A stretch of DNA of 64,000 nt from a virus. Shown here piece by piece: positions 1-64,000 of this stretch. The notes under the pieces are model-generated. The model had not been told where the DNA came from. It saw only the letters and a list, made by a program, of their open reading frames with translations, and ran no database searches. The position numbers were made by a program, and so were the translations under genes. Numbering within the stretch: the stretch's first letter is position 1; the number at the start of each line of letters is the position of its first letter. The stretch is from positions 22,754 through 86,753 of IMG/VR virus record IMGVR_UViG_3300043777_000365; one strand, 5' to 3'.

Positions 1-1292
1 CCGCCGACGGCGTTCTCTGCCAGCGTGAACGAGACCGCGCCGGTCGTGACGCCGGTGGCGTTCGCGAGCGACGCCGGGTTGGCGTTGGGGGACTGCGCCC
101 GGTTGGAGCTCGTGATCGACGTGAACGTCGAGGAGCTCGTCTTGTAGACGGCCCCGATGCACACCCCCGAGGTGCTCGCCGCCCCGGCGAACCCGAACAC
201 CGCCGGCAGCACGATCCCGGCGCTCTGGCTGCCGGTCCAGTGCAGCGGCCCCGTCGCCGAGAGGATGGGGATGCCCCGGGGGGAGCGCGGCTGGCGCACG
301 CCGAAGGACGCGTCCGTGTACCGGGCCCACCGCGGCAGGGAGAACATCGTGACCAGGTAGAGGAAGCTCATCCCCGCGGGGAACGCGTAGCCGGACTCCT
401 GGTTCGCCGAGTCGTAGAAGTCGACGTAGCCAGCGTGGTCGACGCCGGGGCTGCCCCGCTCGAGCCACCCCCCGAGCCTCCGGGTGCCCAGCGTGGCCGA
501 CGCCTCGACGAAGCCGTTCGCCCGGTACTGCCCCGACGTGGCCGTGTTCGAGGAGAAGTCGAGCCGCGTGTAGACGGGCAACGCGCGCGACGTGTTCCAC
601 GGGGTGAAGATCCGGTCGTTGAGGAGCGGCCTCACGTCCCAGACGGTGACCGTGTCCCAGGTGGTGGTGCCGGTGGGCACGCTCATCACCGCGATGGGCA
701 TCCACCCGGCCGCCGTCCCGGGGAAGCCCGCGCCCGCGGTGCCCGTGCGGATGCGGTACTGCAGCTGGCCCTGGCTCACCTTGTTCACGGCGGCCGCCGC
801 GAACGTCCCGGTGACGGTGTTGAACACGTCGCGGCTGTCGGTCTCGACGACGGTGTCCGGCTGCACGCGGGCGCACTCGAGCACGTCGACGCGGATGCTG
901 CCCGAGGCGTTGGCCGTGAGCGTGAGCGACGGGGTGAGCGCGCTCGTCGTGCCCGGGTCGAGCAGGTACTTGTACTGGCTGTCGTCCGTGCTCGGGATGG
1001 TGTCCGGGTCGTACATGAACATCGCCCCGGCGCTCACCGCGCTGGAGGTGCCCCCGACCACCGGCGTGAACACGAGCCCGCTCAGCACCTCGGCCCACGC
1101 CGGGTTGCCCTGGCTGGTGTTCTGCGACCACGACCCGGCGGCCGACTCGTCGTCCGAGCCCTGGCCGGTGTCCAGGATCGCCCGCATCATCTCGCTCATC
1201 ATCGCCTGCGAGAAGTTCTGCAGCCGGACGATGTCCCCGCTCAGGGCCCGCTCCAGAGGGTTGACGATGAGCTCTTTGCCGGCGCTGGACAT
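1..1292 (-). CDS. Tail/baseplate-associated structural protein (3' end runs off the window)
   Basis: ATG at 1292 preceded by AGGAGG; reads MSSAGKELIVNPLERALSGDIVRLQNF...; T/S/G/V-rich; follows the baseplate genes; absent from the ORF track because it is truncated. Confidence 0.6.
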   Translation of the reverse strand, partial: MSSAGKELIVNPLERALSGDIVRLQNFSQAMMSEMMRAILDTGQGSDDESAAGSWSQNTSQGNPAWAEVLSGLVFTPVVGGTSSAVSAGAMFMYDPDTIPSTDDSQYKYLLDPGTTSALTPSLTLTANASGSIRVDVLECARVQPDTVVETDSRDVFNTVTGTFAAAAVNKVSQGQLQYRIRTGTAGAGFPGTAAGWMPIAVMSVPTGTTTWDTVTVWDVRPLLNDRIFTPWNTSRALPVYTRLDFSSNTATSGQYRANGFVEASATLGTRRLGGWLERGSPGVDHAGYVDFYDSANQESGYAFPAGMSFLYLVTMFSLPRWARYTDASFGVRQPRSPRGIPILSATGPLHWTGSQSAGIVLPAVFGFAGAASTSGVCIGAVYKTSSSTFTSITSSNRAQSPNANPASLANATGVTTGAVSFTLAENAVG

Positions 1293-1328
1293 GTTCGGTT
1301 GGCCTCCTAGGACCTTCTACCAGGCAAG

Positions 1329-1348
1329 TTGGAAACCCGGGTTTCCAA
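1329..1348. repeat. 20-bp palindrome copy 1
   Basis: TTGGAAACCCGGGTTTCCAA, intergenic. Confidence 0.95.
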
Positions 1349-1353
1349 ACCCC

Positions 1354-3294
1354 TCACACGCAAGGTCCGGTCATGAGCCCGACCTCGAAGAAAACCCCGG
1401 CCGCGCGGATGGCGTCCACCGCGTGGTACGCGTTCAGGTACGCGGTCGCCGCCGTCTCCGCCCACCCGTCGTAGAACGTGAGGAACGGAGCGTCGTCCCA
1501 GTAGTCGAAGCCCCCGCCCACCCCGCTCGCCGCCCCGCCCCAGAAGAACCCGAACTCGCCGAAGTCGCTCGGCTGCACCTCCACCCGGAAGTACGCCCGG
1601 AAGCGCAGGTAGTCCAAGAACACCCGGTTGGTGGTGGGCCCGGCGTCGAGCCCGGCGGCGAAGGTCATCGGGTTGGAGCCGACCCCCGTCGCCGCCGACG
1701 ACGCCCCGCTGTTCTTGCCCACGATGGGCAGCCCCGCCACGAACGCCCCGCCCGGCTGCGGGTTGATGTTCGCCACCCCGTAGAAGACCGACGGCCCCGG
1801 GATGCCCGTGGTGCCGGCCTGCCCCGGGACGAACGGCGTCGACGGGACGGCGCTCGACACGAGCGCGTGCCCCTGGGCCACCTGCCCGTTGGAGAGCGTC
1901 TGCCAAGCCCGCTCCCCGTCGACGAACGTCCCGGTCACGGTCCCCACGACGACGATCGCGTCGTAGTCGAACGCGTCGTGGTCGTAGAAGAACCCGGGCA
2001 GCAGCGGCGTGCCCACCTCGCGGAAGCACCAGGAGAGCCCGTCGCCCTTGGTGAGCGTGCGGTTGAGCATCCGCTTGACGGCGTTGGGGCTCACCGTGTC
2101 GGCCGGCACGGCCACGCGCTGCCGGTACACGGAGTCGGGCTCGCCGCTGTTCCTGGGCAGCTTCCGCTCGTAGCCGAGCTCGTCGAGCATGGGGCTCGTG
2201 CCGCCGGACGGCTGGGCCGCGTTGGTCACGGACAGCCCGAAGTCGAGCACCCAGTCGAGGATGCGCCAGCTGCTCGCGCCGGGCGCGTACGACACCGCCG
2301 GCGTCGGGTCGCCGAGCGGCACGGCGATGGTGAAGGTGGCGCCGCTGCTCTGCCCCGTGACGGTGTAGCCGGCGACGATCGCGGACGACACGTTCGCCAC
2401 CCGGAGGATGCCGACCACGACCATCGACGAGCCGACCTGCTGCGCGGCCCGCATCGTCAGGTAGGCGACGGGCGTGCCGCCGCTGGCCACGGTCAGGATC
2501 TCCCCCGCGGCGAACGTCCCCGAGAACGTCGTGCCCGAGAACGACAGGTCGTTCTCGACGTTGACCGAGCCGCCGTTGCCCGACGCCGGCGCGACGTACG
2601 AGGTGACCCGGTAGGCCGTCGGCGTGGAGACGCTCGACAGCGTGACGTACTGGCCGACGTGCTGGGGGAGGAACACCTCGGCCTGGTTGGCGGAGGCGAG
2701 GGTGATGGTCTGCAGCGCGCTCTTGGAGAAGGTCGGGTTGACGACGCTCAGCGTCGCCCCGGAGTTCGCGTACTGGGTGCCGGGCTGCTCGACGAGGTTG
2801 ATGCTGCCCGGCTGCGGGTTGTTGTAGCCGTAGCCGGGCCGCTCCGCGATGGCGGAGGCCGTGAGCGGGCCGGACTGCCCGGGCAGGAACACGAGGTCCT
2901 GCTGCAGGGTGAAGCGGCGCCCGGTGTTGACGGTGGTGCCCTGGCCCACGGCGGGCTCGGGCTCGACCTCGTCGTACCAGACGGTGCCGGCGCCGAGCAC
3001 GAGCGGCTCCTGCAGCCGCAGGGTCCTGGAGAACGTGAGCTGCACGGTGGCCTGCTGCGCGCCGGAGGCCGGCGGGGCCACCTGGCCGCTCCACGGCAGG
3101 ATGTACATCGCCCCCATCGTCGTGCTGATGGCGGAGCTCACCCGGGCCAGCTGCGCCATGCCCTGGGTGTAGGCCTCGTAGCCGTTGCCCTCGCCCGCGT
3201 TGGAGAACCCCTGGCCGAAGCCGGGGTCCACGACCGACTGCCACACGGCCTCGAACTGCGCGATGGTGAGGGGGGACTGGACGTAGGCGGGCAC
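1354..3294 (-). CDS. Baseplate wedge/tail protein (gpI-like position)
   Basis: 646 aa beta-rich ORF directly downstream of baseplate J; contains LDELGYERKLPRNSGEPDSVYRQRV, resembling the baseplate I/J LD..G....R..GE.D..YR.R motif. Confidence 0.6.
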   Translation of the reverse strand: MPAYVQSPLTIAQFEAVWQSVVDPGFGQGFSNAGEGNGYEAYTQGMAQLARVSSAISTTMGAMYILPWSGQVAPPASGAQQATVQLTFSRTLRLQEPLVLGAGTVWYDEVEPEPAVGQGTTVNTGRRFTLQQDLVFLPGQSGPLTASAIAERPGYGYNNPQPGSINLVEQPGTQYANSGATLSVVNPTFSKSALQTITLASANQAEVFLPQHVGQYVTLSSVSTPTAYRVTSYVAPASGNGGSVNVENDLSFSGTTFSGTFAAGEILTVASGGTPVAYLTMRAAQQVGSSMVVVGILRVANVSSAIVAGYTVTGQSSGATFTIAVPLGDPTPAVSYAPGASSWRILDWVLDFGLSVTNAAQPSGGTSPMLDELGYERKLPRNSGEPDSVYRQRVAVPADTVSPNAVKRMLNRTLTKGDGLSWCFREVGTPLLPGFFYDHDAFDYDAIVVVGTVTGTFVDGERAWQTLSNGQVAQGHALVSSAVPSTPFVPGQAGTTGIPGPSVFYGVANINPQPGGAFVAGLPIVGKNSGASSAATGVGSNPMTFAAGLDAGPTTNRVFLDYLRFRAYFRVEVQPSDFGEFGFFWGGAASGVGGGFDYWDDAPFLTFYDGWAETAATAYLNAYHAVDAIRAAGVFFEVGLMTGPCV

Positions 3295-3298
3295 GCGG

Positions 3299-4426
3299 TC
3301 ACACCAGGGTGATGCCCGAGGCGAGCGCGCGGAGCGTCTGCCCGGGGGTGGGGACGAGGTCGCCGGTGGGGCTGACGATGGTGCCCGGGGTGCTGACGAT
3401 GAGCCCCTGGCTCGCGTACCGCTGCAGCACGCTGTAGAGCGCGGAGAGCTGCAGCGTGCCGTTGGCGGGCAGCGAGTTGACGTAGTTGAGCACGGCCGCC
3501 TGCACCGACGCGCTGAGCGCCGACGTGTTCACCCCGGCCGCGAACACCAGGTGCATCGACACCGACACGATCTGCGGGACGGTCGGGAAGACGATGACCT
3601 GGATGCCGGCGGCCCTCCAGTTGCCCAGGTTCTGGACGACCGTGGCGGCGAGCACCAGGTTCGCCACCCCGCTCGAGTCGGCGATGTAGAGGTAGACGAG
3701 CCGCGCCGGGGCCCCCGTGTTCGTGATGACCTCGACGGCCTGCGCGCTGACGACGCCCGGGGTCTGGATGGCGCCGTACTGGATGGCGGAGAGGATGCCG
3801 CGCTGCTGCGCGGTCCAGTAGCCGCGGACGCGCTCGCGGAACGTGTCGTCGTCCTCGACGTCCTCGCCGCCGGCCGTGGCGAACAGGTTGTTGCACGTGA
3901 TGGACGGGTCGAAGACCTGCGACGGGTTCGCGAAGGCCGTGAGGCTGTTCGCCCCCACCTGCGACAGCTTGCCCGCCTGCACCGCGCGCACGGCCGCCAC
4001 GGCCACCGTGTCGCTCACGGCCCCCGTCCCCGAGGTGAAGGTGGCGCTCGTCGTCGTCAGGTAGTTGAAGCCGCTCTGGCTCTTGAGGACGGTGCCGGCG
4101 GGGATGGTGCCGGCGGGGTTGGTCGCGAGCACCCGCGAGAACGTCTCGAGCCCGAGCGCGGCCGAGGCCCCTTTGCGCAGGAGCTGGTAGCGGTCCCACG
4201 CGTAGCGGTCGAGGTCGTCGCCCTCGGCCCCGTCGAGGAAGAGCCGGTTGATGCTGTAGGCGAGCTGGAGGATGCAGAGGTAGGCGATCTCGCTGACGGA
4301 CCCGACGAAGATGTTCGCGTCGGTGCCCTGCACGTCGACCTGCTGCGGGTCGATCTTGATGGCCTTCGCGATGAGATACGAGCGCCCGACCTGGTACAGG
4401 TCATTTCGGCTCACGAGATCAGCCAT
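3299..4426 (-). CDS. Baseplate J/gp47-like protein
   Basis: AEGDDLDRYA...RKGASAA, IPAGTVL and AGGEDVEDDDTFRERV are typical baseplate J motifs; start MADLVSRND. Confidence 0.85.
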   Translation of the reverse strand: MADLVSRNDLYQVGRSYLIAKAIKIDPQQVDVQGTDANIFVGSVSEIAYLCILQLAYSINRLFLDGAEGDDLDRYAWDRYQLLRKGASAALGLETFSRVLATNPAGTIPAGTVLKSQSGFNYLTTTSATFTSGTGAVSDTVAVAAVRAVQAGKLSQVGANSLTAFANPSQVFDPSITCNNLFATAGGEDVEDDDTFRERVRGYWTAQQRGILSAIQYGAIQTPGVVSAQAVEVITNTGAPARLVYLYIADSSGVANLVLAATVVQNLGNWRAAGIQVIVFPTVPQIVSVSMHLVFAAGVNTSALSASVQAAVLNYVNSLPANGTLQLSALYSVLQRYASQGLIVSTPGTIVSPTGDLVPTPGQTLRALASGITLV

Positions 4427-4464
4427 GGTTTTGACCCATCGCCTGCCGAAGCTACCACCGACCC

Positions 4465-5460
4465 CTAAGTCTGAGGGCCGGTCGGGGCGAGCGGAGTGGC
4501 TCCGGCGGTCGGCGGGAGGGCCTGGCCGGTCTGCGTGTTGAAAGGCATGTTGAGCTGGCGGCTCACACCCTGCCGCGTCTGCACGTACGCGGAGAACCTC
4601 GTGATCTGCGGGGTCACCGGGTCGGAGTAGGCCTGCACCGCGCACTTCAGGACCTCGGGCTCGAGGGAGAACTGCGACTGGAGCGCCGCGGCGAGCTGGT
4701 TGCGCACGGCGGCCGTGCCCAGCGTCTTCACCTTGTCGGCGAGCCCCACCCCGTACGTGAGCGGCAGGTGCGCGAATGCCCCGGGCCGGCTCATCGCCCG
4801 GCGGTAGAGCCGCTTGAGCAGGGCGACGATCCCCTGCTCGACGGCGTAGTCGCCCGAGTCGTCCACGACGAAGGCCCCGAGCGTCACGAGGCCCCCGCCC
4901 ACGCTCGTCGCGACGGCGGCGGTGCTCGCGCCGATGGTCGACCCGGCGATGCCGGACTGGCTCTGCGGGTTGGCGAAGTCGCGCGTGGGCAGAGCCTGGT
5001 CCGAGCTCGCGACGACCAGCTGCTTGAGCACCCCGTAGAGCGTGTACGACTGGGTCAGCGGGAACATCGGCACCCCGCCCGACGTCGTCAGCCCTGAGAG
5101 CGTGATGGTGTACTGCGCCGGGTACGGGCTCATCGGCCGGTCCATCACGACGTCGATCTCGGAGCTTTGAATGGTGTCGGAGTAGTCGACGGTGGTGCCG
5201 GCCGAGACCGCCGTCACCGTGCGGACCGGGTTGTTGTCGTAGCCGACCGTGCCGGCCACCGCGGCGACCGTGTAGTGGGACGGGTCGGCGCCGTCGGCCG
5301 GGTCGAGCACGCCGGACACGTACGGGACGACGTTGAAGTAGAGCCGCACGACGTTCTCGGCGACGGCGACCGCGTAGAGCAGCTCGAGCCCGCCCGTGGA
5401 GGAGTCGGGGGTGCCGCCCCAGTTCGACCCGCCCCAGTTGGCTTCGCCCCAGCCGGGCAT
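4465..5460 (-). CDS. Baseplate wedge protein with C-terminal gp25/gpW-like domain
   Basis: Start MPGWGEANW; C-terminal DDSGDYAVEQG...PGAFAHLPLTYGVGL resembles gp25-like sheath initiators; lies between spike and J. Confidence 0.6.
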   Translation of the reverse strand: MPGWGEANWGGSNWGGTPDSSTGGLELLYAVAVAENVVRLYFNVVPYVSGVLDPADGADPSHYTVAAVAGTVGYDNNPVRTVTAVSAGTTVDYSDTIQSSEIDVVMDRPMSPYPAQYTITLSGLTTSGGVPMFPLTQSYTLYGVLKQLVVASSDQALPTRDFANPQSQSGIAGSTIGASTAAVATSVGGGLVTLGAFVVDDSGDYAVEQGIVALLKRLYRRAMSRPGAFAHLPLTYGVGLADKVKTLGTAAVRNQLAAALQSQFSLEPEVLKCAVQAYSDPVTPQITRFSAYVQTRQGVSRQLNMPFNTQTGQALPPTAGATPLAPTGPQT

Positions 5461-5819
5461 CAGGCCGCCAGCTCGAAGTCGTCGAGGTCGGGAACGCACG
5501 CGCTCACGCGCCCGCCGACCGCCGGGAGGGTGAGCCCCGCGGTGATGTTGAAGCCGTTGCAGTTGAGCAGGAACTTCAGGAAGAAGGTCGGCAGGTTGAG
5601 GATGAACTTGATCTGCAGCGCGAAGCCCGGGAGGGCGAACGAGAAGAAGAAGCTGAAGCTCAGCGTGAACGGGATGCACGGGATGGGGATGGTGATCGAG
5701 CCGCTGAAGCCCGCGCCGACCACCCCGCCGCATCCCCCCGTCCCGACCGACACCCCGCCCGAGGCCCCGACGAAGGTGCCGGAGCCCGGCGGCGGCAGGT
5801 CGACGATCGGCGCTCCCAT
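5460..5819 (-). CDS. Small baseplate-region protein
   Basis: 119 aa ORF, TAAGCT-N7-ATG upstream, stop overlaps the next start. Confidence 0.55.
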   Translation of the reverse strand: MGAPIVDLPPPGSGTFVGASGGVSVGTGGCGGVVGAGFSGSITIPIPCIPFTLSFSFFFSFALPGFALQIKFILNLPTFFLKFLLNCNGFNITAGLTLPAVGGRVSACVPDLDDFELAA

Positions 5820-5829
5820 GGCGGCGAGC

Positions 5830-6786
5830 TTACACCAAGACCCCCCCGCACCCGACGCCGGAGCTGACGCCGGGAACGCGGGGCGTGGCGAGCGCGGTGG
5901 CGACGACGGGGTACACGGTGGAGTCGGGGATGACCGCGCCCAGGGGCAGGCCGGCGAGGACGTACGCGAGCGTCGTCGCCGGGGTCATCGTCGCGGCGAG
6001 GGTCGCCCCGGTGAGCGGCCCGGCCAGCGCGGCGACCGCCGCCGCCCACGGCACCATGAAGCCCATGATGATGTTGCACACCCCCTCGATGGTCGCGACG
6101 TGGTCGGTGGGCTGGGCCCCGGCCGCCCCGAGGTAGATGCTCCCGGACGGGTTGAGCATCGTGATGGAGCTGGTCGACGGGTCGATGGTGAACAGGATGG
6201 GCGAGTCGCCGCCGGCGACGATCGCGACGGCGTTCGACTGGGTGGAGAGCTTGATCCCGTTGGAGTCGAGCCGGACGTAGTCGCCCTCGCCCGACTGCAT
6301 CGCCCAGTTGCCGCTCGCGTCCATCGCCAGCTGGGACTGCGTCGTGTCGTTGAGGACCATCCACCCGTTCTCGAACTCGAGGATGGTGTTCGGGATGGTG
6401 CGCTGGACGTTGATGTTGTTCTGGGTGACGTCGAGCCCGGCGACGACGTTCGGCCACGTGTCGACCCCGTTGGACAGGTGCCCGGTGATGATCCCTCCCG
6501 CGCGCTCGTCCCCCTGGGGGATCTGGACGATGACCTCGTCGCCGGCCTGGATGGCGTGCCAGCTGCCCTCGCCCACGCCCGCGCTCGCCTGGGCCACGCG
6601 GCAGCGGACGGGGATGTCGCTCGGGTGCAGCCGCACGTTGACCAGCGGGTAGCCGTTGGTGAAGTCCACGGGGCTCGTGCCGCCGATGGCGTTCTCGACG
6701 ATGCCGATGCTCGTCCACTGCCGGGTGTCCATGCCCGGGCGGGCGACCGACTGGCCGATGTCGCTGGAGTCGAAGTCGTCGGGCAT
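5830..6786 (-). CDS. Baseplate central spike (gpV/gp5-like OB fold plus beta-helix)
   Basis: AGVGEGSWHAIQAGDEVIVQIPQGD matches the gpV OB-fold G..G....P..GDEV.V pattern; follows the hub gene. Confidence 0.75.
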   Translation of the reverse strand: MPDDFDSSDIGQSVARPGMDTRQWTSIGIVENAIGGTSPVDFTNGYPLVNVRLHPSDIPVRCRVAQASAGVGEGSWHAIQAGDEVIVQIPQGDERAGGIITGHLSNGVDTWPNVVAGLDVTQNNINVQRTIPNTILEFENGWMVLNDTTQSQLAMDASGNWAMQSGEGDYVRLDSNGIKLSTQSNAVAIVAGGDSPILFTIDPSTSSITMLNPSGSIYLGAAGAQPTDHVATIEGVCNIIMGFMVPWAAAVAALAGPLTGATLAATMTPATTLAYVLAGLPLGAVIPDSTVYPVVATALATPRVPGVSSGVGCGGVLV

Positions 6787-6799
6787 GGCCGGAGCTTAG

Positions 6800-6819
6800 T
6801 TGGAAACCCGGGTTTCCAA
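6800..6819. repeat. 20-bp palindrome copy 2
   Basis: Exact; abuts the TAAGCT of the spike gene. Confidence 0.95.
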
Positions 6820-6824
6820 ACCCC

Positions 6825-15665: not shown

Positions 15666-15926
15666 TCACTTCCCGTTCTCGGCCTGGATGATCCTCGACA
15701 GCTCCGCGTACGCCTCCAGGAGCTCGACCACCGGCCGGTCGCCCCAGCTGCCGATGGGCTCGCTCGCGTAGTGCGAGAGGTACACTCGCTGGTGCAGCCG
15801 GCGCTCGAGCCTCTCCCCCGGGTCGATGTCGATCCGGGCCTCCCAGCCGTCCCCGTCGACCTCCTCCGCCCAGCGGCGGAGGCCGCCTACCCCACCGTCC
15901 GGTCGTCGAGACAGTTGGCGAAAAAA
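15666..15926 (-). CDS. -1 frameshift extension of the chaperone (GT)
   Basis: The -1 frame from GGATTTTTTC (15929-15920) is open as FFRQLSRR...IIQAENGK to a stop just before the tape measure gene. Confidence 0.7.
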   Translation of the reverse strand, partial: FFRQLSRRPDGGVGGLRRWAEEVDGDGWEARIDIDPGERLERRLHQRVYLSHYASEPIGSWGDRPVVELLEAYAELSRIIQAENGK

Positions 15927-16576
15927 TCCAACCGGTCCTCCTTCGCGAGCACGTGCGTCTTCACGTACCAGCTCTCGATGAGCCTTCGGTAGGCCGCCCC
16001 GATGTCGTTCCAGAACTGGTCCAAGTGCCGCGGCGACTGCTTGTTCACCCACTCGGGCCGCTCCCCGTCGATGACCGCGATCTGCCACTTCGCCAGGACC
16101 CCGACCACCCCGCTCGAGGGCATCCCCTGCGCCTGCTTGTAGGCAAAGCCCTCGAGCTTCACCGTCAGCGGCACGAGCAGGCACTGCCGCTCGCCCAGCG
16201 CCGGCTTGGCCGTGTGCGCGGCGCGCAGCCGGAGGAACGCCACCCGTGTGCCGGGCTCGAGCTCCATGCCCTTCGGCATGTGGAACCAGTCCGGGACCCC
16301 CACGCGCGGGCCCGGGGACGGCGCCTGCGGGCTCCCGCCCCCGCCGAGCGCGGCCAGCGCGGCCTCGGCCTCCGGGTCGGTCTCGTCGTCGCCCAGGGCC
16401 GCCGCCTCGGGCCCCGGCGGGCCGTCCTCGACTTTCATCCCCGCCCCGGCGGCCAGGGAGAGGAGCGTGGCGAGGTCCTGCTTCTGCTTCTCGTTCTTCT
16501 GCATCAGCCCCGGCTGGGCGGGCGACGGCTCGGTCGCCCCCGCGGCCGGAGCGGGTCCGGTGGTGGGTTGGTGCAT
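15887..16576 (-). CDS. Tail assembly chaperone (G)
   Basis: Lies between tube and tape measure; slippery T TTT TTC near the 3' end. Confidence 0.7.
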   Translation of the reverse strand: MHQPTTGPAPAAGATEPSPAQPGLMQKNEKQKQDLATLLSLAAGAGMKVEDGPPGPEAAALGDDETDPEAEAALAALGGGGSPQAPSPGPRVGVPDWFHMPKGMELEPGTRVAFLRLRAAHTAKPALGERQCLLVPLTVKLEGFAYKQAQGMPSSGVVGVLAKWQIAVIDGERPEWVNKQSPRHLDQFWNDIGAAYRRLIESWYVKTHVLAKEDRLDFFANCLDDRTVG

Positions 16577-16649
16577 CGTGCGTGTCCTCCGGGGACGAGC
16601 AGTAGCAGAAGGTCAGAGCTTCCGGCCACGGCGCGGCATGATGAGGACC

Positions 16650-17021
16650 ATGAGCATCTCGTTCTACGCGAGGCTGCAAGGTGACGCGTTCTTCTCCTCC
16701 GCCGCCGAGGAGCGGGGGCCGCGGTACTTCAACCTCTGCAACGCGAACGCGGCGGCGCTCCTCGGCTGGCTGGGCTTCTGCGACGAGAAGGGCGGCGGCC
16801 TCTGGGACCACGACCCGGTCCCCATCCCCGACGTCCGCCGGGCCATCGTGCGGGCCCGCAACACCGACGGGGCGGGGGCGTGGGTCCGCAAGACGGGGTA
16901 CGCCAAGAACCTCACGGCCTACGGCATCGACGAGGAGAGCCTGCGCGGCCACCTCGACCGGCTGGAGGCGTTCCTGCTCGAGGCGGAGTCGAAGGGGGCG
17001 CGGGAGGTTTACTGGGCCTGA
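16650..17021 (+). CDS. Hypothetical protein (counter-oriented cassette)
   Basis: GGCATGAT-N7-ATG; MSISFYARLQG...GAREVYWA. Confidence 0.7.
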   Translation: MSISFYARLQGDAFFSSAAEERGPRYFNLCNANAAALLGWLGFCDEKGGGLWDHDPVPIPDVRRAIVRARNTDGAGAWVRKTGYAKNLTAYGIDEESLRGHLDRLEAFLLEAESKGAREVYWA

Positions 17022-17145
17022 AGGAAGGCCGAGTGAGCCCAGGCGACCACGGGGTTGGGAGGCACGCCGGCCGCGAGCGGAGCCCTCGGGACCGTGAGCA
17101 GTCACCCGCCGCCGCCTGGGCTCGCTCGGCCCCCCTTCCGGGCCG

Positions 17146-17601
17146 CTACAGGTTCCCGATCGAGAACTCGCCGCACTGCCAGTCGAGCTCGATGGTGACG
17201 TAGTCCTTCGCGCTCCCGATATCGAGCGGGAAGTCGCCGAAGTTCAGGTCCGGGAAGGTGATGGTCGGGGCCTGCGGCCCGGTCACCCCTCCCGAGTTGG
17301 GGAAGTTCAGCGTCGTCACGCACGCGAACGTCACCGTCGGGCTCACCCGCCGCGCCCGGTTCTCGAGCGCCTGCAGGTACGGGAGGAAGGACTCGGTGAA
17401 GACCCTCAGCTTGATCTTGCCCTCGCACCCGCCGAAGATCTCGTCGGTGCGGATGGTGGTCTCGCCGAGGTTCCTCCGCTGCAGCTTCTCGAACTTGAAG
17501 ACGGCGTTGAAGGCGTCCACCTCGGTGAGCTGGTCCTCCAGGTTGCCGGACCGGAGGATGGTGACGACCGTCTCCTGGCCCTTTATTGCTAGCTGGCCCA
17601 T
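17146..17601 (-). CDS. Tail tube protein
   Basis: 151 aa beta-rich ORF downstream of the sheath gene. Confidence 0.7.
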   Translation of the reverse strand: MGQLAIKGQETVVTILRSGNLEDQLTEVDAFNAVFKFEKLQRRNLGETTIRTDEIFGGCEGKIKLRVFTESFLPYLQALENRARRVSPTVTFACVTTLNFPNSGGVTGPQAPTITFPDLNFGDFPLDIGSAKDYVTIELDWQCGEFSIGNL

Positions 17602-17681
17602 GGCGACACCCCCATCTCTTGGCCCTTGGCGATAGTCATCTTTCGGCTCCGGTTCGACGGGTATGCAATATAATGGGGGTT

Positions 17682-18440
17682 ATGAAGAAGCTCGATTTGT
17701 CCGGTGAGAAGTTCGGTCAGCTCGTGGTCCTCGGACCCGGTGAGACGTTGCCCAACGGAAAAACGACCTGGCAATGCGGATGCAAGTGCGGCCACATCCG
17801 CGACTTCCGTACGAACGACCTCCGCAGCGGGAAGACCACCTCGTGTGGGTGCGCGAAGGTGGAGCGGATGAGGTCCGTTGGCCTCTCGCGCAAAGGCAAA
17901 CCAAGGCACGACATCGCACTCGACCTTGTCGGGAGAACGTTCGGTCGCCTCGTGGTGCTCGAGCGGGGCCCGAACAACTCGCACAACAAGACGACGTGGA
18001 TCTGCCGTTGCGTCTGCGGCGCGGAGCGCGCTTTTCTCACTGCCCTCTTGGTGAGCGGCAAGACGAGCTCGTGTGGATGTCGCCGAACAGACAGCGCCGT
18101 GCAAATGGGCACCGCGAACCTCCGACATGGTCACGCCAGACACGAAACCATCGTTGTCGACAAACACACTCCCGAGTACGCCGTTTGGAGAGGCATGAAG
18201 GCCCGCTGCTACAACCCAAGAACTTGGAACTTCCGCGACTACGGTGGCCGAGGGATCCGCATCTGCGAGCGGTGGCTGAACTCGTTCGAGAACTTCCTCG
18301 CAGACGTTGGGCCCCGTCCCTCGGCAAGCCACACCATCGATCGGTTCCCCAACAACGATGGGAATTACGAACCGGGGAACGTCCGGTGGGCGACGAAGCG
18401 AGAGCAAGCGAACAATAGGCGACATAGAAGCTCCCGTTAG
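17682..18440 (+). CDS. Free-standing HNH-type endonuclease between sheath and tube
   Basis: Two GxxFGxLVV...WxCxCxCG...SCGC repeats; YGGRGIRICERW...[21 protein letters not shown]; TATAAT-N7-ATG. Confidence 0.9.
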   Translation: MKKLDLSGEKFGQLVVLGPGETLPNGKTTWQCGCKCGHIRDFRTNDLRSGKTTSCGCAKVERMRSVGLSRKGKPRHDIALDLVGRTFGRLVVLERGPNNSHNKTTWICRCVCGAERAFLTALLVSGKTSSCGCRRTDSAVQMGTANLRHGHARHETIVVDKHTPEYAVWRGMKARCYNPRTWNFRDYGGRGIRICERWLNSFENFLADVGPRPSASHTIDRFPNNDGNYEPGNVRWATKREQANNRRHRSSR

Positions 18441-20725
18441 TTCGCCAGGTTGACGTTGACGCTGTCCCCGATTGTGGTATCCAAGACTATATCGTCCATC
18501 GACGGGATGGTCTGCACGAGGATGGTCGCGCGCCACAAGCCCAGCGTGGTCGGGGCCACCCCGCCGGGCGGGGCGAGGTTGGGGGTCTTCGTGTCGAGGT
18601 AGAAGCCGTTGATGCGCTGGGAGTTGCTGTTCGTCGGCGACAGCAGCCCGATGAGGAACTGCTGGATGACGAGCGTCGCGGCGGCCTGCCGGTTGATGGT
18701 CATCAGCTGCTTGACGAACGGCTGGAGCGCGATGGCGAGCGAGTCCTGGATGTAGTCCGCCATGCGGCGGCGGTGGATGGGCGCCTGGCTCGGGTAGCTC
18801 GCGTAGAGCACCGAGGTCACCCCGCTCTGGAACTGCATCACCCCGTTGGTGAACGTCGGGGCCGCGATGCCGTTGGCCTTGAAGTTGATGTAGTCCTGCA
18901 GCGCGAACGGCACGCCGTTGTTCACGGCGGTGCCGGCGCTCGTCACCTCGAAGCCGACGGCCCCGGTCGTGTAGCTCGTGAGCTGCCCCGGGTTCTGCTC
19001 CGGGTTGAGCTGGCTGAGGATGCTCGCCATGAACCCGTCCGAGCCGATGCTCGCCGTGCCGATCGCCTGCCCCGGGATGGAGAAGCCCGTGCCCCCGGCC
19101 GACCCCACCGTCTGGATGGCGCTGATGGTCGTCGTGACCCCGGGGTAGTTGTAGATGATCCGCTCCGTCGTGTACGCGCCGACGCCCGGCTGCAGCGTGG
19201 AGCTCTCGGCCTGGGAGGCGAGGGTGCCGATGGGGGGGCGGATGCACGCCATGCGGCCCACGACGCCCGCGCCGCCACCGCTGCCGACGGTGTTCACGTT
19301 CTGGAGCAGCTGGTTGCGCACGCTGTTCGACTGGCGAGCGCTCCAGAGGATGTTGATGCCCTGGGCGACCTGGTTGGACGACTGCAGCGTCGCGAGGATG
19401 GCCGTCGTGTAGGCGGCGTCGATGGCCGACTCGGAGAGGGCCGCCGTCGTGGGCAGGAGGTTCGTGCACGCGAAGCTGTCGAGCAGGATCGGGTTCGTGA
19501 CCTGGGTGATGGTGCCGGCCGTGGCGACGGTGGAGCCGGAGTTGTCGTCCTGGGCGAAGCGGATGACCACCGGGTAGGGGCCGGCGCCGGACGGGGTCAC
19601 CCCGGTCTGCGTGGCCGAGGTCACGTTGACGTCCTGCATCGTGACGTACACGTTGCCCGACGGCACCTGGACCACCGTGCCCGCGGGGATGGTCCCCGCG
19701 TTGCCGACGGCGGCCGCGTCGGTCACCCCGATGGGGAAGCTGAAGCCGGTGGCCGTGGTCGCCGCGGTGAGCGCGATCGAGTCGGTCGCCGGGGTGGAGC
19801 TGGTCCGGTACATGCGGATCTGCCCGGTTGGGAGCAGCTCCACGTTGGCGGTGGAGACGGCCGCGTGCACGACCGTGTTGAGCTCGGCGGGGGCCACCGC
19901 GCTGATGTTCGAGACGTTGCCCGTGCCGTTGGTGGTCGCCGCGGTGAGCCCGAGGTCGGTCAGGGCGGAGCCGCCCGCGCCGATGATGATCTGGCCGCCG
20001 GTGCCGGCCTGGATGCCCGTGAGCTTGAGCTGGCCGGCCGAGTTGGACGCGAACGTGAACCCGGCGAACGAGTTGATGCGCGAGATGACGTTTGCGATGG
20101 TCGTGTCGCCCGTCTGGAACACGACGGTGAAGGCGACGTTCTGGTCGACGGTGAACGTTGCCGACAGCCCGGCCGTGATGCTGCCGAAGGCCGCGCCGGT
20201 GCCGGTGACGGTCGCCGCCACCCCGGTGAACGTCGCGTTGACCGCGCCGCCGCCGTCGATGGAGATGGCGAGCACCTGGCCGGTGAGCAGCGAGTAGCGG
20301 AACTGCGAGCCGCCGACGAGGTTCGCCTGCCGGGTGAACTGCACCGTGCCGACGCTCGTGTTCACGCGGCAGATGCAGAGCTGCGCGAACGCCTTGCCGT
20401 TGAGCTGCGCCGCCCCGTTGCCGTTCCAGTACTCGGCGAGCACCGCCCCGTCCGCGAAGCGCTGGCGCGCGCAGGGGTTGTTGCCGACCGTGTTCCCGTA
20501 CGTGTAGCCGAACGTGCCGAAGGTGCTCTTCATCTGGGTGAAGGAGGTCACCTGCGTCACCGTGTTGAACGGCCCGTTCTCGAACTCGCCGACGATGCAG
20601 GCGAGCCCCGTGTTGACCCCGATGACCTGCTGCGGGGGCGTGTTGTCGATGATGTCGACGCCCTCGATCTGGGTGAGAACCGTGTTCCCAGGGTCATAGG
20701 TCCAGCGCCTCACAATGTTGGGCAT
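18437..20725 (-). CDS. Contractile tail sheath protein
   Basis: 762 aa; GVNTGLACIVGEFENGPFN N-terminal and IHRRRMADYIQDSL C-terminal sheath motifs. Confidence 0.9.
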   Translation of the reverse strand: MPNIVRRWTYDPGNTVLTQIEGVDIIDNTPPQQVIGVNTGLACIVGEFENGPFNTVTQVTSFTQMKSTFGTFGYTYGNTVGNNPCARQRFADGAVLAEYWNGNGAAQLNGKAFAQLCICRVNTSVGTVQFTRQANLVGGSQFRYSLLTGQVLAISIDGGGAVNATFTGVAATVTGTGAAFGSITAGLSATFTVDQNVAFTVVFQTGDTTIANVISRINSFAGFTFASNSAGQLKLTGIQAGTGGQIIIGAGGSALTDLGLTAATTNGTGNVSNISAVAPAELNTVVHAAVSTANVELLPTGQIRMYRTSSTPATDSIALTAATTATGFSFPIGVTDAAAVGNAGTIPAGTVVQVPSGNVYVTMQDVNVTSATQTGVTPSGAGPYPVVIRFAQDDNSGSTVATAGTITQVTNPILLDSFACTNLLPTTAALSESAIDAAYTTAILATLQSSNQVAQGINILWSARQSNSVRNQLLQNVNTVGSGGGAGVVGRMACIRPPIGTLASQAESSTLQPGVGAYTTERIIYNYPGVTTTISAIQTVGSAGGTGFSIPGQAIGTASIGSDGFMASILSQLNPEQNPGQLTSYTTGAVGFEVTSAGTAVNNGVPFALQDYINFKANGIAAPTFTNGVMQFQSGVTSVLYASYPSQAPIHRRRMADYIQDSLAIALQPFVKQLMTINRQAAATLVIQQFLIGLLSPTNSNSQRINGFYLDTKTPNLAPPGGVAPTTLGLWRATILVQTIPSMDDIVLDTTIGDSVNVNLAN

Positions 20726-20776
20726 CGCGAAAGACTCCTACGGGGCGAGTTCGTCCGGGTGGACGGTTCCGCGGCT

Positions 20777-20834
20777 CCCTGGGGTCCACGCTGGTCTCGA
20801 TCGACCTGTCCGCCGTGGTAGCGGTGTTCGGGGG
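20777..20834 (-). ncRNA. Candidate structured cis-regulatory RNA in the sheath 5' leader
   Basis: 37 of 45 nt identical to the capsid leader motif; pseudoknot-capable; lies downstream of TTGACG-N18-GACTCT (20879-20850). Confidence 0.55.
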
Positions 20835-20890
20835 CTTGGCTTGGGGGAGAGAGTCGCGCGCGGAGGCCGGATCCGTCAAGGAGCCCACCT

Positions 20891-20910
20891 TTGGAAACCC
20901 GGGTTTCCAA
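20891..20910. repeat. 20-bp palindrome copy 5
   Basis: Exact; between the sheath promoter and a divergent gene. Confidence 0.95.
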
Positions 20911-20941
20911 CCCCGCCCCCGAGCGCGGCATGATGCTCCCC

Positions 20942-21406
20942 ATGAGCACCAACGGGATCACCACACGGGACAAGAAGATGCCTCTGGAGGCCTACGTCCT
21001 CGCGCACGCGTGCGGCCGGCTCGTCGTCGGGGCGGCGTGGCAGGAGGATGAATGGCAGCCCATCCCGCCGACCATCGACCTGACCGGGCCGCACCTGCAC
21101 CGGGCGCCCCTCGTGCTCTTCCCCGCCTACGACCTGCGGGTGGACCTCGTGCGCAACGGCCCCGGCATCGCCCAGAACTTCCAGGTGCTGCCGCTCTTCA
21201 ACCTGCTCAACCCGGGGTCGGTCCGGGTCCTCCCCGACGACTGGCGCATGTCGATCATGCACTGCACCGGCGAGGAGCGGCGCGTGCTCGCCGCCCAGCT
21301 CGAGAACGTGCAGGTCCTCGTCGCCGACATGCGCGCGTCGCACGAGCGGGCCACCGCCGAAGGCGGCGGCGGCGGGGCCCCCCGCATCATCGTCCCGGGC
21401 CGCTAG
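20942..21406 (+). CDS. Hypothetical protein (counter-oriented cassette)
   Basis: GGCATGAT-N7-ATG just after a palindrome. Confidence 0.65.
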   Translation: MSTNGITTRDKKMPLEAYVLAHACGRLVVGAAWQEDEWQPIPPTIDLTGPHLHRAPLVLFPAYDLRVDLVRNGPGIAQNFQVLPLFNLLNPGSVRVLPDDWRMSIMHCTGEERRVLAAQLENVQVLVADMRASHERATAEGGGGGAPRIIVPGR

Positions 21407-22281
21407 ACCGCCTCGTCCTCGGCGGTGGAGGCGCTCGCGTAGGCGGGGGTCTCCACGTCGACGGTGACGTTCGGCGTCATGAGCGCGTACGCGACGAGCC
21501 GCACGACGTTGAAGTCGAGGCGGACCTTGTGCACGGCCGAGCGCCGGTTGCGGATGGCTCCGTCGTCGCGCTCCCACTCCGACCCGGTCAGCGTGAAGCG
21601 CGCCGTCTCCCCGTAGTAGTCGGGCATCACCAGGAGGGTGCCGCCGACCCCGTCGGCCGGGACGAGCATCTGCTCCACCATGCTCATCAGCCCGCGCAGG
21701 AGGCCGAGCTGCGACGCGTAGACGTGGAGGGTGACCTCCTCCGAGTGCGTCCACATCGGCACGACCACCGTGCCCGCGCCGTACACGTCGACGGTCGTGG
21801 CGTCCGGGTTGGGGGTGAAGCCGTGCGGCGTCTTCTCCACCGGCCCACCCGCGCACGTGATGGACGGGTAGACCATGTCGGTCTCGGGGTCGGGGTCGTC
21901 GACGTAGAAGTTGCCCGGGGGCAGCAGCCCGGAGGCGGCCGGGGGCAGCCCCGGCTGGGCGGACGGGTCCACCTTGTTGCCCCGCCGCCGGTAGGGGACC
22001 TCGGTCAGGTACCGCCCGAGCGCCTGCAGGGCGCACGTGCGCCCGTCCACCGGGGCGCTGCCGGGGTCGGCGATGAGCGGGAGCACGTTGCCGAGCAGCG
22101 TCCCGGAGGAGGTCTGGAACTGGTACTGGGCCCCCTGCGCGAGGATCTGCGAGTGGCCGGTGGGGACGGTGGCCGGCACGAGCGGCTGCGGGGGCATGCG
22201 CGCGGGGGGCCGCGGCGGCTGCGCGGCCGAGTCGTAGGGCCAGCGCGGGTCGCGCCTCGGCGGGTTGTAGGTCGGGCGCAC
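21403..22281 (-). CDS. Tail completion/terminator-like protein
   Basis: TAAGCT-N7-GTG start; lies upstream of the sheath gene; YPSITC motif. Confidence 0.6.
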   Translation of the reverse strand: MRPTYNPPRRDPRWPYDSAAQPPRPPARMPPQPLVPATVPTGHSQILAQGAQYQFQTSSGTLLGNVLPLIADPGSAPVDGRTCALQALGRYLTEVPYRRRGNKVDPSAQPGLPPAASGLLPPGNFYVDDPDPETDMVYPSITCAGGPVEKTPHGFTPNPDATTVDVYGAGTVVVPMWTHSEEVTLHVYASQLGLLRGLMSMVEQMLVPADGVGGTLLVMPDYYGETARFTLTGSEWERDDGAIRNRRSAVHKVRLDFNVVRLVAYALMTPNVTVDVETPAYASASTAEDEAV

Positions 22282-22296
22282 GCAGCAGAGCTTACC

Positions 22297-22316
22297 TTGG
22301 AAACCCGGGTTTCCAA
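22297..22316. repeat. 20-bp palindrome copy 6
   Basis: Exact; between divergent promoters. Confidence 0.95.
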
Positions 22317-22334
22317 GACGGCATGATGGGACCC

Positions 22335-22715
22335 ATGCCGAAGAACCCACCGGATGACATCTTGGGCGAGGTGATGTCGGGGGCTTGCCTCGCGACGTAC
22401 GAAGGGTTCGTCCGGTGGGACGCTGCGCTCGACGACCGGGCCGTCCACCACTGCGGCCACTGCATGGGGCACTTCGTGTACGTGCCGAAGGGAGCACCCC
22501 GCCGGATGAGCGACGCGTCCAACGTCGAGGGCTTGCGCATCCACGACCTCGGCGACGAGTGCTTCGTCGTGACCAGGCGGCACCGGATGGTCCACTTCTC
22601 CCTCACCGACGAGCTGCTCGGCCGCAGGTCCCCGGTCTTCGAGGATTCGGACATCGTCTCCGTGACCACGACGCTGGCTGCGGCCGAGGCCGCGCTCAGG
22701 CTCGCGTCCCTCTAG
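22335..22715 (+). CDS. Hypothetical protein (counter-oriented cassette)
   Basis: GGCATGAT-N7-ATG after a palindrome; CGHC motif. Confidence 0.6.
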   Translation: MPKNPPDDILGEVMSGACLATYEGFVRWDAALDDRAVHHCGHCMGHFVYVPKGAPRRMSDASNVEGLRIHDLGDECFVVTRRHRMVHFSLTDELLGRRSPVFEDSDIVSVTTTLAAAEAALRLASL

Positions 22716-22736
22716 CGCACCTTCTTGAGCTCCCGC

Positions 22737-23354
22737 TCAGAGCGAGAGTCGGAGCTGCGCGTGCCTCTCGATGTACTCGGCGAGGGCCCGAAGCTTGCTC
22801 GGGCTGCCTTTCATGTGGCCCTCGGCGAGATTGCAATGCGTGCACAAGAATCCACGGACCTGCCTGGTTACGTGATCATGGTCGAGGTGAGTACCCCTCC
22901 CAGGCTTCAGCTTGTCTCTACAAGCCGCGCATCGTCCCTTCTGTTTTTCCAAGAGCCTCGCTTGGTCCTCCTTGGATATCCCGTACACGATCTTCCGCTT
23001 GGTGGCGGCTTGGCGCTCCGTGTGTCCAGGGCGAGCTCGGTGGGCAGTCGCTGCACGTTGGGCGCAATCCAAACAGTTGCCCAACCACGTAGTCCCCTTT
23101 TTAGGCTGCCCTCTTCGCAGCGATCCGCACTTCGAGCATGACCTGAGAACACCTGGCGGAGGTCGAGGCTTCATCCCTTTTTCCCTCCGCTCTTGCTCCC
23201 GTTCCGCTCGGACCTTCACGGCGTTGGCCGGCACCTTGTACCAAGCTCGGCTCCAAGCCTTCCGGTACTCGCGGATGCAAGGTGAACAATGTCCTTGCGA
23301 GTCGCGCTCACTTCCACCGCACTTGCCGCACGGATGTCGTCTACGATCACTCAT
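22737..23354 (-). CDS. Recombination endonuclease VII-family (HNH-like) endonuclease
   Basis: YGIS...QKGRCAAC...HLDHDHVTRQVRGFLCTHCNLAEG. Confidence 0.9.
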   Translation of the reverse strand: MSDRRRHPCGKCGGSERDSQGHCSPCIREYRKAWSRAWYKVPANAVKVRAEREQERREKGMKPRPPPGVLRSCSKCGSLRRGQPKKGTTWLGNCLDCAQRAATAHRARPGHTERQAATKRKIVYGISKEDQARLLEKQKGRCAACRDKLKPGRGTHLDHDHVTRQVRGFLCTHCNLAEGHMKGSPSKLRALAEYIERHAQLRLSL

Positions 23355-23420
23355 CGTCGCCTCTCATCCAGGTGATGGTCGGGCCCGGAGCGTTAGTAGC
23401 GCTGCCGGGCTCACTTCATT

Positions 23421-23972
23421 TTACTTCACCTTCGCCAACTCCCGCTCTACTTCCTCTTTGATGAACGTGGGCACCCTCTTTTCCGCCTTCTCCAAAATGC
23501 GAAGACCGGTACCTCCGAAGATGCCCTTGGCCTGCATGCTCTTGGCGATAGCCCAGGCTATGGACGTTGCCTCGGCCTTGCTGGCCTTCACTTGTCGAAC
23601 TCTCCCACTCGCGCTGGTAACGGTTCTCCCGCCCAAGCCTTTCCGTTGGACCCACTCTGTGAGCGCAGCGATGAGCTTACGACCGATCTTCACATGACCA
23701 GGCCGGACTCCTAAATCCACAAACGGTGCGTGCGGCGACGAGTTTTGGACGATGACCTCACCCTCGCTCTTCACCGGCTGCACGCGCCAGCCAGCTCGGT
23801 AGGCCCCCTTGTCGACGGGCATCCGCGAGCCGAAGGACGGGATGACGTCGGCGACGATGTGCTCGACGGTCTTGTGGCCGGCCGCGACGAGGCCCCGGAA
23901 CGCCGCCTCGCGGAGCCCGCCCTTGATGTCCTCGAGCATCACCCCGGCGTCCTTGAGCGAGTAACTCTTCAC
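23421..23972 (-). CDS. Neck protein, HK97 gp10-like
   Basis: MPVDKGAYRAGW...NSSPHAPFVDLG matches the PVDTG.L..S...N...YA.FVE.G family pattern. Confidence 0.7.
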   Translation of the reverse strand: MKSYSLKDAGVMLEDIKGGLREAAFRGLVAAGHKTVEHIVADVIPSFGSRMPVDKGAYRAGWRVQPVKSEGEVIVQNSSPHAPFVDLGVRPGHVKIGRKLIAALTEWVQRKGLGGRTVTSASGRVRQVKASKAEATSIAWAIAKSMQAKGIFGGTGLRILEKAEKRVPTFIKEEVERELAKVK

Positions 23973-23989
23973 CGAGGCATCATAAGGGC

Positions 23990-24508
23990 ATGCCCAACAA
24001 CGTCGAGCACCCGTACCGACCCGAGCCCGTCGTCCAGCTCAGCTATCCCGGCCGAGCCCAGCTCGGGCTCATGGCCGCGGCGATCCTCGTGCTCGTCGGT
24101 TGGTGCGCGCTCGAGATGAACAAGGTCGGGCGACTCGAGCACCGGCTGGACGAGATGGCCGCGGCGCAAGCGGCGTGGCTGGCCAACTTCCCGCCGACGT
24201 CGTCCCACCCCTTGGCGATGACCGACGGCCTGGGGGTCCTGCACCTCGAAGAGGCCGCGGCGTTCAACAAGGAGGCCCACCCGACGAGCGGGGTCATCCT
24301 CTGGGTCACCGACGACGGAGACTACGAGACGCTGCACCTCCGGGGCCCGGGCAACGGCGGCGACATCTTGTTCACGCTCGCCAAGGGTGGGGTGCGGTCG
24401 GCTTCGCCGACCGACCTCGTCATGGGACCACCGTTCATCCCGGGGCAGGCCCTCAACCTTTCCTTCCAAACTCAGGGTGGGGCTCAGCCCTCGTCGCCCA
24501 GCCCGTAG
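23990..24508 (+). CDS. Hypothetical membrane-anchored protein
   Basis: GGCATCAT-N6-ATG; N-terminal hydrophobic helix. Confidence 0.6.
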   Translation: MPNNVEHPYRPEPVVQLSYPGRAQLGLMAAAILVLVGWCALEMNKVGRLEHRLDEMAAAQAAWLANFPPTSSHPLAMTDGLGVLHLEEAAAFNKEAHPTSGVILWVTDDGDYETLHLRGPGNGGDILFTLAKGGVRSASPTDLVMGPPFIPGQALNLSFQTQGGAQPSSPSP

Positions 24509-25104
24509 GCGCTCGACCCGTCGCGCGCGGGGTCCTCCGAGATCCTCTCGAGCACCAGCCTCCACTGCACGCTGGTCTCGTCGAGCGCGGGCTGGGCCGC
24601 GAGCCGGTACTTCTGCCGCAGCGGCAGCCCCTCGTGGCGGCCGTCCTCGACGATCTCGTAGAAGAAGCTCACCGGCTGCGGGACGCGGTCGGCCGGGTGC
24701 GGCCCGCACGGGAGCAGCTGGACCGTCGGGCTCGACGCGTTCACCTCCTCGAACACCCCGGCCTTGACGCTGTAGAGCCCCGTGAGCTGGCTCTCGGTGA
24801 GGGTGGCGCTCACCTCCTCGAGCCTCACCGACCCCGTCGCCAGGTAGCCGGCCCCTCCCGCCTGGAACCCGACGGAGTCGAGCCCGACGACCTTGGGCGT
24901 GGGCAGGAGCTCGAACCGGTCCACCTCGTACGGGGTCCCGTCCCCGCGCTCGTTGCCGCCCCACCGCACCCACACGAGGAACACCCGGCGCGAGCGGGCC
25001 CCGAGCCGCACGGCCATCTGGCGGATGCGGTCGACGGGGCGGGCGAGCCGGTTGGCCAGGCTCCGGGTCGCCGCGCGCGGGGTGAGCGGCTTGGGCTCGG
25101 ACAT
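24484..25104 (-). CDS. Head closure/neck-like protein
   Basis: 206 aa ORF upstream of the gp10-like gene; call rests on position. Confidence 0.5.
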   Translation of the reverse strand: MSEPKPLTPRAATRSLANRLARPVDRIRQMAVRLGARSRRVFLVWVRWGGNERGDGTPYEVDRFELLPTPKVVGLDSVGFQAGGAGYLATGSVRLEEVSATLTESQLTGLYSVKAGVFEEVNASSPTVQLLPCGPHPADRVPQPVSFFYEIVEDGRHEGLPLRQKYRLAAQPALDETSVQWRLVLERISEDPARDGSSAYGLGDEG

Positions 25105-25239
25105 CTCAGAAGCGTACTGCGTCGTCGGACAGCTTGCTCCTCAACGTCGCCCGGAGGCATGCCCAGCAGCCAGCGACCCACCCGACGAACGTCGCCGAGT
25201 AGTACTCGCGGAAGGGGACCTTCCAGCCGAGCGAGGTCT

Positions 25240-25479
25240 TCACGCCGGCTCCAGGTCGACCGGCTCGTCCGCCGGCGGCTCGTGGGCCGCCTGGGGCTCC
25301 TCGAGCTTCTCGAGCGGGACGGGCTTGGGCTTCTGCCGGCCTTGGACCATGTCGCCGAGCTCGGAGCAGAGCCGGACCATCGCGGCGGTCACGTCGTGCC
25401 CGACCCCGACCGCGTCGACGCCCTCGACGCGGGCCTCGTGCTGCCCGTGCTCGTTCTTGGTGAAGACGACCTCGCTCAC
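25240..25479 (-). CDS. Hypothetical protein
   Basis: GTGA coupling to the upstream gene; VSEVVFTKNEHG. Confidence 0.45.
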   Translation of the reverse strand: MSEVVFTKNEHGQHEARVEGVDAVGVGHDVTAAMVRLCSELGDMVQGRQKPKPVPLEKLEEPQAAHEPPADEPVDLEPA

Positions 25480-25844
25480 TTGGGGCTCGCTTTCTTGGCG
25501 GCCTTCTTGGCCTGGACGAACGGCGCCGGCTGGTACGCGGCCCCGGCCGGCGGGACGGTGCCTGCGTCGGCCTGGGAGGCCTCGAAGGACGCGACCACCT
25601 TCTCGAGGTCGGGGACGAGCGCCTCGACGAGGCCGCAGCCGACCTGGACGTCGGCCGCGACGATGCCCACCGGGGTCCCGGCCGGGATGACGCTGCCGGC
25701 GAGGGCGGCCGAGATGCAGGCCGTGTCCGCGTCGTTGAAGATCGCGTCCGCCTCCGCGACCTCCTTCGCCGTGCAGCCCATCCACGCCCCCCAAGCGACC
25801 ACCAAGAGCACGCACGCCGCCATGAAGCTCACCACGGTTTTCAT
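25476..25844 (-). CDS. Putative lipoprotein
   Basis: MKTVVSFMAACVLLVVAWGAWMGC is signal/lipobox-like; AGAGG SD. Confidence 0.55.
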   Translation of the reverse strand: MKTVVSFMAACVLLVVAWGAWMGCTAKEVAEADAIFNDADTACISAALAGSVIPAGTPVGIVAADVQVGCGLVEALVPDLEKVVASFEASQADAGTVPPAGAAYQPAPFVQAKKAAKKASPK

Positions 25845-25884
25845 CTGGACCTCTTTCCTGAAGGTCGGGGTATAACAGCCCCGT

Positions 25885-26283
25885 TCAACCCACGCGAGCG
25901 TTGATGCCGCTTGCACCGATGCCGCCGAACCTCGCGTCGAACGGGTTGCGGTAGCAGCTCATGATCTGGAGCATGTCGTCGACGAAGAAGATGTACCGCT
26001 GCACGAGCTGCTCGAACTGCTGGGGGTTGATCTCGATGTCCCCGACCTTCGAGGCCACGAGGGTGTCCGTGTCGTCGAAGATGATCGCGTAGACCCGGTC
26101 GCACCGGTCGAGCCCCTCTCGGAGCAAGAACTCCGCGCTCGGGATGATGGCGTCCATCGCCGCCTCGAGGATGAAGAACGGCTCCATCGCGGCCGGGTTC
26201 CCCAAGAAATACGTCTGGGCCGCGCTCACGTTGGGCCAGCCACCGTGTTTCCGAACCCTTGCCTTCTCTTCCGGGGTGAGCAC
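25885..26283 (-). CDS. Head-tail adaptor-like protein
   Basis: MLTPEEKARVRKH...ASKVGDIEIN; TAGCCT-N6-GTG; position supports the call. Confidence 0.6.
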   Translation of the reverse strand: MLTPEEKARVRKHGGWPNVSAAQTYFLGNPAAMEPFFILEAAMDAIIPSAEFLLREGLDRCDRVYAIIFDDTDTLVASKVGDIEINPQQFEQLVQRYIFFVDDMLQIMSCYRNPFDARFGGIGASGINARVG

Positions 26284-26318
26284 GGGACGAGGCTACCACG
26301 CGCGGCATGATGGGCCGC

Positions 26319-27134
26319 ATGGACACCCCGACCTCGTTCCGCCGCCATCTCCTCGACCACGGTTACCTGAAGCTCGTGGACGCTTGGGGGCGAGACGGGC
26401 TCGAGGAGGCGGTCGGCGAGGAGTCGATCATCGCGGCCGCGCGCATGTCGACGGGCAAGGGCTTCCTCGGGTGGGGTAAGTCGACATGTCGACTTTGTCG
26501 GTGGGAAGGTCAACCGGCGGACTTCCAAAGAGGCTGCCCAGGTTGTTCTCACGAAAAGACCTATGACTATCAACCTGGCGATGAGAAGCTCCTGCGCTTC
26601 CTCTACGAGAACAAGCACGCGACCCCGTTCGAGATGGCCGGAATCACCGTCGAGGTCATGGCTCCCATCTTCGTCTTCCGGGAATGGCACCGCCACCGCA
26701 CACAATCTTTCAATGAAATGAGCGCCCGCTACATCCCGCTCCCCGACGTGAACCACGTCCCCTCGGTCGATCGCCTGATGCTCAACTCGAAGACGAACAA
26801 GCAGGCGGGGACCGTTCAAGGCGCAGAAGAGCTGACCCCGGGGGTCGCCGAGCTCGACAGGCGGGAGCTCGAGGAGGAGTGGGCGAGGCAGGAGGCGTTC
26901 TACCAACGTCGGCTGAAGCGCGGGGTGCCGAAGGAGCTCGCGCGCACGCACATCGGGACGGGCCGCTACTCGCGCATGAGGGCGAGCGCGAACCTCCGCA
27001 ACTGGCTCGGCTTCGTGACGCTGCGCTCCGCCCCCGCCGCCATGTGGGAGATCCGGATGTACTCGGACGCGCTCGGCGAGCTCGTCGGGCAGCTCTTCCC
27101 GCGCACGTGGGCCCTCTTCCAGGAGAGGCGATGA
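26319..27134 (+). CDS. thyX: Flavin-dependent thymidylate synthase
   Basis: HATPFE, APIFVFREWHRHRTQSFNEMSARY and NLRNWLGF...AMWEIR ThyX motifs. Confidence 0.95.
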   Translation: MDTPTSFRRHLLDHGYLKLVDAWGRDGLEEAVGEESIIAAARMSTGKGFLGWGKSTCRLCRWEGQPADFQRGCPGCSHEKTYDYQPGDEKLLRFLYENKHATPFEMAGITVEVMAPIFVFREWHRHRTQSFNEMSARYIPLPDVNHVPSVDRLMLNSKTNKQAGTVQGAEELTPGVAELDRRELEEEWARQEAFYQRRLKRGVPKELARTHIGTGRYSRMRASANLRNWLGFVTLRSAPAAMWEIRMYSDALGELVGQLFPRTWALFQERR

Positions 27135-27298
27135 GCACCTGGAACGACGAGCAGTCGGCCAACTGGATCGTGGTGGGCCTCGCGCTCTTCCTGTTCGTCG
27201 CGACCTCGTGCGTGCAGTGCGCCGGCCCGTGCTCCTGGCTCATGTGGGAGCCGGTGACGGACCTGCCCGCCCGCTGCCTGCCTGGGACGGGTCGCTAG
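27131..27298 (+). CDS. Small membrane protein
   Basis: ATGA-coupled to thyX; hydrophobic helix with several Cys. Confidence 0.5.
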   Translation: MSTWNDEQSANWIVVGLALFLFVATSCVQCAGPCSWLMWEPVTDLPARCLPGTGR

Positions 27299-27726
27299 AG
27301 CGAGTCGAACCGCCTCGGCGCCGCCTGCGGCCGCAGTGGGGCGATCGGCGGCGGGGGAACGGCCGACGGGGCGGCGAACGCCCGGACGATGCTCGGAGGC
27401 GGCAGCGCTGACTGCGGCACCCCGGCGTCCGCCGGCTGCACCGGCACCGTCAGCACCTCGTGCTCCCGGGTGTAGCCCTCGACGTACTGGCGCAGGCGCT
27501 CGAGGTCGTCGTGCTGCTGGCGCACCTCGGCCTGCGTCTCGAGGATGCTCTTGGTCAGCTCGAGGTAGCCGGCGCGCGCCCCTTCCTCGGGCTTGAACAC
27601 CGCCCCCACCGCCGTCACCAGCCCGGCCGCCGCGAGCAGCAGCGCCGCGTACCCGCGCAGGCTCGACGAGCGCGCGTGCCGCAGCGCCTCGAGCGCCGCC
27701 TCCTCCGCCTCCAAGACCTCGCCCAT
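27295..27726 (-). CDS. Membrane-anchored coiled-coil protein
   Basis: TAGGCT-N7-ATG; TM helix followed by coiled coil and a Pro-rich tail. Confidence 0.55.
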   Translation of the reverse strand: MGEVLEAEEAALEALRHARSSSLRGYAALLLAAAGLVTAVGAVFKPEEGARAGYLELTKSILETQAEVRQQHDDLERLRQYVEGYTREHEVLTVPVQPADAGVPQSALPPPSIVRAFAAPSAVPPPPIAPLRPQAAPRRFDSL

Positions 27727-27795
27727 GCCACCGAGCCTACCCCAAGCCCCGGCGCGAGCATTGCTAGCTCGCCCTCCCGGAGGCACGAAACCAAG

Positions 27796-27987
27796 ATGGT
27801 CAACCACCGGCAGCAGTGGCAGGCAGAGGTGCGCGCGCGGCAGCTCAGGCTCGCCAAGTGCGAGCAACTAGGGCACTTGTGGGACGCGGGGTTCTTCGGG
27901 AGGGAGGTGCGGTGCGACCGGTGCGGCGCCTGCGCCGACCCCCCGGCCGTCGGCGAGATGCCTCCCGCCGTTGGCGAGATGCCTTAG
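27796..27987 (+). CDS. Small Zn-finger-like protein
   Basis: GGAGG SD; C...GH.W...C.RCG; C-terminal PPAVGEM duplicated. Confidence 0.5.
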   Translation: MVNHRQQWQAEVRARQLRLAKCEQLGHLWDAGFFGREVRCDRCGACADPPAVGEMPPAVGEMP

Positions 27988-28295
27988 CTCCCGACCACCC
28001 CGCCGCCCGACTGCCACGTGAACTCGCCCACCGGGCGCTTGGCCCGGCAGTGGGGGCACGTCAGCTGCCCGATCACCCCTGGGTTGCGGGCCATCTCCTT
28101 GGCCACGTCCTGGGCGAGCACCGACAGGATGCCGCACTGCTTGTGCACGACCGCGTCACGAACGGGCCGGGGGCCGGCCTGGGCTGGCTTAGGCGCGCCT
28201 GCGGCGTCGGCCTGGGGCTTTGCCGCGTCCGGGGCCGTCGGGGCTTCCTGGGGCGGGCTGGGGGCGGCGGGCGGGGGTGCTTTCGGGTCGGCCAT
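27984..28295 (-). CDS. Small Zn-ribbon protein
   Basis: TACAGT-N6-ATG; HKQCG...CPHC...PVGEFTW. Confidence 0.6.
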   Translation of the reverse strand: MADPKAPPPAAPSPPQEAPTAPDAAKPQADAAGAPKPAQAGPRPVRDAVVHKQCGILSVLAQDVAKEMARNPGVIGQLTCPHCRAKRPVGEFTWQSGGGVVGS

Positions 28296-28315
28296 GGGGG
28301 GACTGTACACCAGCG

Positions 28316-28335
28316 TTGGAAGCCCGGGTTTCCAA
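28316..28335. repeat. Palindrome copy 7 (1 mismatch)
   Basis: TTGGAAGCCCGGGTTTCCAA. Confidence 0.9.
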
Positions 28336-28445
28336 CCCGCGCGGCGGGACGCGGGGCGGGTCCGCGTGCACGACCACCCAATCGTTCGCGACCTCGCTCC
28401 ACGCGACGTCCTTGCGGAACGCCCAGGGTGGGTGCTCCGGGAAGC

Positions 28446-28631
28446 TCACGCGGGCTTGGGCCCGGGGCAGGTGCCTGGTCGGTCGGGGAGGTCGCCCGCG
28501 CAGAGGCAAGGTGGCCGATGCCCGACCTTTAGGCAGCACGGGCCGCCGCACGCGAGCTTCGTCCTGCACCACGGCCCCTCGCGGTTGTCGGTGGCGGGGG
28601 TGGGCCTCGGCCTCGTCGGGTCGGTGCTCAT
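28446..28631 (-). CDS. Small Cys-rich protein
   Basis: ATGA coupling; multiple Cys. Confidence 0.4.
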   Translation of the reverse strand: MSTDPTRPRPTPATDNREGPWCRTKLACGGPCCLKVGHRPPCLCAGDLPDRPGTCPGPKPA

Positions 28632-28933
28632 CGGCCGGTCCTCCGGATCTCCTCCAGGATGGCGCGGGCGCGACGCACCATGGCGGCCTGGTGGAGGTCG
28701 CTCATCGACCGCACCTCCATGCGGACCTCGGCCTCGCCGAGGTTGCGGACCGGACTCCGTTGGTGTTCGCCACCATGCTTGTGGCAGAGGAGGTCCCCCA
28801 CCGAATCGTCGGGGTAAACCTCGGCCGGCTCCTGGCAAAAGACGCAGGTGGCGAGGTTCCGGTTGTTGTGGAGGAACGCGAGCGCGGTCATCTCCGTGTT
28901 GAGGTCGAGGCTCCTGCGCAGCTCGTCGCTCAT
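28628..28933 (-). CDS. Hypothetical protein (CxxC...CxxH)
   Basis: ATGA coupling; MSDELRRSLD. Confidence 0.5.
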   Translation of the reverse strand: MSDELRRSLDLNTEMTALAFLHNNRNLATCVFCQEPAEVYPDDSVGDLLCHKHGGEHQRSPVRNLGEAEVRMEVRSMSDLHQAAMVRRARAILEEIRRTGR

Positions 28934-29211
28934 CGGGAGAGCCCTCGACGCCGCAGCTCCTCGACGGCGTCGTCCACCTCGCGCTGCAACCGCCTGGCGA
29001 AGTTCCCGAGGTGGTCCGGGTTGAAGTCGTCCTCCGGCACACGGATGACCGCGCTGCACTCGTGCCGGGCCATGCGCACCTCCACGACGGCCGCGTGGAT
29101 CATGAGCGTCAAGAGGACCACGGCACATTCCCGTGGGGTCCAGTTCTTCGACCCAGACTCGAGCTGCACGACGAGCCTCAGCTTGGAGCAAACCTCGTTC
29201 ACGGTCGGCAT
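28930..29211 (-). CDS. Hypothetical protein
   Basis: TGATG coupling; MPTVNEVCSK. Confidence 0.5.
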   Translation of the reverse strand: MPTVNEVCSKLRLVVQLESGSKNWTPRECAVVLLTLMIHAAVVEVRMARHECSAVIRVPEDDFNPDHLGNFARRLQREVDDAVEELRRRGLSR

Positions 29212-30500
29212 CAGACCAGCTCCGGGTTCTTGAACAGCTCCGCGAACGTGAACGGTGGCGCGCTGACGGCCGGGTTCCACTGCTGCATCGCGGCGCAGTA
29301 CTTCGCCATGATGAGGTCCTGCGACTCGGGGGCGAGCCCGGACCACCTCCGCAGCTCGTCCCCCTCCAGCGTCGACGCGAGCCGCAGGCGCAGGTCGGGG
29401 CACGTCGGCAGGTGCTGCTCGCCGGGGATGCACCGGCAGGTCGACGACTTGCCGTGCCGGTCGGCAAGAACGGGTCCACCATCTCCAGTCCGGGTTGTGA
29501 TCGTGTTCATCGCCTCCAGGTTCTCGGGGGTGTTGGGCTTGGCGACGTAGGTCTTCACCGCCTCCTCCACCTGCCGCTGGACCACGTCCTTCAAAGCTCG
29601 CTCGGCCTTCTCGAACCTGCCCCTCCAATAATCCTCGTTCGTCGCGTGGAAAGCCGCCGTCTCGACCCAGTTGGTCGCGAACTTCTCGAGCATCGCCACG
29701 TAGTCGGCCGCCGGCCCGGGGATGTCCTTGAGGTTGGGGAACCACTTGGGCCGTAACGCCTCGACGATCTCCTCGGCCATCTTCCTCCGGTCTCGGTCGA
29801 TGTCCGCCTGCGGCTTGTCGAGCTGGCCGCTCGCGCTCTCGTCGACGAGGTATGCCGGGTATGCCGTGCGGCCGATCCCGCAGCGGTTGCACACCAGCAT
29901 CTTCCCGTCCTCCGTCGACCAGTCGTGCTGCTCGCACGGTCGCGACGGCTGCCTTTCAGGCTGGCTGACGTCGCCCCGCGCGAGCGAGTTTCCGTAGCCC
30001 TCGGCCCGACGACGCGCGGGCTCCCGGGCCATGACCTCCTCGAACTTCTCCTTCCAATACCTCGCCCCCTTCCAGTCACACTCGGGCACGTCGACGACGG
30101 TGGTCGCGTCCCCCATGTCGACGTGGACGGTGCACGGTGGCCCGCTTCGCCCCTCTAGGTAGAGGGTCACCCGATGGGGCATCGGGGTGCCAGCGTCCAC
30201 CGCGTAGAGGGTCACCCGATGGGGCATCGGGGTGCCAGCGTCCACCGCCCCCAGCGGGATCGGGACGCTGCCGACGATCCTCCCGTCGAGCGCGACGTGC
30301 ACCGCGGGCCCGTCCACCTTCGCCGGCTCCTCCCGCGGGTCCAGGTGGCGGAACAGCACCCACGTCCCCTCGAGCAGAGACGGCTGCCCCGTCCCGTCGA
30401 GCCCCGTCACGTACTCGAGCCCGTCCGACCTCGCGTCGTTCAGGAACTTGACCCTCGCCTCCCGAGAGGACCCGACGAACTGCTTGTACACGTAACCCAT
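29211..30500 (-). CDS. Mosaic hypothetical protein with an internal 15-aa duplication
   Basis: GGAGG SD before MGYVYKQF; 429 aa. Confidence 0.6.
   Translation of the reverse strand: MGYVYKQFVGSSREARVKFLNDARSDGLEYVTGLDGTGQPSLLEGTWVLFRHLDPREEPAKVDGPAVHVALDGRIVGSVPIPLGAVDAGTPMPHRVTLYAVDAGTPMPHRVTLYLEGRSGPPCTVHVDMGDATTVVDVPECDWKGARYWKEKFEEVMAREPARRRAEGYGNSLARGDVSQPERQPSRPCEQHDWSTEDGKMLVCNRCGIGRTAYPAYLVDESASGQLDKPQADIDRDRRKMAEEIVEALRPKWFPNLKDIPGPAADYVAMLEKFATNWVETAAFHATNEDYWRGRFEKAERALKDVVQRQVEEAVKTYVAKPNTPENLEAMNTITTRTGDGGPVLADRHGKSSTCRCIPGEQHLPTCPDLRLRLASTLEGDELRRWSGLAPESQDLIMAKYCAAMQQWNPAVSAPPFTFAELFKNPELV
30159..30248. repeat. Exact 2 x 45 bp tandem duplication
   Basis: gtagagggtcacccgatggggcatcggggtgccagcgtccaccgc occurs twice and encodes AVDAGTPMPHRVTLY. 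Confidence 0.95.
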
Positions 30501-30613
30501 TGCCTGCCTCCGACCCTGAAATAGGAAAGGCCGGCCGAGCAAACCGTTAGCGCCCAGGCCGGCCTGGCGCCCGGACCATCCGGCCGCCTCCCCCATCATG
30601 CCGCGAGGACCGC

Positions 30614-31009
30614 TCAGCCCGCGGCCTCCGCCGCCTCGGCCGCCTGGTCGATCTCCTCGAGCTTCACCCCCTGCCGGCGGATGGACGGGATGTCGAAGTA
30701 CCTCTCGTCGAGCTCCTTGCCCTCGTTGATCTTGAACTGCCGGCCGCCGCGGCCGACGACGAGCTGCACCATCCCGTCCTGGTTCCGGGGCACCTTGGTC
30801 ACCCGGTACTTCCTCGGGAGGGGGACGGCGTCGACCCGCTCCTGCCGCTCCTGCTGGAAGGTGCGCTGCACCTCCTGGCGGGCGAGCGGGGGCAGCGGCT
30901 GGCGCGGGCCCCCGTTCATCCCGGAGCCGGACAGCTCCTGGTCGTCGGGGTTCCCGCTGCCCCCGCCCTCCTCGTACACCTGGTTCGGCTTGCGCTCCGC
31001 TCTCGGCAT
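30614..31009 (-). CDS. Hypothetical virion-region protein
   Basis: 131 aa, GGAGG SD, downstream of the capsid gene. Confidence 0.6.
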   Translation of the reverse strand: MPRAERKPNQVYEEGGGSGNPDDQELSGSGMNGGPRQPLPPLARQEVQRTFQQERQERVDAVPLPRKYRVTKVPRNQDGMVQLVVGRGGRQFKINEGKELDERYFDIPSIRRQGVKLEEIDQAAEAAEAAG

Positions 31010-31057
31010 GTTCGTGGCCTCCGGAGGACGAAGCTACCACGCGGCATGCTGGTGGGC

Positions 31058-31300
31058 ATGGGAGATGTCCACGCGAGCGTCTGCATCTTCTGCCTCCGGC
31101 CCGAGGGCGACGCCCGCGCCTGGTGCCCTGACAACCCCGGCCGCGGCTGCACCTACGGGCTCGCCCACGAGCACCCGGCCGGGCCGAGGCCGAAGCCCAA
31201 GACGGCCACCGTCGCCAACGCGAGGTGCCTCAAGTGCGGGCTCCACCCCAAGAACCCGGCCTACCGCGTCATCGTGTGCGCCCACGAGCACGCGGCTTGA
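31058..31300 (+). CDS. Small Cys/His-rich protein
   Basis: GGCATGCT-N7-ATG; two CxxC...C..HEH units. Confidence 0.55.
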   Translation: MGDVHASVCIFCLRPEGDARAWCPDNPGRGCTYGLAHEHPAGPRPKPKTATVANARCLKCGLHPKNPAYRVIVCAHEHAA

Positions 31301-31309
31301 ACCAAGGGT

Positions 31310-31329
31310 TTGGAAACCCGGGTTTCCAA
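31310..31329. repeat. 20-bp palindrome copy 8
   Basis: Exact; between convergent genes after the capsid gene. Confidence 0.95.
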
Positions 31330-31372
31330 AAAGCACGAGGGTCCGGAGGCCGTGGCCGCCGAGCCCTCGTCC
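31328..31372 (-). terminator. Probable intrinsic terminator after the major capsid gene
   Basis: ACGAGGG...CCCTCGT stem followed by GCTTTT, running into a palindrome copy. Confidence 0.45.
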
Positions 31373-31418
31373 GGCCATGCGCCGGTTGCCTAGCTCAGAC
31401 AGAAGCTAAGTAGCTATG

Positions 31419-32825
31419 TCACGTGGCACTTTGTAGGACCACGGCCCGCTTGAAGAGGGCCGTGCTGGTCGTCGCCCCGAGGTCCGTCGGCACCGGGAAG
31501 CAGGTGCTGATGGACCAGGTCGCGCGGACCATGTCCTGCAGTCGGTCGATCGGGCTCGCGATGACCAGGCGGATGCGGTCCGTCTGGATCGAGATGCCCT
31601 GGTTGACGACGTCGAACTCGCCCACCTTGCCCGTGACGCCGGCCTCCGAGACGTACTGGTTCTCGTTGACCCAGCGCTCGTAGAGGGCGCCGCGGCCCGT
31701 GATGAGGGTCTGCGAGATCTGCACCCCCGTGTAGTTGATGATCTCGCTGCCGAGCTCCTGCGCGTACAGCGCCGGCTGCCCGGAGACCGTGAGCGTCTGG
31801 TTGCCCGTGTTGATGGGCGCCGGCGACTCCGTGTTCATGAAGAACTTGATGCCGACCTGCGGGACGGGGAAGCCGTTGATGTAGCTCTCCGACTGGGGCA
31901 GGGCGGTGTAAAGGCGCTGGTAGGCCGGGTCCGCGAACAGCTGGGCCGCGACGTTCGGGGCCAGGTGCGCGTGGTAGAAGCCGTCCTCGTGCGGCTGGAC
32001 GTTGTTCGCCCGGAGCACGGTGGCCGCGTTCAGGAAGTCCTGCATCACGACGATGTCGGCGCTGCTGATGGCGTCGATGCTGTTGCCGCCGCCCGACCGG
32101 ATGACCACCGGGGCGTTGTTGCTGTAGATGGGCGTGCGGACCGCGAGCGCCGAGCCGATCTGCGCGGACAGCTGGAGGATGCCCGGGCCGTTCAGCGGGT
32201 CGGCCGGGTTCAGGCTCGTGTACCCGATGACGTTCGCCGTCACCGTCACCGTCGGGCTGACGATGATGCTGATGGGCAGCGGGTTGGCCGAGGACACGCC
32301 CACCGGGCGCACCGTGGAGCCCATCTGCACGACCGTCGTGAACCCGTTGAGCGACGCCACGTTGAGGACCGTGTCGGTCGTCAGCTGGGTCGCCGTCGTG
32401 AGCGTCTGCCCGGACAGGTACGCCTGGAAGAGCGCGTCGCGGGAGACCCGGTTCACCGTCTGCCCGGCCTGCAGGCCGAGCTGCTGCAGGTTCCTCATGA
32501 ACTGGTCGGCGTTCGACCAGACCGAGGTCGGCATGTGCGTGTCGATGCCGCTGCCGTAGCGCAGGAGGTTGACGTACCACTGCTCGTACTGGAGCGCCTG
32601 CGGCTGCGGGTCCTGCCCCGCGATGAGCGGGGTGATGGCCGGCGCGAGCAGGCTCGGGCGGGTCTCGATGGTCTGCACGCCGGTGTGCGCCGGCCACTCC
32701 TCGGCCATCGCCTCGGTGCGGTACAGGAGGGCGGGGTAGAGGGCGTCGTGGAACGCGCGCTCGAGCAGGCCGGTCTGCACCAGCTGGACGATCGACGGGG
32801 GGATGCCGAGGATTACACCGGCCAT
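31419..32825 (-). CDS. Major capsid protein
   Basis: 468 aa; strong AGGAG SD; LRANNVQPHEDGFYHAHLAP resembles N4-gp56-like capsid motifs; follows decoration and scaffold genes. Confidence 0.8.
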   Translation of the reverse strand: MAGVILGIPPSIVQLVQTGLLERAFHDALYPALLYRTEAMAEEWPAHTGVQTIETRPSLLAPAITPLIAGQDPQPQALQYEQWYVNLLRYGSGIDTHMPTSVWSNADQFMRNLQQLGLQAGQTVNRVSRDALFQAYLSGQTLTTATQLTTDTVLNVASLNGFTTVVQMGSTVRPVGVSSANPLPISIIVSPTVTVTANVIGYTSLNPADPLNGPGILQLSAQIGSALAVRTPIYSNNAPVVIRSGGGNSIDAISSADIVVMQDFLNAATVLRANNVQPHEDGFYHAHLAPNVAAQLFADPAYQRLYTALPQSESYINGFPVPQVGIKFFMNTESPAPINTGNQTLTVSGQPALYAQELGSEIINYTGVQISQTLITGRGALYERWVNENQYVSEAGVTGKVGEFDVVNQGISIQTDRIRLVIASPIDRLQDMVRATWSISTCFPVPTDLGATTSTALFKRAVVLQSAT

Positions 32826-32901
32826 GGTTGTGGACTCCTAACTTCGGGATGAACGACGACGAGAGAGGGCTTTCGCTCCTCGATCCGCTCGCTCACTTCG
32901 C

Positions 32902-32958
32902 CCCGGGAGTCCACGCTGGCCGCTGGGGGCCTGTCCGCCGTGGTCGCGGTGTTGGGGG
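32902..32958 (-). ncRNA. Candidate structured cis-regulatory RNA in the capsid 5' leader
   Basis: Shared with the sheath leader; includes a compensatory stem change. Confidence 0.55.
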
Positions 32959-32980
32959 TCCGTGCTCTTACGTTGGCGCC

Positions 32981-33010
32981 AGAATGCGGGCAGCCCCGCG
33001 GCTAAGTCAA
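32981..33010 (-). promoter_or_regulatory. Sigma70-like promoter for the capsid gene
   Basis: TTGACT-N18-CATTCT. Confidence 0.5.
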
Positions 33011-33027
33011 GCGCCGGGGTTGCCCCG

Positions 33028-33276
33028 TCACTTCCCGGGCGGCCTCTTGTCCAGGCCCTTCTCGGCCAGGAGCGCGGCGAGGTCCTCCTCGTGGAGGCAG
33101 TCGACCATGCACGCGCCGCTCATGCCGGCGGTCGTGGTCGGAGCGATGTAGCCGTTGCAGTAGTCGTTGCCGGGGGTCGCGTCGACCAGCACTCCGACAG
33201 CCGTGATGCGCCCCGTGTTGCCGAGCTGGATGACCCTGTCGCCGTTCTTCGCTTCTCTTCCGTTTCGGTAGTGCAT
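33028..33276 (-). CDS. Hypothetical phage protein
   Basis: AGGAG SD; MHYRNGREAKNGD...DYCNG. Confidence 0.7.
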   Translation of the reverse strand: MHYRNGREAKNGDRVIQLGNTGRITAVGVLVDATPGNDYCNGYIAPTTTAGMSGACMVDCLHEEDLAALLAEKGLDKRPPGK

Positions 33277-33287
33277 GGTCGTTTCTC

Positions 33288-33482
33288 CTATGGTTCGAAC
33301 GTGAAAACTTGCCGGGGGCAGGCCAACCCGATGCCGGGGACGTCCATGTGGCGGGCCTTCGGCTGGTCGCAGCGCCGGCAGACTCGGTCGTTGTCCGGGT
33401 CCTCGCCCCGCTTCCTCGCCTGCTCGATCAACCTCTCGAACTCGGAGAGCCTCTCGCCCAGGGGCGGAGGGCCGCCGTACAT
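33288..33482 (-). CDS. Small hypothetical protein
   Basis: MYGGPPP...CRRC...H...CP. Confidence 0.45.
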   Translation of the reverse strand: MYGGPPPLGERLSEFERLIEQARKRGEDPDNDRVCRRCDQPKARHMDVPGIGLACPRQVFTFEP

Positions 33483-33487
33483 CAGCC

Positions 33488-33859
33488 TCACGGGAGCACG
33501 ATCTCGGCCACCGACCTGGGGAAGGAGACCCCCGCAGCCGGGGACCCGCCCCCGTCGACGGGCACCGGCGCGAAGCCGAAGTCCTCGTCGCGCCTGTAGC
33601 CCTTCGGGACGAGCGCGCCGTAGTAGCGGCGGGCCTCCTCGGGGGTCAGCTCGTCGACCCCCCTCCCCTCGAACATTACGCTGAGCAGCTTGTCGGAGAG
33701 GTGCTTCACCTCCGCCGACAGCTCGAGGATCTTGTCCTGGTCCCGCTCCCACGCGACCTCGAGCCTGCGCATGCACCTCGGGCACTCCGCCACGTGAGAC
33801 GTCGCGATGGCGAGGCCCGCCCGGTGCTGGTCGCAGGCGAACGTCCTCGGCCAGCTCAT
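33488..33859 (-). CDS. Hypothetical protein
   Basis: ATGA coupling to the scaffold stop; MSWPRTFACDQH. Confidence 0.5.
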   Translation of the reverse strand: MSWPRTFACDQHRAGLAIATSHVAECPRCMRRLEVAWERDQDKILELSAEVKHLSDKLLSVMFEGRGVDELTPEEARRYYGALVPKGYRRDEDFGFAPVPVDGGGSPAAGVSFPRSVAEIVLP

Positions 33860-34845
33860 TGCTGCTGGACGGGCGGGGGCGCTCGCATGATGGCCTGCTG
33901 CACCTGCGCCACCTCGGCCGGGGTCAGGCTGTTCGGCCTGCCGCTCGCCATGGTCTTCCCGGGGAACATCTGCTGCACGATGCTGCTCTCCCCGGACGAC
34001 GGCCGCTGCGGCGTCTGGCGGTTGTTGTTCGGGGGCGCGCCGCTGCTCATCGGCCGGCCGTTCTGCGGCTGCGCTTGGGCCGGCGGCTGCTGCGCCGGGG
34101 GCTGCTGCTGGTGCTGCGCGTCGGGCTGACCGCCGGCGTCGTCCGCCGGGGCCTGCTGCTGCGCCTGCTTGAAGCCGAGGCTCACGCACTTCTTGTCGAA
34201 CCACTCGCGCAGCCGGCGCTCGCCGTGGCCGCGCTTCGGGTTGAGCTTCTTCAGGAGGTGCCGGTCGCTCCGGAGCTCGGTCTTCAGGATCTTGATGACC
34301 TCGCCCATCTTGTCGGTGGGCACGACGTCTCCGGCGACGCGCGAGATGCGCCTGTCCCAGCGCTGCACGCTCACCTTGTCCTTGTACTTCTCCATCCGGC
34401 GGACGGCGTGGCGGGCGTGGCGCTCGGCGGCGGCCTTGTCCGCCTCGTACTTCTGCTTCTCCGTCATCGAGTCGCGCTGCCGCTGCTCCTCCGCCTCCTT
34501 GAGCTTCGCGTACTCCTGCTGCCGCGCCTTCAGCGCCTCGCGCATCTGGTCGCTGTTCGTCCCGCTCGGGAAGTCCAGCCCCATCTCCTTGCCCCACGAG
34601 CGCAGCTCCTTGCGGCCGTACTTGGACAGCTGCTTCTGGAACTCGCGCCGCGACAGCCGGTAGAAGCCGTCCTTGTCCGGGGCCGGGGGCTCGCCCGAGT
34701 CGACCGGCGGGGGCTGTCCCCCGGCCGCCTGCTGCGTCTGCGCGGGCGGAGCCGCGGGGGTCCCCGTCGCCGGGGGTGCTGCCGGCGGGGCCGCCGGCGG
34801 CGCTCCCCCCACGGGCTGGTTCGGCTGCTCCACGACCTCGGCCAT
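33856..34845 (-). CDS. Capsid scaffolding protein
   Basis: Pro/Ala/Gln-rich ends with a central charged coiled coil; upstream of the capsid gene. Confidence 0.7.
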   Translation of the reverse strand: MAEVVEQPNQPVGGAPPAAPPAAPPATGTPAAPPAQTQQAAGGQPPPVDSGEPPAPDKDGFYRLSRREFQKQLSKYGRKELRSWGKEMGLDFPSGTNSDQMREALKARQQEYAKLKEAEEQRQRDSMTEKQKYEADKAAAERHARHAVRRMEKYKDKVSVQRWDRRISRVAGDVVPTDKMGEVIKILKTELRSDRHLLKKLNPKRGHGERRLREWFDKKCVSLGFKQAQQQAPADDAGGQPDAQHQQQPPAQQPPAQAQPQNGRPMSSGAPPNNNRQTPQRPSSGESSIVQQMFPGKTMASGRPNSLTPAEVAQVQQAIMRAPPPVQQQ

Positions 34846-34921
34846 GCGTGCTTCTCCCTTGTGCTCTCTTCGTTGTGTGCTGCTCGGGGCCCGGCTCCGG
34901 GGCCCCTTCCGTCTTCCGACC

Positions 34922-35731
34922 TTAGGTGAACAGGGCCGTGTTCGGCACCGCGCCGCCGTTGGCCTGCTCGAGGATGGAGTTGAGGTCGGTCGTCTGGGCG
35001 CTCGCCCCGGTGAGCTGCGCCCCCGGGATCTGCGTCGTCGACACGAGCCCGCTCGCGACGAGCAGGTCGACCTGGCACTGGGTCACCACGTCGGTGGCGC
35101 TGTTGAAGTAGACCTTCGTCCCGTCCTTGGAGAGGGCGGCGGTGAGGGTCGCGGTGTTCGTGGTCGCCGGCACGAGGATCTGCTTCTGGCCGGTGAAGGT
35201 CGCGACGGTGGCGTTCGCCTGCAGCAGCAGGATGGCCAGCCCGGAGTAGGGGGCCGGGATGGTCGCGACGCCGGCCGGGGCGGCGAGCGTGAGGCTCGTG
35301 ATGCCGAGCTTGCTGTTCGCCTGGTTGCCGAGCACGTCGCCCTTCTGCGGCGTGTAGATGACGTCCACGCTCGTGACCGCGTCGGACGTGAGGAAGACGA
35401 TGTCGCCGTTGGGGGCGATGGCCGCCTGCGTGGTGGTCGGCGTGGTGCCGTACGCGACGATGGTGAACTCGCCCGCGGCCGCGGTCGCCGTGCGGACGGT
35501 GACGCGGTGGAGGATGGCGGCCTTCGCGTCCTGCGGCAGCTGGATGGCCGAGAGCGTCGAGACCTGCTGCGGGTAGGCCGCGACGGGCGTCCTGCCGCGC
35601 AGGTAGACCGGCATCCCGCGGAGCGCGTCGCCGAAGGCGATGCTTCGCAGCATGTCGGCGAGCACGTTGGGGTCGGCGCGGTTGAGCGCCTCACGGACCG
35701 ACTCGTTGCTGGAGGTCTGCGCGATCGTCAT
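34922..35731 (-). CDS. Head decoration/structural protein
   Basis: 269 aa, T/A-rich, within the head module. Confidence 0.55.
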   Translation of the reverse strand: MTIAQTSSNESVREALNRADPNVLADMLRSIAFGDALRGMPVYLRGRTPVAAYPQQVSTLSAIQLPQDAKAAILHRVTVRTATAAAGEFTIVAYGTTPTTTQAAIAPNGDIVFLTSDAVTSVDVIYTPQKGDVLGNQANSKLGITSLTLAAPAGVATIPAPYSGLAILLLQANATVATFTGQKQILVPATTNTATLTAALSKDGTKVYFNSATDVVTQCQVDLLVASGLVSTTQIPGAQLTGASAQTTDLNSILEQANGGAVPNTALFT

Positions 35732-35790
35732 GGCTTGGAATCTCCCTCGGGGGTGTTGCTGAGACTTCTATCAGCGCTCGGGCGCGCTTG

Positions 35791-36234
35791 TCACTGGGGG
35801 CCGCTCACGACGTACTCGACGTCGGCCGCCCCGGCGATGGCGATGCCCGTGCAGTAGCCCCCGCTCGGCGCCTCCCAGAGGAACGTCCCGTACACCGGGA
35901 CGACGCTCGTGATGGTGCCCGAGCCCCCGAGGTTCTGGATGGTGAGCTGCACCTGCACCGGGCCGTCGGTGCGGATGTAGACCGTGTCGGCGGTGGTGAC
36001 GTTGTCGGTCGCGCCCACCCCCGAGAGCGCGACGTAGGTGCCGTACGCGCTCGTGTTCGTCTTGTAGCCGCGCGCCTGCTTCGCGCTGTTCTTCGGGTTG
36101 GGCGTCGTAGCGAGCCCGGTCTGCACCGTGCCGGCGGGGATGGTCCCCTGCGCCGACACGCTCGTCGTCGTGCCCTGCACGCTCTGGGGCGTGAGGGTGA
36201 GCGTGCCGGTGAGGAGGATCTGCGCGGCGGCCAT
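35791..36234 (-). CDS. Structural protein (beta-rich)
   Basis: 147 aa, T/G/V-rich; palindrome immediately upstream. Confidence 0.55.
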   Translation of the reverse strand: MAAAQILLTGTLTLTPQSVQGTTTSVSAQGTIPAGTVQTGLATTPNPKNSAKQARGYKTNTSAYGTYVALSGVGATDNVTTADTVYIRTDGPVQVQLTIQNLGGSGTITSVVPVYGTFLWEAPSGGYCTGIAIAGAADVEYVVSGPQ

Positions 36235-36247
36235 GGAATCTCCCTAG

Positions 36248-36267
36248 TTGGAAACCCGGGTTTCCAA
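36248..36267. repeat. 20-bp palindrome copy 9
   Basis: Exact; intergenic. Confidence 0.95.
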
Positions 36268-36269
36268 CC

Positions 36270-36659
36270 TCAGCGGCTCGAGACCTTGAAGGGCTTGTGC
36301 GCCGGCATGATCTTCGGGGCGCCAAGGTCGCGCGCGGGCGTCTGGATGCTCGCGTCGATCTGCTCCTGCGGCCAGATGCCCCCGGCCGGGATGCTGTCCT
36401 CGCACCGGGGCGTGCCCTCAGGCTGAGCGCCCTTCTCGGTCTTCGCCGGGTTGACGGTGCCCTGGCCCGAGTCCGCGCCCGGGGGCTTCTGCCCGTCCTT
36501 GACGAAGTTGTGCCCGGCGCTCGGCCCGCCCGAGCCCGCCGGCTTCTGCACGAAGTTGTTGCCCGTGCTGGGGCCGCCGGTCTTGCCACCGGGGGCTCCG
36601 CCTCCGTTGCCGAAGGGGCTGCTCACTCCACCACCGCTGGTCTTTCCATCGCCGGGCAT
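36270..36659 (-). CDS. Gly/Pro-rich disordered protein ending KPFKVSSR
   Basis: AAGGAG SD; repeated NFV motif. Confidence 0.6.
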   Translation of the reverse strand: MPGDGKTSGGGVSSPFGNGGGAPGGKTGGPSTGNNFVQKPAGSGGPSAGHNFVKDGQKPPGADSGQGTVNPAKTEKGAQPEGTPRCEDSIPAGGIWPQEQIDASIQTPARDLGAPKIMPAHKPFKVSSR

Positions 36660-36686
36660 TTGGTTTGCTCCTTGTTTCCTTGGACT

Positions 36687-36929
36687 CTACTTGACCTTGA
36701 ACGGCTTGCGGGCGGCCGGCGCCTCCGGGTACGGCATCGTCGCGTGGAAGCTCGGGGTCAGCCCGGTCTTCTCGGGAGGGGCCGGGATGGGCATGTCCGG
36801 CACCCGCTCCATCGGGTCCGCGGTCGTCTTCATCGACTCGTCCTGGATGACCCGCTGCCCGTCGTGGGGGAACTTGGCGGCGGCCGCCTTCGCGGCCCCC
36901 TGCTGCCCTGGCTTGAAGTTGCTCCTCAT
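36687..36929 (-). CDS. Small Pro-rich protein ending KPFKVK
   Basis: GGAGG SD; MRSNFKPGQQG. Confidence 0.55.
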   Translation of the reverse strand: MRSNFKPGQQGAAKAAAAKFPHDGQRVIQDESMKTTADPMERVPDMPIPAPPEKTGLTPSFHATMPYPEAPAARKPFKVK

Positions 36930-37105
36930 CGGCGGCCTCCAAGCGCAGAGGCTACAGCCTCCGGCGGCTGCTTGAACAGCTGCTGGCCGGCCTGGAGGAT
37001 CACCTCGGTCCTCCAGCCCTGCTCGTTGGCGTCGGCCGCCCTGACGAGGCACACCGCGTCCGGGTTGAGCCACACCCCTTCGATCTCCACGAGCTCCATC
37101 TCGAG

Positions 37106-37795
37106 CTAGGGGAGAACAAAGTAGAGGATGTCGATGGTGACCGAGCCCGCGGTGGCCGCGTTAACGTTCGCGCTCGTCGACGTGAAGAGCACCGTCACCT
37201 GCGTGGACGCCGAGTAGAGCGGCTGCGGGTTGGTGCCCGAGGTGCCGGCCACGAGCCCGACCGCCGTGAAGACGGACTGGCTCGACACGATGTCGATGCT
37301 CGACACCCCGCCGACCCCGATGGTCATCGCGGTCAGGCCGCCGCCGGTGAAGGCCACCGTGCCGTTGATCTCCCTCGAGACCACGCGAGCGTTCGCCGGC
37401 AGGAGCAGCGAGCCCGTGATGCCGGTCGCCGTGCCGTTGGGGCTCAGCGTCTGGGTGGTCGCGGCCGACGTGAGCGCCGCGTTGGTGATGGTGGTCGTGG
37501 CCTTCTGGATGGTGCCGTAGACGTTCGGCGTGGCCCCGCCCAGCGTGCTGCCGTTGGTGGCGGCCTCGGCCGCCGCGAGCATGAGCGGGGCGAGGATGTC
37601 GCTCGGGACGCCGCGGCGCTTCATGAGCGTGATGTTCGCGGAGGCCGCCGCGACCACCGGGTCGGCCGCCGGCCAGAGCACCCCGCCGTTCGCCTGGATC
37701 TTGGGCGTCGAGTAGATGGCGTCGTTGATCTGCTTGCCGGCGCGCAGGAGGTAGACGCCGTACTGCGTGTCGTTGAGGAGGTACCAGAGGGCCAT
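37106..37795 (-). CDS. Structural protein (decoration-like)
   Basis: MALWYLLNDT; T/S/A-rich C-terminal beta domain. Confidence 0.55.
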   Translation of the reverse strand: MALWYLLNDTQYGVYLLRAGKQINDAIYSTPKIQANGGVLWPAADPVVAAASANITLMKRRGVPSDILAPLMLAAAEAATNGSTLGGATPNVYGTIQKATTTITNAALTSAATTQTLSPNGTATGITGSLLLPANARVVSREINGTVAFTGGGLTAMTIGVGGVSSIDIVSSQSVFTAVGLVAGTSGTNPQPLYSASTQVTVLFTSTSANVNAATAGSVTIDILYFVLP

Positions 37796-37868
37796 GGGGG
37801 TCCGAATCCTTCGCCGGGCTTGGTGTGTTGCCGGCCGCACTTGCAGCGTGGACGTGACCCCTAGACCG

Positions 37869-38225
37869 CTACGCGCTTCCCTCGTCCTCCGCAAGGCCGG
37901 GGTTGGAAACCCGGGTTTCCAACCTGGCCCGGTTCGCCCCGCGCACCTCCTCGAGCAGCGCCCTCACCGACCGCGCGCGCCTGCGCCGCTTCACCACCGA
38001 CTTGGGCAGCTCCGGCTTGGCCGGCGGGGGCCGCTTGGCCTCCTTGAAGAACAACGACGCCGGGTACGGCACCACCGCCGCCTTGTGCGTCTCGTCCGAG
38101 GCCGACTCGAACCATCCCCCGTCGTGGCACCTGAGATGCCCTCCTCGGTTCACATGCTCGCGGTGGTGCCGCCTGCAGTGCCTGCAGAGCAGCATCGAGA
38201 GGGCGAACTCTTGGAGCCTGTTCAT
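37869..38225 (-). CDS. Hypothetical protein (Cys/His N-terminus)
   Basis: ATGA coupling; contains a palindrome copy near the 3' end. Confidence 0.45.
   Translation of the reverse strand: MNRLQEFALSMLLCRHCRRHHREHVNRGGHLRCHDGGWFESASDETHKAAVVPYPASLFFKEAKRPPPAKPELPKSVVKRRRRARSVRALLEEVRGANRARLETRVSNPGLAEDEGSA
37903..37922. repeat. 20-bp palindrome copy 10
   Basis: Exact; at the 3' end of a small ORF. Confidence 0.95.
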
Positions 38226-38407
38226 GTCCCGCTAAACTTTACAGCCCCCCGCGACCTGGCGAGGTCGCCGCGGATGGCCTTCTCGCGCTTGCTCAGCTCC
38301 ACGAGCTCCCTCCGGACGCACACGTCTTGGTACTGGGAGAGCTGGGACCGGAGCAGCTTGGTCAGCTTCTCCTTCATCGACGCGATGCGATCGTCCTCGG
38401 TGGTCAT
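38222..38407 (-). CDS. Small hypothetical protein
   Basis: ATGA coupling; MTTEDDRIAS. Confidence 0.45.
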   Translation of the reverse strand: MTTEDDRIASMKEKLTKLLRSQLSQYQDVCVRRELVELSKREKAIRGDLARSRGAVKFSGT

Positions 38408-38745
38408 CGACGGGGACCGTGCTCGAGGACGACGACGGCCTCGCCCACGTCGAGCGAGGCCCACTGCTTGAACGCCTTGCGCACGACGACCCACCGGTGC
38501 GCGGCCTCCTCGGCGTGCTTGGCGACCCAGCGCGCGTGGGCCATGGCGGCGTGCGCGTCGGGCTCGGACAGGGCCAGCAAGCAATGATCGAGGAGCTCCC
38601 GGCGCATCCGCTCCGCCTCCTCCACCTCGCGGCGGGCCCAGCCTTCCGGCATCGCCCGCTTGAACCTGGACCACGCGTCGTGCTCGGCGTTCGCCATCAG
38701 CTGCAGCGCCAGCGCCTGGTAGCCCGCGTCCCCGTGCTCTCCCAT
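38404..38745 (-). CDS. Hypothetical helical protein
   Basis: GGCATGAT-N7-ATG after a palindrome. Confidence 0.6.
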   Translation of the reverse strand: MGEHGDAGYQALALQLMANAEHDAWSRFKRAMPEGWARREVEEAERMRRELLDHCLLALSEPDAHAAMAHARWVAKHAEEAAHRWVVVRKAFKQWASLDVGEAVVVLEHGPRR

Positions 38746-38773
38746 GCCCCCCATCATGCCGCCCGCCCAGGGT

Positions 38774-38793
38774 TTGGAAACCCGGGTTTCCAA
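38774..38793. repeat. 20-bp palindrome copy 11
   Basis: Exact; extends to a 28-bp palindrome (38770-38797). Confidence 0.95.
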
Positions 38794-38798
38794 ACCCT

Positions 38799-39797
38799 TC
38801 ACCCGAAGCGGCTCGCCGGGATGGTCGACATCACTCGGGGCCTGCCGGGGAACTTCTTCAGCCCGTCGCGGACGGCGCGCGCGTGCACCTCGCCGGTGCC
38901 CTTGGGCCGAAGCTGCTGCGGGACGGGCCACGAGAGCCGGTGCGCCACGACGATCTCGCGATCGTTCGGCCTGTTCGGGGGGGTGAGGAAGAGCTCGTGC
39001 TCGCCGTCGTAGGTCACGTACTCGAACGGCTCGGAGACGCGCCGCACCTCGCCGTGCACGTTGTAGCTATCCCAAGATGTGCGGTCGTCGAACGTCGCGC
39101 TGACGATGCGCACGACGTCGCCGAGCTCTCGCTGCGCCGCCTTGTGCGTCTCGTGGGCGGCGCGGTTGCTGGCCCCGTGCAGCTCGGTCCTCGCGATCCG
39201 CTCGGCCCACGAGGCAGGCGCACCCTGGAGGAACGGGCTGGCCTCGATGAGCTCGCCCCTCACCTCCGCGGTCGACTTGCCCTGCGCCACCCCCTGCTGG
39301 AGGACCCGCTCGAACTCGCCGACGGTGGCCTCGCCGTAGCGGGCCAGCACCCCGGGATCCCCCTGCGTCCCCAGCCGCCTCAGCAAGCTCGCCTTGGCCC
39401 CTTGGGCGGCCGCGTCGAGCATCATCGCCTCGTTCAGGGCCAGCGGGCTCGAGCCCACCCCGCGGAAGGCCTGCTCGGCGGCCTTGAGGTAGCCCAGGGC
39501 CCCCTCGCCGGCCTTGTGGGCCACCTCCCCCGCCCGATCGGAGAGGACGTCCCTCAGGTCGTCCTCGAGCCCGCGCACCACCTCCCGCACCTGGGCGAGT
39601 GAGGCGCGCATCCTCGCCTCGGTGAAGGTCTCGGCCCTCTTGCCGCGCAGCCCCTCGGCCTGGTGCAGGCGCCGGGCGAGCTCGCCCTCGGACTGGCGGA
39701 GCACCCGGAGGAGCGCGCGCCGGCCGGTGGAGGAGGCGACGTCGAGCGCCTGCTGGCGGTTGGCGGCGAGCGCGTCGCGGATGCGGTCGATGGGCAC
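38799..39797 (-). CDS. Head morphogenesis protein (MuF/SPP1 gp7-like)
   Basis: AERIARTE...DDRT...HGE...PPNRPNDRE MuF motifs; TAACCT-N7-GTG. Confidence 0.8.
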   Translation of the reverse strand: MPIDRIRDALAANRQQALDVASSTGRRALLRVLRQSEGELARRLHQAEGLRGKRAETFTEARMRASLAQVREVVRGLEDDLRDVLSDRAGEVAHKAGEGALGYLKAAEQAFRGVGSSPLALNEAMMLDAAAQGAKASLLRRLGTQGDPGVLARYGEATVGEFERVLQQGVAQGKSTAEVRGELIEASPFLQGAPASWAERIARTELHGASNRAAHETHKAAQRELGDVVRIVSATFDDRTSWDSYNVHGEVRRVSEPFEYVTYDGEHELFLTPPNRPNDREIVVAHRLSWPVPQQLRPKGTGEVHARAVRDGLKKFPGRPRVMSTIPASRFG

Positions 39798-39958
39798 GGT
39801 GGGGAGGTTACTCCCACTCGTAGTAGGGCCACGTCGCCAGCCCGAACCGCACCGCACGGCGCCAGGCATCGAGCTCGCCCTCTAGCTGTACGATCCGCGC
39901 CTTCAATCGCTTCACGCACACGAATCACTCATCGGCTGATCTCCTTCGTTTGGGCCTG

Positions 39959-40281
39959 AATCGCGCGCACGGTCACGCGCCGGCTTTCGATTCTGCACAC
40001 GCAGGCACGTACGCCTCGCACGCGCATCGAGCGCATGCGTGAGGTGGGAAGCGATAGTGCTTGTGCGGTGTCGCAGCTCGCGGGTCAGACGCATTCCCCT
40101 GACATACGCATCTGTCGGGATGCTCGGCTGCACTCCGGTAGTTCCATGACAAGCACCCCGTGGTGTCATTGAAACGTTCACTCCGCTCCCATATCGGAGT
40201 CGGTCGGAAGATGCGCTCCCATCCCTCACGGTATGCCTGCGTCACTTCGTCCTCCTCTCAATCGCGCGCACGGTCACGCGC
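39959..40281. repeat. 22-bp direct repeats flanking a small gene
   Basis: AATCGCGCGCACGGTCACGCGC at 39959-39980 and 40260-40281. Confidence 0.9.
39973..40245 (-). CDS. Small Cys-rich protein
   Basis: AGGAGG SD; YREGWERIF; CARCAC. Confidence 0.5.
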   Translation of the reverse strand: MTQAYREGWERIFRPTPIWERSERFNDTTGCLSWNYRSAAEHPDRCVCQGNASDPRAATPHKHYRFPPHACARCACEAYVPACAESKAGA

Positions 40282-40528
40282 TCTTGTCCGAGATCCATCG
40301 TCCTCGCTTCTCGTCGATTCGAGGCTGCATGAGGTAGCGCAACGCCTCCGCGACGGTGCGCATGTCCTCGTCGAGGTCCCGGCGACGGAGGACTCGGCCG
40401 GCAGCTTCGTAGAGAGGTCGATTGGCGCGTTGCCGTTGCACCGCATAGCACCAGTGGCACCCGCCCTGGCATCCGGGGAAGTCGCAGAACTTTCGTGGGT
40501 TCCCCTTAGCTGCCCTTACCGCTGCCAT
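40274..40528 (-). CDS. Small Cys-rich protein
   Basis: CDFPGCQGGCHWC. Confidence 0.5.
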   Translation of the reverse strand: MAAVRAAKGNPRKFCDFPGCQGGCHWCYAVQRQRANRPLYEAAGRVLRRRDLDEDMRTVAEALRYLMQPRIDEKRGRWISDKSA

Positions 40529-40561
40529 GTCTCGCCTTCCTTCGCGCGCATTTTCGGTGAC

Positions 40562-40744
40562 CTACTTACCGTCGCTTCCGAGCCTCGCCCGGCGAATGAG
40601 TTGCTCGACGGCGCCGCTCCGAGACTGTCCGCGCTCATACGCAATTGCGTCGAGGCGGGCGAGCGCTTCGGGCGAGAGGGTAAGCGTCACCATGGGGCGC
40701 TTGCGGCGGTCGTTCGTGTAGGTGGGATCGGGGGCCCGGCTCAC
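40562..40744 (-). CDS. Ribbon-helix-helix (CopG-like) DNA-binding protein
   Basis: VTLTLSPEALARLDAIAYERGQSRSGAVEQLI. Confidence 0.8.
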   Translation of the reverse strand: MSRAPDPTYTNDRRKRPMVTLTLSPEALARLDAIAYERGQSRSGAVEQLIRRARLGSDGK

Positions 40745-41055
40745 ACCTCTACCTCGTAGGTTTTGCCTTCGGCGCCGCGCAGGTACGTCTCTATCTCCTC
40801 GTCCACCTCACGTCCGGCAAAGGCTCCCTCGTTGAGATCGCTGTCGTCTGGGATCCGGTCGACAAGCTCGATCTCGACGGCCAGGCCGAGCGCGTCGGCG
40901 GCGGCCATTCGGTGGACGCCTTCGACCGCGATCAGGTCGCCGCACGACTCGTACACTCGGATGACCGGGGCTCCCCGCCCGCGCATCTCGCCGATCACTT
41001 CGGCGAGATGCGCTGGGTCGGGCCGGTGAAGCGTCGTAACGTAGCGCGTTGCCAT
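40741..41055 (-). CDS. Stand-alone ParB/Srx N-terminal-like domain protein
   Basis: APVIRV...IAVEGVHRMAAADALG matches the GxHR motif; GGAGG SD. Confidence 0.7.
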   Translation of the reverse strand: MATRYVTTLHRPDPAHLAEVIGEMRGRGAPVIRVYESCGDLIAVEGVHRMAAADALGLAVEIELVDRIPDDSDLNEGAFAGREVDEEIETYLRGAEGKTYEVEV

Positions 41056-41074
41056 AACCTTACCTCCAGAAGTA

Positions 41075-41150
41075 ACTATACGTGCTCTGTACGTACAGCG
41101 CAAGGGGTCCGATGTCGATTCTTGAAAGTACAGCCAGACTGTACGTACAG
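41075..41150 (-). promoter_or_regulatory. Sigma70-like promoter with two palindromic operators
   Basis: TTGCGC-N17-TATAGT; CTGTACGTACAG at 41087-41098 and 41139-41150. Confidence 0.65.
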
Positions 41151-41174
41151 GGCGAAGCGCGCAAAACCGGGTGT

Positions 41175-41528
41175 TTACTTCCGCTGGTTATGGCTCTCGT
41201 GCCAGAGACTCGGAGAGCCGTCCGAGCCCCGCATGACGTCGATGACGGCAGGGTCGTCCTTCCGGTGCGGGCCTGCGTCGGCGTCCCCATTACCCTCCCG
41301 CTCGCGGTAGCGGTCGAAGTCGTCCGCCAGGTCGAAGAGACTGGTCACGTAGTCCTTGTCGAGTCCGTTTCGCCCGCACCAATCGGCATAGGCTCGGAGC
41401 GCGTGAGGCGTCCCGGGGTCGCGGGCGCCGAGCACGAAGTGTGGCCAGCACGGGATCGACCCATCACGCCTCACGACAAGAAACTTACCCTCACGCACTT
41501 CACCATCAGTCTTCGCCCAAACTTTCAT
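41175..41528 (-). CDS. Hypothetical phage protein
   Basis: AGGAG SD; GKFLVVRRDG...FVLGARDP...ALRAYAD. Confidence 0.65.
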   Translation of the reverse strand: MKVWAKTDGEVREGKFLVVRRDGSIPCWPHFVLGARDPGTPHALRAYADWCGRNGLDKDYVTSLFDLADDFDRYREREGNGDADAGPHRKDDPAVIDVMRGSDGSPSLWHESHNQRK

Positions 41529-41595
41529 CGTTTTGCTCCTCGCGCGCAGAAGTGGGAACGCCACCTTGCATCCCCCATCATACCGCCAGGCTAGG

Positions 41596-41615
41596 TTGGA
41601 AACCCGGGTTTCCAA
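41596..41615. repeat. 20-bp palindrome copy 12
   Basis: Exact; downstream of the portal gene. Confidence 0.95.
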
Positions 41616-41741
41616 CCCCGGTCGACCTTCCTCCGCGACACGCGCTCCGCGTGCTCGCAGAAGGAACAGCAGCAGATCCCGCCCAGCGCGGCCCGGTGCG
41701 CCGCGTACACGAACAACAGGTGCTCCAGGTTGAGCGGCCAC

Positions 41742-43502
41742 CTACGGGCCGGCTTCGCTGAACGACCCGCCGGCTCCCGACGCATCCCCGCCTCCTCCCG
41801 GCGCGCCGCCCTTGCCCGGCGCCCCCGCCGACCCGGCGACCACGACCGCCACCCCGTCCGTCGGGTCCACCGTCGCCTGCACCTGCCTGCCCCCGGCGTC
41901 CGCGTCCTCGAAGAGCGAGGCCTTCTCCGCGCGCTGCTGCGCCTGCTCCTGCGAGTAGCGCCTCCACTCCTCCTCAGGGTCCTTGCCCAGCACCACCGCC
42001 GCGTCCTCCACGGCCGTCTGCTTCGCGATGACGGCCGTGTTCCCGGCCGCCGCCCCGAGGCTCGCCAGCCCCTTCTGCCGGTCGTCCGGGGTCGTCTGGA
42101 AGTACGGGCCCCACACGTTCTCGTAGTCGCTGCTCGCCCCCGGCGAGCGCGGGGTCGGGTCCACCTTCCCCTGGACCACCCGCGGCGGCAGGTAGAGGAA
42201 CTGCCCGGTCCCGTCGGCCATCTTCCTCCGGGCGACCGTCATCATCTGGCTGATGAGCCGCCGCTTCGCCTCGCCGTACTGCTCGCGCAGCACGTCGCAC
42301 TTGGCCGTCATCGCCGAGTAGATGACCTTGAGCGCCACCGACGAGATGCCCTGGGCGGCGACCTCGTTCGGGTCGGTGAGCACGCACTGCCCCACGTCGA
42401 GCACGTTCTGCTTCTGCTGCTCGAAGAACTTCAGCCCGGCCTCGATGCTCGTGCCGGCGAGCTCCATGTAGTGCGCGTCGCCGCCCTCGCCGACGGTGAG
42501 GGCGTTCTCGCTCCCCTTCTTCACCGAGCCCATCTTCACGAGCACCGGGGCAACCTGGAGCACCAGCGTCGGGTCGAGGTTCAGCACGCAGCCCTTGGTG
42601 AGCACGGAGTTCAGCACGTCCAGCGTGTCGAAGTTCTCGTAGAGCCCGTCGTAGTCGGCCTCGCCGTCGACCTCGTCGGAGGGGAGGTTCTGGCACCACA
42701 CGAACGGGCAGAACCCGTTGTCGTGCCGGTCGCTGTGCTCCTCGTCGGGGACCCACACGGGCTCCACCTTCGGGTCGAACCGGACCGGGAGCATGGTCAC
42801 GTCCAGCTGCTCGTCCCAGTAGCGGTGGTGCCAGTAGTAGTTGCGGATGAACGCCCCCTTCTCCCCGTCCCACTCGTCCTTCGGGTACCGGTAGACCTCG
42901 CTCACCTCCGCCGGCACGAGCAGCTCGCGGTCGGCCCACCGGTGCACGAACAGGTGCTTGGCCGAGTGCACGTTCACCCGCGGGCGGCCGAGGTGGAAGC
43001 TCCAGGAGAAGCCCACCGTCCCGCAGGAGCCGCCCTCGCCGCGCGCCTGGATGAACCGCGCCTGGAGCGCCGCCGCCTTGTCGAGGGCGTTGGCGAAGTC
43101 CGCCGCGGCGTCGTCGCCCGGGGTCTCGACGCGCGGCCACCTCTGCTCGCCGATGAGCAGCGCGGTGAACGCGTTCACCATCAGCTTGGGCAGCCGGTAG
43201 GGCGAGCTCGGCTTGCGGAGCGACAGCGGCACGTAGGCCGCGCTCTTCTCCTGCGACAGGTACGGCATCGACGTCGGGGGCCCGGCCTTGGTCGCCCTCC
43301 CCTCGAAGTCGAACGTCTTCCCGTCGTGTTGGCTGCACTTGAAGTAGCTCGACTTGAAGCTCAGCTCCTTGTACCGGACCGAGTCGAGGATGCTCCGGGC
43401 GCTGAAGTTGTCGCCCAGCTTGACCGGGCCGACGCCGGCGCTGGGCTCGCGCGCGGAGGACGACGGGCTGAAGGAACCGGACAGCTGGATCGCGTCGGCC
43501 AT
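41742..43502 (-). CDS. Portal protein (SPP1-like)
   Basis: 586 aa; HDNGFCPFVWCQNLP...GEADY motif; upstream of the MuF-like gene. Confidence 0.8.
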   Translation of the reverse strand: MADAIQLSGSFSPSSSAREPSAGVGPVKLGDNFSARSILDSVRYKELSFKSSYFKCSQHDGKTFDFEGRATKAGPPTSMPYLSQEKSAAYVPLSLRKPSSPYRLPKLMVNAFTALLIGEQRWPRVETPGDDAAADFANALDKAAALQARFIQARGEGGSCGTVGFSWSFHLGRPRVNVHSAKHLFVHRWADRELLVPAEVSEVYRYPKDEWDGEKGAFIRNYYWHHRYWDEQLDVTMLPVRFDPKVEPVWVPDEEHSDRHDNGFCPFVWCQNLPSDEVDGEADYDGLYENFDTLDVLNSVLTKGCVLNLDPTLVLQVAPVLVKMGSVKKGSENALTVGEGGDAHYMELAGTSIEAGLKFFEQQKQNVLDVGQCVLTDPNEVAAQGISSVALKVIYSAMTAKCDVLREQYGEAKRRLISQMMTVARRKMADGTGQFLYLPPRVVQGKVDPTPRSPGASSDYENVWGPYFQTTPDDRQKGLASLGAAAGNTAVIAKQTAVEDAAVVLGKDPEEEWRRYSQEQAQQRAEKASLFEDADAGGRQVQATVDPTDGVAVVVAGSAGAPGKGGAPGGGGDASGAGGSFSEAGP

Positions 43503-43547
43503 GCTCGGCCCACCTTAGCGGAAACCCGGAGGTTCCGGTCCGGCCCC

Positions 43548-44198
43548 TCAGCGCTCTGGGACGGAGAGGGCCGGCGGGGTCTTGCGCGCCTGGAAGAGGA
43601 GCATGTTGAGCACGAGCCCCGTCATTCCCACGGCGAGCGCGCACGCGACGCACACGAGGACGACCCCCAGCTTGGACAGCACCCACCTTTGCCGCTGAAG
43701 CGCCTGGACGGCCTCCTTGGCCGCGTCCCGCTCGGCGAGGAGCTTGTCGAGCTGGTGCTCCGGAAGCTTGAAGCTCCCGGTGTCGCCCCGCTTCAGGGAG
43801 GCCTTCACGTCCTCGGCCGGGCGAATCGAGTCGAAGACGACCTTGCGGGCGACGTTGAGCGGGACGACCTCTGGCGCCGGAGAAACCACCCGGTACTTGC
43901 CCGGCTCCCTCGTCTCGAGGATCGTCACCCGCGCGCTCACCCCCTTGATCTCCTCCTTGAGCTCGGTGCGCACCAGCTCGACGTCCCCCTTCAGCTCCGC
44001 CCGGAGCTCCACCATCGAACCCTTCACCTCGGTGAGCTCGAGGAAGATCGCGTCCATGCTCCTCTGGAGCGCCCGCTTGTGGTCAGGCTCCTCCCTGAGG
44101 AACGCGATGAGAAGCTCGTCTCGCTCTTCGTCTCGGGTCGAGGGCACGGGGGCGAATCTCCTTCGGGGCACAAGGTCTACGACGGGCGCGCAGCTCAT
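43548..44198 (-). CDS. Coiled-coil protein with C-terminal TM helix (holin/spanin-like?)
   Basis: C-terminal hydrophobic segment; function is an inference. Confidence 0.5.
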   Translation of the reverse strand: MSCAPVVDLVPRRRFAPVPSTRDEERDELLIAFLREEPDHKRALQRSMDAIFLELTEVKGSMVELRAELKGDVELVRTELKEEIKGVSARVTILETREPGKYRVVSPAPEVVPLNVARKVVFDSIRPAEDVKASLKRGDTGSFKLPEHQLDKLLAERDAAKEAVQALQRQRWVLSKLGVVLVCVACALAVGMTGLVLNMLLFQARKTPPALSVPER

Positions 44199-44227
44199 CT
44201 AGTGGCATCCTCTCACGGAAGCGTGGC

Positions 44228-45190
44228 TCACAAGCTGAAGCAAACCCAAATGTATCCCGAGCCACCGTTCCCGCCGGCGCCGCCCGCAGTCGACGAACCA
44301 TTGCCACCGCCGCCGCCGCCGCCTGCGCACGTGTTCGCGCCCGCCGCTGACCCAGCATTCGCGGAGCCGGACGCAACACCAGCTCCCCCAGCGCCACCGT
44401 TGCCCGCTGCCTTGACCCCTCCCGCGCCACCACCACCGCCGCCAGAGGTCGCCAGACCGCCGCCCGCCCCACCATGGCCGACGCCGTCGGAGCCCGCTAC
44501 TCCCGCCGTCGCTACGGTGTCCCAGCCGCCGCACCCAGCGGTCGAGAAACAGCCGGTCGTGGTGCCGCTCGTGATCGTTCCGGTCGTCGACTGGCAATAG
44601 TTGTTCGATCCGTTAGAGAGCGACCCGCTCCCACCACACGCGCTACCCGACGCGGTGATCGAGCCCCCCGCGCCGCCGCTCGCCCCGACATACCCGTCGA
44701 GCGAACCGCTGACCGTGGACGTGCTCCCCACGGCACCCGCCGTGCCCGCTGCGCCCGCGGTACCGGACGGACCAGTGCCCCCCGCACCAGCCGTGATCGT
44801 GTAGCTCGTGTTCGGGGCCGGATTGACGATGTGGCACTGGTACTGAGACGCTCCGCCTCCACCACCGCCACCAGAGTTTGACGCCGCGGAGCCGCCGCTG
44901 CCACCCGAGCCACCGCCGCCGCACCCGCAGTCTATCCACCACACGACGCCGGGTGGGTCGAGGAACGCCGTCCCAGACGTGGAGGTGTATTGCACGCACG
45001 TCAGCTGCGAAGCCTTCGCCTCGGGGAGGTCGAACCAGGACGGCCCGACCTCGAGGGCGCGCGCTTGGATCTGGGTGAGCGCAAGCCACTGGCTGTAGCC
45101 CTTCTTGGGCAGAGGCGAGCAGAGGCACGCGTACGCGGCGAGGAGGAGACCGAGGAGCTTGGAGAGTCGTTTCATCATAGGAGCCACCAT
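44228..45190 (-). CDS. Glycine-rich domain protein with signal-like N-terminus
   Basis: Repeated GGGGG.G motifs ending GGNGGSGYIWV; MKRLSKLLGLLLAAYAC. Confidence 0.65.
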   Translation of the reverse strand: MVAPMMKRLSKLLGLLLAAYACLCSPLPKKGYSQWLALTQIQARALEVGPSWFDLPEAKASQLTCVQYTSTSGTAFLDPPGVVWWIDCGCGGGGSGGSGGSAASNSGGGGGGGASQYQCHIVNPAPNTSYTITAGAGGTGPSGTAGAAGTAGAVGSTSTVSGSLDGYVGASGGAGGSITASGSACGGSGSLSNGSNNYCQSTTGTITSGTTTGCFSTAGCGGWDTVATAGVAGSDGVGHGGAGGGLATSGGGGGGAGGVKAAGNGGAGGAGVASGSANAGSAAGANTCAGGGGGGGNGSSTAGGAGGNGGSGYIWVCFSL

Positions 45191-48100
45191 GCCGATCCAT
45201 CGTCGTAGAAGCAGATCTTTCCGTAATTAGTTCCAAAGACGTAGCTCGCCGCGACCCCGTCGATGTTCCCGGTGCCACCCGCGCGCGCGAAGGTCGCGTT
45301 GTTCGTAGAGATGGTCCCCGAGATGTCCTTCGCGCAGATGTAGCGGCCCGTGTTCGTCGCGTTGTGCGCGGGGAGCGTGATCGTCTTCGCCGCGGACAGG
45401 TTGAGGAGCAGGAACCCATCACTCGACGTCGAGTTCGTGTCGATCGTGTACGTGTTGGTGATCGTCAGCGGGTGAATGCGGAATCCGGTGACGACGTTGA
45501 CCGCGCCGCCGAACCCCGCGCTCGACTGCCCGAGCCCGCCACTCAGTGCGAGGTCGCCTCCCGTCTTGTTCGTGCTAGCAGCCGAATATGCGCTCTGTCC
45601 CTGGATTGTGAACGTTATGGGCGCAACGTCGCTCGCCTTTGCATCAACAACGATCGCCGCTGAGGTGTCCGCGACGCCGAAGTGAAACTCTGCCGCGGCC
45701 TCAATATCGAGATACTCGTTGGCAGTGCCTGCAGTGGTTCCGCCGTAAAAGAGGCTCGGCGCAGCCGGCCAGTACTCGACGAAGAACGAGCCGCCGCTGA
45801 GCATGGCTAGCGCGCCTGGGGAGTTGATATACGTGTACGAGGCGCCGTCACCGGTGATTGAGTAGTTCGACGTCGTCGGCGCGGATGTTCCTACCCAGAA
45901 TTGCGCTCTCGCGTTGGCGGTCGAGTATCCCGCCGACATTGCGCGGTTGGACCCCTCGAAAACCTGAAGGAACGGATCGGCTCCGCTACCCGTCGGAGCA
46001 GACAGGCCCACGACGACGTTCCCGGGCGTCCCGTTGGTCGTCGCGCCGGAGCCAGGCGACAGGACCAAGTTCCCACCCGTGCGGTTCGTCACCGCGCTCG
46101 CGTAGGCGCTCGAAGCTTGGATCGTCAGGTTGTTGGGGACCCCATCGGTCCCATATGCAGCCTGATAGATGAGCGGAGCGTAGCCGTAGTTCGAGAACTC
46201 GAAATCTTGCCCGTTGAAGAGCAGGTTCGATCCTCCGAGCGACAAGCTGTTCCCAGCCCCATCCTCAATTTGGACCGTGGGCCCGCCGATGAGCGTCTGA
46301 GCCGGGTTGTTGACGCTCCCGATGAGCACGTCGTTGGAGTTGTCCGAGCCGAAGACGACGATCTCGCCTGTCCCCGCAGCCGTCTGCGCGAACACGCACG
46401 ACGTGTTGTTCGGGCAGAGCCCGCCCCAGTAGCTCGGCCCAGGGTTCCCTGAGTACATCGAGGTCCAGATGTAGTTCCCGACGAAGCCCGCCCCGAGGTC
46501 GTTCGGGTGGACCCCGTCGGCCGCGAGCATGGTCGAGGTGCTGTAGTTCGGGGCGTTCGCGATGTCGACGAGCGTGACCCACGGCCGCGATGCCGCGTAG
46601 TTTCGGACGCCGGTCCGGTAGACGGAGTTGAGCTCGCCGTTGCCGTTCGTGATCGCCTCGTTGCCTGAGCTCTCGAGCGCCCACGTCGCCACGTAGAACG
46701 TCGCGTTTGGGATGGCCGCATGGAGCGCGTCGTTGGCCCACGTGTAGGCGGCCTGGAACGCCGTGACCGAGCCGTACTTGGTGAGCGCCCAATCGTTCCG
46801 TCCGAGGACTTGCAGGATCTTCGTTGGGTGCGCCATCGAGAGCCGCGAGATCGTCGCGGACGCCACCGCCGGCGTGCTGAACATCTGCCAGAGCGAGATC
46901 GACCCCCACGCCTCGACGAGCCAGGACGCGGCCGGAGTGTCCCGACGAAGGACCGCGTCGACCCCCGTGACCGGCGGGTTGGAGGCGTCGAATCCGCCCT
47001 CTTTCGAGTCACCCAGCAGAAGGACCCGGTCGTTGTTCGTCGGCGGCGGGACGACTTGGAAATATGCACTCTGCGGCACGTACACGCCGAGCACGTACGA
47101 GCCCTCGCTCGCCGTGTAGTACGGCTGGACCGTGGTCCCATAGACCTGCATCGCCCCGGTCCACACCTCGACGAGGTTGAGCCCCGAGGGGAGCGAACAC
47201 GAGTCGACGTCGAAATACTGGTACTGCGGCGAGAGGGTGCATTGCTCACGCCCGTTCACGTAAACGGCGATGTTCCCGTAGGGCGCCGTTCCCTGCGCGT
47301 TGAACGCTTGCACGGCGATTGCCGAAGCGTTCGTCCAAAAGACGAACCGGCTGTAGGGGGATTCGAGCCGCACGGGGATGCCCGCGGCGAGTTCGTTGAT
47401 CATCTCGTCGTGGATGTTGTCCCAGAGAAGGCGCGGTGAGGCGTTGTACCGGACGAACGGTTGGGTGAGCGACGGGATCGTGGTCGCGGTCGGCACGACC
47501 CTCACCTTGCCGATGAGCGCTTGCGCCGCGGAGCTGCTCGGGTAGATGACGGCCTCGACGATTCCCGCCGTGGGGGTCACGCTCGTCGTCTCGCACGTCT
47601 GCCAGCTCGACGTGAGCGTGCACGCGACGGTCGAGAGCGAAGACCCTTGGTAGAGCATCACGTTGATCGTCGACGACCCGACGCCCATGGGCAGCTTCGC
47701 GTCGACCTGGAGCTGGAAGGAGGTCGCTCCGGAGATCGCACTGAACTCGTTCTCGAGGTACCAGGACGCGATGCCGGTAGGGTTCACCCACGTGGCGTCG
47801 CCATATCCGTCGACGGTCGTGCCCGCGTTCGGCTGGAGCAGGGGAGCGTCGCCAGCAAACGACGGCACGGACTGCCACTCCGCCTGCGACACGTCTCCCA
47901 TGACGATCGAGTTGAGATCCTGGACGAGGCCTGGCGGGTTGACGTTCGTGAGCGCGCCGGCGCTACCATCGAAGCCGCCGCCGCCCCCCGCGCTGACGCA
48001 CTGGAGGCCCGCGCCGCCGTCCACCGGGCCGTACGCCTGCCCCGCGGAGCAGCTCGGGAACACGAGCCCCGGGGCGTTGCCGACGCTGGTGCCGTTCACC

Positions 48101-48252
48101 GTCATCGGGAAGACGGGGCTGCCCACGCCGACCACGTGGACGCCGGCGTCGGCCTTGCCGGCGTCCGACGCAGGGGCGCCCGGCTGGCACCCGAACAAGG
48201 CGAGCAGCAGGGCCGCGAGGGCCCAGATCCTACTGGTAGAAGTTCGCACCAT
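45175..48252 (-). CDS. Large lipoprotein-signal protein with SGNH hydrolase domain and fibre-like C-terminus
   Basis: LLLALFGC lipobox; GDSK, LGRND and DGVHPN SGNH blocks. Confidence 0.75.
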   Translation of the reverse strand: MVRTSTSRIWALAALLLALFGCQPGAPASDAGKADAGVHVVGVGSPVFPMTVNGTSVGNAPGLVFPSCSAGQAYGPVDGGAGLQCVSAGGGGGFDGSAGALTNVNPPGLVQDLNSIVMGDVSQAEWQSVPSFAGDAPLLQPNAGTTVDGYGDATWVNPTGIASWYLENEFSAISGATSFQLQVDAKLPMGVGSSTINVMLYQGSSLSTVACTLTSSWQTCETTSVTPTAGIVEAVIYPSSSAAQALIGKVRVVPTATTIPSLTQPFVRYNASPRLLWDNIHDEMINELAAGIPVRLESPYSRFVFWTNASAIAVQAFNAQGTAPYGNIAVYVNGREQCTLSPQYQYFDVDSCSLPSGLNLVEVWTGAMQVYGTTVQPYYTASEGSYVLGVYVPQSAYFQVVPPPTNNDRVLLLGDSKEGGFDASNPPVTGVDAVLRRDTPAASWLVEAWGSISLWQMFSTPAVASATISRLSMAHPTKILQVLGRNDWALTKYGSVTAFQAAYTWANDALHAAIPNATFYVATWALESSGNEAITNGNGELNSVYRTGVRNYAASRPWVTLVDIANAPNYSTSTMLAADGVHPNDLGAGFVGNYIWTSMYSGNPGPSYWGGLCPNNTSCVFAQTAAGTGEIVVFGSDNSNDVLIGSVNNPAQTLIGGPTVQIEDGAGNSLSLGGSNLLFNGQDFEFSNYGYAPLIYQAAYGTDGVPNNLTIQASSAYASAVTNRTGGNLVLSPGSGATTNGTPGNVVVGLSAPTGSGADPFLQVFEGSNRAMSAGYSTANARAQFWVGTSAPTTSNYSITGDGASYTYINSPGALAMLSGGSFFVEYWPAAPSLFYGGTTAGTANEYLDIEAAAEFHFGVADTSAAIVVDAKASDVAPITFTIQGQSAYSAASTNKTGGDLALSGGLGQSSAGFGGAVNVVTGFRIHPLTITNTYTIDTNSTSSDGFLLLNLSAAKTITLPAHNATNTGRYICAKDISGTISTNNATFARAGGTGNIDGVAASYVFGTNYGKICFYDDGSAWWLL

Positions 48253-49012
48253 CAGGGCTCCTCCAATTGAGCTCGTCCCCGTTCGCGCTCATCACGATCG
48301 CGGTCCCGTTCGTCCCGAGCACCCCGGGGGTCAGCCGGCCCTCGTAGGCGGCGCTCCCGCTCGTCGTGTTGAGCGTGCACGTGTACGACCCGTTGTTGCC
48401 GACGAGCTTCACCCCGTAGCCGCCGAACGCCGGCCAGGGCGTGGCCGGCGTGACCGTCACGCTCGCCCCGATGGTCGACAGCGGCACCCAGAGGTACTGC
48501 CCGGGCTGCACCGTCACCGTCGTCGTGCTCACGACCTTCTGCACGTTGCCGCTGGCCGCCGCCAGGACCCAGAGCAGGTTCAGCCACGCCTCCATGAACA
48601 CGTCCCAGCCCGTCGTCTGGGACGAGAAGTTCATGGAGAGGTTGTTCCCGGTGAACGCCGGGATGAGGTAGCTCACCCCGCCGATGGCCCCGGTGTAGAT
48701 GCCGAACGCGAGGGCCTGCGTGCTGGTGGCGGCCGTCGTGTTGTCGGTGACCTGGAGCTGCACGATGTAGCAGCCGGGCACGTCCGGGGTGAAGGTCCAC
48801 GTCTGCGTGGAGCCCGTCTGCACGATCCCGGTGGGCACCGCGCTCCCGCTCGGCACCCCGAGCACCGTGAAGGTCCAGGTGCCCGGGTCGGGCGAGGGGT
48901 TGGTGCCCCCGTTGGACACCGTGACGGCCGTGCCGGCCACGCCGATGAGGGCCACCCCGGGCGTGCCGACGGTGGCCCCCTGGACGAACTTCACGAGGGT
49001 GTTCACCGCCAC
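48230..49012 (-). CDS. Beta-sandwich (PKD/Ig-like) structural protein
   Basis: WTFTVLGVPSGS...FTPDVPGCYIVQLQVTD. Confidence 0.6.
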   Translation of the reverse strand: MAVNTLVKFVQGATVGTPGVALIGVAGTAVTVSNGGTNPSPDPGTWTFTVLGVPSGSAVPTGIVQTGSTQTWTFTPDVPGCYIVQLQVTDNTTAATSTQALAFGIYTGAIGGVSYLIPAFTGNNLSMNFSSQTTGWDVFMEAWLNLLWVLAAASGNVQKVVSTTTVTVQPGQYLWVPLSTIGASVTVTPATPWPAFGGYGVKLVGNNGSYTCTLNTTSGSAAYEGRLTPGVLGTNGTAIVMSANGDELNWRSPDGANFYQ

Positions 49013-49069
49013 GTCTGCACCATGAGCGCGACCTTATCAGCGACCCAACCCCGCCGCATGCGCCCCGGG

Positions 49070-49089
49070 TTGGAAACCCGGGTTTCCAA
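49070..49089. repeat. 20-bp palindrome copy 13
   Basis: Exact; intergenic. Confidence 0.95.
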
Positions 49090-49098
49090 CCCCACGGG

Positions 49099-49674
49099 CT
49101 AGGTGACGTTGTCGGCGAACGACGGGGCCATCGCGAACTGGTAGGTGCCGGCGCCGAGCGAGCCCGCGTCCACCCGGAGCATGAGCGCGAGGCTGCCCGG
49201 GTCCGCCTGGAGCGACGTCCCCGGGTTGCGGGCGAACGGCTGCTGCGCGGCCGACTGCGACTGGGCCCCGGTGGCCGTGCCGGACATCGGGGGCTCGCCG
49301 AACGTCGGCACCGTCACCGACACGAGGCTGCCGCTCGTTAGCGTGGTGCCGCTGAGCGCCGAGCCCAAGAGGTGCCAGTGCTGGGTGAGACCGTCCCAGA
49401 CGAACAGCGAGCACGTCGTCGTCAGCCCCTGCGTCGCCCCGAGGAAGAGGATCGCCACCCGCTTGTAGCTCTCCGCGATCTTCGAGAAGTGCCGCATCGG
49501 GAGGATGTTGTCGCACCCCGTGCTGCCCGCGCTGGCCGTGAACGCCGTGAGCGCCGCGTACTTGGGCGGGGCGATGCCGGCCGTGCCGTAGGCCGTGCGC
49601 GGGTCGATGTCGGCGCCGAGCGCCGGCGACCCGGACCCGCTCACGTTGCGCACGAACTGCAGGTGGAAGTTCAT
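49099..49674 (-). CDS. Hypothetical protein
   Basis: TAGCAT-N7-ATG; 191 aa. Confidence 0.6.
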   Translation of the reverse strand: MNFHLQFVRNVSGSGSPALGADIDPRTAYGTAGIAPPKYAALTAFTASAGSTGCDNILPMRHFSKIAESYKRVAILFLGATQGLTTTCSLFVWDGLTQHWHLLGSALSGTTLTSGSLVSVTVPTFGEPPMSGTATGAQSQSAAQQPFARNPGTSLQADPGSLALMLRVDAGSLGAGTYQFAMAPSFADNVT

Positions 49675-49684
49675 GCCCGGGATG

Positions 49685-50266
49685 CTACTCCGGGTTGGTC
49701 GTCTGCGTGAGCGCCGCCCACACGACGCGCAGCTGCGGCCGCGCCCCCATCGCCGCCCCGTGCAGGCTCACCGAGGCCTTCGCGTCGATGGGCTGGTGGA
49801 TGCGCGCCGAGCCGGCGACCGTCCAGCCGCCCCACTCGTCCGGCTGGCCGAGCTGCTCGAGGTCCACCCGGTCGCGCTCCGCCCCCTCGAGCGACGCCTG
49901 GAAGCCCCCGCGCTGCGTGCCGTCGGGCACGAGCCTCAGCATCCCGCGAACAGGGTCGAGCTTGCCGTCGAGCGCCTGGGGCACGTCCGCCGTCGGCACG
50001 AGCCGCGCGGCCCAGTGCAGGTAGTGCATGTCGTGCAGGGCGTAGATGCTCAGAGGGCAGACGGCCTGGTGGCCGCCGGTGGGCAGCGCCCAGCCCTTGC
50101 CCCACGCCCGCTTGAAGAAGCCCGCGTCCGCCGCGAGCCGCAGCGCCGCCGCCACGCACGGCATGAGGCACGCGCCCCGCTTCGCCAGGTGCCGGGCCAT
50201 CTCCACCTCCGGCACCAACGCCCCCTCCCAATACTCGCCCAACGGGTCCCAGACGACCACATGCAT
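49685..50266 (-). CDS. Hypothetical protein
   Basis: 193 aa ORF filling the gap. Confidence 0.5.
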   Translation of the reverse strand: MHVVVWDPLGEYWEGALVPEVEMARHLAKRGACLMPCVAAALRLAADAGFFKRAWGKGWALPTGGHQAVCPLSIYALHDMHYLHWAARLVPTADVPQALDGKLDPVRGMLRLVPDGTQRGGFQASLEGAERDRVDLEQLGQPDEWGGWTVAGSARIHQPIDAKASVSLHGAAMGARPQLRVVWAALTQTTNPE

Positions 50267-50298
50267 GACGCTTCGAGCCTCCCGCCTCGGAAGCTACC

Positions 50299-50529
50299 TC
50301 ACTTCGGGCAGGGAACCACCAACGCTTTGCCGGCCTCGTCCCGGACGAGGCGCGCCTGGGTGATGGCGTCGGCCACGTCGCACGGGCCCGCGTCCGTGCT
50401 CGTGATCACCCACGCGTCGGGTACGGGCGGCACCGCCGCGCTCGGCGTGCACCCGAGCAGCACCAGCGCCGCCCCCACGACCCCCAACGCCACCATCCCC
50501 GCCGCCGCCGCGATCTCCCTCGCCGTCAT
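50299..50529 (-). CDS. Small lipoprotein (o-spanin-like?)
   Basis: LVLLGC lipobox; ATGA coupling. Confidence 0.55.
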   Translation of the reverse strand: MTAREIAAAAGMVALGVVGAALVLLGCTPSAAVPPVPDAWVITSTDAGPCDVADAITQARLVRDEAGKALVVPCPK

Positions 50530-51404
50530 GACGCTCCTCCGTCCGTGAAGGGGATCAGGGACCAGGCGTTGCACACCCAGTCCTCCGAGGCCCAGCAGTA
50601 CCCGCCCATGCACCAGCTCTTCCCCCACGAGTTGAGCACCTTGTAGAGCCGCACGAGCGTGCCGTTGATGGGCGCCGTCTTGTAGCCGAGGATGGCCTGG
50701 GCGTGGCCGCCCGCCGACGGGTCGCTCGTCGGGCAGGTCTGCGCGACGTCGCCCGGGCCGAGCGCCTGGTAGGCCTGGCCCACGAGGTTGCCCGTCCACA
50801 CGCCGACCCCGGCCTCGAGCGAGGCCGCCACGAGGTCCCCCGCCGAGCTGCCCGTCTTGACGTCGTACGGGCCGCCGAACGGCACCGTCGCCCCGGTCTC
50901 CACCGCGATGACCTCGAGCTCCGGGACGGCGATGGCGTTGCCCATGTCGTCCTGGGTGGCCGGCATGTCCGTGTCGCCGCTCTGCTGGGGGGTGCCGAAC
51001 GGCTGGCTGCCCCACTGCGCGAACGCCCGGCACGCGTCGTCGAGCTGCGCCCCGGTGTCCTGCAGGTCGGGCAGGTCGCCGGTCGGGTTCTGCTGCGCGC
51101 GGTAGACCGCGTAGAGCGTCTGGGCGAAGTAGAGCGGGCTCTGCAGCACCGGCGTCTCCGGAAGGTGGACTGGACCGCGCTGCGCGTCGAACACGTACTT
51201 GAGGGCGGCGGCCGAGTGCGCCCAGCACGTCTCGCTGACCCCCTGGTCGAGCACCCTCGCCACGTGGGGGGTGAGGTCGGCGGAGCCCTTGAGCGCCTTG
51301 AGCGCCGCGGCGATGGGGGCGTGCTGCTCGGCGCCCACCCGCTGGTGTGCCGTTGATGGGTCTTGTGGGTTGAGCCCGCGCCGCCTCACGACCAAGTCCA
51401 CCAT
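50526..51404 (-). CDS. Papain-like (C1) cysteine peptidase
   Basis: DQGVSETCWAHS, GGHAQAILGY, LNSWGKSWCMGGY. Confidence 0.9.
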   Translation of the reverse strand: MVDLVVRRRGLNPQDPSTAHQRVGAEQHAPIAAALKALKGSADLTPHVARVLDQGVSETCWAHSAAALKYVFDAQRGPVHLPETPVLQSPLYFAQTLYAVYRAQQNPTGDLPDLQDTGAQLDDACRAFAQWGSQPFGTPQQSGDTDMPATQDDMGNAIAVPELEVIAVETGATVPFGGPYDVKTGSSAGDLVAASLEAGVGVWTGNLVGQAYQALGPGDVAQTCPTSDPSAGGHAQAILGYKTAPINGTLVRLYKVLNSWGKSWCMGGYCWASEDWVCNAWSLIPFTDGGAS

Positions 51405-51493
51405 CGCCCGTCCCTCCTGAAAGACGAACGCCCCGATCTCTCGGGGCGCCGCGCCTGCCTGTCGCTCCCCGACCAAGAGGAGATGGGCCAAAG

Positions 51494-51967
51494 CTACGGT
51501 CTGTCGACGGAATCCGCAAGGAGCTTGGCCTGGTGCATCCGGTGGCGGGACATCTCCGCCCGCTGCTCACAATCGCGCCCCGCCAAGTACCAGGCGAGCC
51601 TGTCCGCGAACGGGCTCTTCTCGCAGATCTCGAAGCTCTTGTGCATGACGCGCAGCGACGTCTCGGCGGTGGGCTCGCCCCAGCCGCGCCACGTCTGGAA
51701 CCGCCCGAGGCTCGCCCCGTGGTCGCAGTCGTACTTCTTCTGCCGGGCGCACGGGTTCGGGTCGAAGCGGCTCTCCTGGTGGGCCGTGTAGGTGAGCAGC
51801 GCCGCCGTGTACCGGGGATCGTGGCCGATGGGGTTCGCCTCCGCCGCGTCGGCTATCTCCTGGGCCGTCGCCGGGTACGAGGCCGCCCACTCCGGCGTGA
51901 CCCCCCAGCCGTTGGGGTCTTGCAGCTTCACCATCCAAAGCAGCACCGTCATCGCCAGCTTCGTCAT
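51494..51967 (-). CDS. Lytic transglycosylase/lysozyme-fold protein
   Basis: HQESRFDP...SLGRFQ; hydrophobic N-terminus; AGGAGG SD. Confidence 0.65.
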   Translation of the reverse strand: MTKLAMTVLLWMVKLQDPNGWGVTPEWAASYPATAQEIADAAEANPIGHDPRYTAALLTYTAHQESRFDPNPCARQKKYDCDHGASLGRFQTWRGWGEPTAETSLRVMHKSFEICEKSPFADRLAWYLAGRDCEQRAEMSRHRMHQAKLLADSVDRP

Positions 51968-52102
51968 CGGGGGTTTCCTCCTTTCCAGGGTGGGGCAAGA
52001 AAAAGCGCAGCGCTCACAAGTGCCTCGGTCGGGACGGGGGGGCATCCAGACCTAAGACGCGGCGAGCGCTGCGCCGACCCTTATAATGCCGCGCTCGGGG
52101 GG

Positions 52103-52123
52103 TTGGAAACCCCGGGTTTCCAA
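52103..52123. repeat. Palindrome copy 14 (+1 C)
   Basis: TTGGAAACCCCGGGTTTCCAA. Confidence 0.9.
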
Positions 52124-52128
52124 CCCGG

Positions 52129-52350
52129 TCACTCCTCCGGGTCGCCCTTGGCCCTCTTGAAGATCTCCTCGGTGACCGCCGCCAGCCCCGGCCTGGACGG
52201 CTTCCGCTCCGGCCGGGTGGGCACCTCCTCGATGGCGAAGGGGCCCTCCAGCCTGTCCACGACCGCTTCTAACAACTCCCAGAGCCGCGGGCTGACGGAC
52301 GGGTCGTCCCGGAGCACCTGGAGCCTCCTGAGGCACTCCTGGTGGGTCAC
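52129..52350 (-). CDS. Small hypothetical protein
   Basis: GTGA coupling to the lysozyme stop. Confidence 0.45.
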   Translation of the reverse strand: MTHQECLRRLQVLRDDPSVSPRLWELLEAVVDRLEGPFAIEEVPTRPERKPSRPGLAAVTEEIFKRAKGDPEE

Positions 52351-52958
52351 GGCCAGCCGTAGAGCTTGTCGAAGTCCCAGCCGCCCAGCGCGGCCTGGGC
52401 GGCGGCCTCGAAGAGCCTCTGGTCCTGGGCGTTGCGCGGGACGAGCCCCGGGTTGCCCTGCGCGCTCATCTTGCACTCCACCGCGCACGTGGCGAAGTCG
52501 GCGACCTTGAGGGCGGCCATGAACTTGGGGAAGTCGAACCACGGCCCGCACGCCCACGCCATCGACAAGACCCCGAGCTGGGCGTCGGCCGGGAGCAGCG
52601 CCCAGTTGGGGATGCGCTGGGCGAGCGTGGCCTCGTTCTCGTTGCACTTGGTCCGGACCAGCTGGTCGATCGCCTGGGGGGTGAGCCGGAGGTCGGTCGC
52701 GCCCACGTACGCCTTCCACGACAGCCCCGGGGGCATCGCCTTGACCGCCTCCCAGCCCGCGATGATGGCCGCGTCGTCGGCCGGGTCGCTGGGGTTGCCC
52801 CCGTGACACCAGGGGAGGTTCATCGCGAGCGAGATGGGGTCGACGAGGTCCCCGTCGGCGACCGTCACGAGCCCCTTCACGTCCTGGTACATCGACGCGA
52901 CCCGGCCCTCGTCGGACTCCGTGAACGCCGGGAACGCGTCCGCCACCGCCTGCCTCAC
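52347..52958 (-). CDS. Phage lysozyme (GH24-like endolysin)
   Basis: EGRVASMYQDVKGLVT has T4-lysozyme E-x8-D-x5-T spacing; FPKFMAAL; GLVPRN. Confidence 0.85.
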   Translation of the reverse strand: MRQAVADAFPAFTESDEGRVASMYQDVKGLVTVADGDLVDPISLAMNLPWCHGGNPSDPADDAAIIAGWEAVKAMPPGLSWKAYVGATDLRLTPQAIDQLVRTKCNENEATLAQRIPNWALLPADAQLGVLSMAWACGPWFDFPKFMAALKVADFATCAVECKMSAQGNPGLVPRNAQDQRLFEAAAQAALGGWDFDKLYGWP

Positions 52959-53113
52959 GACCGCCTCCCGCTCTCCGGCGACACGCCGCACGCGTCGCGC
53001 AGGGTCGGCCTGTCGTCCTCCACGAACGCCGCGATGCTCTGCGAGTCGAACGCCCTCAGCAGCCCAGCCTCGTCGAGCTCGAGCTCGCAAGGGTCCAGCT
53101 CCACCGTCTCCAT
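52955..53113 (-). CDS. Small acidic protein
   Basis: TAGAGT-N6-ATG; 52 aa, METVELDPCE...; stop overlaps the lysozyme start. Confidence 0.45.
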   Translation of the reverse strand: METVELDPCELELDEAGLLRAFDSQSIAAFVEDDRPTLRDACGVSPESGRRS

Positions 53114-53122
53114 CCCCAGACT

Positions 53123-53599
53123 CTACCGCGCGAAGTACCTCTTGAGCACCTGCATCCAGACGTCCGACTCGCCGAGCACGTCGTCGCCGCGCCGCTCCTT
53201 GAGCATGTCGACCGCCTGCTCGGCGCCCAGGCGACCTTGCCCGAGGGTCATCAGGGCGAGCGCCGCGATGAAGGCCGAGCGGTTCAACCCGCGCGCGCAC
53301 GTCACGAGCACCCGGTCGCCCCCGGCCACCGCCTTGGCCACCTTGCGGCCCATCTTCACCGCGTGCTGCACCGACTTCAGGTCCAGCTGCTTGTCGGGGT
53401 CGTCGCCGAGCTTCACCCGCCACACCTCGACCCCGGGGAACATGTCCTCGCCCGGCTGGTACTCCTCGGTCGAGAGCACGAGCACGTCGAAGTCGACGTG
53501 CGTGACGAGCCCCGGCCGCGGCGCCGCCCCGACGAACAGCCCGGGGACGATCTCCGTCGCGTCGACGCCGGGTACGCCGGCCTTGTCCTCGTCGCTCAC
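53123..53599 (-). CDS. Dual-specificity protein phosphatase
   Basis: TEIVPGLFVG...VLVTCARGLNRSA contains the CX5R motif. Confidence 0.9.
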   Translation of the reverse strand: MSDEDKAGVPGVDATEIVPGLFVGAAPRPGLVTHVDFDVLVLSTEEYQPGEDMFPGVEVWRVKLGDDPDKQLDLKSVQHAVKMGRKVAKAVAGGDRVLVTCARGLNRSAFIAALALMTLGQGRLGAEQAVDMLKERRGDDVLGESDVWMQVLKRYFAR

Positions 53600-54093
53600 G
53601 TCAGCGCCCGGGTCACCGAGGGCGGCACGAGGATGAAGCCCTCGTTGCCCGTGAACAGGTTGGCCGACGGGTCCTTCACCCGCACGTCGTAGACGAGCCT
53701 GGTCACCCCGTCGCCGAAGGTGGAGTTGGAGAGCGGGGTGGCCTTCGCCTGGAACGTGCCGGCCGCCGCGGTGGTGACGGTGATGCCGCCGATGCTCGCG
53801 CTGTCGATCTGGAACACCGCGGCCGAGTCCTGGTCCTCGACCTCGTTCTTGGCCGTCATCGTGAGCGTGAAGCCCGTGAGGTTGAGCGGGGCCCAGCTGC
53901 CGGACCCGCGCGGGGGCTGCGGGTACATGCCAGGCGCCGCCCACGTGACCGCGTACCGCTGGGTGAAGAGCTCGAAGTACACCTGGCCGTTCTGCAGGAA
54001 GGTGTTCGACCGAAACCACACGATGTTGCGGGGGTCCCAGGCGCGCGTGCCCCAGTCCTCCGACAGCATCCTCTCGAGCTCTTCTCCTCGCAT
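53596..54093 (-). CDS. BppU-N-like structural protein
   Basis: LNLTGFTLTMTAK...LVYDVRV...GFILVPPSVTR. Confidence 0.55.
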   Translation of the reverse strand: MRGEELERMLSEDWGTRAWDPRNIVWFRSNTFLQNGQVYFELFTQRYAVTWAAPGMYPQPPRGSGSWAPLNLTGFTLTMTAKNEVEDQDSAAVFQIDSASIGGITVTTAAAGTFQAKATPLSNSTFGDGVTRLVYDVRVKDPSANLFTGNEGFILVPPSVTRALT

Positions 54094-54107
54094 CCCCCCG
54101 AACTTTA

Positions 54108-54485
54108 TCAGCTGTCGGGGGTGGTGGGGCCGCCCGGGACGTACTGCGGCGCGTTCGGCTGCCCGGTGAGGCCGTTGTACGGCACGCCGTAGGTGCCCAT
54201 CCGGAGGTCGATGGAGTCCATCGCGGTCCAGGCGGCGTTCAGCGCGAGCTGCTGCGCCCACGACGAGACCCCGGTCGGCACGACGAACCCGAGGCTCGTC
54301 ACCTTGCGGGTGCGGTAGCGGAAGCTCCACGCGATGAGCGTGCGCGCCGCGTGCTTGGAGGTCGTCGCGAACTGGGACTGCAGCGGGTCGGACCCGAGCA
54401 CCTGGCTCGTGCCGTTCGTCACCGTGAGGGTGAACTGGGCCCCGTCCGCCCTCGCCTGCAGCTGCGCCAACGTGATGTTCGCCAC
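54108..54485 (-). CDS. Hypothetical protein
   Basis: TAGACT-N7-GTG. Confidence 0.6.
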   Translation of the reverse strand: MANITLAQLQARADGAQFTLTVTNGTSQVLGSDPLQSQFATTSKHAARTLIAWSFRYRTRKVTSLGFVVPTGVSSWAQQLALNAAWTAMDSIDLRMGTYGVPYNGLTGQPNAPQYVPGGPTTPDS

Positions 54486-54495
54486 GAGGGCGAGT

Positions 54496-54714
54496 CTACG
54501 CGCGTATCGCCTCGCACGCCTCGGCGGCCCGCCCCAGGTGGAACCACGCGCGCTCGAGCGCCCAGCAGTTCACCGTCGGGTCGTCCAACCACGCCCTGAG
54601 CAGCCACTTGGCCCGGCGCACGTCGTCGACCATCTGCCGGAGCCGCCTCGTCCGCAGCTCCCGCTCGGAGCCGACGAAGTCCCCGTCCCAAGCTTGGTTC
54701 AAGGGCACGCCCAC
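54496..54714 (-). CDS. Hypothetical protein
   Basis: 72 aa, GGAG SD. Confidence 0.45.
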   Translation of the reverse strand: MGVPLNQAWDGDFVGSERELRTRRLRQMVDDVRRAKWLLRAWLDDPTVNCWALERAWFHLGRAAEACEAIRA

Positions 54715-54717
54715 GGC

Positions 54718-54855
54718 TCACTCCTCCGTCTGGAGCTTCCGCCTGACGGAAGCTTTCTCTTTGTACTTCGCCCCGTTGGCCTTGTGCGGCTTGCACATCA
54801 AGCATCCGGCGCGACGGTTCTTTGGTCTTCGGCGCTTGTGGTTCGCCACCGTCAT
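54718..54855 (-). CDS. Small basic protein (CxxC)
   Basis: ANHKRRRPKNRRAGCLMCKPHK. Confidence 0.55.
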   Translation of the reverse strand: MTVANHKRRRPKNRRAGCLMCKPHKANGAKYKEKASVRRKLQTEE

Positions 54856-55034
54856 CTCCTCTTCCGGAGCTCGAGCCTGACGTGCTCGCCCTGCTTCTCC
54901 ACGGCCTCGATGATGTCTCGCATCTCCTTCCGCCACAAGAACTCCGCCGCCTTCCTGACCTCGCGCCGTGCAAGCCAGAAGCCGGCGGCCAAGCCGGCGG
55001 CGAAGACCAAAGCACCCGCGACGAGCTCGCCCAC
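54852..55034 (-). CDS. Small membrane protein
   Basis: GGCATGAT-N6-GTG; TM helix. Confidence 0.55.
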   Translation of the reverse strand: MGELVAGALVFAAGLAAGFWLARREVRKAAEFLWRKEMRDIIEAVEKQGEHVRLELRKRR

Positions 55035-55052
55035 GGGCCCATCATGCCGCCC

Positions 55053-56762
55053 TCAGCGGACCATGATCGACCCGAGCCCCGACCCCTGCCCCGGCACCGG
55101 GCGGGCCAGCGCCCCGTACTTGCTCGCGAGCCGCCGCGCGATGAACGCCGCCATGAGCACGTCGCCCGGGTGGGCCGTCGGCGTGTACTCCGTGCACTCG
55201 TCGACGAACTTCTGCACCTCGTGCCGCACGAGGCCGTCGCGGTTGGGGATGAGCCAGAGCCCGCGGGCCATCTCGTAGAAGAGCGTCTCCACCCCGTACT
55301 CCGGGTGGGCCTTGGCGGTCTCGGTCGTGGTGAGCGCCTCCACCTGCACGTAGTTCGACATCTCCATGACCTTGGTGCTCTGGCCGTTGGGGTCGCGCGC
55401 GGGGATGCCGAGCTTGGTCTCGATGATGGAGATCATGTAGCTGGCGCCGCCGTTGTCCTCCACCCCGAGCAGGCTGTTGAAGCGCCGCGCCTTGCCGATG
55501 GCCTTCTCGGCGATGGTCATCGTGTCCCAGTGGCCGAACTCGATGTCGAGGATGCGGTAGAGCCCGTCGGGCCGGTTGCACTCGAACGTGAAGAGCGCCG
55601 TGTAGTCGGACTCGCTCCCGCTCTTGAACGCGAGGTCCACCCCGGTGATGGTCATGAAGTCGTCGCCGGGGCGGCGCTGCAGCGTCGTGCCGGGCTGCAT
55701 CCCGTAGTACGGGGCGAAGTCCTTGGTGCTGTCGCCGCTCTGCCCGTACGCGCCCACCGCGCGCGCCCGCGCCAGGCACAGGTCGACGAACTCCTGCTTG
55801 CAGTGCGCGGTGGAGTCGTCCTTCGTGTTGGACATGTAGAGCCGGTTGAAGCTCCCCGGGTCGTGCACGTACTCGGCCCGCTTGTCCTCGAGCCGCTTGG
55901 GCGGCCAGCGCGCCGGCCAGAGCGTCCGGCGGTGCTCGGGGTCGGGCTCGTGCGCCATGAGCCGGAAGTGCGTGGGGTTGCCGGACGCCTGCCTCAGGCC
56001 GGGCGTGTCCCAGGCGGGGTCCTCGTTGTGCACCCACACGTCGCCGAGCGCGCTCATCACGAGGGCCGGGTAGCCGGGGCCGTGCGGAGGCGGCTTGCGC
56101 AGGACGTTGAGCGCGTCGCCCGAGTGGAACGTGCTGTTGGTGAACACGAGGCGCGAGCCCTCGGTCATGCGGCTCTTCACCATCATGTCGAGCGAGCGGA
56201 GCGTCTCGCGCCGGCGCTCGGGGGTGCGGGTGTTCTCGTAGTCGAGGATGTCGTCGGCGATGCAGAAGTCGAGGCGGTAGCCGCCGATGGCGGTGTCGAG
56301 CCCGGCCGCGGCGAAGCTCGGGTCCTTCGGGCCGAGCTCGCGCTGCACGGTGAACTTCGTGTCGCTCCAGGGGTCGCCGCGCCTGCGCGACGGGACCATC
56401 ATCGGGTTGACGAGCTTGATCCTGGGCTCCTCCTCGACGATCTGCCGCATCAGGTTCGTGATCTTGGTCGCCTGGCGCTGCGTCTTCGAGAGCACCAGCC
56501 CGCGCCGGCCGGTGTCCTCGGCCAGCTGGAAGAGCGCGTAGGTCAAAAGCGAGAAGGTCTTCGTGTGGTCGACCGGCAGGATGACCACGCACTTGGGGTG
56601 GTGCTGGATGAAGCTGAAGAGGACCCGCTGGTGGGCGGCCGCGGTCATGCGCGCGCGGGTCTGCTCCTCGCGCATGACGAACTCGAAGAAGTCGACGAGG
56701 TTCGTCCTCGCCCGGTGCGCCCGCAGGCGCAGCGCCATGATCTTGTCCCGCTCGTCCGCCAT
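55053..56762 (-). CDS. terL: Terminase large subunit
   Basis: Walker A-like LPVDHTKT, Walker B GYRLDFCIADDILD, nuclease TITGVDLA...SDYTA...HPGDVLMA. Confidence 0.9.
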   Translation of the reverse strand: MADERDKIMALRLRAHRARTNLVDFFEFVMREEQTRARMTAAAHQRVLFSFIQHHPKCVVILPVDHTKTFSLLTYALFQLAEDTGRRGLVLSKTQRQATKITNLMRQIVEEEPRIKLVNPMMVPSRRRGDPWSDTKFTVQRELGPKDPSFAAAGLDTAIGGYRLDFCIADDILDYENTRTPERRRETLRSLDMMVKSRMTEGSRLVFTNSTFHSGDALNVLRKPPPHGPGYPALVMSALGDVWVHNEDPAWDTPGLRQASGNPTHFRLMAHEPDPEHRRTLWPARWPPKRLEDKRAEYVHDPGSFNRLYMSNTKDDSTAHCKQEFVDLCLARARAVGAYGQSGDSTKDFAPYYGMQPGTTLQRRPGDDFMTITGVDLAFKSGSESDYTALFTFECNRPDGLYRILDIEFGHWDTMTIAEKAIGKARRFNSLLGVEDNGGASYMISIIETKLGIPARDPNGQSTKVMEMSNYVQVEALTTTETAKAHPEYGVETLFYEMARGLWLIPNRDGLVRHEVQKFVDECTEYTPTAHPGDVLMAAFIARRLASKYGALARPVPGQGSGLGSIMVR

Positions 56763-56789
56763 GCTCCCGCAGCGTGGGAGCCTAGCGCA

Positions 56790-57359
56790 TCAGGGCAGGT
56801 GCCCGCGCTTCTTCCCCTCGTCGTAGAGGAGCTCGGCGAACTCCCACGCGCTCACGATGGACCGGGCCACGGCGCCGGTGGAAAGGTCTTGCCACGCGTG
56901 CTCCCGCACCCCTCCCGCCAGCTCGGCCACCCGCTCCGCCACCCACTCGTGCCGGTCGTCCTCGGCCGTGACCCGCACCGTCTCCGGGGGGTTGGAAACC
57001 CGGGTTTCCAACGGGGCCAGGTCGGCCTCGATCTTCACCATCGGCGGGAGCTCCGGGGGTGCGGGCGCCGGCGGCGCGGGAGCGGGCCCCGACCGGGTGA
57101 TGACTGCGTCGGCCTCCTTGCTCCCGTCCGGCCGGCACTTAAACCACCGACCCTTGGTCATGGCGTCGTCCGGGAACTGCCCGGTGCACCGGTCGTTGCG
57201 GCACCTCGCCGGCGGCCCCTCCTCGTACGACACCGTCGCCACGCCGCACATGCGAGCGCGACAGATGTAGATGCCGTGGACGTGCCGGGCCGGCGGGTCG
57301 TCGAGCTCCGGGGCCTGCGGGGGACGCTTAGAGTTGGGTAGGGCGCTGTCTTGGATCAT
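56790..57359 (-). CDS. Zn-finger hypothetical protein containing an in-frame palindrome
   Basis: CRARMC...CRNDRC; LETRVSN is encoded by the palindrome. Confidence 0.55.
   Translation of the reverse strand: MIQDSALPNSKRPPQAPELDDPPARHVHGIYICRARMCGVATVSYEEGPPARCRNDRCTGQFPDDAMTKGRWFKCRPDGSKEADAVITRSGPAPAPPAPAPPELPPMVKIEADLAPLETRVSNPPETVRVTAEDDRHEWVAERVAELAGGVREHAWQDLSTGAVARSIVSAWEFAELLYDEGKKRGHLP
56992..57011. repeat. 20-bp palindrome copy 15
   Basis: Exact; intragenic. Confidence 0.95.
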
Positions 57360-57687
57360 GGGGTTCGTCCTCCGTGGTCGTTATCTCGAGCCGCTCCTTG
57401 GGGTCCGCCTTGCCGGCGCGGATGTCCTCGTGGAGCTGCCTTATGGGTCCGTGGATCTGCCGTATCTGGTCGGCCGTCAGCGGCCGGATGACCTGGTCCC
57501 GGGCGACCTTGCCCAGCCTCCTCTGGTTGCGGTTGCTGGCGGGCACCGGCAGGAGGATCCCCTTCACCTCCTGCTTCTCCTTCTTGCGGGCGAGCCACGC
57601 CGGGTCGCCGATGCGCACCCGGAAGCCGTCGTCCACCTCGCCCGCCGCCTCGCGCGCGAGCCTCCGCCTCTTCGCCTCTCCTCCCAC
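57328..57687 (-). CDS. Hypothetical basic protein
   Basis: GGAGG SD before GTG; GEAKRRR start. Confidence 0.5.
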   Translation of the reverse strand: MGGEAKRRRLAREAAGEVDDGFRVRIGDPAWLARKKEKQEVKGILLPVPASNRNQRRLGKVARDQVIRPLTADQIRQIHGPIRQLHEDIRAGKADPKERLEITTTEDEPHDPRQRPTQL

Positions 57688-57698
57688 TCGCCACCTCC

Positions 57699-58256
57699 TC
57701 AGTGTTTGGTCCTGCCACGGCCGTTGTCCCCCGGCTCCGCCTCGACGTCGATGACCCCGGGCAGCCTCCGCCGGTCCTCCGCCAGCATCCTGGCGAACTC
57801 CTCGTCGCTCGTCTCCTGGGCCGCGCGCATCAGGTTCTCGTCGAAGCCGTGCGTCACCTTCACCTCGAGCTCCTGCGGCTCGTCCACCCCGAGCAGCCGG
57901 CAGAGCTTCACGAGGGCCTCGTTGCGCACGCGGAGGGCAAGCAGCTTGGAGTGCGGCCGCCGGGCCCGCTGGTGCACCTGCAGCGCGCGGGCGGCCGAGT
58001 CGACCAGGCCGCGCACCGCCATGTCCCGCGCCACCGACCCGAGCTCCGCCGTCTCGAGCGCGTAGCGGTTGCAGCACTCGCGCACCACCTCCACCGCGCG
58101 CTCCTTGGACATCCCCCGCGCGAACGCCTGCGCCCGGAACGACGACACCCTCCGGTCGAAGCTCGACACCCCGGCGAGGAACGTGTTGTCCACGAACGCC
58201 TGCCACGTCGCCCGCTGCGCCTCCTCGTGCTCGGGGGGCGGGCCCGCCTCGGGCAT
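57699..58256 (-). CDS. Putative terminase small subunit
   Basis: Helical protein with KLCRLLGVDEPQELEV, upstream of TerL; the start could instead be 58295. Confidence 0.5.
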   Translation of the reverse strand: MPEAGPPPEHEEAQRATWQAFVDNTFLAGVSSFDRRVSSFRAQAFARGMSKERAVEVVRECCNRYALETAELGSVARDMAVRGLVDSAARALQVHQRARRPHSKLLALRVRNEALVKLCRLLGVDEPQELEVKVTHGFDENLMRAAQETSDEEFARMLAEDRRRLPGVIDVEAEPGDNGRGRTKH

Positions 58257-58287
58257 GGGGGCGAGCAGGGGCGGGGGCCGAGGTCGC

Positions 58288-58596
58288 CTAGGCATGGTGG
58301 GACGCCACCCTGACCATGCGCAGGTAGAAGTCCACCGAGTCGGTGCGCCGGACGAACTGCACGAGCCCCCTCTCCAGGCACACGACGCGCAGCTCGGAGC
58401 CAAGCTCCCTGGCGACGTCGGCGGCGCAGAGCAGCGCGAAGGCGAGCGCCTCGCCGGCCGGCGGGTGCACGAACGCCATGATCCCCCTCCTCGCCAGCTC
58501 GACGAACAGGTGCTTGTCGGGGTCCGCGTGGCTGGCCGCCACCGTGAACAGGGCGAACTCGCTCATCCCGTAGAGCGGGTGGACCCTCGCCGTCAC
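58288..58596 (-). CDS. Hypothetical protein
   Basis: GTGA coupling; alternative start at 58674. Confidence 0.45.
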   Translation of the reverse strand: MTARVHPLYGMSEFALFTVAASHADPDKHLFVELARRGIMAFVHPPAGEALAFALLCAADVARELGSELRVVCLERGLVQFVRRTDSVDFYLRMVRVASHHA

Positions 58597-59234
58597 GCGG
58601 CGGCAGCGCACCGGGGGTTGGAAACCCGGGTTTCCAACCTGGCCCCCCGACGACGCTTGCGCCTCCTCCGACATGCTCCCTCGACCACCCTCCGGATCCG
58701 CCCCACCACCCGTCGTAGCACCCCCATCATGCCCTGGTAGCCCTCCAGCTCCTCCACGAGGGCCAGCGGCCGGCCCTTGGCGGCCCTCCTGGCGACCTCC
58801 AGGGCAAGCTGGACGCCGGCCCCGTCCGGGCACCCCGAGGCCTTCTCCAGGGCGCCCAGGGCCGTCCACTTGACCGCCCGCTCGTTCAGCGAGTCCACCC
58901 CGTGCCGGCTCATGGCCGGGCGCCACGCCGCCCGGCGCTTGCCCCACCGGGCGAACCCCACCGCCGCCCGCACGTCCTTGCCCGTCCAGCACCGCTTGTC
59001 CGCGAGCAGCCCGAGCGCCCCCTCCGCCGCCTCCAGCGCGTCCCACCACGCGTCGTGCTCCGGCGGGGGCAGCGCCGCCTTGTGGCTGCTCCTCCTGCCG
59101 AGCACCCACGCGTAGCTCGGGGGCCGCCTCCACTGGCCGCGCAGCTCCTCCACCAGGGCGAGCACCGGCGTCTCCGGGGTGAGGAAGTGGTCGCTCTCGG
59201 GCGTCGAGCAGGAGCTCTGCGAGGAGTCGTCCAC
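58593..59234 (-). CDS. Hypothetical protein
   Basis: 213 aa ORF; palindrome near the 3' end. Confidence 0.45.
   Translation of the reverse strand: MDDSSQSSCSTPESDHFLTPETPVLALVEELRGQWRRPPSYAWVLGRRSSHKAALPPPEHDAWWDALEAAEGALGLLADKRCWTGKDVRAAVGFARWGKRRAAWRPAMSRHGVDSLNERAVKWTALGALEKASGCPDGAGVQLALEVARRAAKGRPLALVEELEGYQGMMGVLRRVVGRIRRVVEGACRRRRKRRRGARLETRVSNPRCAAAA
58618..58637. repeat. 20-bp palindrome copy 16
   Basis: Exact; within or near ORF ends. Confidence 0.95.
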
Positions 59235-59270
59235 CTTGGAGCAGCAGACTACGGAAGAGGTCGGCCCAAG

Positions 59271-59450
59271 TCACTCTTCCCATTCATCGACTTCCATCCT
59301 CGGCTTGCGGAAGCACTCCTCGCACACCGGCAGCCACCCGTGCGCGAGCGACCACCTCCACCGGGTCGCCCGCTCGTCGCAGCCGCCCCAGTCGCACGTG
59401 CCCGACGGGTCGTTGGCCGGGCCGTATCCGTAGGGGTCAAACTTCCCCAT
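59271..59450 (-). CDS. Small Zn-finger protein
   Basis: CDWGGC...VCEEC; TGATG coupling. Confidence 0.5.
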   Translation of the reverse strand: MGKFDPYGYGPANDPSGTCDWGGCDERATRWRWSLAHGWLPVCEECFRKPRMEVDEWEE

Positions 59451-59839
59451 CAGCCCTTCTCTTCGACGACCAACGGGTGTGGCACGTGCCCCCACTTCTC
59501 GAAATAAAAATACTCCATCCCTAAATTGTACGCTGCGGCGACGAGGTGCCACTTGGGAGAGCCGAACCGATCGTGCGGCTTGCCGCAGACGTACAGGTCG
59601 ATGTGCTCCTTCGCGTGGTTGATGGGGCTCTTCTCGCCCACGAGCCGAGCGTTGGTGTACTGCAGCGCCGACCCGTACTTCCCCGCCGCGTAGCCGGCGA
59701 TCCGGGCGAGCCCCTTGATGAACCCGGGGTTCAGGGCCGAGTAGTCGAAGTCGACCGGAACCCGCTTCACCTTCCCAGCCTCGGGCTTGGATAGGTCGTC
59801 CAACACTTCCTGGGTCACCTTGCGTCCGCGCTTGCTCAT
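59450..59839 (-). CDS. dATP/dGTP diphosphohydrolase-like (DUF5664) protein
   Basis: YAAGKYG...HAKEHI...GKPHDRFGSPKWHLVAAAYNL; GGCATGAT-N7-ATG. Confidence 0.65.
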   Translation of the reverse strand: MSKRGRKVTQEVLDDLSKPEAGKVKRVPVDFDYSALNPGFIKGLARIAGYAAGKYGSALQYTNARLVGEKSPINHAKEHIDLYVCGKPHDRFGSPKWHLVAAAYNLGMEYFYFEKWGHVPHPLVVEEKG

Positions 59840-59854
59840 GCGGCCCATCATGCC

Positions 59855-60023
59855 GCGCTAGGCTCCCACCATCCACCGAAAGCACAACCCCACAATCACA
59901 CTCACACAACCACCAAACACTCCCACCAGAGTACCCACGTGGCTTAGGCACTCTTCTCAGAGCGAGCAACCGGCCAAACTTCTGACCAACATGATCTAAA
60001 TACCCTCTCTTCCAAGCTGTCAT
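59855..60023 (-). pseudogene. Truncated HNH endonuclease N-terminal fragment
   Basis: MTAWKRGYLDHVGQKFGRLLAL...WWLCECDCGVVLSVDGGSL, low GC, with no nuclease domain following. Confidence 0.65.
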
Positions 60024-60274
60024 GACACAGGCCGATACCGCGAAAAATGCAACCGCATGTGGAGAGCCCCGAACTGCTGGATGTGCCGGCGGGGCTGCCC
60101 CGAGTCGCACGTCGTCTGGAAGTGCTCGCCGCACACCAGGCAGTCCGCCTCGACGGCCTGGCGGGGCACGTCGTCGAGCGGGTCGCGCTCCTCGTGCCTG
60201 CCGGCCACGACCGGGAGCTTCGTCTCCGGGTGCACGGCGAACGCCGGGCTCCAGAGCGTCCACTCCTTGGACAT
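60020..60274 (-). CDS. Small Zn-ribbon protein
   Basis: CLVCGEHFQTTCDSG. Confidence 0.55.
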   Translation of the reverse strand: MSKEWTLWSPAFAVHPETKLPVVAGRHEERDPLDDVPRQAVEADCLVCGEHFQTTCDSGQPRRHIQQFGALHMRLHFSRYRPVS

Positions 60275-60978
60275 CAGCGGTGCCCACGCTGGTGCATGTC
60301 CGACGCCGATCTTCTAGGTCGCCTGTTATTGGCTTGTTCGACCCACGTTGCCCATCGGCAGTTCCCAGGCTCGTAGTTCCCGTCGTTGTCGATGCGGTCA
60401 ATCGAATGGCTTGGGCTGGGCTTAGGCCCCATGTCGGAGAAGAAATCCTCGAAGGATTGGCACCATCGCTCGCAAACTTGGATTCCCCGTCCTCCGTAGT
60501 TTTCATACGCCGGACACTTGGGATTCTGACATCGCTGCCGAATGCCTTCCCAAGTGTTGTACTCCGACGACTCGGCCCCCTTTCGGGCATGCCCGTGAAT
60601 CAAATTCACCCCCACCGAGATCACTTCCGAACGCCGACATCCACACGACGTGGTGTCCCCGGACCGGAGATGCAGCGCTGAAACCAAGTGCATCTCCCCA
60701 CAATCACAACGACACCTCCACACGGCTCCATTCCGACTTCCAACCCACGCGACCACGACCAACCGACCAAATCTCTGGCCAACCAAGTCCGCGGTGCACC
60801 TGGAGATGTTGACTTCCCTCCGATAACACCCACACGACGTCGTGTTGCCACTTCGAAGGTTGACTACACGGACCACCTTCAAAGCCCCACAATCGCAAGC
60901 ACATCTCCACCGAACGCCGCGGCCGTTGCTTTCAGCCGAGCCTTGTACGACCAACCTCCCAAATCGCTGGCCAATCAT
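60274..60978 (-). CDS. Free-standing HNH-type endonuclease
   Basis: Two GQRFGRLVV...CxCDCG...SCGC repeats; [12 protein letters not shown]...[20 protein letters not shown]. Confidence 0.9.
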
Positions 60979-60994
60979 GGCCCACTCGGTGGCT

Positions 60995-61153
60995 TTATCG
61001 CTTCGCCCAGCGGCTGAAGCCGCCGATCTTCTTCGCCACGACCTTGGCGGGCTTGCCCGGGGGGCTCTTGCCGGGCGGCACCGCCCCCTGGGTCCCGGTC
61101 TCCTTGGGGTTGGGGGGCATGGGCGGGGGGTTCTGCATCGGGGGCTTGGGCAT
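60995..61153 (-). CDS. Small Pro/Lys-rich protein ending FSRWAKR
   Basis: GAGGA SD; overlaps an alternative-frame ORF at 60975-61295. Confidence 0.5.
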
Positions 61154-61291
61154 GGGTGGTCCTCTCGAGCGCGGAGCGTAGCGCATGCTCGAGCATCTGG
61201 ATGCGTTGCTGCTTCTCGGCGAGCGCCTGGCCGTAGTAGGCGACCAGCGCGGCGACGGCGTTGTGGCCGACGATGTCGAGCGGGGCCTGGC

Positions 61292-61720
61292 TCACGTGGA
61301 CTCCGCCTTGAGGGGGACGATCTCGTCCGGCGACCCCGGAGGGTCCCGCTTGTCGGCGACGGCCCGGAGCAGCCTCCCTTGGCGCGCGACGACGTTGGAG
61401 ATGGCGAGCGCGGACAGCCGCACGTCGAGCCCGTAGGCGGCCGCGTGCTTGGCGAGCAGCTCCACCGCGTCGGCGACCACCTTGGTCGACAGCTCGTGCA
61501 GCATCGCCGCGTTGCGGCTCATCGGCCTGAAGAGATGCTGCCGGTCGTCGGAGGCGACCGCGCTCGACCCGTCCTCGAACTCGACGACGGGGTCGGCCAC
61601 GTTGCGCCCCTGCGCGTCCACGTACTCGCCCGGGCCGTGGGCCGCGGCAACCACCCCGGCGATGCCGAGCTGGTGGTGCCAAACGAACTTCCCCACGAGC
61701 TCCTGCCTCCAGTCCGTCAT
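61292..61720 (-). CDS. Hypothetical protein
   Basis: ATGA coupling; [11 protein letters not shown]. Confidence 0.55.
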
Positions 61721-62007
61721 GCGACCCTCTCTTGCCCGAGCCGGGCCTGGTGCTTGTCCGCCTGCGAGCGGAACGGGGACCACTCCCAGCGCATCCGGAG
61801 CTCCTTGCACCCGCGCAGCTGGTGCTGCCCCTTCATGTTGGCCCGCATCCACACGAGCAGCCGCTCCACCTCGGCCTTGGACCCCTCCGGCAGCCCCTCC
61901 ACCGCGTAGATCTTCAGCCCGCACGACTGGCAGTAGGCACGGCACGACACTCGCTCGCCCATCGGGACTCCCACCTTCCTCAGGTGCCTCTCGGCGAACC
62001 TCATCAT
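61717..62007 (-). CDS. Zn-ribbon hypothetical protein
   Basis: CQSCG...H...GC; palindrome and TAAGCT upstream. Confidence 0.55.
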   Translation of the reverse strand: MMRFAERHLRKVGVPMGERVSCRAYCQSCGLKIYAVEGLPEGSKAEVERLLVWMRANMKGQHQLRGCKELRMRWEWSPFRSQADKHQARLGQERVA

Positions 62008-62023
62008 GCCGCGCCGAGCTTAG

Positions 62024-62043
62024 TTGGAAACCCGGGTTTCCAA
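62024..62043. repeat. 20-bp palindrome copy 17
   Basis: Exact; abuts TAAGCT. Confidence 0.95.
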
Positions 62044-62048
62044 ACCCT

Positions 62049-62483
62049 TCAGGTGAACTTGCCGTCGGGTCCCCTCGGGTGCTTCGAGTCGTCCCACCCC
62101 ATCGAGGTGGCTTCTTTCTGGTGAGCGGCCGCCTTTTGGTCGTGGGCTTTGGCCTTGTTGTTCCACTCCTCGGCCTTGCGATCCTCCGCCTCGTTCGGCG
62201 CGCGAACCTCCTTGATGGACTTGGCGACCGCCCCACGGGCCACCTCGCGCGCCGCCTTGGCGGCCGTCTTGTGCGCGTCGGCCGCCTCCGCGTGGTCCCG
62301 CGCCGTGGCTCCAGGCTTGCCGGCTTTTTCCGAGGCCGACTTGGCCTTCTGGCCAGCCTCGAAGTGCGCGAGCTCCGGGTGAGTGGTCGCCGGCTCGCGT
62401 GGTGCTTTGCCCAAGCCTTTGTCCAACGGGGTCGACCAATGGTTTGGCCCTTTGTTTGATGCCCACCTCGAGAACCCGCTCAT
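62049..62483 (-). CDS. Ala/Lys/His-rich protein ending WDDSKHPRGPDGKFT
   Basis: TATGAT-N6-ATG. Confidence 0.65.
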   Translation of the reverse strand: MSGFSRWASNKGPNHWSTPLDKGLGKAPREPATTHPELAHFEAGQKAKSASEKAGKPGATARDHAEAADAHKTAAKAAREVARGAVAKSIKEVRAPNEAEDRKAEEWNNKAKAHDQKAAAHQKEATSMGWDDSKHPRGPDGKFT

Positions 62484-62498
62484 GACCTCATCATACCT

Positions 62499-62948
62499 TC
62501 ACCGGCCGGGGCCCAGCGCCCGCCGGCCGAGGTCGTACTCGATGGAGCCCCGGTTGTGCACGTCGACGACCTCGGCCGCCTCCGCCCGCTCGTCGCGCTC
62601 CTCGGGGACCACGCGCGGGTCGTCCACCGTGCCCGGCACCCCGTCCATCACCCACGCGTGCTCGAGCTCCTCGGCGACCCGCTCGGACTCGGCGACCTTG
62701 GGCCCCATGTCCTCGCGCGCGCTCCACTGGTACCCGCGCTCCCAGCCGGCCCGGTAGCTGCTCATCGCGTGGGAGGAGGCGAACTCCGCCCACTCGGAGA
62801 CGGTCGCCCTGGGGTGCTCCCTGGCGAACAGGGCGACGTGCTGCGCAAGCCGGGCCGGCGGCTCGGGGCCCTCGTAATATTCACCTAGCCAACGCTCCCG
62901 TGTGCGCTTCACCCAAGTCATAAGGGGCGTCATTGGACGTGAGCCCAC
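62499..62948 (-). CDS. Hypothetical protein
   Basis: 149 aa ORF; start uncertain. Confidence 0.55.
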   Translation of the reverse strand: MGSRPMTPLMTWVKRTRERWLGEYYEGPEPPARLAQHVALFAREHPRATVSEWAEFASSHAMSSYRAGWERGYQWSAREDMGPKVAESERVAEELEHAWVMDGVPGTVDDPRVVPEERDERAEAAEVVDVHNRGSIEYDLGRRALGPGR

Positions 62949-62972
62949 CCCATCGCTGCGATCCTCCGGCCG

Positions 62973-63716
62973 CTAGGCCCCTCGAACGGCTCCCGCCGCC
63001 CGTTCCTTCTTCCCGGAGCCTGCCCGACGATCGTGGCCATTGTTCCCCCCATCATGCCGCCCCGAAGCCTTCGCCGCCCGCATCGCCCTGAGCAAGAACG
63101 TCCCCGGCTTGCCGCCTTTGCCGGCGGCCGCCTTGAGCAGCTCCTTGGCTTGGTCGCGCTGCTCGACCGTCTCGAACTCGACGGTGAGCGTCACGCTGCT
63201 CGCAAACCCGGTGAGCTCGCCCGCCTGCTCCTCGAGCAAGGCCGCCGCGTCGTCGACCGGGGCGACGAGGGCGATGAGCTCGGCGATGTTCTCCTGGGCG
63301 AAGCCGGTCGCGAGCACGTCGTCCCCCGTCATCTTGGGGAAGATGTCCGCGAAGATCTCCCCGAGCTTGTATGGGTCGAACTCGCCCTCGACGTTGTTGA
63401 GGGCGATGTTGAGCTGCTTGGCCGTCGCGTCGTCCACGTCGAGGACCGTGCTGGGCAGCTCGTCCGGCTCGGGCCACCCGCGCTCGGCGCAGATCTCCCG
63501 CATCGCGGTGACACGCTGGTGGCCGCCGATGAGGACCGTCCCCCTCTTCTGCACCACGAGGTTCAGGACGAACCCGTGCTTCAGGAGGGACGCCTTGAGC
63601 GCCGCCATCTTCTCCGGCGGCATGACGCGCGGGTTGTATACCGCCATGTTCACGTCGGAGAGCTTGAGCTTCGTTTGCTCCGGAACCGCGATGCCCTTAG
63701 GCTTCTTCACCTGCAT
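62973..63716 (-). CDS. ParB/Srx N-terminal domain protein
   Basis: AVYNPRVM...LKASLLKHGFV...LIGGHQRV...LNIALNNVEGEFD; GGAAGG SD. Confidence 0.85.
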   Translation of the reverse strand: MQVKKPKGIAVPEQTKLKLSDVNMAVYNPRVMPPEKMAALKASLLKHGFVLNLVVQKRGTVLIGGHQRVTAMREICAERGWPEPDELPSTVLDVDDATAKQLNIALNNVEGEFDPYKLGEIFADIFPKMTGDDVLATGFAQENIAELIALVAPVDDAAALLEEQAGELTGFASSVTLTVEFETVEQRDQAKELLKAAAGKGGKPGTFLLRAMRAAKASGRHDGGNNGHDRRAGSGKKERAAGAVRGA

Positions 63717-64000
63717 ACCTTCCTTTTGTCGTAGTCGAGGATCGCGAGAGCGAGGCGCTTTGCGTACAGCGGCGGCACCGCGTTGCCGACGAGCGTGTAG
63801 CCGTCCGCCTGCGAGGCCGGGAACCGGTACCAGTCCGGGAAGCTTTGCACCCTGGCGCACTCGCGCACCGTCATCCGGCGCATGCCCCCAGCCCGCTCTA
63901 GGACCTCGGCCTGGCCGCCGCTCGTCATCGTCACGGCCGGCTCACCGGCGCCGCGCACCGGGTTAAAGAAGTCCGGGTTGCGGCCCGCGACGACGTCGCG
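63707..64000 (-). CDS. C5-cytosine DNA methyltransferase (C-terminal part)
   Basis: RRMTVRECARVQSFPD...LVGNAVPP correspond to motifs IX-X; 5' end lies outside the window. Confidence 0.9.
   Translation of the reverse strand, partial: RDVVAGRNPDFFNPVRGAGEPAVTMTSGGQAEVLERAGGMRRMTVRECARVQSFPDWYRFPASQADGYTLVGNAVPPLYAKRLALAILDYDKRKVCR

Follow-up and report, generated by a model that had tools for sequence, protein, structure and literature searches.

The major capsid gene and a probable tail sheath gene lie on the minus strand of the window, a stretch of 64,000 nucleotides from an IMG/VR virus record. The 5' leaders of both genes share a short motif. This locus raises the question whether the motif forms a structured RNA, to which family such an RNA belongs and what it does for the two genes.

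Genes, Promoters and Ribosome-Binding Sites

With tblastn, the capsid protein matched proteins of cultured phages that are annotated as major capsid proteins, at 28–30% identity. It has more than 900 homologues, and its gene shows a GC3 of 0.99. For the sheath candidate, atlas neighbours in features and structure bear Phage_sheath_1 and Phage_sheath_1C, and a Pfam match to Gp18_domIII_N (E 0.036) lies under the cut-off of that family. Of the related records, 22 of 25 encode a homologue of it. An AGGAG SD is present 9 nt upstream of each ATG, in agreement with the preliminary description of this DNA.

The same description had placed a TTGAC-N18 promoter upstream of each motif copy. The boxes are indeed present (Table 1), and the comparison of relatives supports them: among 64 unique leaders, 18 had a pair of the pattern TTGACN/TTGCNN-N16-19-TANNNT 5' of the motif, compared to 2 and 0 in control sets of 64 reverse complements and 64 coding sequences, respectively. 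However, a scan for E. coli-type consensus promoters made no call in the capsid or sheath leader region, which is explained by the weak -10 boxes at both sites. The capsid promoter-like pair fits an actinobacterial-style pattern. It is located 22 nt 5' of helix P0 of the element and directly after the stop of an 82-aa ORF (33028-33276). Upstream of the sheath leader GC3 analysis revealed a gene on the opposite, plus strand (20891/20942-21406). Therefore, the sheath transcript must start in the intergenic gap. One copy of a perfect palindrome of 20 bp, TTGGAAACCCGGGTTTCCAA, occupies 20891..20910, with the sheath promoter on one side and the divergent gene on the other, outside the RNA element. 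No terminator-like hairpin was found after the motif in the window leaders. In the RNA data, the sole run with related sequence consisted of short contigs which stop short of the leaders.

Table 1: Features of the capsid and sheath loci in the window. The architecture of the capsid-leader element is given by analogy with the family.
Feature	Position	Strand	Details
Probable tail sheath gene	18437..20725	-	762 aa
Sheath RBS	20723..20739	-	SD AGGAG 20739-20735, ATG 20725-20723
Sheath-leader element copy	20777..20834	-	from sequence; repeat family D11
Sheath-leader P0	CCC within 20834-20830, GGG 20779-20777	-	
Sheath-leader P1	CCGC 20824-20821, GCGG 20813-20810	-	
Sheath-leader P2	CCACG 20818-20814, CGUGG 20790-20786	-	
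Sheath-leader loop 3	20809-20791	-	inserted hairpin, GGUC 20806-20803 with GACC 20796-20793
Sheath promoter-like pair	20850..20879	-	TTGACG 20879-20874, 18-nt spacer, GACTCT 20855-20850
Major capsid protein gene	31419..32825	-	468 aa; PHROG 1357 major head protein, E 2.3e-14
Capsid RBS	32823..32839	-	SD AGGAG 32839-32835, spacer UCCACAACC, ATG 32825-32823
Capsid-leader pseudoknot element	32901..32958	-	from sequence; repeat family D11
Candidate anti-RBS strand	32906..32914	-	GUGGACUCC; P2 3' strand and following 5 nt
Capsid-leader P0	CCCCC 32958-32954, GGGG 32904-32901	-	RNA sense
Capsid-leader P1	CCGC 32949-32946, GCGG 32938-32935	-	
Capsid-leader P2	CCACG 32943-32939, CGUGG 32915-32911	-	
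Capsid-leader loop 3	32934-32916	-	inserted hairpin, GGCC 32931-32928 with GGCC 32921-32918
Capsid promoter-like pair	32981..33010	-	TTGACT 33010-33005, 18-nt spacer, CATTCT 32986-32981

The Two Copies in the Window

Two minus-strand stretches of 45 nt (20828-20784 and 32953-32909) are identical at 37 of 45 positions. All pairings that had been proposed for them were recovered, namely CCGC with GCGG, CCACG with CGTGG and an inner hairpin (GGTC/GACC versus GGCC/GGCC). The likeness extends to 57 nt with 81% identity (20777-20833 versus 32902-32958), and further out the flanks cannot be aligned. Searched with at most 3 mismatches, a 24-nt core pattern matched twice in the window but never in 100 shuffles; in the whole virus record of 86,753 nt the two window copies were again the only matches.

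The nested folds of the 45-mers were not more stable than those of shuffles (z of -1.06 and +0.28). A generic search for short H-type pseudoknots in 65 leaders yielded a mean of 24.9, which is no better than the means for reverse complements (25.8), shuffles (24.7) and coding sequence (25.4). Since a pseudoknot can be drawn equally well in controls, the two copies alone are no proof of the fold. The proof comes from the relatives.

A Knotted RNA in the Capsid Leaders of Related Phages

A large group of uncultured phages from soil and freshwater has a small knotted RNA ahead of the major capsid gene, and the shared motif represents a diverged version of it. In this family the element is a structured RNA of ~50–60 nt which forms part of the capsid mRNA leader. 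Its outer helix, P0, closes around an H-type pseudoknot in which the loop of the short hairpin P1 pairs with a downstream strand to form P2, with an A-rich loop 3 between. The element starts ~10–25 nt after the likely transcription start and ends 42–108 nt upstream of the start codon.

Compensatory changes across the relatives in P1, in P2 and also in P0 confirmed the pseudoknot previously proposed for the window. In an alignment of 22 leaders produced by MAFFT alone (A3), P2 was 92% paired, and one P1 pair was CG in 14 and UA in 8 leaders with none broken. The covariation score of this alignment was 0.301, compared to 0.038–0.146 for slid partners, and was reached by 0 of 500 shuffles. RNAalifold chose P2 unprompted when given this alignment. 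A covariance model was also built from P0 and P1 only, with P2 withheld. In the alignment A5 of 40 distinct rows the unmodelled P2 was 98.1% paired, with AU 17, GC 14, GU 6 and other 2 in one pair and CG 34 and AU 5 in a second. P1 covaries among the relatives as well (CG 31, UA 8). P0 is represented by at least 10 different helix sequences among the leaders. Compared to -4.73 with foreign flanks, its duplex energy with the own flank was -7.75, a value reached by 0 of 5000 permutations, although such counts, here and below, overstate independence because the loci are related. A scan of Rfam 15 gave no match, in line with the earlier remark that the motif was not recognised as a known family.

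The model lacking P2 detected the ~50-nt motif in the capsid leader at 54 of 80 capsid loci of related viral contigs (E ≤ 7.8e-6). All 57 leader-position matches at E ≤ 0.021 were on the gene strand. When whole records were searched, 19 of 24 contained a match at E ≤ 0.01, and 16 of these 19 had exactly one strong match, located at the capsid gene; one relative, L039, carries two tandem copies. Conservation of the element spans a large clade of uncultured phages, 85–100 kb in size, in which the probable tail-sheath gene has a homologue. Within the sub-clade of the window it was also copied to the front of the tail-sheath gene. This sheath copy was found in 3 genomes, all of this sub-clade, and in 1 of 13 sheath upstream regions examined. 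The two copies within one genome evolve in concert. The proposed coordination of capsid and sheath has to be narrowed: the element belongs primarily to the capsid gene, with one copy in most relatives, and the sheath copy is a property of the window's sub-clade.

The Window Element as a Diverged Variant

The window element is a diverged variant of the family in which loop 3 has gained a hairpin. The inner hairpin of the preliminary description does exist, but it is a lineage-specific insertion and not part of the family core, as it occurs neither in the 82%-identical relative L004 nor in any canonical member. The canonical model R1 failed on the window copies (5.4 bits for capsid, 4.2 bits for sheath), and an nhmmer profile of the canonical motif detected zero variant leaders at E < 3. 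Consequently, membership rests on position, architecture and intermediates. MAFFT places the variant in register with canonical members via common flanks. P2 is formed by CCACG/CGUGG in the window and L004, by CCGACG/CGUCGG in the L020 capsid leader, by CCGAC/GUCGG in the L020 sheath copy and L005 and by CCGGC/GCCGG in the L006 record; the P2 differences between the window and its nearest relatives are compensated. In the bridging sub-clade one pair only covaries, and 53 of 500 shuffles do likewise.

Complementarity to the Ribosome-Binding Site

In the capsid leader of the window, GUGGACUCC is the perfect complement of GGAGUCCAC (32838-32830) and pairs with the capsid SD region in the nested MFE fold. 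The duplex of -30.8 kcal/mol beats all 42 foreign RBS regions (rank 0.0). Across the family the 3' half of the element, tested against the own RBS region (-22 to +8), gave a duplex energy of -16.03, a value that none of 5000 permutations attained; with foreign RBS regions the energy was -13.50. Four controls remained flat, that is the 5' half with the RBS (3925/5000), the 3' half with the CDS (2523/5000) or the adjacent leader (4995/5000) and the 5' half with the CDS (1095/5000). The pairing sequences vary from leader to leader: GGUGGAAAC/GUUUCCACC in L027, GUGGUCUCC/GGAGGCCAC in L043, GAUCCUUCGGGG/CCCCGGAGGAUC in L030 and GUGGACUCC/GGAGUCCAC in the window. For complementarity to the own RBS, 11 of 43 leaders fall in the best tenth. 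This feature is not universal, with a median rank of 0.19 and ranks of at least 0.88 for L050, L063, L008, L069 and L065. The window sheath leader is unremarkable (duplex -15.8, rank 0.26).

The predicted probability of pairing between SD and motif was 0.387, compared to 0.219 with shuffled motifs. The folding models used cannot score pseudoknots; the folded state was mimicked by blocking the motif. This raised the predicted RBS accessibility from 0.405 to 0.507, and from 0.37 to 0.55 in the capsid leader of the window. Blocking a control stretch also raised the predicted accessibility, to 0.468, and the gain from the motif is modest. Gains of at least 0.2 were obtained for 11 of 43 leaders with the motif and 5 of 43 with the control.

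In our best reading, which we hold with a probability of about 50%, the leader RNA is a translational ON-switch for the capsid gene, and here also for the sheath gene, which is set by an effector. The 3' half, comprising the P2 3' strand and the bases after it, would alternatively pair with its own SD and start region. In the folded pseudoknot this strand would be locked away, leaving the RBS free and translation on, while in the unfolded state it would cover the RBS and turn translation off. A stabiliser of the knot, which could be a phage protein, a host protein or a small ligand, would set the capsid output and here the sheath output too. We infer that the two conformations alternate in vivo, that the switch works in this direction and that an effector exists. 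The cis-regulatory RNA suggested before is likewise the best reading of the leader element, with a putative function and a putative protein or ligand as effector.

Comparison with Known Systems

The element resembles preQ1-I, SAM-II and SAM-V, which are small H-type pseudoknot riboswitches with translational platforms. Topology and size agree: P1 is short, its loop pairs with a downstream strand to give P2, and loop 3 is A-rich. In both, access to the RBS would be the point of control, and a likeness in working is plausible. The Rfam models of these three RNAs gave no match up to E limits of 10 for the window sheath leader and 5 for three relatives. The family differs from them by the extra closing helix P0 and by an SD outside P2, 42–108 nt downstream. 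Since the P2 3' strand of the family is the anti-SD, folding should switch translation on and not off.

The T4 gene 32 leader, likewise long and part of a phage mRNA, uses an H-type pseudoknot at its 5' end, far upstream of the start codon, for translational control. There gp32 binds cooperatively to an A/U-rich operator that lacks structure, and the knot is where this binding nucleates. Here, in contrast, the leader is GC-rich, the genes are those for capsid and sheath, and the 3' strand of the knot complements the RBS. In the rpsO/S15 and alpha operon/S4 systems of E. coli the leader also has two alternating folds, one of them a pseudoknot, and translation is set by a protein that binds this knot. 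There the RBS is inside the knot or next to it, and the ribosome becomes trapped. None of the Rfam ribosomal-protein operator families (S15, S4) matches the leaders. From the same source as our relatives, the intergenic regions of IMG/VR, candidate structured RNAs were predicted automatically in 2023 and named DNAVirus_1 to DNAVirus_8495 (PMC10690425). With its covariation and its dozens of members from IMG/VR, the motif may well be one of these candidates; passages of the main text of that article name no capsid-leader pseudoknot of this kind.

Alternative Explanations

A constitutive pseudoknot without switching, which acts as a compact 5'-proximal fold against the 5'-end-dependent decay of these very highly expressed mRNAs by RNase E/RNase J or enhances ribosome loading, is unlikely but deserves attention. 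The element is the first structure of the transcript, ~10–25 nt past its likely start, and the genes behind it encode the most abundant virion proteins. RBS complementarity is missing in many family members, many leaders have neither a terminator nor an obvious expression platform, and L039 has its copies in tandem. Such a fold leaves the genome-specific complementarity of 3' half and RBS unexplained (0 of 5000 permutations, four flat controls), and the loop nucleotides are conserved beyond the needs of simple stability. Moreover, a predicted single-stranded 5' tail of 10–25 nt is long for a 5'-end protector. We regard it as quite improbable that the window copies are not homologous to the canonical family and represent a separate lineage-specific leader, such as an operator for a protein or a patch homogenised by recombination, with a coincidental knot. 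The meaningless R1 alignments, the failure of nhmmer, the short pseudoknots equally allowed by controls and helix registers that are off by one column in MAFFT alignments would fit this idea. Against it, the copies occupy the same place in orthologous capsid leaders, after a promoter-like site and on the same strand, with P0, P1 and P2 in matching order and sizes. At all 25 loci inspected by eye, which are 23 without a strong R1 match plus L138 and L139 from outside the R1 search, a variant of the same architecture was seen at that place. Flank strings (CCCGAACAC..., ...GGUACCCGGGG) are common to both, and the differences of the window type from the L020 and L006 types are compensated.

An action in cis on RNA polymerase, like that of the put RNAs of phage HK022, which would make transcription of the long late operons terminator-resistant, is very unlikely. 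It would suit an element just 3' of promoter-like sites that head long structural-gene units, a distance to the start codon that varies from 42 to 108 nt and possible terminator palindromes inside the late region, such as that at 31310 right after the capsid stop. It does not account for the RBS complementarity, and the sub-clade equipped the sheath gene with a further promoter and a further copy of the element rather than relying on read-through. Zero terminator-like sites were called in the leaders, and put RNAs consist of two stem-loops without a pseudoknot. It is extremely improbable that the conserved stretch functions at the level of the DNA duplex, where a late activator or repressor would bind it. 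Promoter-like sites do adjoin it, and the helix sequences are identical between the copies of one genome, as a single DNA-binding protein would need. However, the leader-position matches without exception share the gene strand, the changes between genomes are compensatory, crossing and non-palindromic, and the stretch lies 3' of the -10 box inside transcribed sequence.

With the leader RNA read as a translational ON-switch, the element probably governs the amount of capsid protein, and here also of tail-sheath protein, that is made.

The Two Copies in the Viral Record

The virus record comprises 86,753 bases with approximately 69% G+C and is estimated to be 93% complete. Two 45-nt copies of a shared motif had been described on its minus strand, one in the leader of the major capsid gene and one in the leader of a probable tail sheath gene (see table). 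Both copies were found with the sequence described, and 37 of 45 positions are identical. The similarity spans 57 nt at 81% (20777-20833 versus 32902-32958), and the flanks beyond do not align. A pattern of the 24-nt core matched both copies and gave no match in 100 shuffles. The same pattern returned no third copy in the whole record. The capsid protein shares 28-30% identity with annotated capsid proteins of cultured phages. A Pfam search with the sheath protein gave a Gp18_domIII_N match below threshold.

The capsid-leader copy starts 22 nt 3' of the box CATTCT and ends 76 nt 5' of the capsid ATG. TTGAC-type promoter-like pairs are indeed present before both copies as proposed in the preliminary description, but their -10 boxes are weak (CATTCT and GACTCT), and a scan with the E. 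coli-type consensus found neither a promoter nor a terminator in the two window leaders. According to GC3 the upstream neighbour of the sheath gene lies on the opposite strand. Consequently, the sheath transcript must start in the 200-nt gap which holds the motif. A small gene that diverges from the sheath leader has a GC3 of 0.96 and no family match; since its ATG follows 7 nt after CATGAT, it looks leaderless. In RNA data, one soil RNA run held related sequence with a share of 0.05 of the sampled words. Reads from four runs over 20600-33100 yielded only short or distant contigs, which were uninformative on leaders and starts.

Positions of the motif copies and associated features (window numbering unless a record or locus is named)
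Feature	Position	Strand	Remarks
Element, capsid leader	32901-32958	-	
45-nt copy, capsid leader	32909-32953	-	
Major capsid gene, 468 aa			3' of the copy at 32909-32953; PHROG 1357, E 2.3e-14
Element, sheath leader	20777-20834	-	
45-nt copy, sheath leader	20784-20828	-	
Probable tail sheath gene, 762 aa			3' of the copy at 20784-20828; Atlas neighbours carry Phage_sheath_1, Phage_sheath_1C
GUGGACUCC, capsid leader	32914-32906	-	P2 3' strand and five bases
GGAGUCCAC, capsid leader	32838-32830	-	SD and spacer after the SD
Paired copies, three genomes	window 20777-20834 and 32901-32958; L147/L150; L170/L141		6-12 kb apart
P2 of each genome			window CCACG/CGUGG with inserted hairpin; L020 record CCGAC/GUCGG; L006 record CCGGC/GCCGG
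Small divergent gene	20942-21406	+	
Palindrome TTGGAAACCCGGGTTTCCAA	e.g. 1329, 6800, 9686, 20891, 22297, 31310, 36248, 41596, 62024		20 bp, perfect
Tandem imperfect 39-nt repeats	12766-13092		coding region, rich in GAG/GAC/TCG/CTC
CRISPR array	record G000:C1:4273-5048		17.7 kb before window start
Tandem motif copies, locus L039	1272-1320 and 1392-1442		one capsid leader
Second, degenerate copy, locus L051	1101-1145		300 nt upstream

Covariation Supports an H-Type Pseudoknot

The nested fold of each 45-mer was no more stable than that of shuffled sequences (z of -1.06 and +0.28). With a generic search program for short H-type pseudoknots, the mean best score was 24.9 for 65 unique leaders, which was no better than the controls, namely reverse complements (25.8), shuffles (24.7) and coding sequence (25.4). 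Alignment-free pseudoknot potential was consequently dropped as evidence. Since a pseudoknot can always be drawn in such G+C-rich DNA, the question was taken to the relatives.

Reading of 260 nt upstream of each related capsid gene revealed a recurring string of the type ACGCGG-CACACC-GGCGG-UCAACA-GGUGG. Twenty-two of these leaders were aligned by MAFFT alone, and on this alignment (A3) a structure of three helices was counted, i.e. a closing helix P0, a short hairpin P1 and a pseudoknot helix P2 formed by four bases of the P1 loop and a strand at least 14 nt downstream. P2 was 92% paired, with GC12/GU6/AU2 and CG17/AU4 in its columns, and one P1 pair occurred as CG14/UA8 without a broken case. 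The covariation score of 0.301 was reached by none of 500 shuffles, and slid partners scored 0.038-0.146. An independent run of RNAalifold on A3 returned exactly P2.

The covariance model R1 was built with P0 and P1 only, which left P2 to be tested on an alignment made without it. On the clean R1 alignment (41 matches, 40 distinct) the unmodelled P2 was 98.1% paired, with columns of AU17/GC14/GU6/other 2 and of CG34/AU5 with none broken. The covarying P1 pair appeared as CG31/UA8/GC1, again with none broken, and the covariation score was reached by none of 500 shuffles. P0 lies at slightly varying distances in different leaders and was therefore tested by permutation. When both flanks (5' and 3') came from one leader, the duplex energy was -7.75 kcal/mol, compared to -4.73 when they were combined from different leaders (0 of 5000 permutations), and at least 10 different helix sequences were found, including CCCC/GGGG, CCUAU/AUAGG, CGCUC/GAGCG and CACGAUG/CAUCGUG. 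Covariation in the relatives confirms the postulated pseudoknot, and the permutation test supports P0. The fold is thus real, with P0 enclosing an H-type pseudoknot whose helices P1 and P2 are joined by an A-rich loop 3.

The motif had not been recognized as a known family, and this was borne out by Rfam 15. At gathering scores no match was obtained in the 64-kb window or in 20 related capsid loci (87 kb). Permissive scans of the window sheath leader (E limit of 10) and of three relatives (E limit of 5) gave chance-level matches only, i.e. isrK with 11 bits (threshold 50) and SECIS_2, MIR4380, the RhlA thermometer and ctRNA with 20-24 (thresholds 45-85). As an RNA family, the element is new, well supported and widely distributed.

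Distribution among Related Viruses

Among 8000 candidates scored, 930 capsid protein homologues were found at E ≤ 0.001. Most of them are 53-60% identical, and many come from contigs 85-100 kb in length. An alignment of 26 homologues was used to scan viral contigs; 157 relatives were confirmed, of which the best 80 were kept together with 1.5 kb upstream of each. R1 matched the capsid leader in 54 of these best 80 loci at E ≤ 7.8e-6, always on the gene strand, and in three further loci at E 0.01-0.02. When 24 whole virus records were searched, 19 showed a match at E ≤ 0.01, and 16 of the 19 contained exactly one strong match, located at the capsid gene. Weak second matches were few, and two of them fell inside the sheath coding sequence. 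A sheath homologue is encoded in 22 of 25 records; 12 of 13 sheath upstream regions read were without such a motif, mostly without any leader.

In many relatives a terminator-like hairpin is followed by a promoter-like pair and then by the motif. An actinobacterial-type pair, with TTGACN or TTGCNN followed after 16-19 nt by TANNNT or a similar box, precedes the motif in 18 of the 64 unique leaders compared to 2 of 64 reverse complements and none of 64 coding controls. Between the end of the -10 box and the motif there are usually 18-32 nt; the element thus begins approximately 10-25 nt into the RNA. Judged from the sequence, the capsid gene is apparently its own transcription unit, with a putative terminator and a host-type promoter preceding it in many relatives.

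Two tandem motif copies stand in the single capsid leader of locus L039, and locus L051 carries a second copy. The capsid leaders of L027, L035, L080, L056 and others contain GUAGCGGCA upstream and GCUGCGAAG or GCUGUGAAG downstream, 25-35 nt from the motif. These flanks, seen by eye, might form a further outer helix; the wider-flank alignment (A6) was poor. A metagenome scan for closer relatives returned solely L136, which is the same contig as L004, and the corresponding genome scan yielded three MAG contigs of doubtful binning. The best capsid identity to a cultured phage was 30.5% (Streptomyces phage Kromp), and the Kromp capsid gene is without leader.

The Window Copies as Diverged Members of the Family

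The window capsid copy shares the place of the canonical (R1-type) members, i.e. the 5' leader of orthologous capsid genes, on the gene strand and 3' of a promoter-like site. With filters off, R1 scored the window copies at 5.4 bits (capsid) and 4.2 bits (sheath) with unusable alignments, and an nhmmer profile of the canonical motif matched neither window leader nor any of the diverged (variant) leaders. Family membership of the window copies hence rests on place, architecture, alignment and intermediates. The alternative, in which the window copies are non-homologous to the canonical family, agrees with these failed searches and has to be weighed against the latter four lines of evidence. Twenty-five leaders were read by eye, namely those of 23 loci without a strong R1 match and of L138 and L139, which lay outside the R1 search. 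All of them displayed the same helix order with other sequences, for example CCGCG/CGCGG with CCACU/AGUGG or CGCC/GGCG with CGUCG/CGACG. The P0-P1-P2 architecture is also readable in both window copies, where such single-sequence readings match the controls and are no proof. MAFFT placed the window copies alongside canonical members by means of common flanks, with helix registers slipping by one column. Because of registers one column off, pairs were not counted and no second model was built on the joint variant alignments A7 and A8.

The intermediates come from individual loci. L004, with a capsid protein 82% identical, has P1 and P2 as in the window and is without the inner hairpin. The CCGACG/CGUCGG of the L020 capsid leader differs from the window CCACG/CGUGG by one inserted G-C pair. 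The L020 sheath copy and L005 have no more than CCGAC/GUCGG, and the L006 record has CCGGC/GCCGG. Compared with these closest types, P2 of the window differs by compensated changes. When the L005, L020 and L006 types were aligned in five rows, pairing was intact in all 40 cells and one pair occurred as AU3/GC2, a result equalled by 53 of 500 shuffles. Taken from sequence comparison, the window copies are very probably diverged members of the canonical capsid-leader family. The inner hairpin with its compensatory difference (GGUC/GACC versus GGCC/GGCC) is present as described, but it is a loop-3 insertion limited to the lineage of the window. Overall, the observation of the preliminary description was confirmed and its interpretation was largely right, with corrections such as this one.

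Concerted Evolution of Capsid and Sheath Copies

A pattern scan of viral contigs returned 42 stretches, seven of them with the full motif and placed by tblastn. The L020 record and the L006 record resemble the window in that a copy precedes the capsid gene and another the sheath gene. In each of the three genomes, the capsid and sheath copies agree in P2 and in the peculiarities of loop 3, whereas these features differ from one genome to the next. This likeness within a genome is concerted evolution, which could originate from gene conversion between the copies or from selection for one common partner. Concerted evolution of both copies suggests that capsid and sheath mRNAs answer to one common factor.

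Other Repeats in the Record

The palindrome TTGGAAACCCGGGTTTCCAA occurs in 16 copies in the window (up to 2 mismatches) and in 18 exact copies in the record, all of them intergenic. One copy directly follows the capsid stop and one lies between the sheath promoter and the divergent gene. Other palindromes were seen at similar places in L034 and L082. A role as fixed -35 or promoter element was rejected, since a CATGAT-type box with an ATG at 13-18 nt accompanies 3 of 16 palindromes only. The palindrome could serve as an operator or as a terminator in both directions.

The CRISPR array contains 11 repeats, each 36 nt long, and its spacers measure 35-48 nt. A comparison of 11 spacers with the whole record gave no match to either leader, and CRISPR was therefore rejected as an explanation of the motif. 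The best spacer self-match covers 17 of 18 bases in the sheath coding sequence (19273-19290, E 0.007). Tandem repeats were also noticed in a coding region of the window.

Predicted Pairing of the Motif with the Ribosome-Binding Site

In the nested minimum free energy fold of the window capsid leader the candidate anti-RBS strand GUGGACUCC pairs with GGAGUCCAC. The theme of motif-RBS pairing recurs with different sequences in the nested folds of other leaders. Complementarity was tested in 43 leaders with placed start codons, using the 26 nt at the 3' end of the motif and the RBS region from -22 to +8. The mean duplex energy of the motif 3' end was -16.03 with its own RBS versus -13.50 with foreign RBSs (0 of 5000 permutations), and the own-RBS duplex ranked in the best tenth in 11 of the 43 leaders. 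The controls were flat, with counts out of 5000 of 3925 for 5' half and RBS, 2523 for 3' half and coding sequence, 4995 for 3' half and adjacent leader, and 1095 for 5' half and coding sequence. Several of the 43 leaders showed no motif-RBS complementarity at all.

The ensemble probability of SD pairing with the motif was 0.387 compared to 0.219 for shuffled motifs, and 11 of 43 leaders ranked at or above 29 of their own 30 shuffles. Barring the motif from outside pairing, as a stand-in for the folded knot, raised the predicted RBS accessibility from 0.405 to 0.507; with a control stretch blocked it was 0.468. The effect varied among leaders, a gain of at least 0.2 being obtained in 11 of 43 leaders versus 5 of 43 for the control. 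In the window, blocking of the motif changed the predicted value from 0.37 to 0.55 for the capsid leader and from 0.32 to 0.42 for the sheath leader. Many of the capsid loci L004-L083 keep (U)UCCAC(C) in the 8-12 nt spacer between SD and ATG, even where the P2 3' strand is no longer complementary (L005, L020).

The most likely reading of these models is that the leader may act as a two-state translational switch which is ON when the knot is folded, and we assign it a probability of about one half. A folded knot would lock the anti-RBS strand and translation would be on, and an open knot would leave the RBS covered. This predicted mechanism is plausible. Among the alternatives, a constitutive stabiliser or enhancer would fit the conserved fold and the leaders without complementarity; the preference of the motif for its own RBS speaks for the switch. 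A DNA site would suit the position behind a promoter-like pair, and the compensated base pairs in P1 and P2 argue for a structure formed in RNA. An antiterminator resembling put would fit an element close to the start of the RNA. The HK022 put RNA consists of two stem-loops that bind RNA polymerase and cause read-through of downstream terminators, and the motif differs from it in being a pseudoknot, not two stem-loops. We consider it unlikely that the element constitutes a new phage-borne riboswitch class, i.e. an ON-type ligand-sensing H-type pseudoknot of approximately 50 nt gating capsid translation (in one sub-clade also sheath) and responding to a small molecule or an ion indicative of the condition of the infected cell.

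Comparison with Known Systems

The nearest devices are preQ1-I, SAM-II, SAM-V, the T4 gene 32 leader and the S15 and S4 operators. The motif is like them in outline and a member of none, as their Rfam models are unmatched, its SD lies outside the knot and its predicted polarity is ON. In the preQ1-I riboswitch the SD is located within the P2 3' strand, whereas here it lies 42-108 nt downstream of the motif; no match to preQ1 was obtained in the Rfam scans with E limits of 10 and 5. In the leader of T4 gene 32, a pseudoknot is followed by an unstructured A/U-rich operator, and the gene encodes the ssDNA-binding protein that binds there. In contrast, the leaders described here are GC-rich and predicted to be structured, and the genes encode the major capsid and probable sheath proteins.

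A full-text literature search found nothing describing the motif. A set of 8495 structured RNAs predicted automatically from IMG/VR has been published (PMC10690425, 2023). Main-text passages of that article do not mention the motif, and its supplements may include it.

Significance

How phages outside the model systems regulate the quantity of their most abundant proteins, and when these are made, is poorly understood. If the riboswitch reading were true, a metabolite-timed late switch would operate on a host-type promoter across a clade of uncultured 90-kb phages. If the leader is a switch, it would provide a small and portable regulatory part of the ON type for use in high-GC bacteria. It would then also be a candidate orphan aptamer, and its ligand or protein partner would show what is sensed by the phage. 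Such a switch would add a new point at which virion production is controlled post-transcriptionally.
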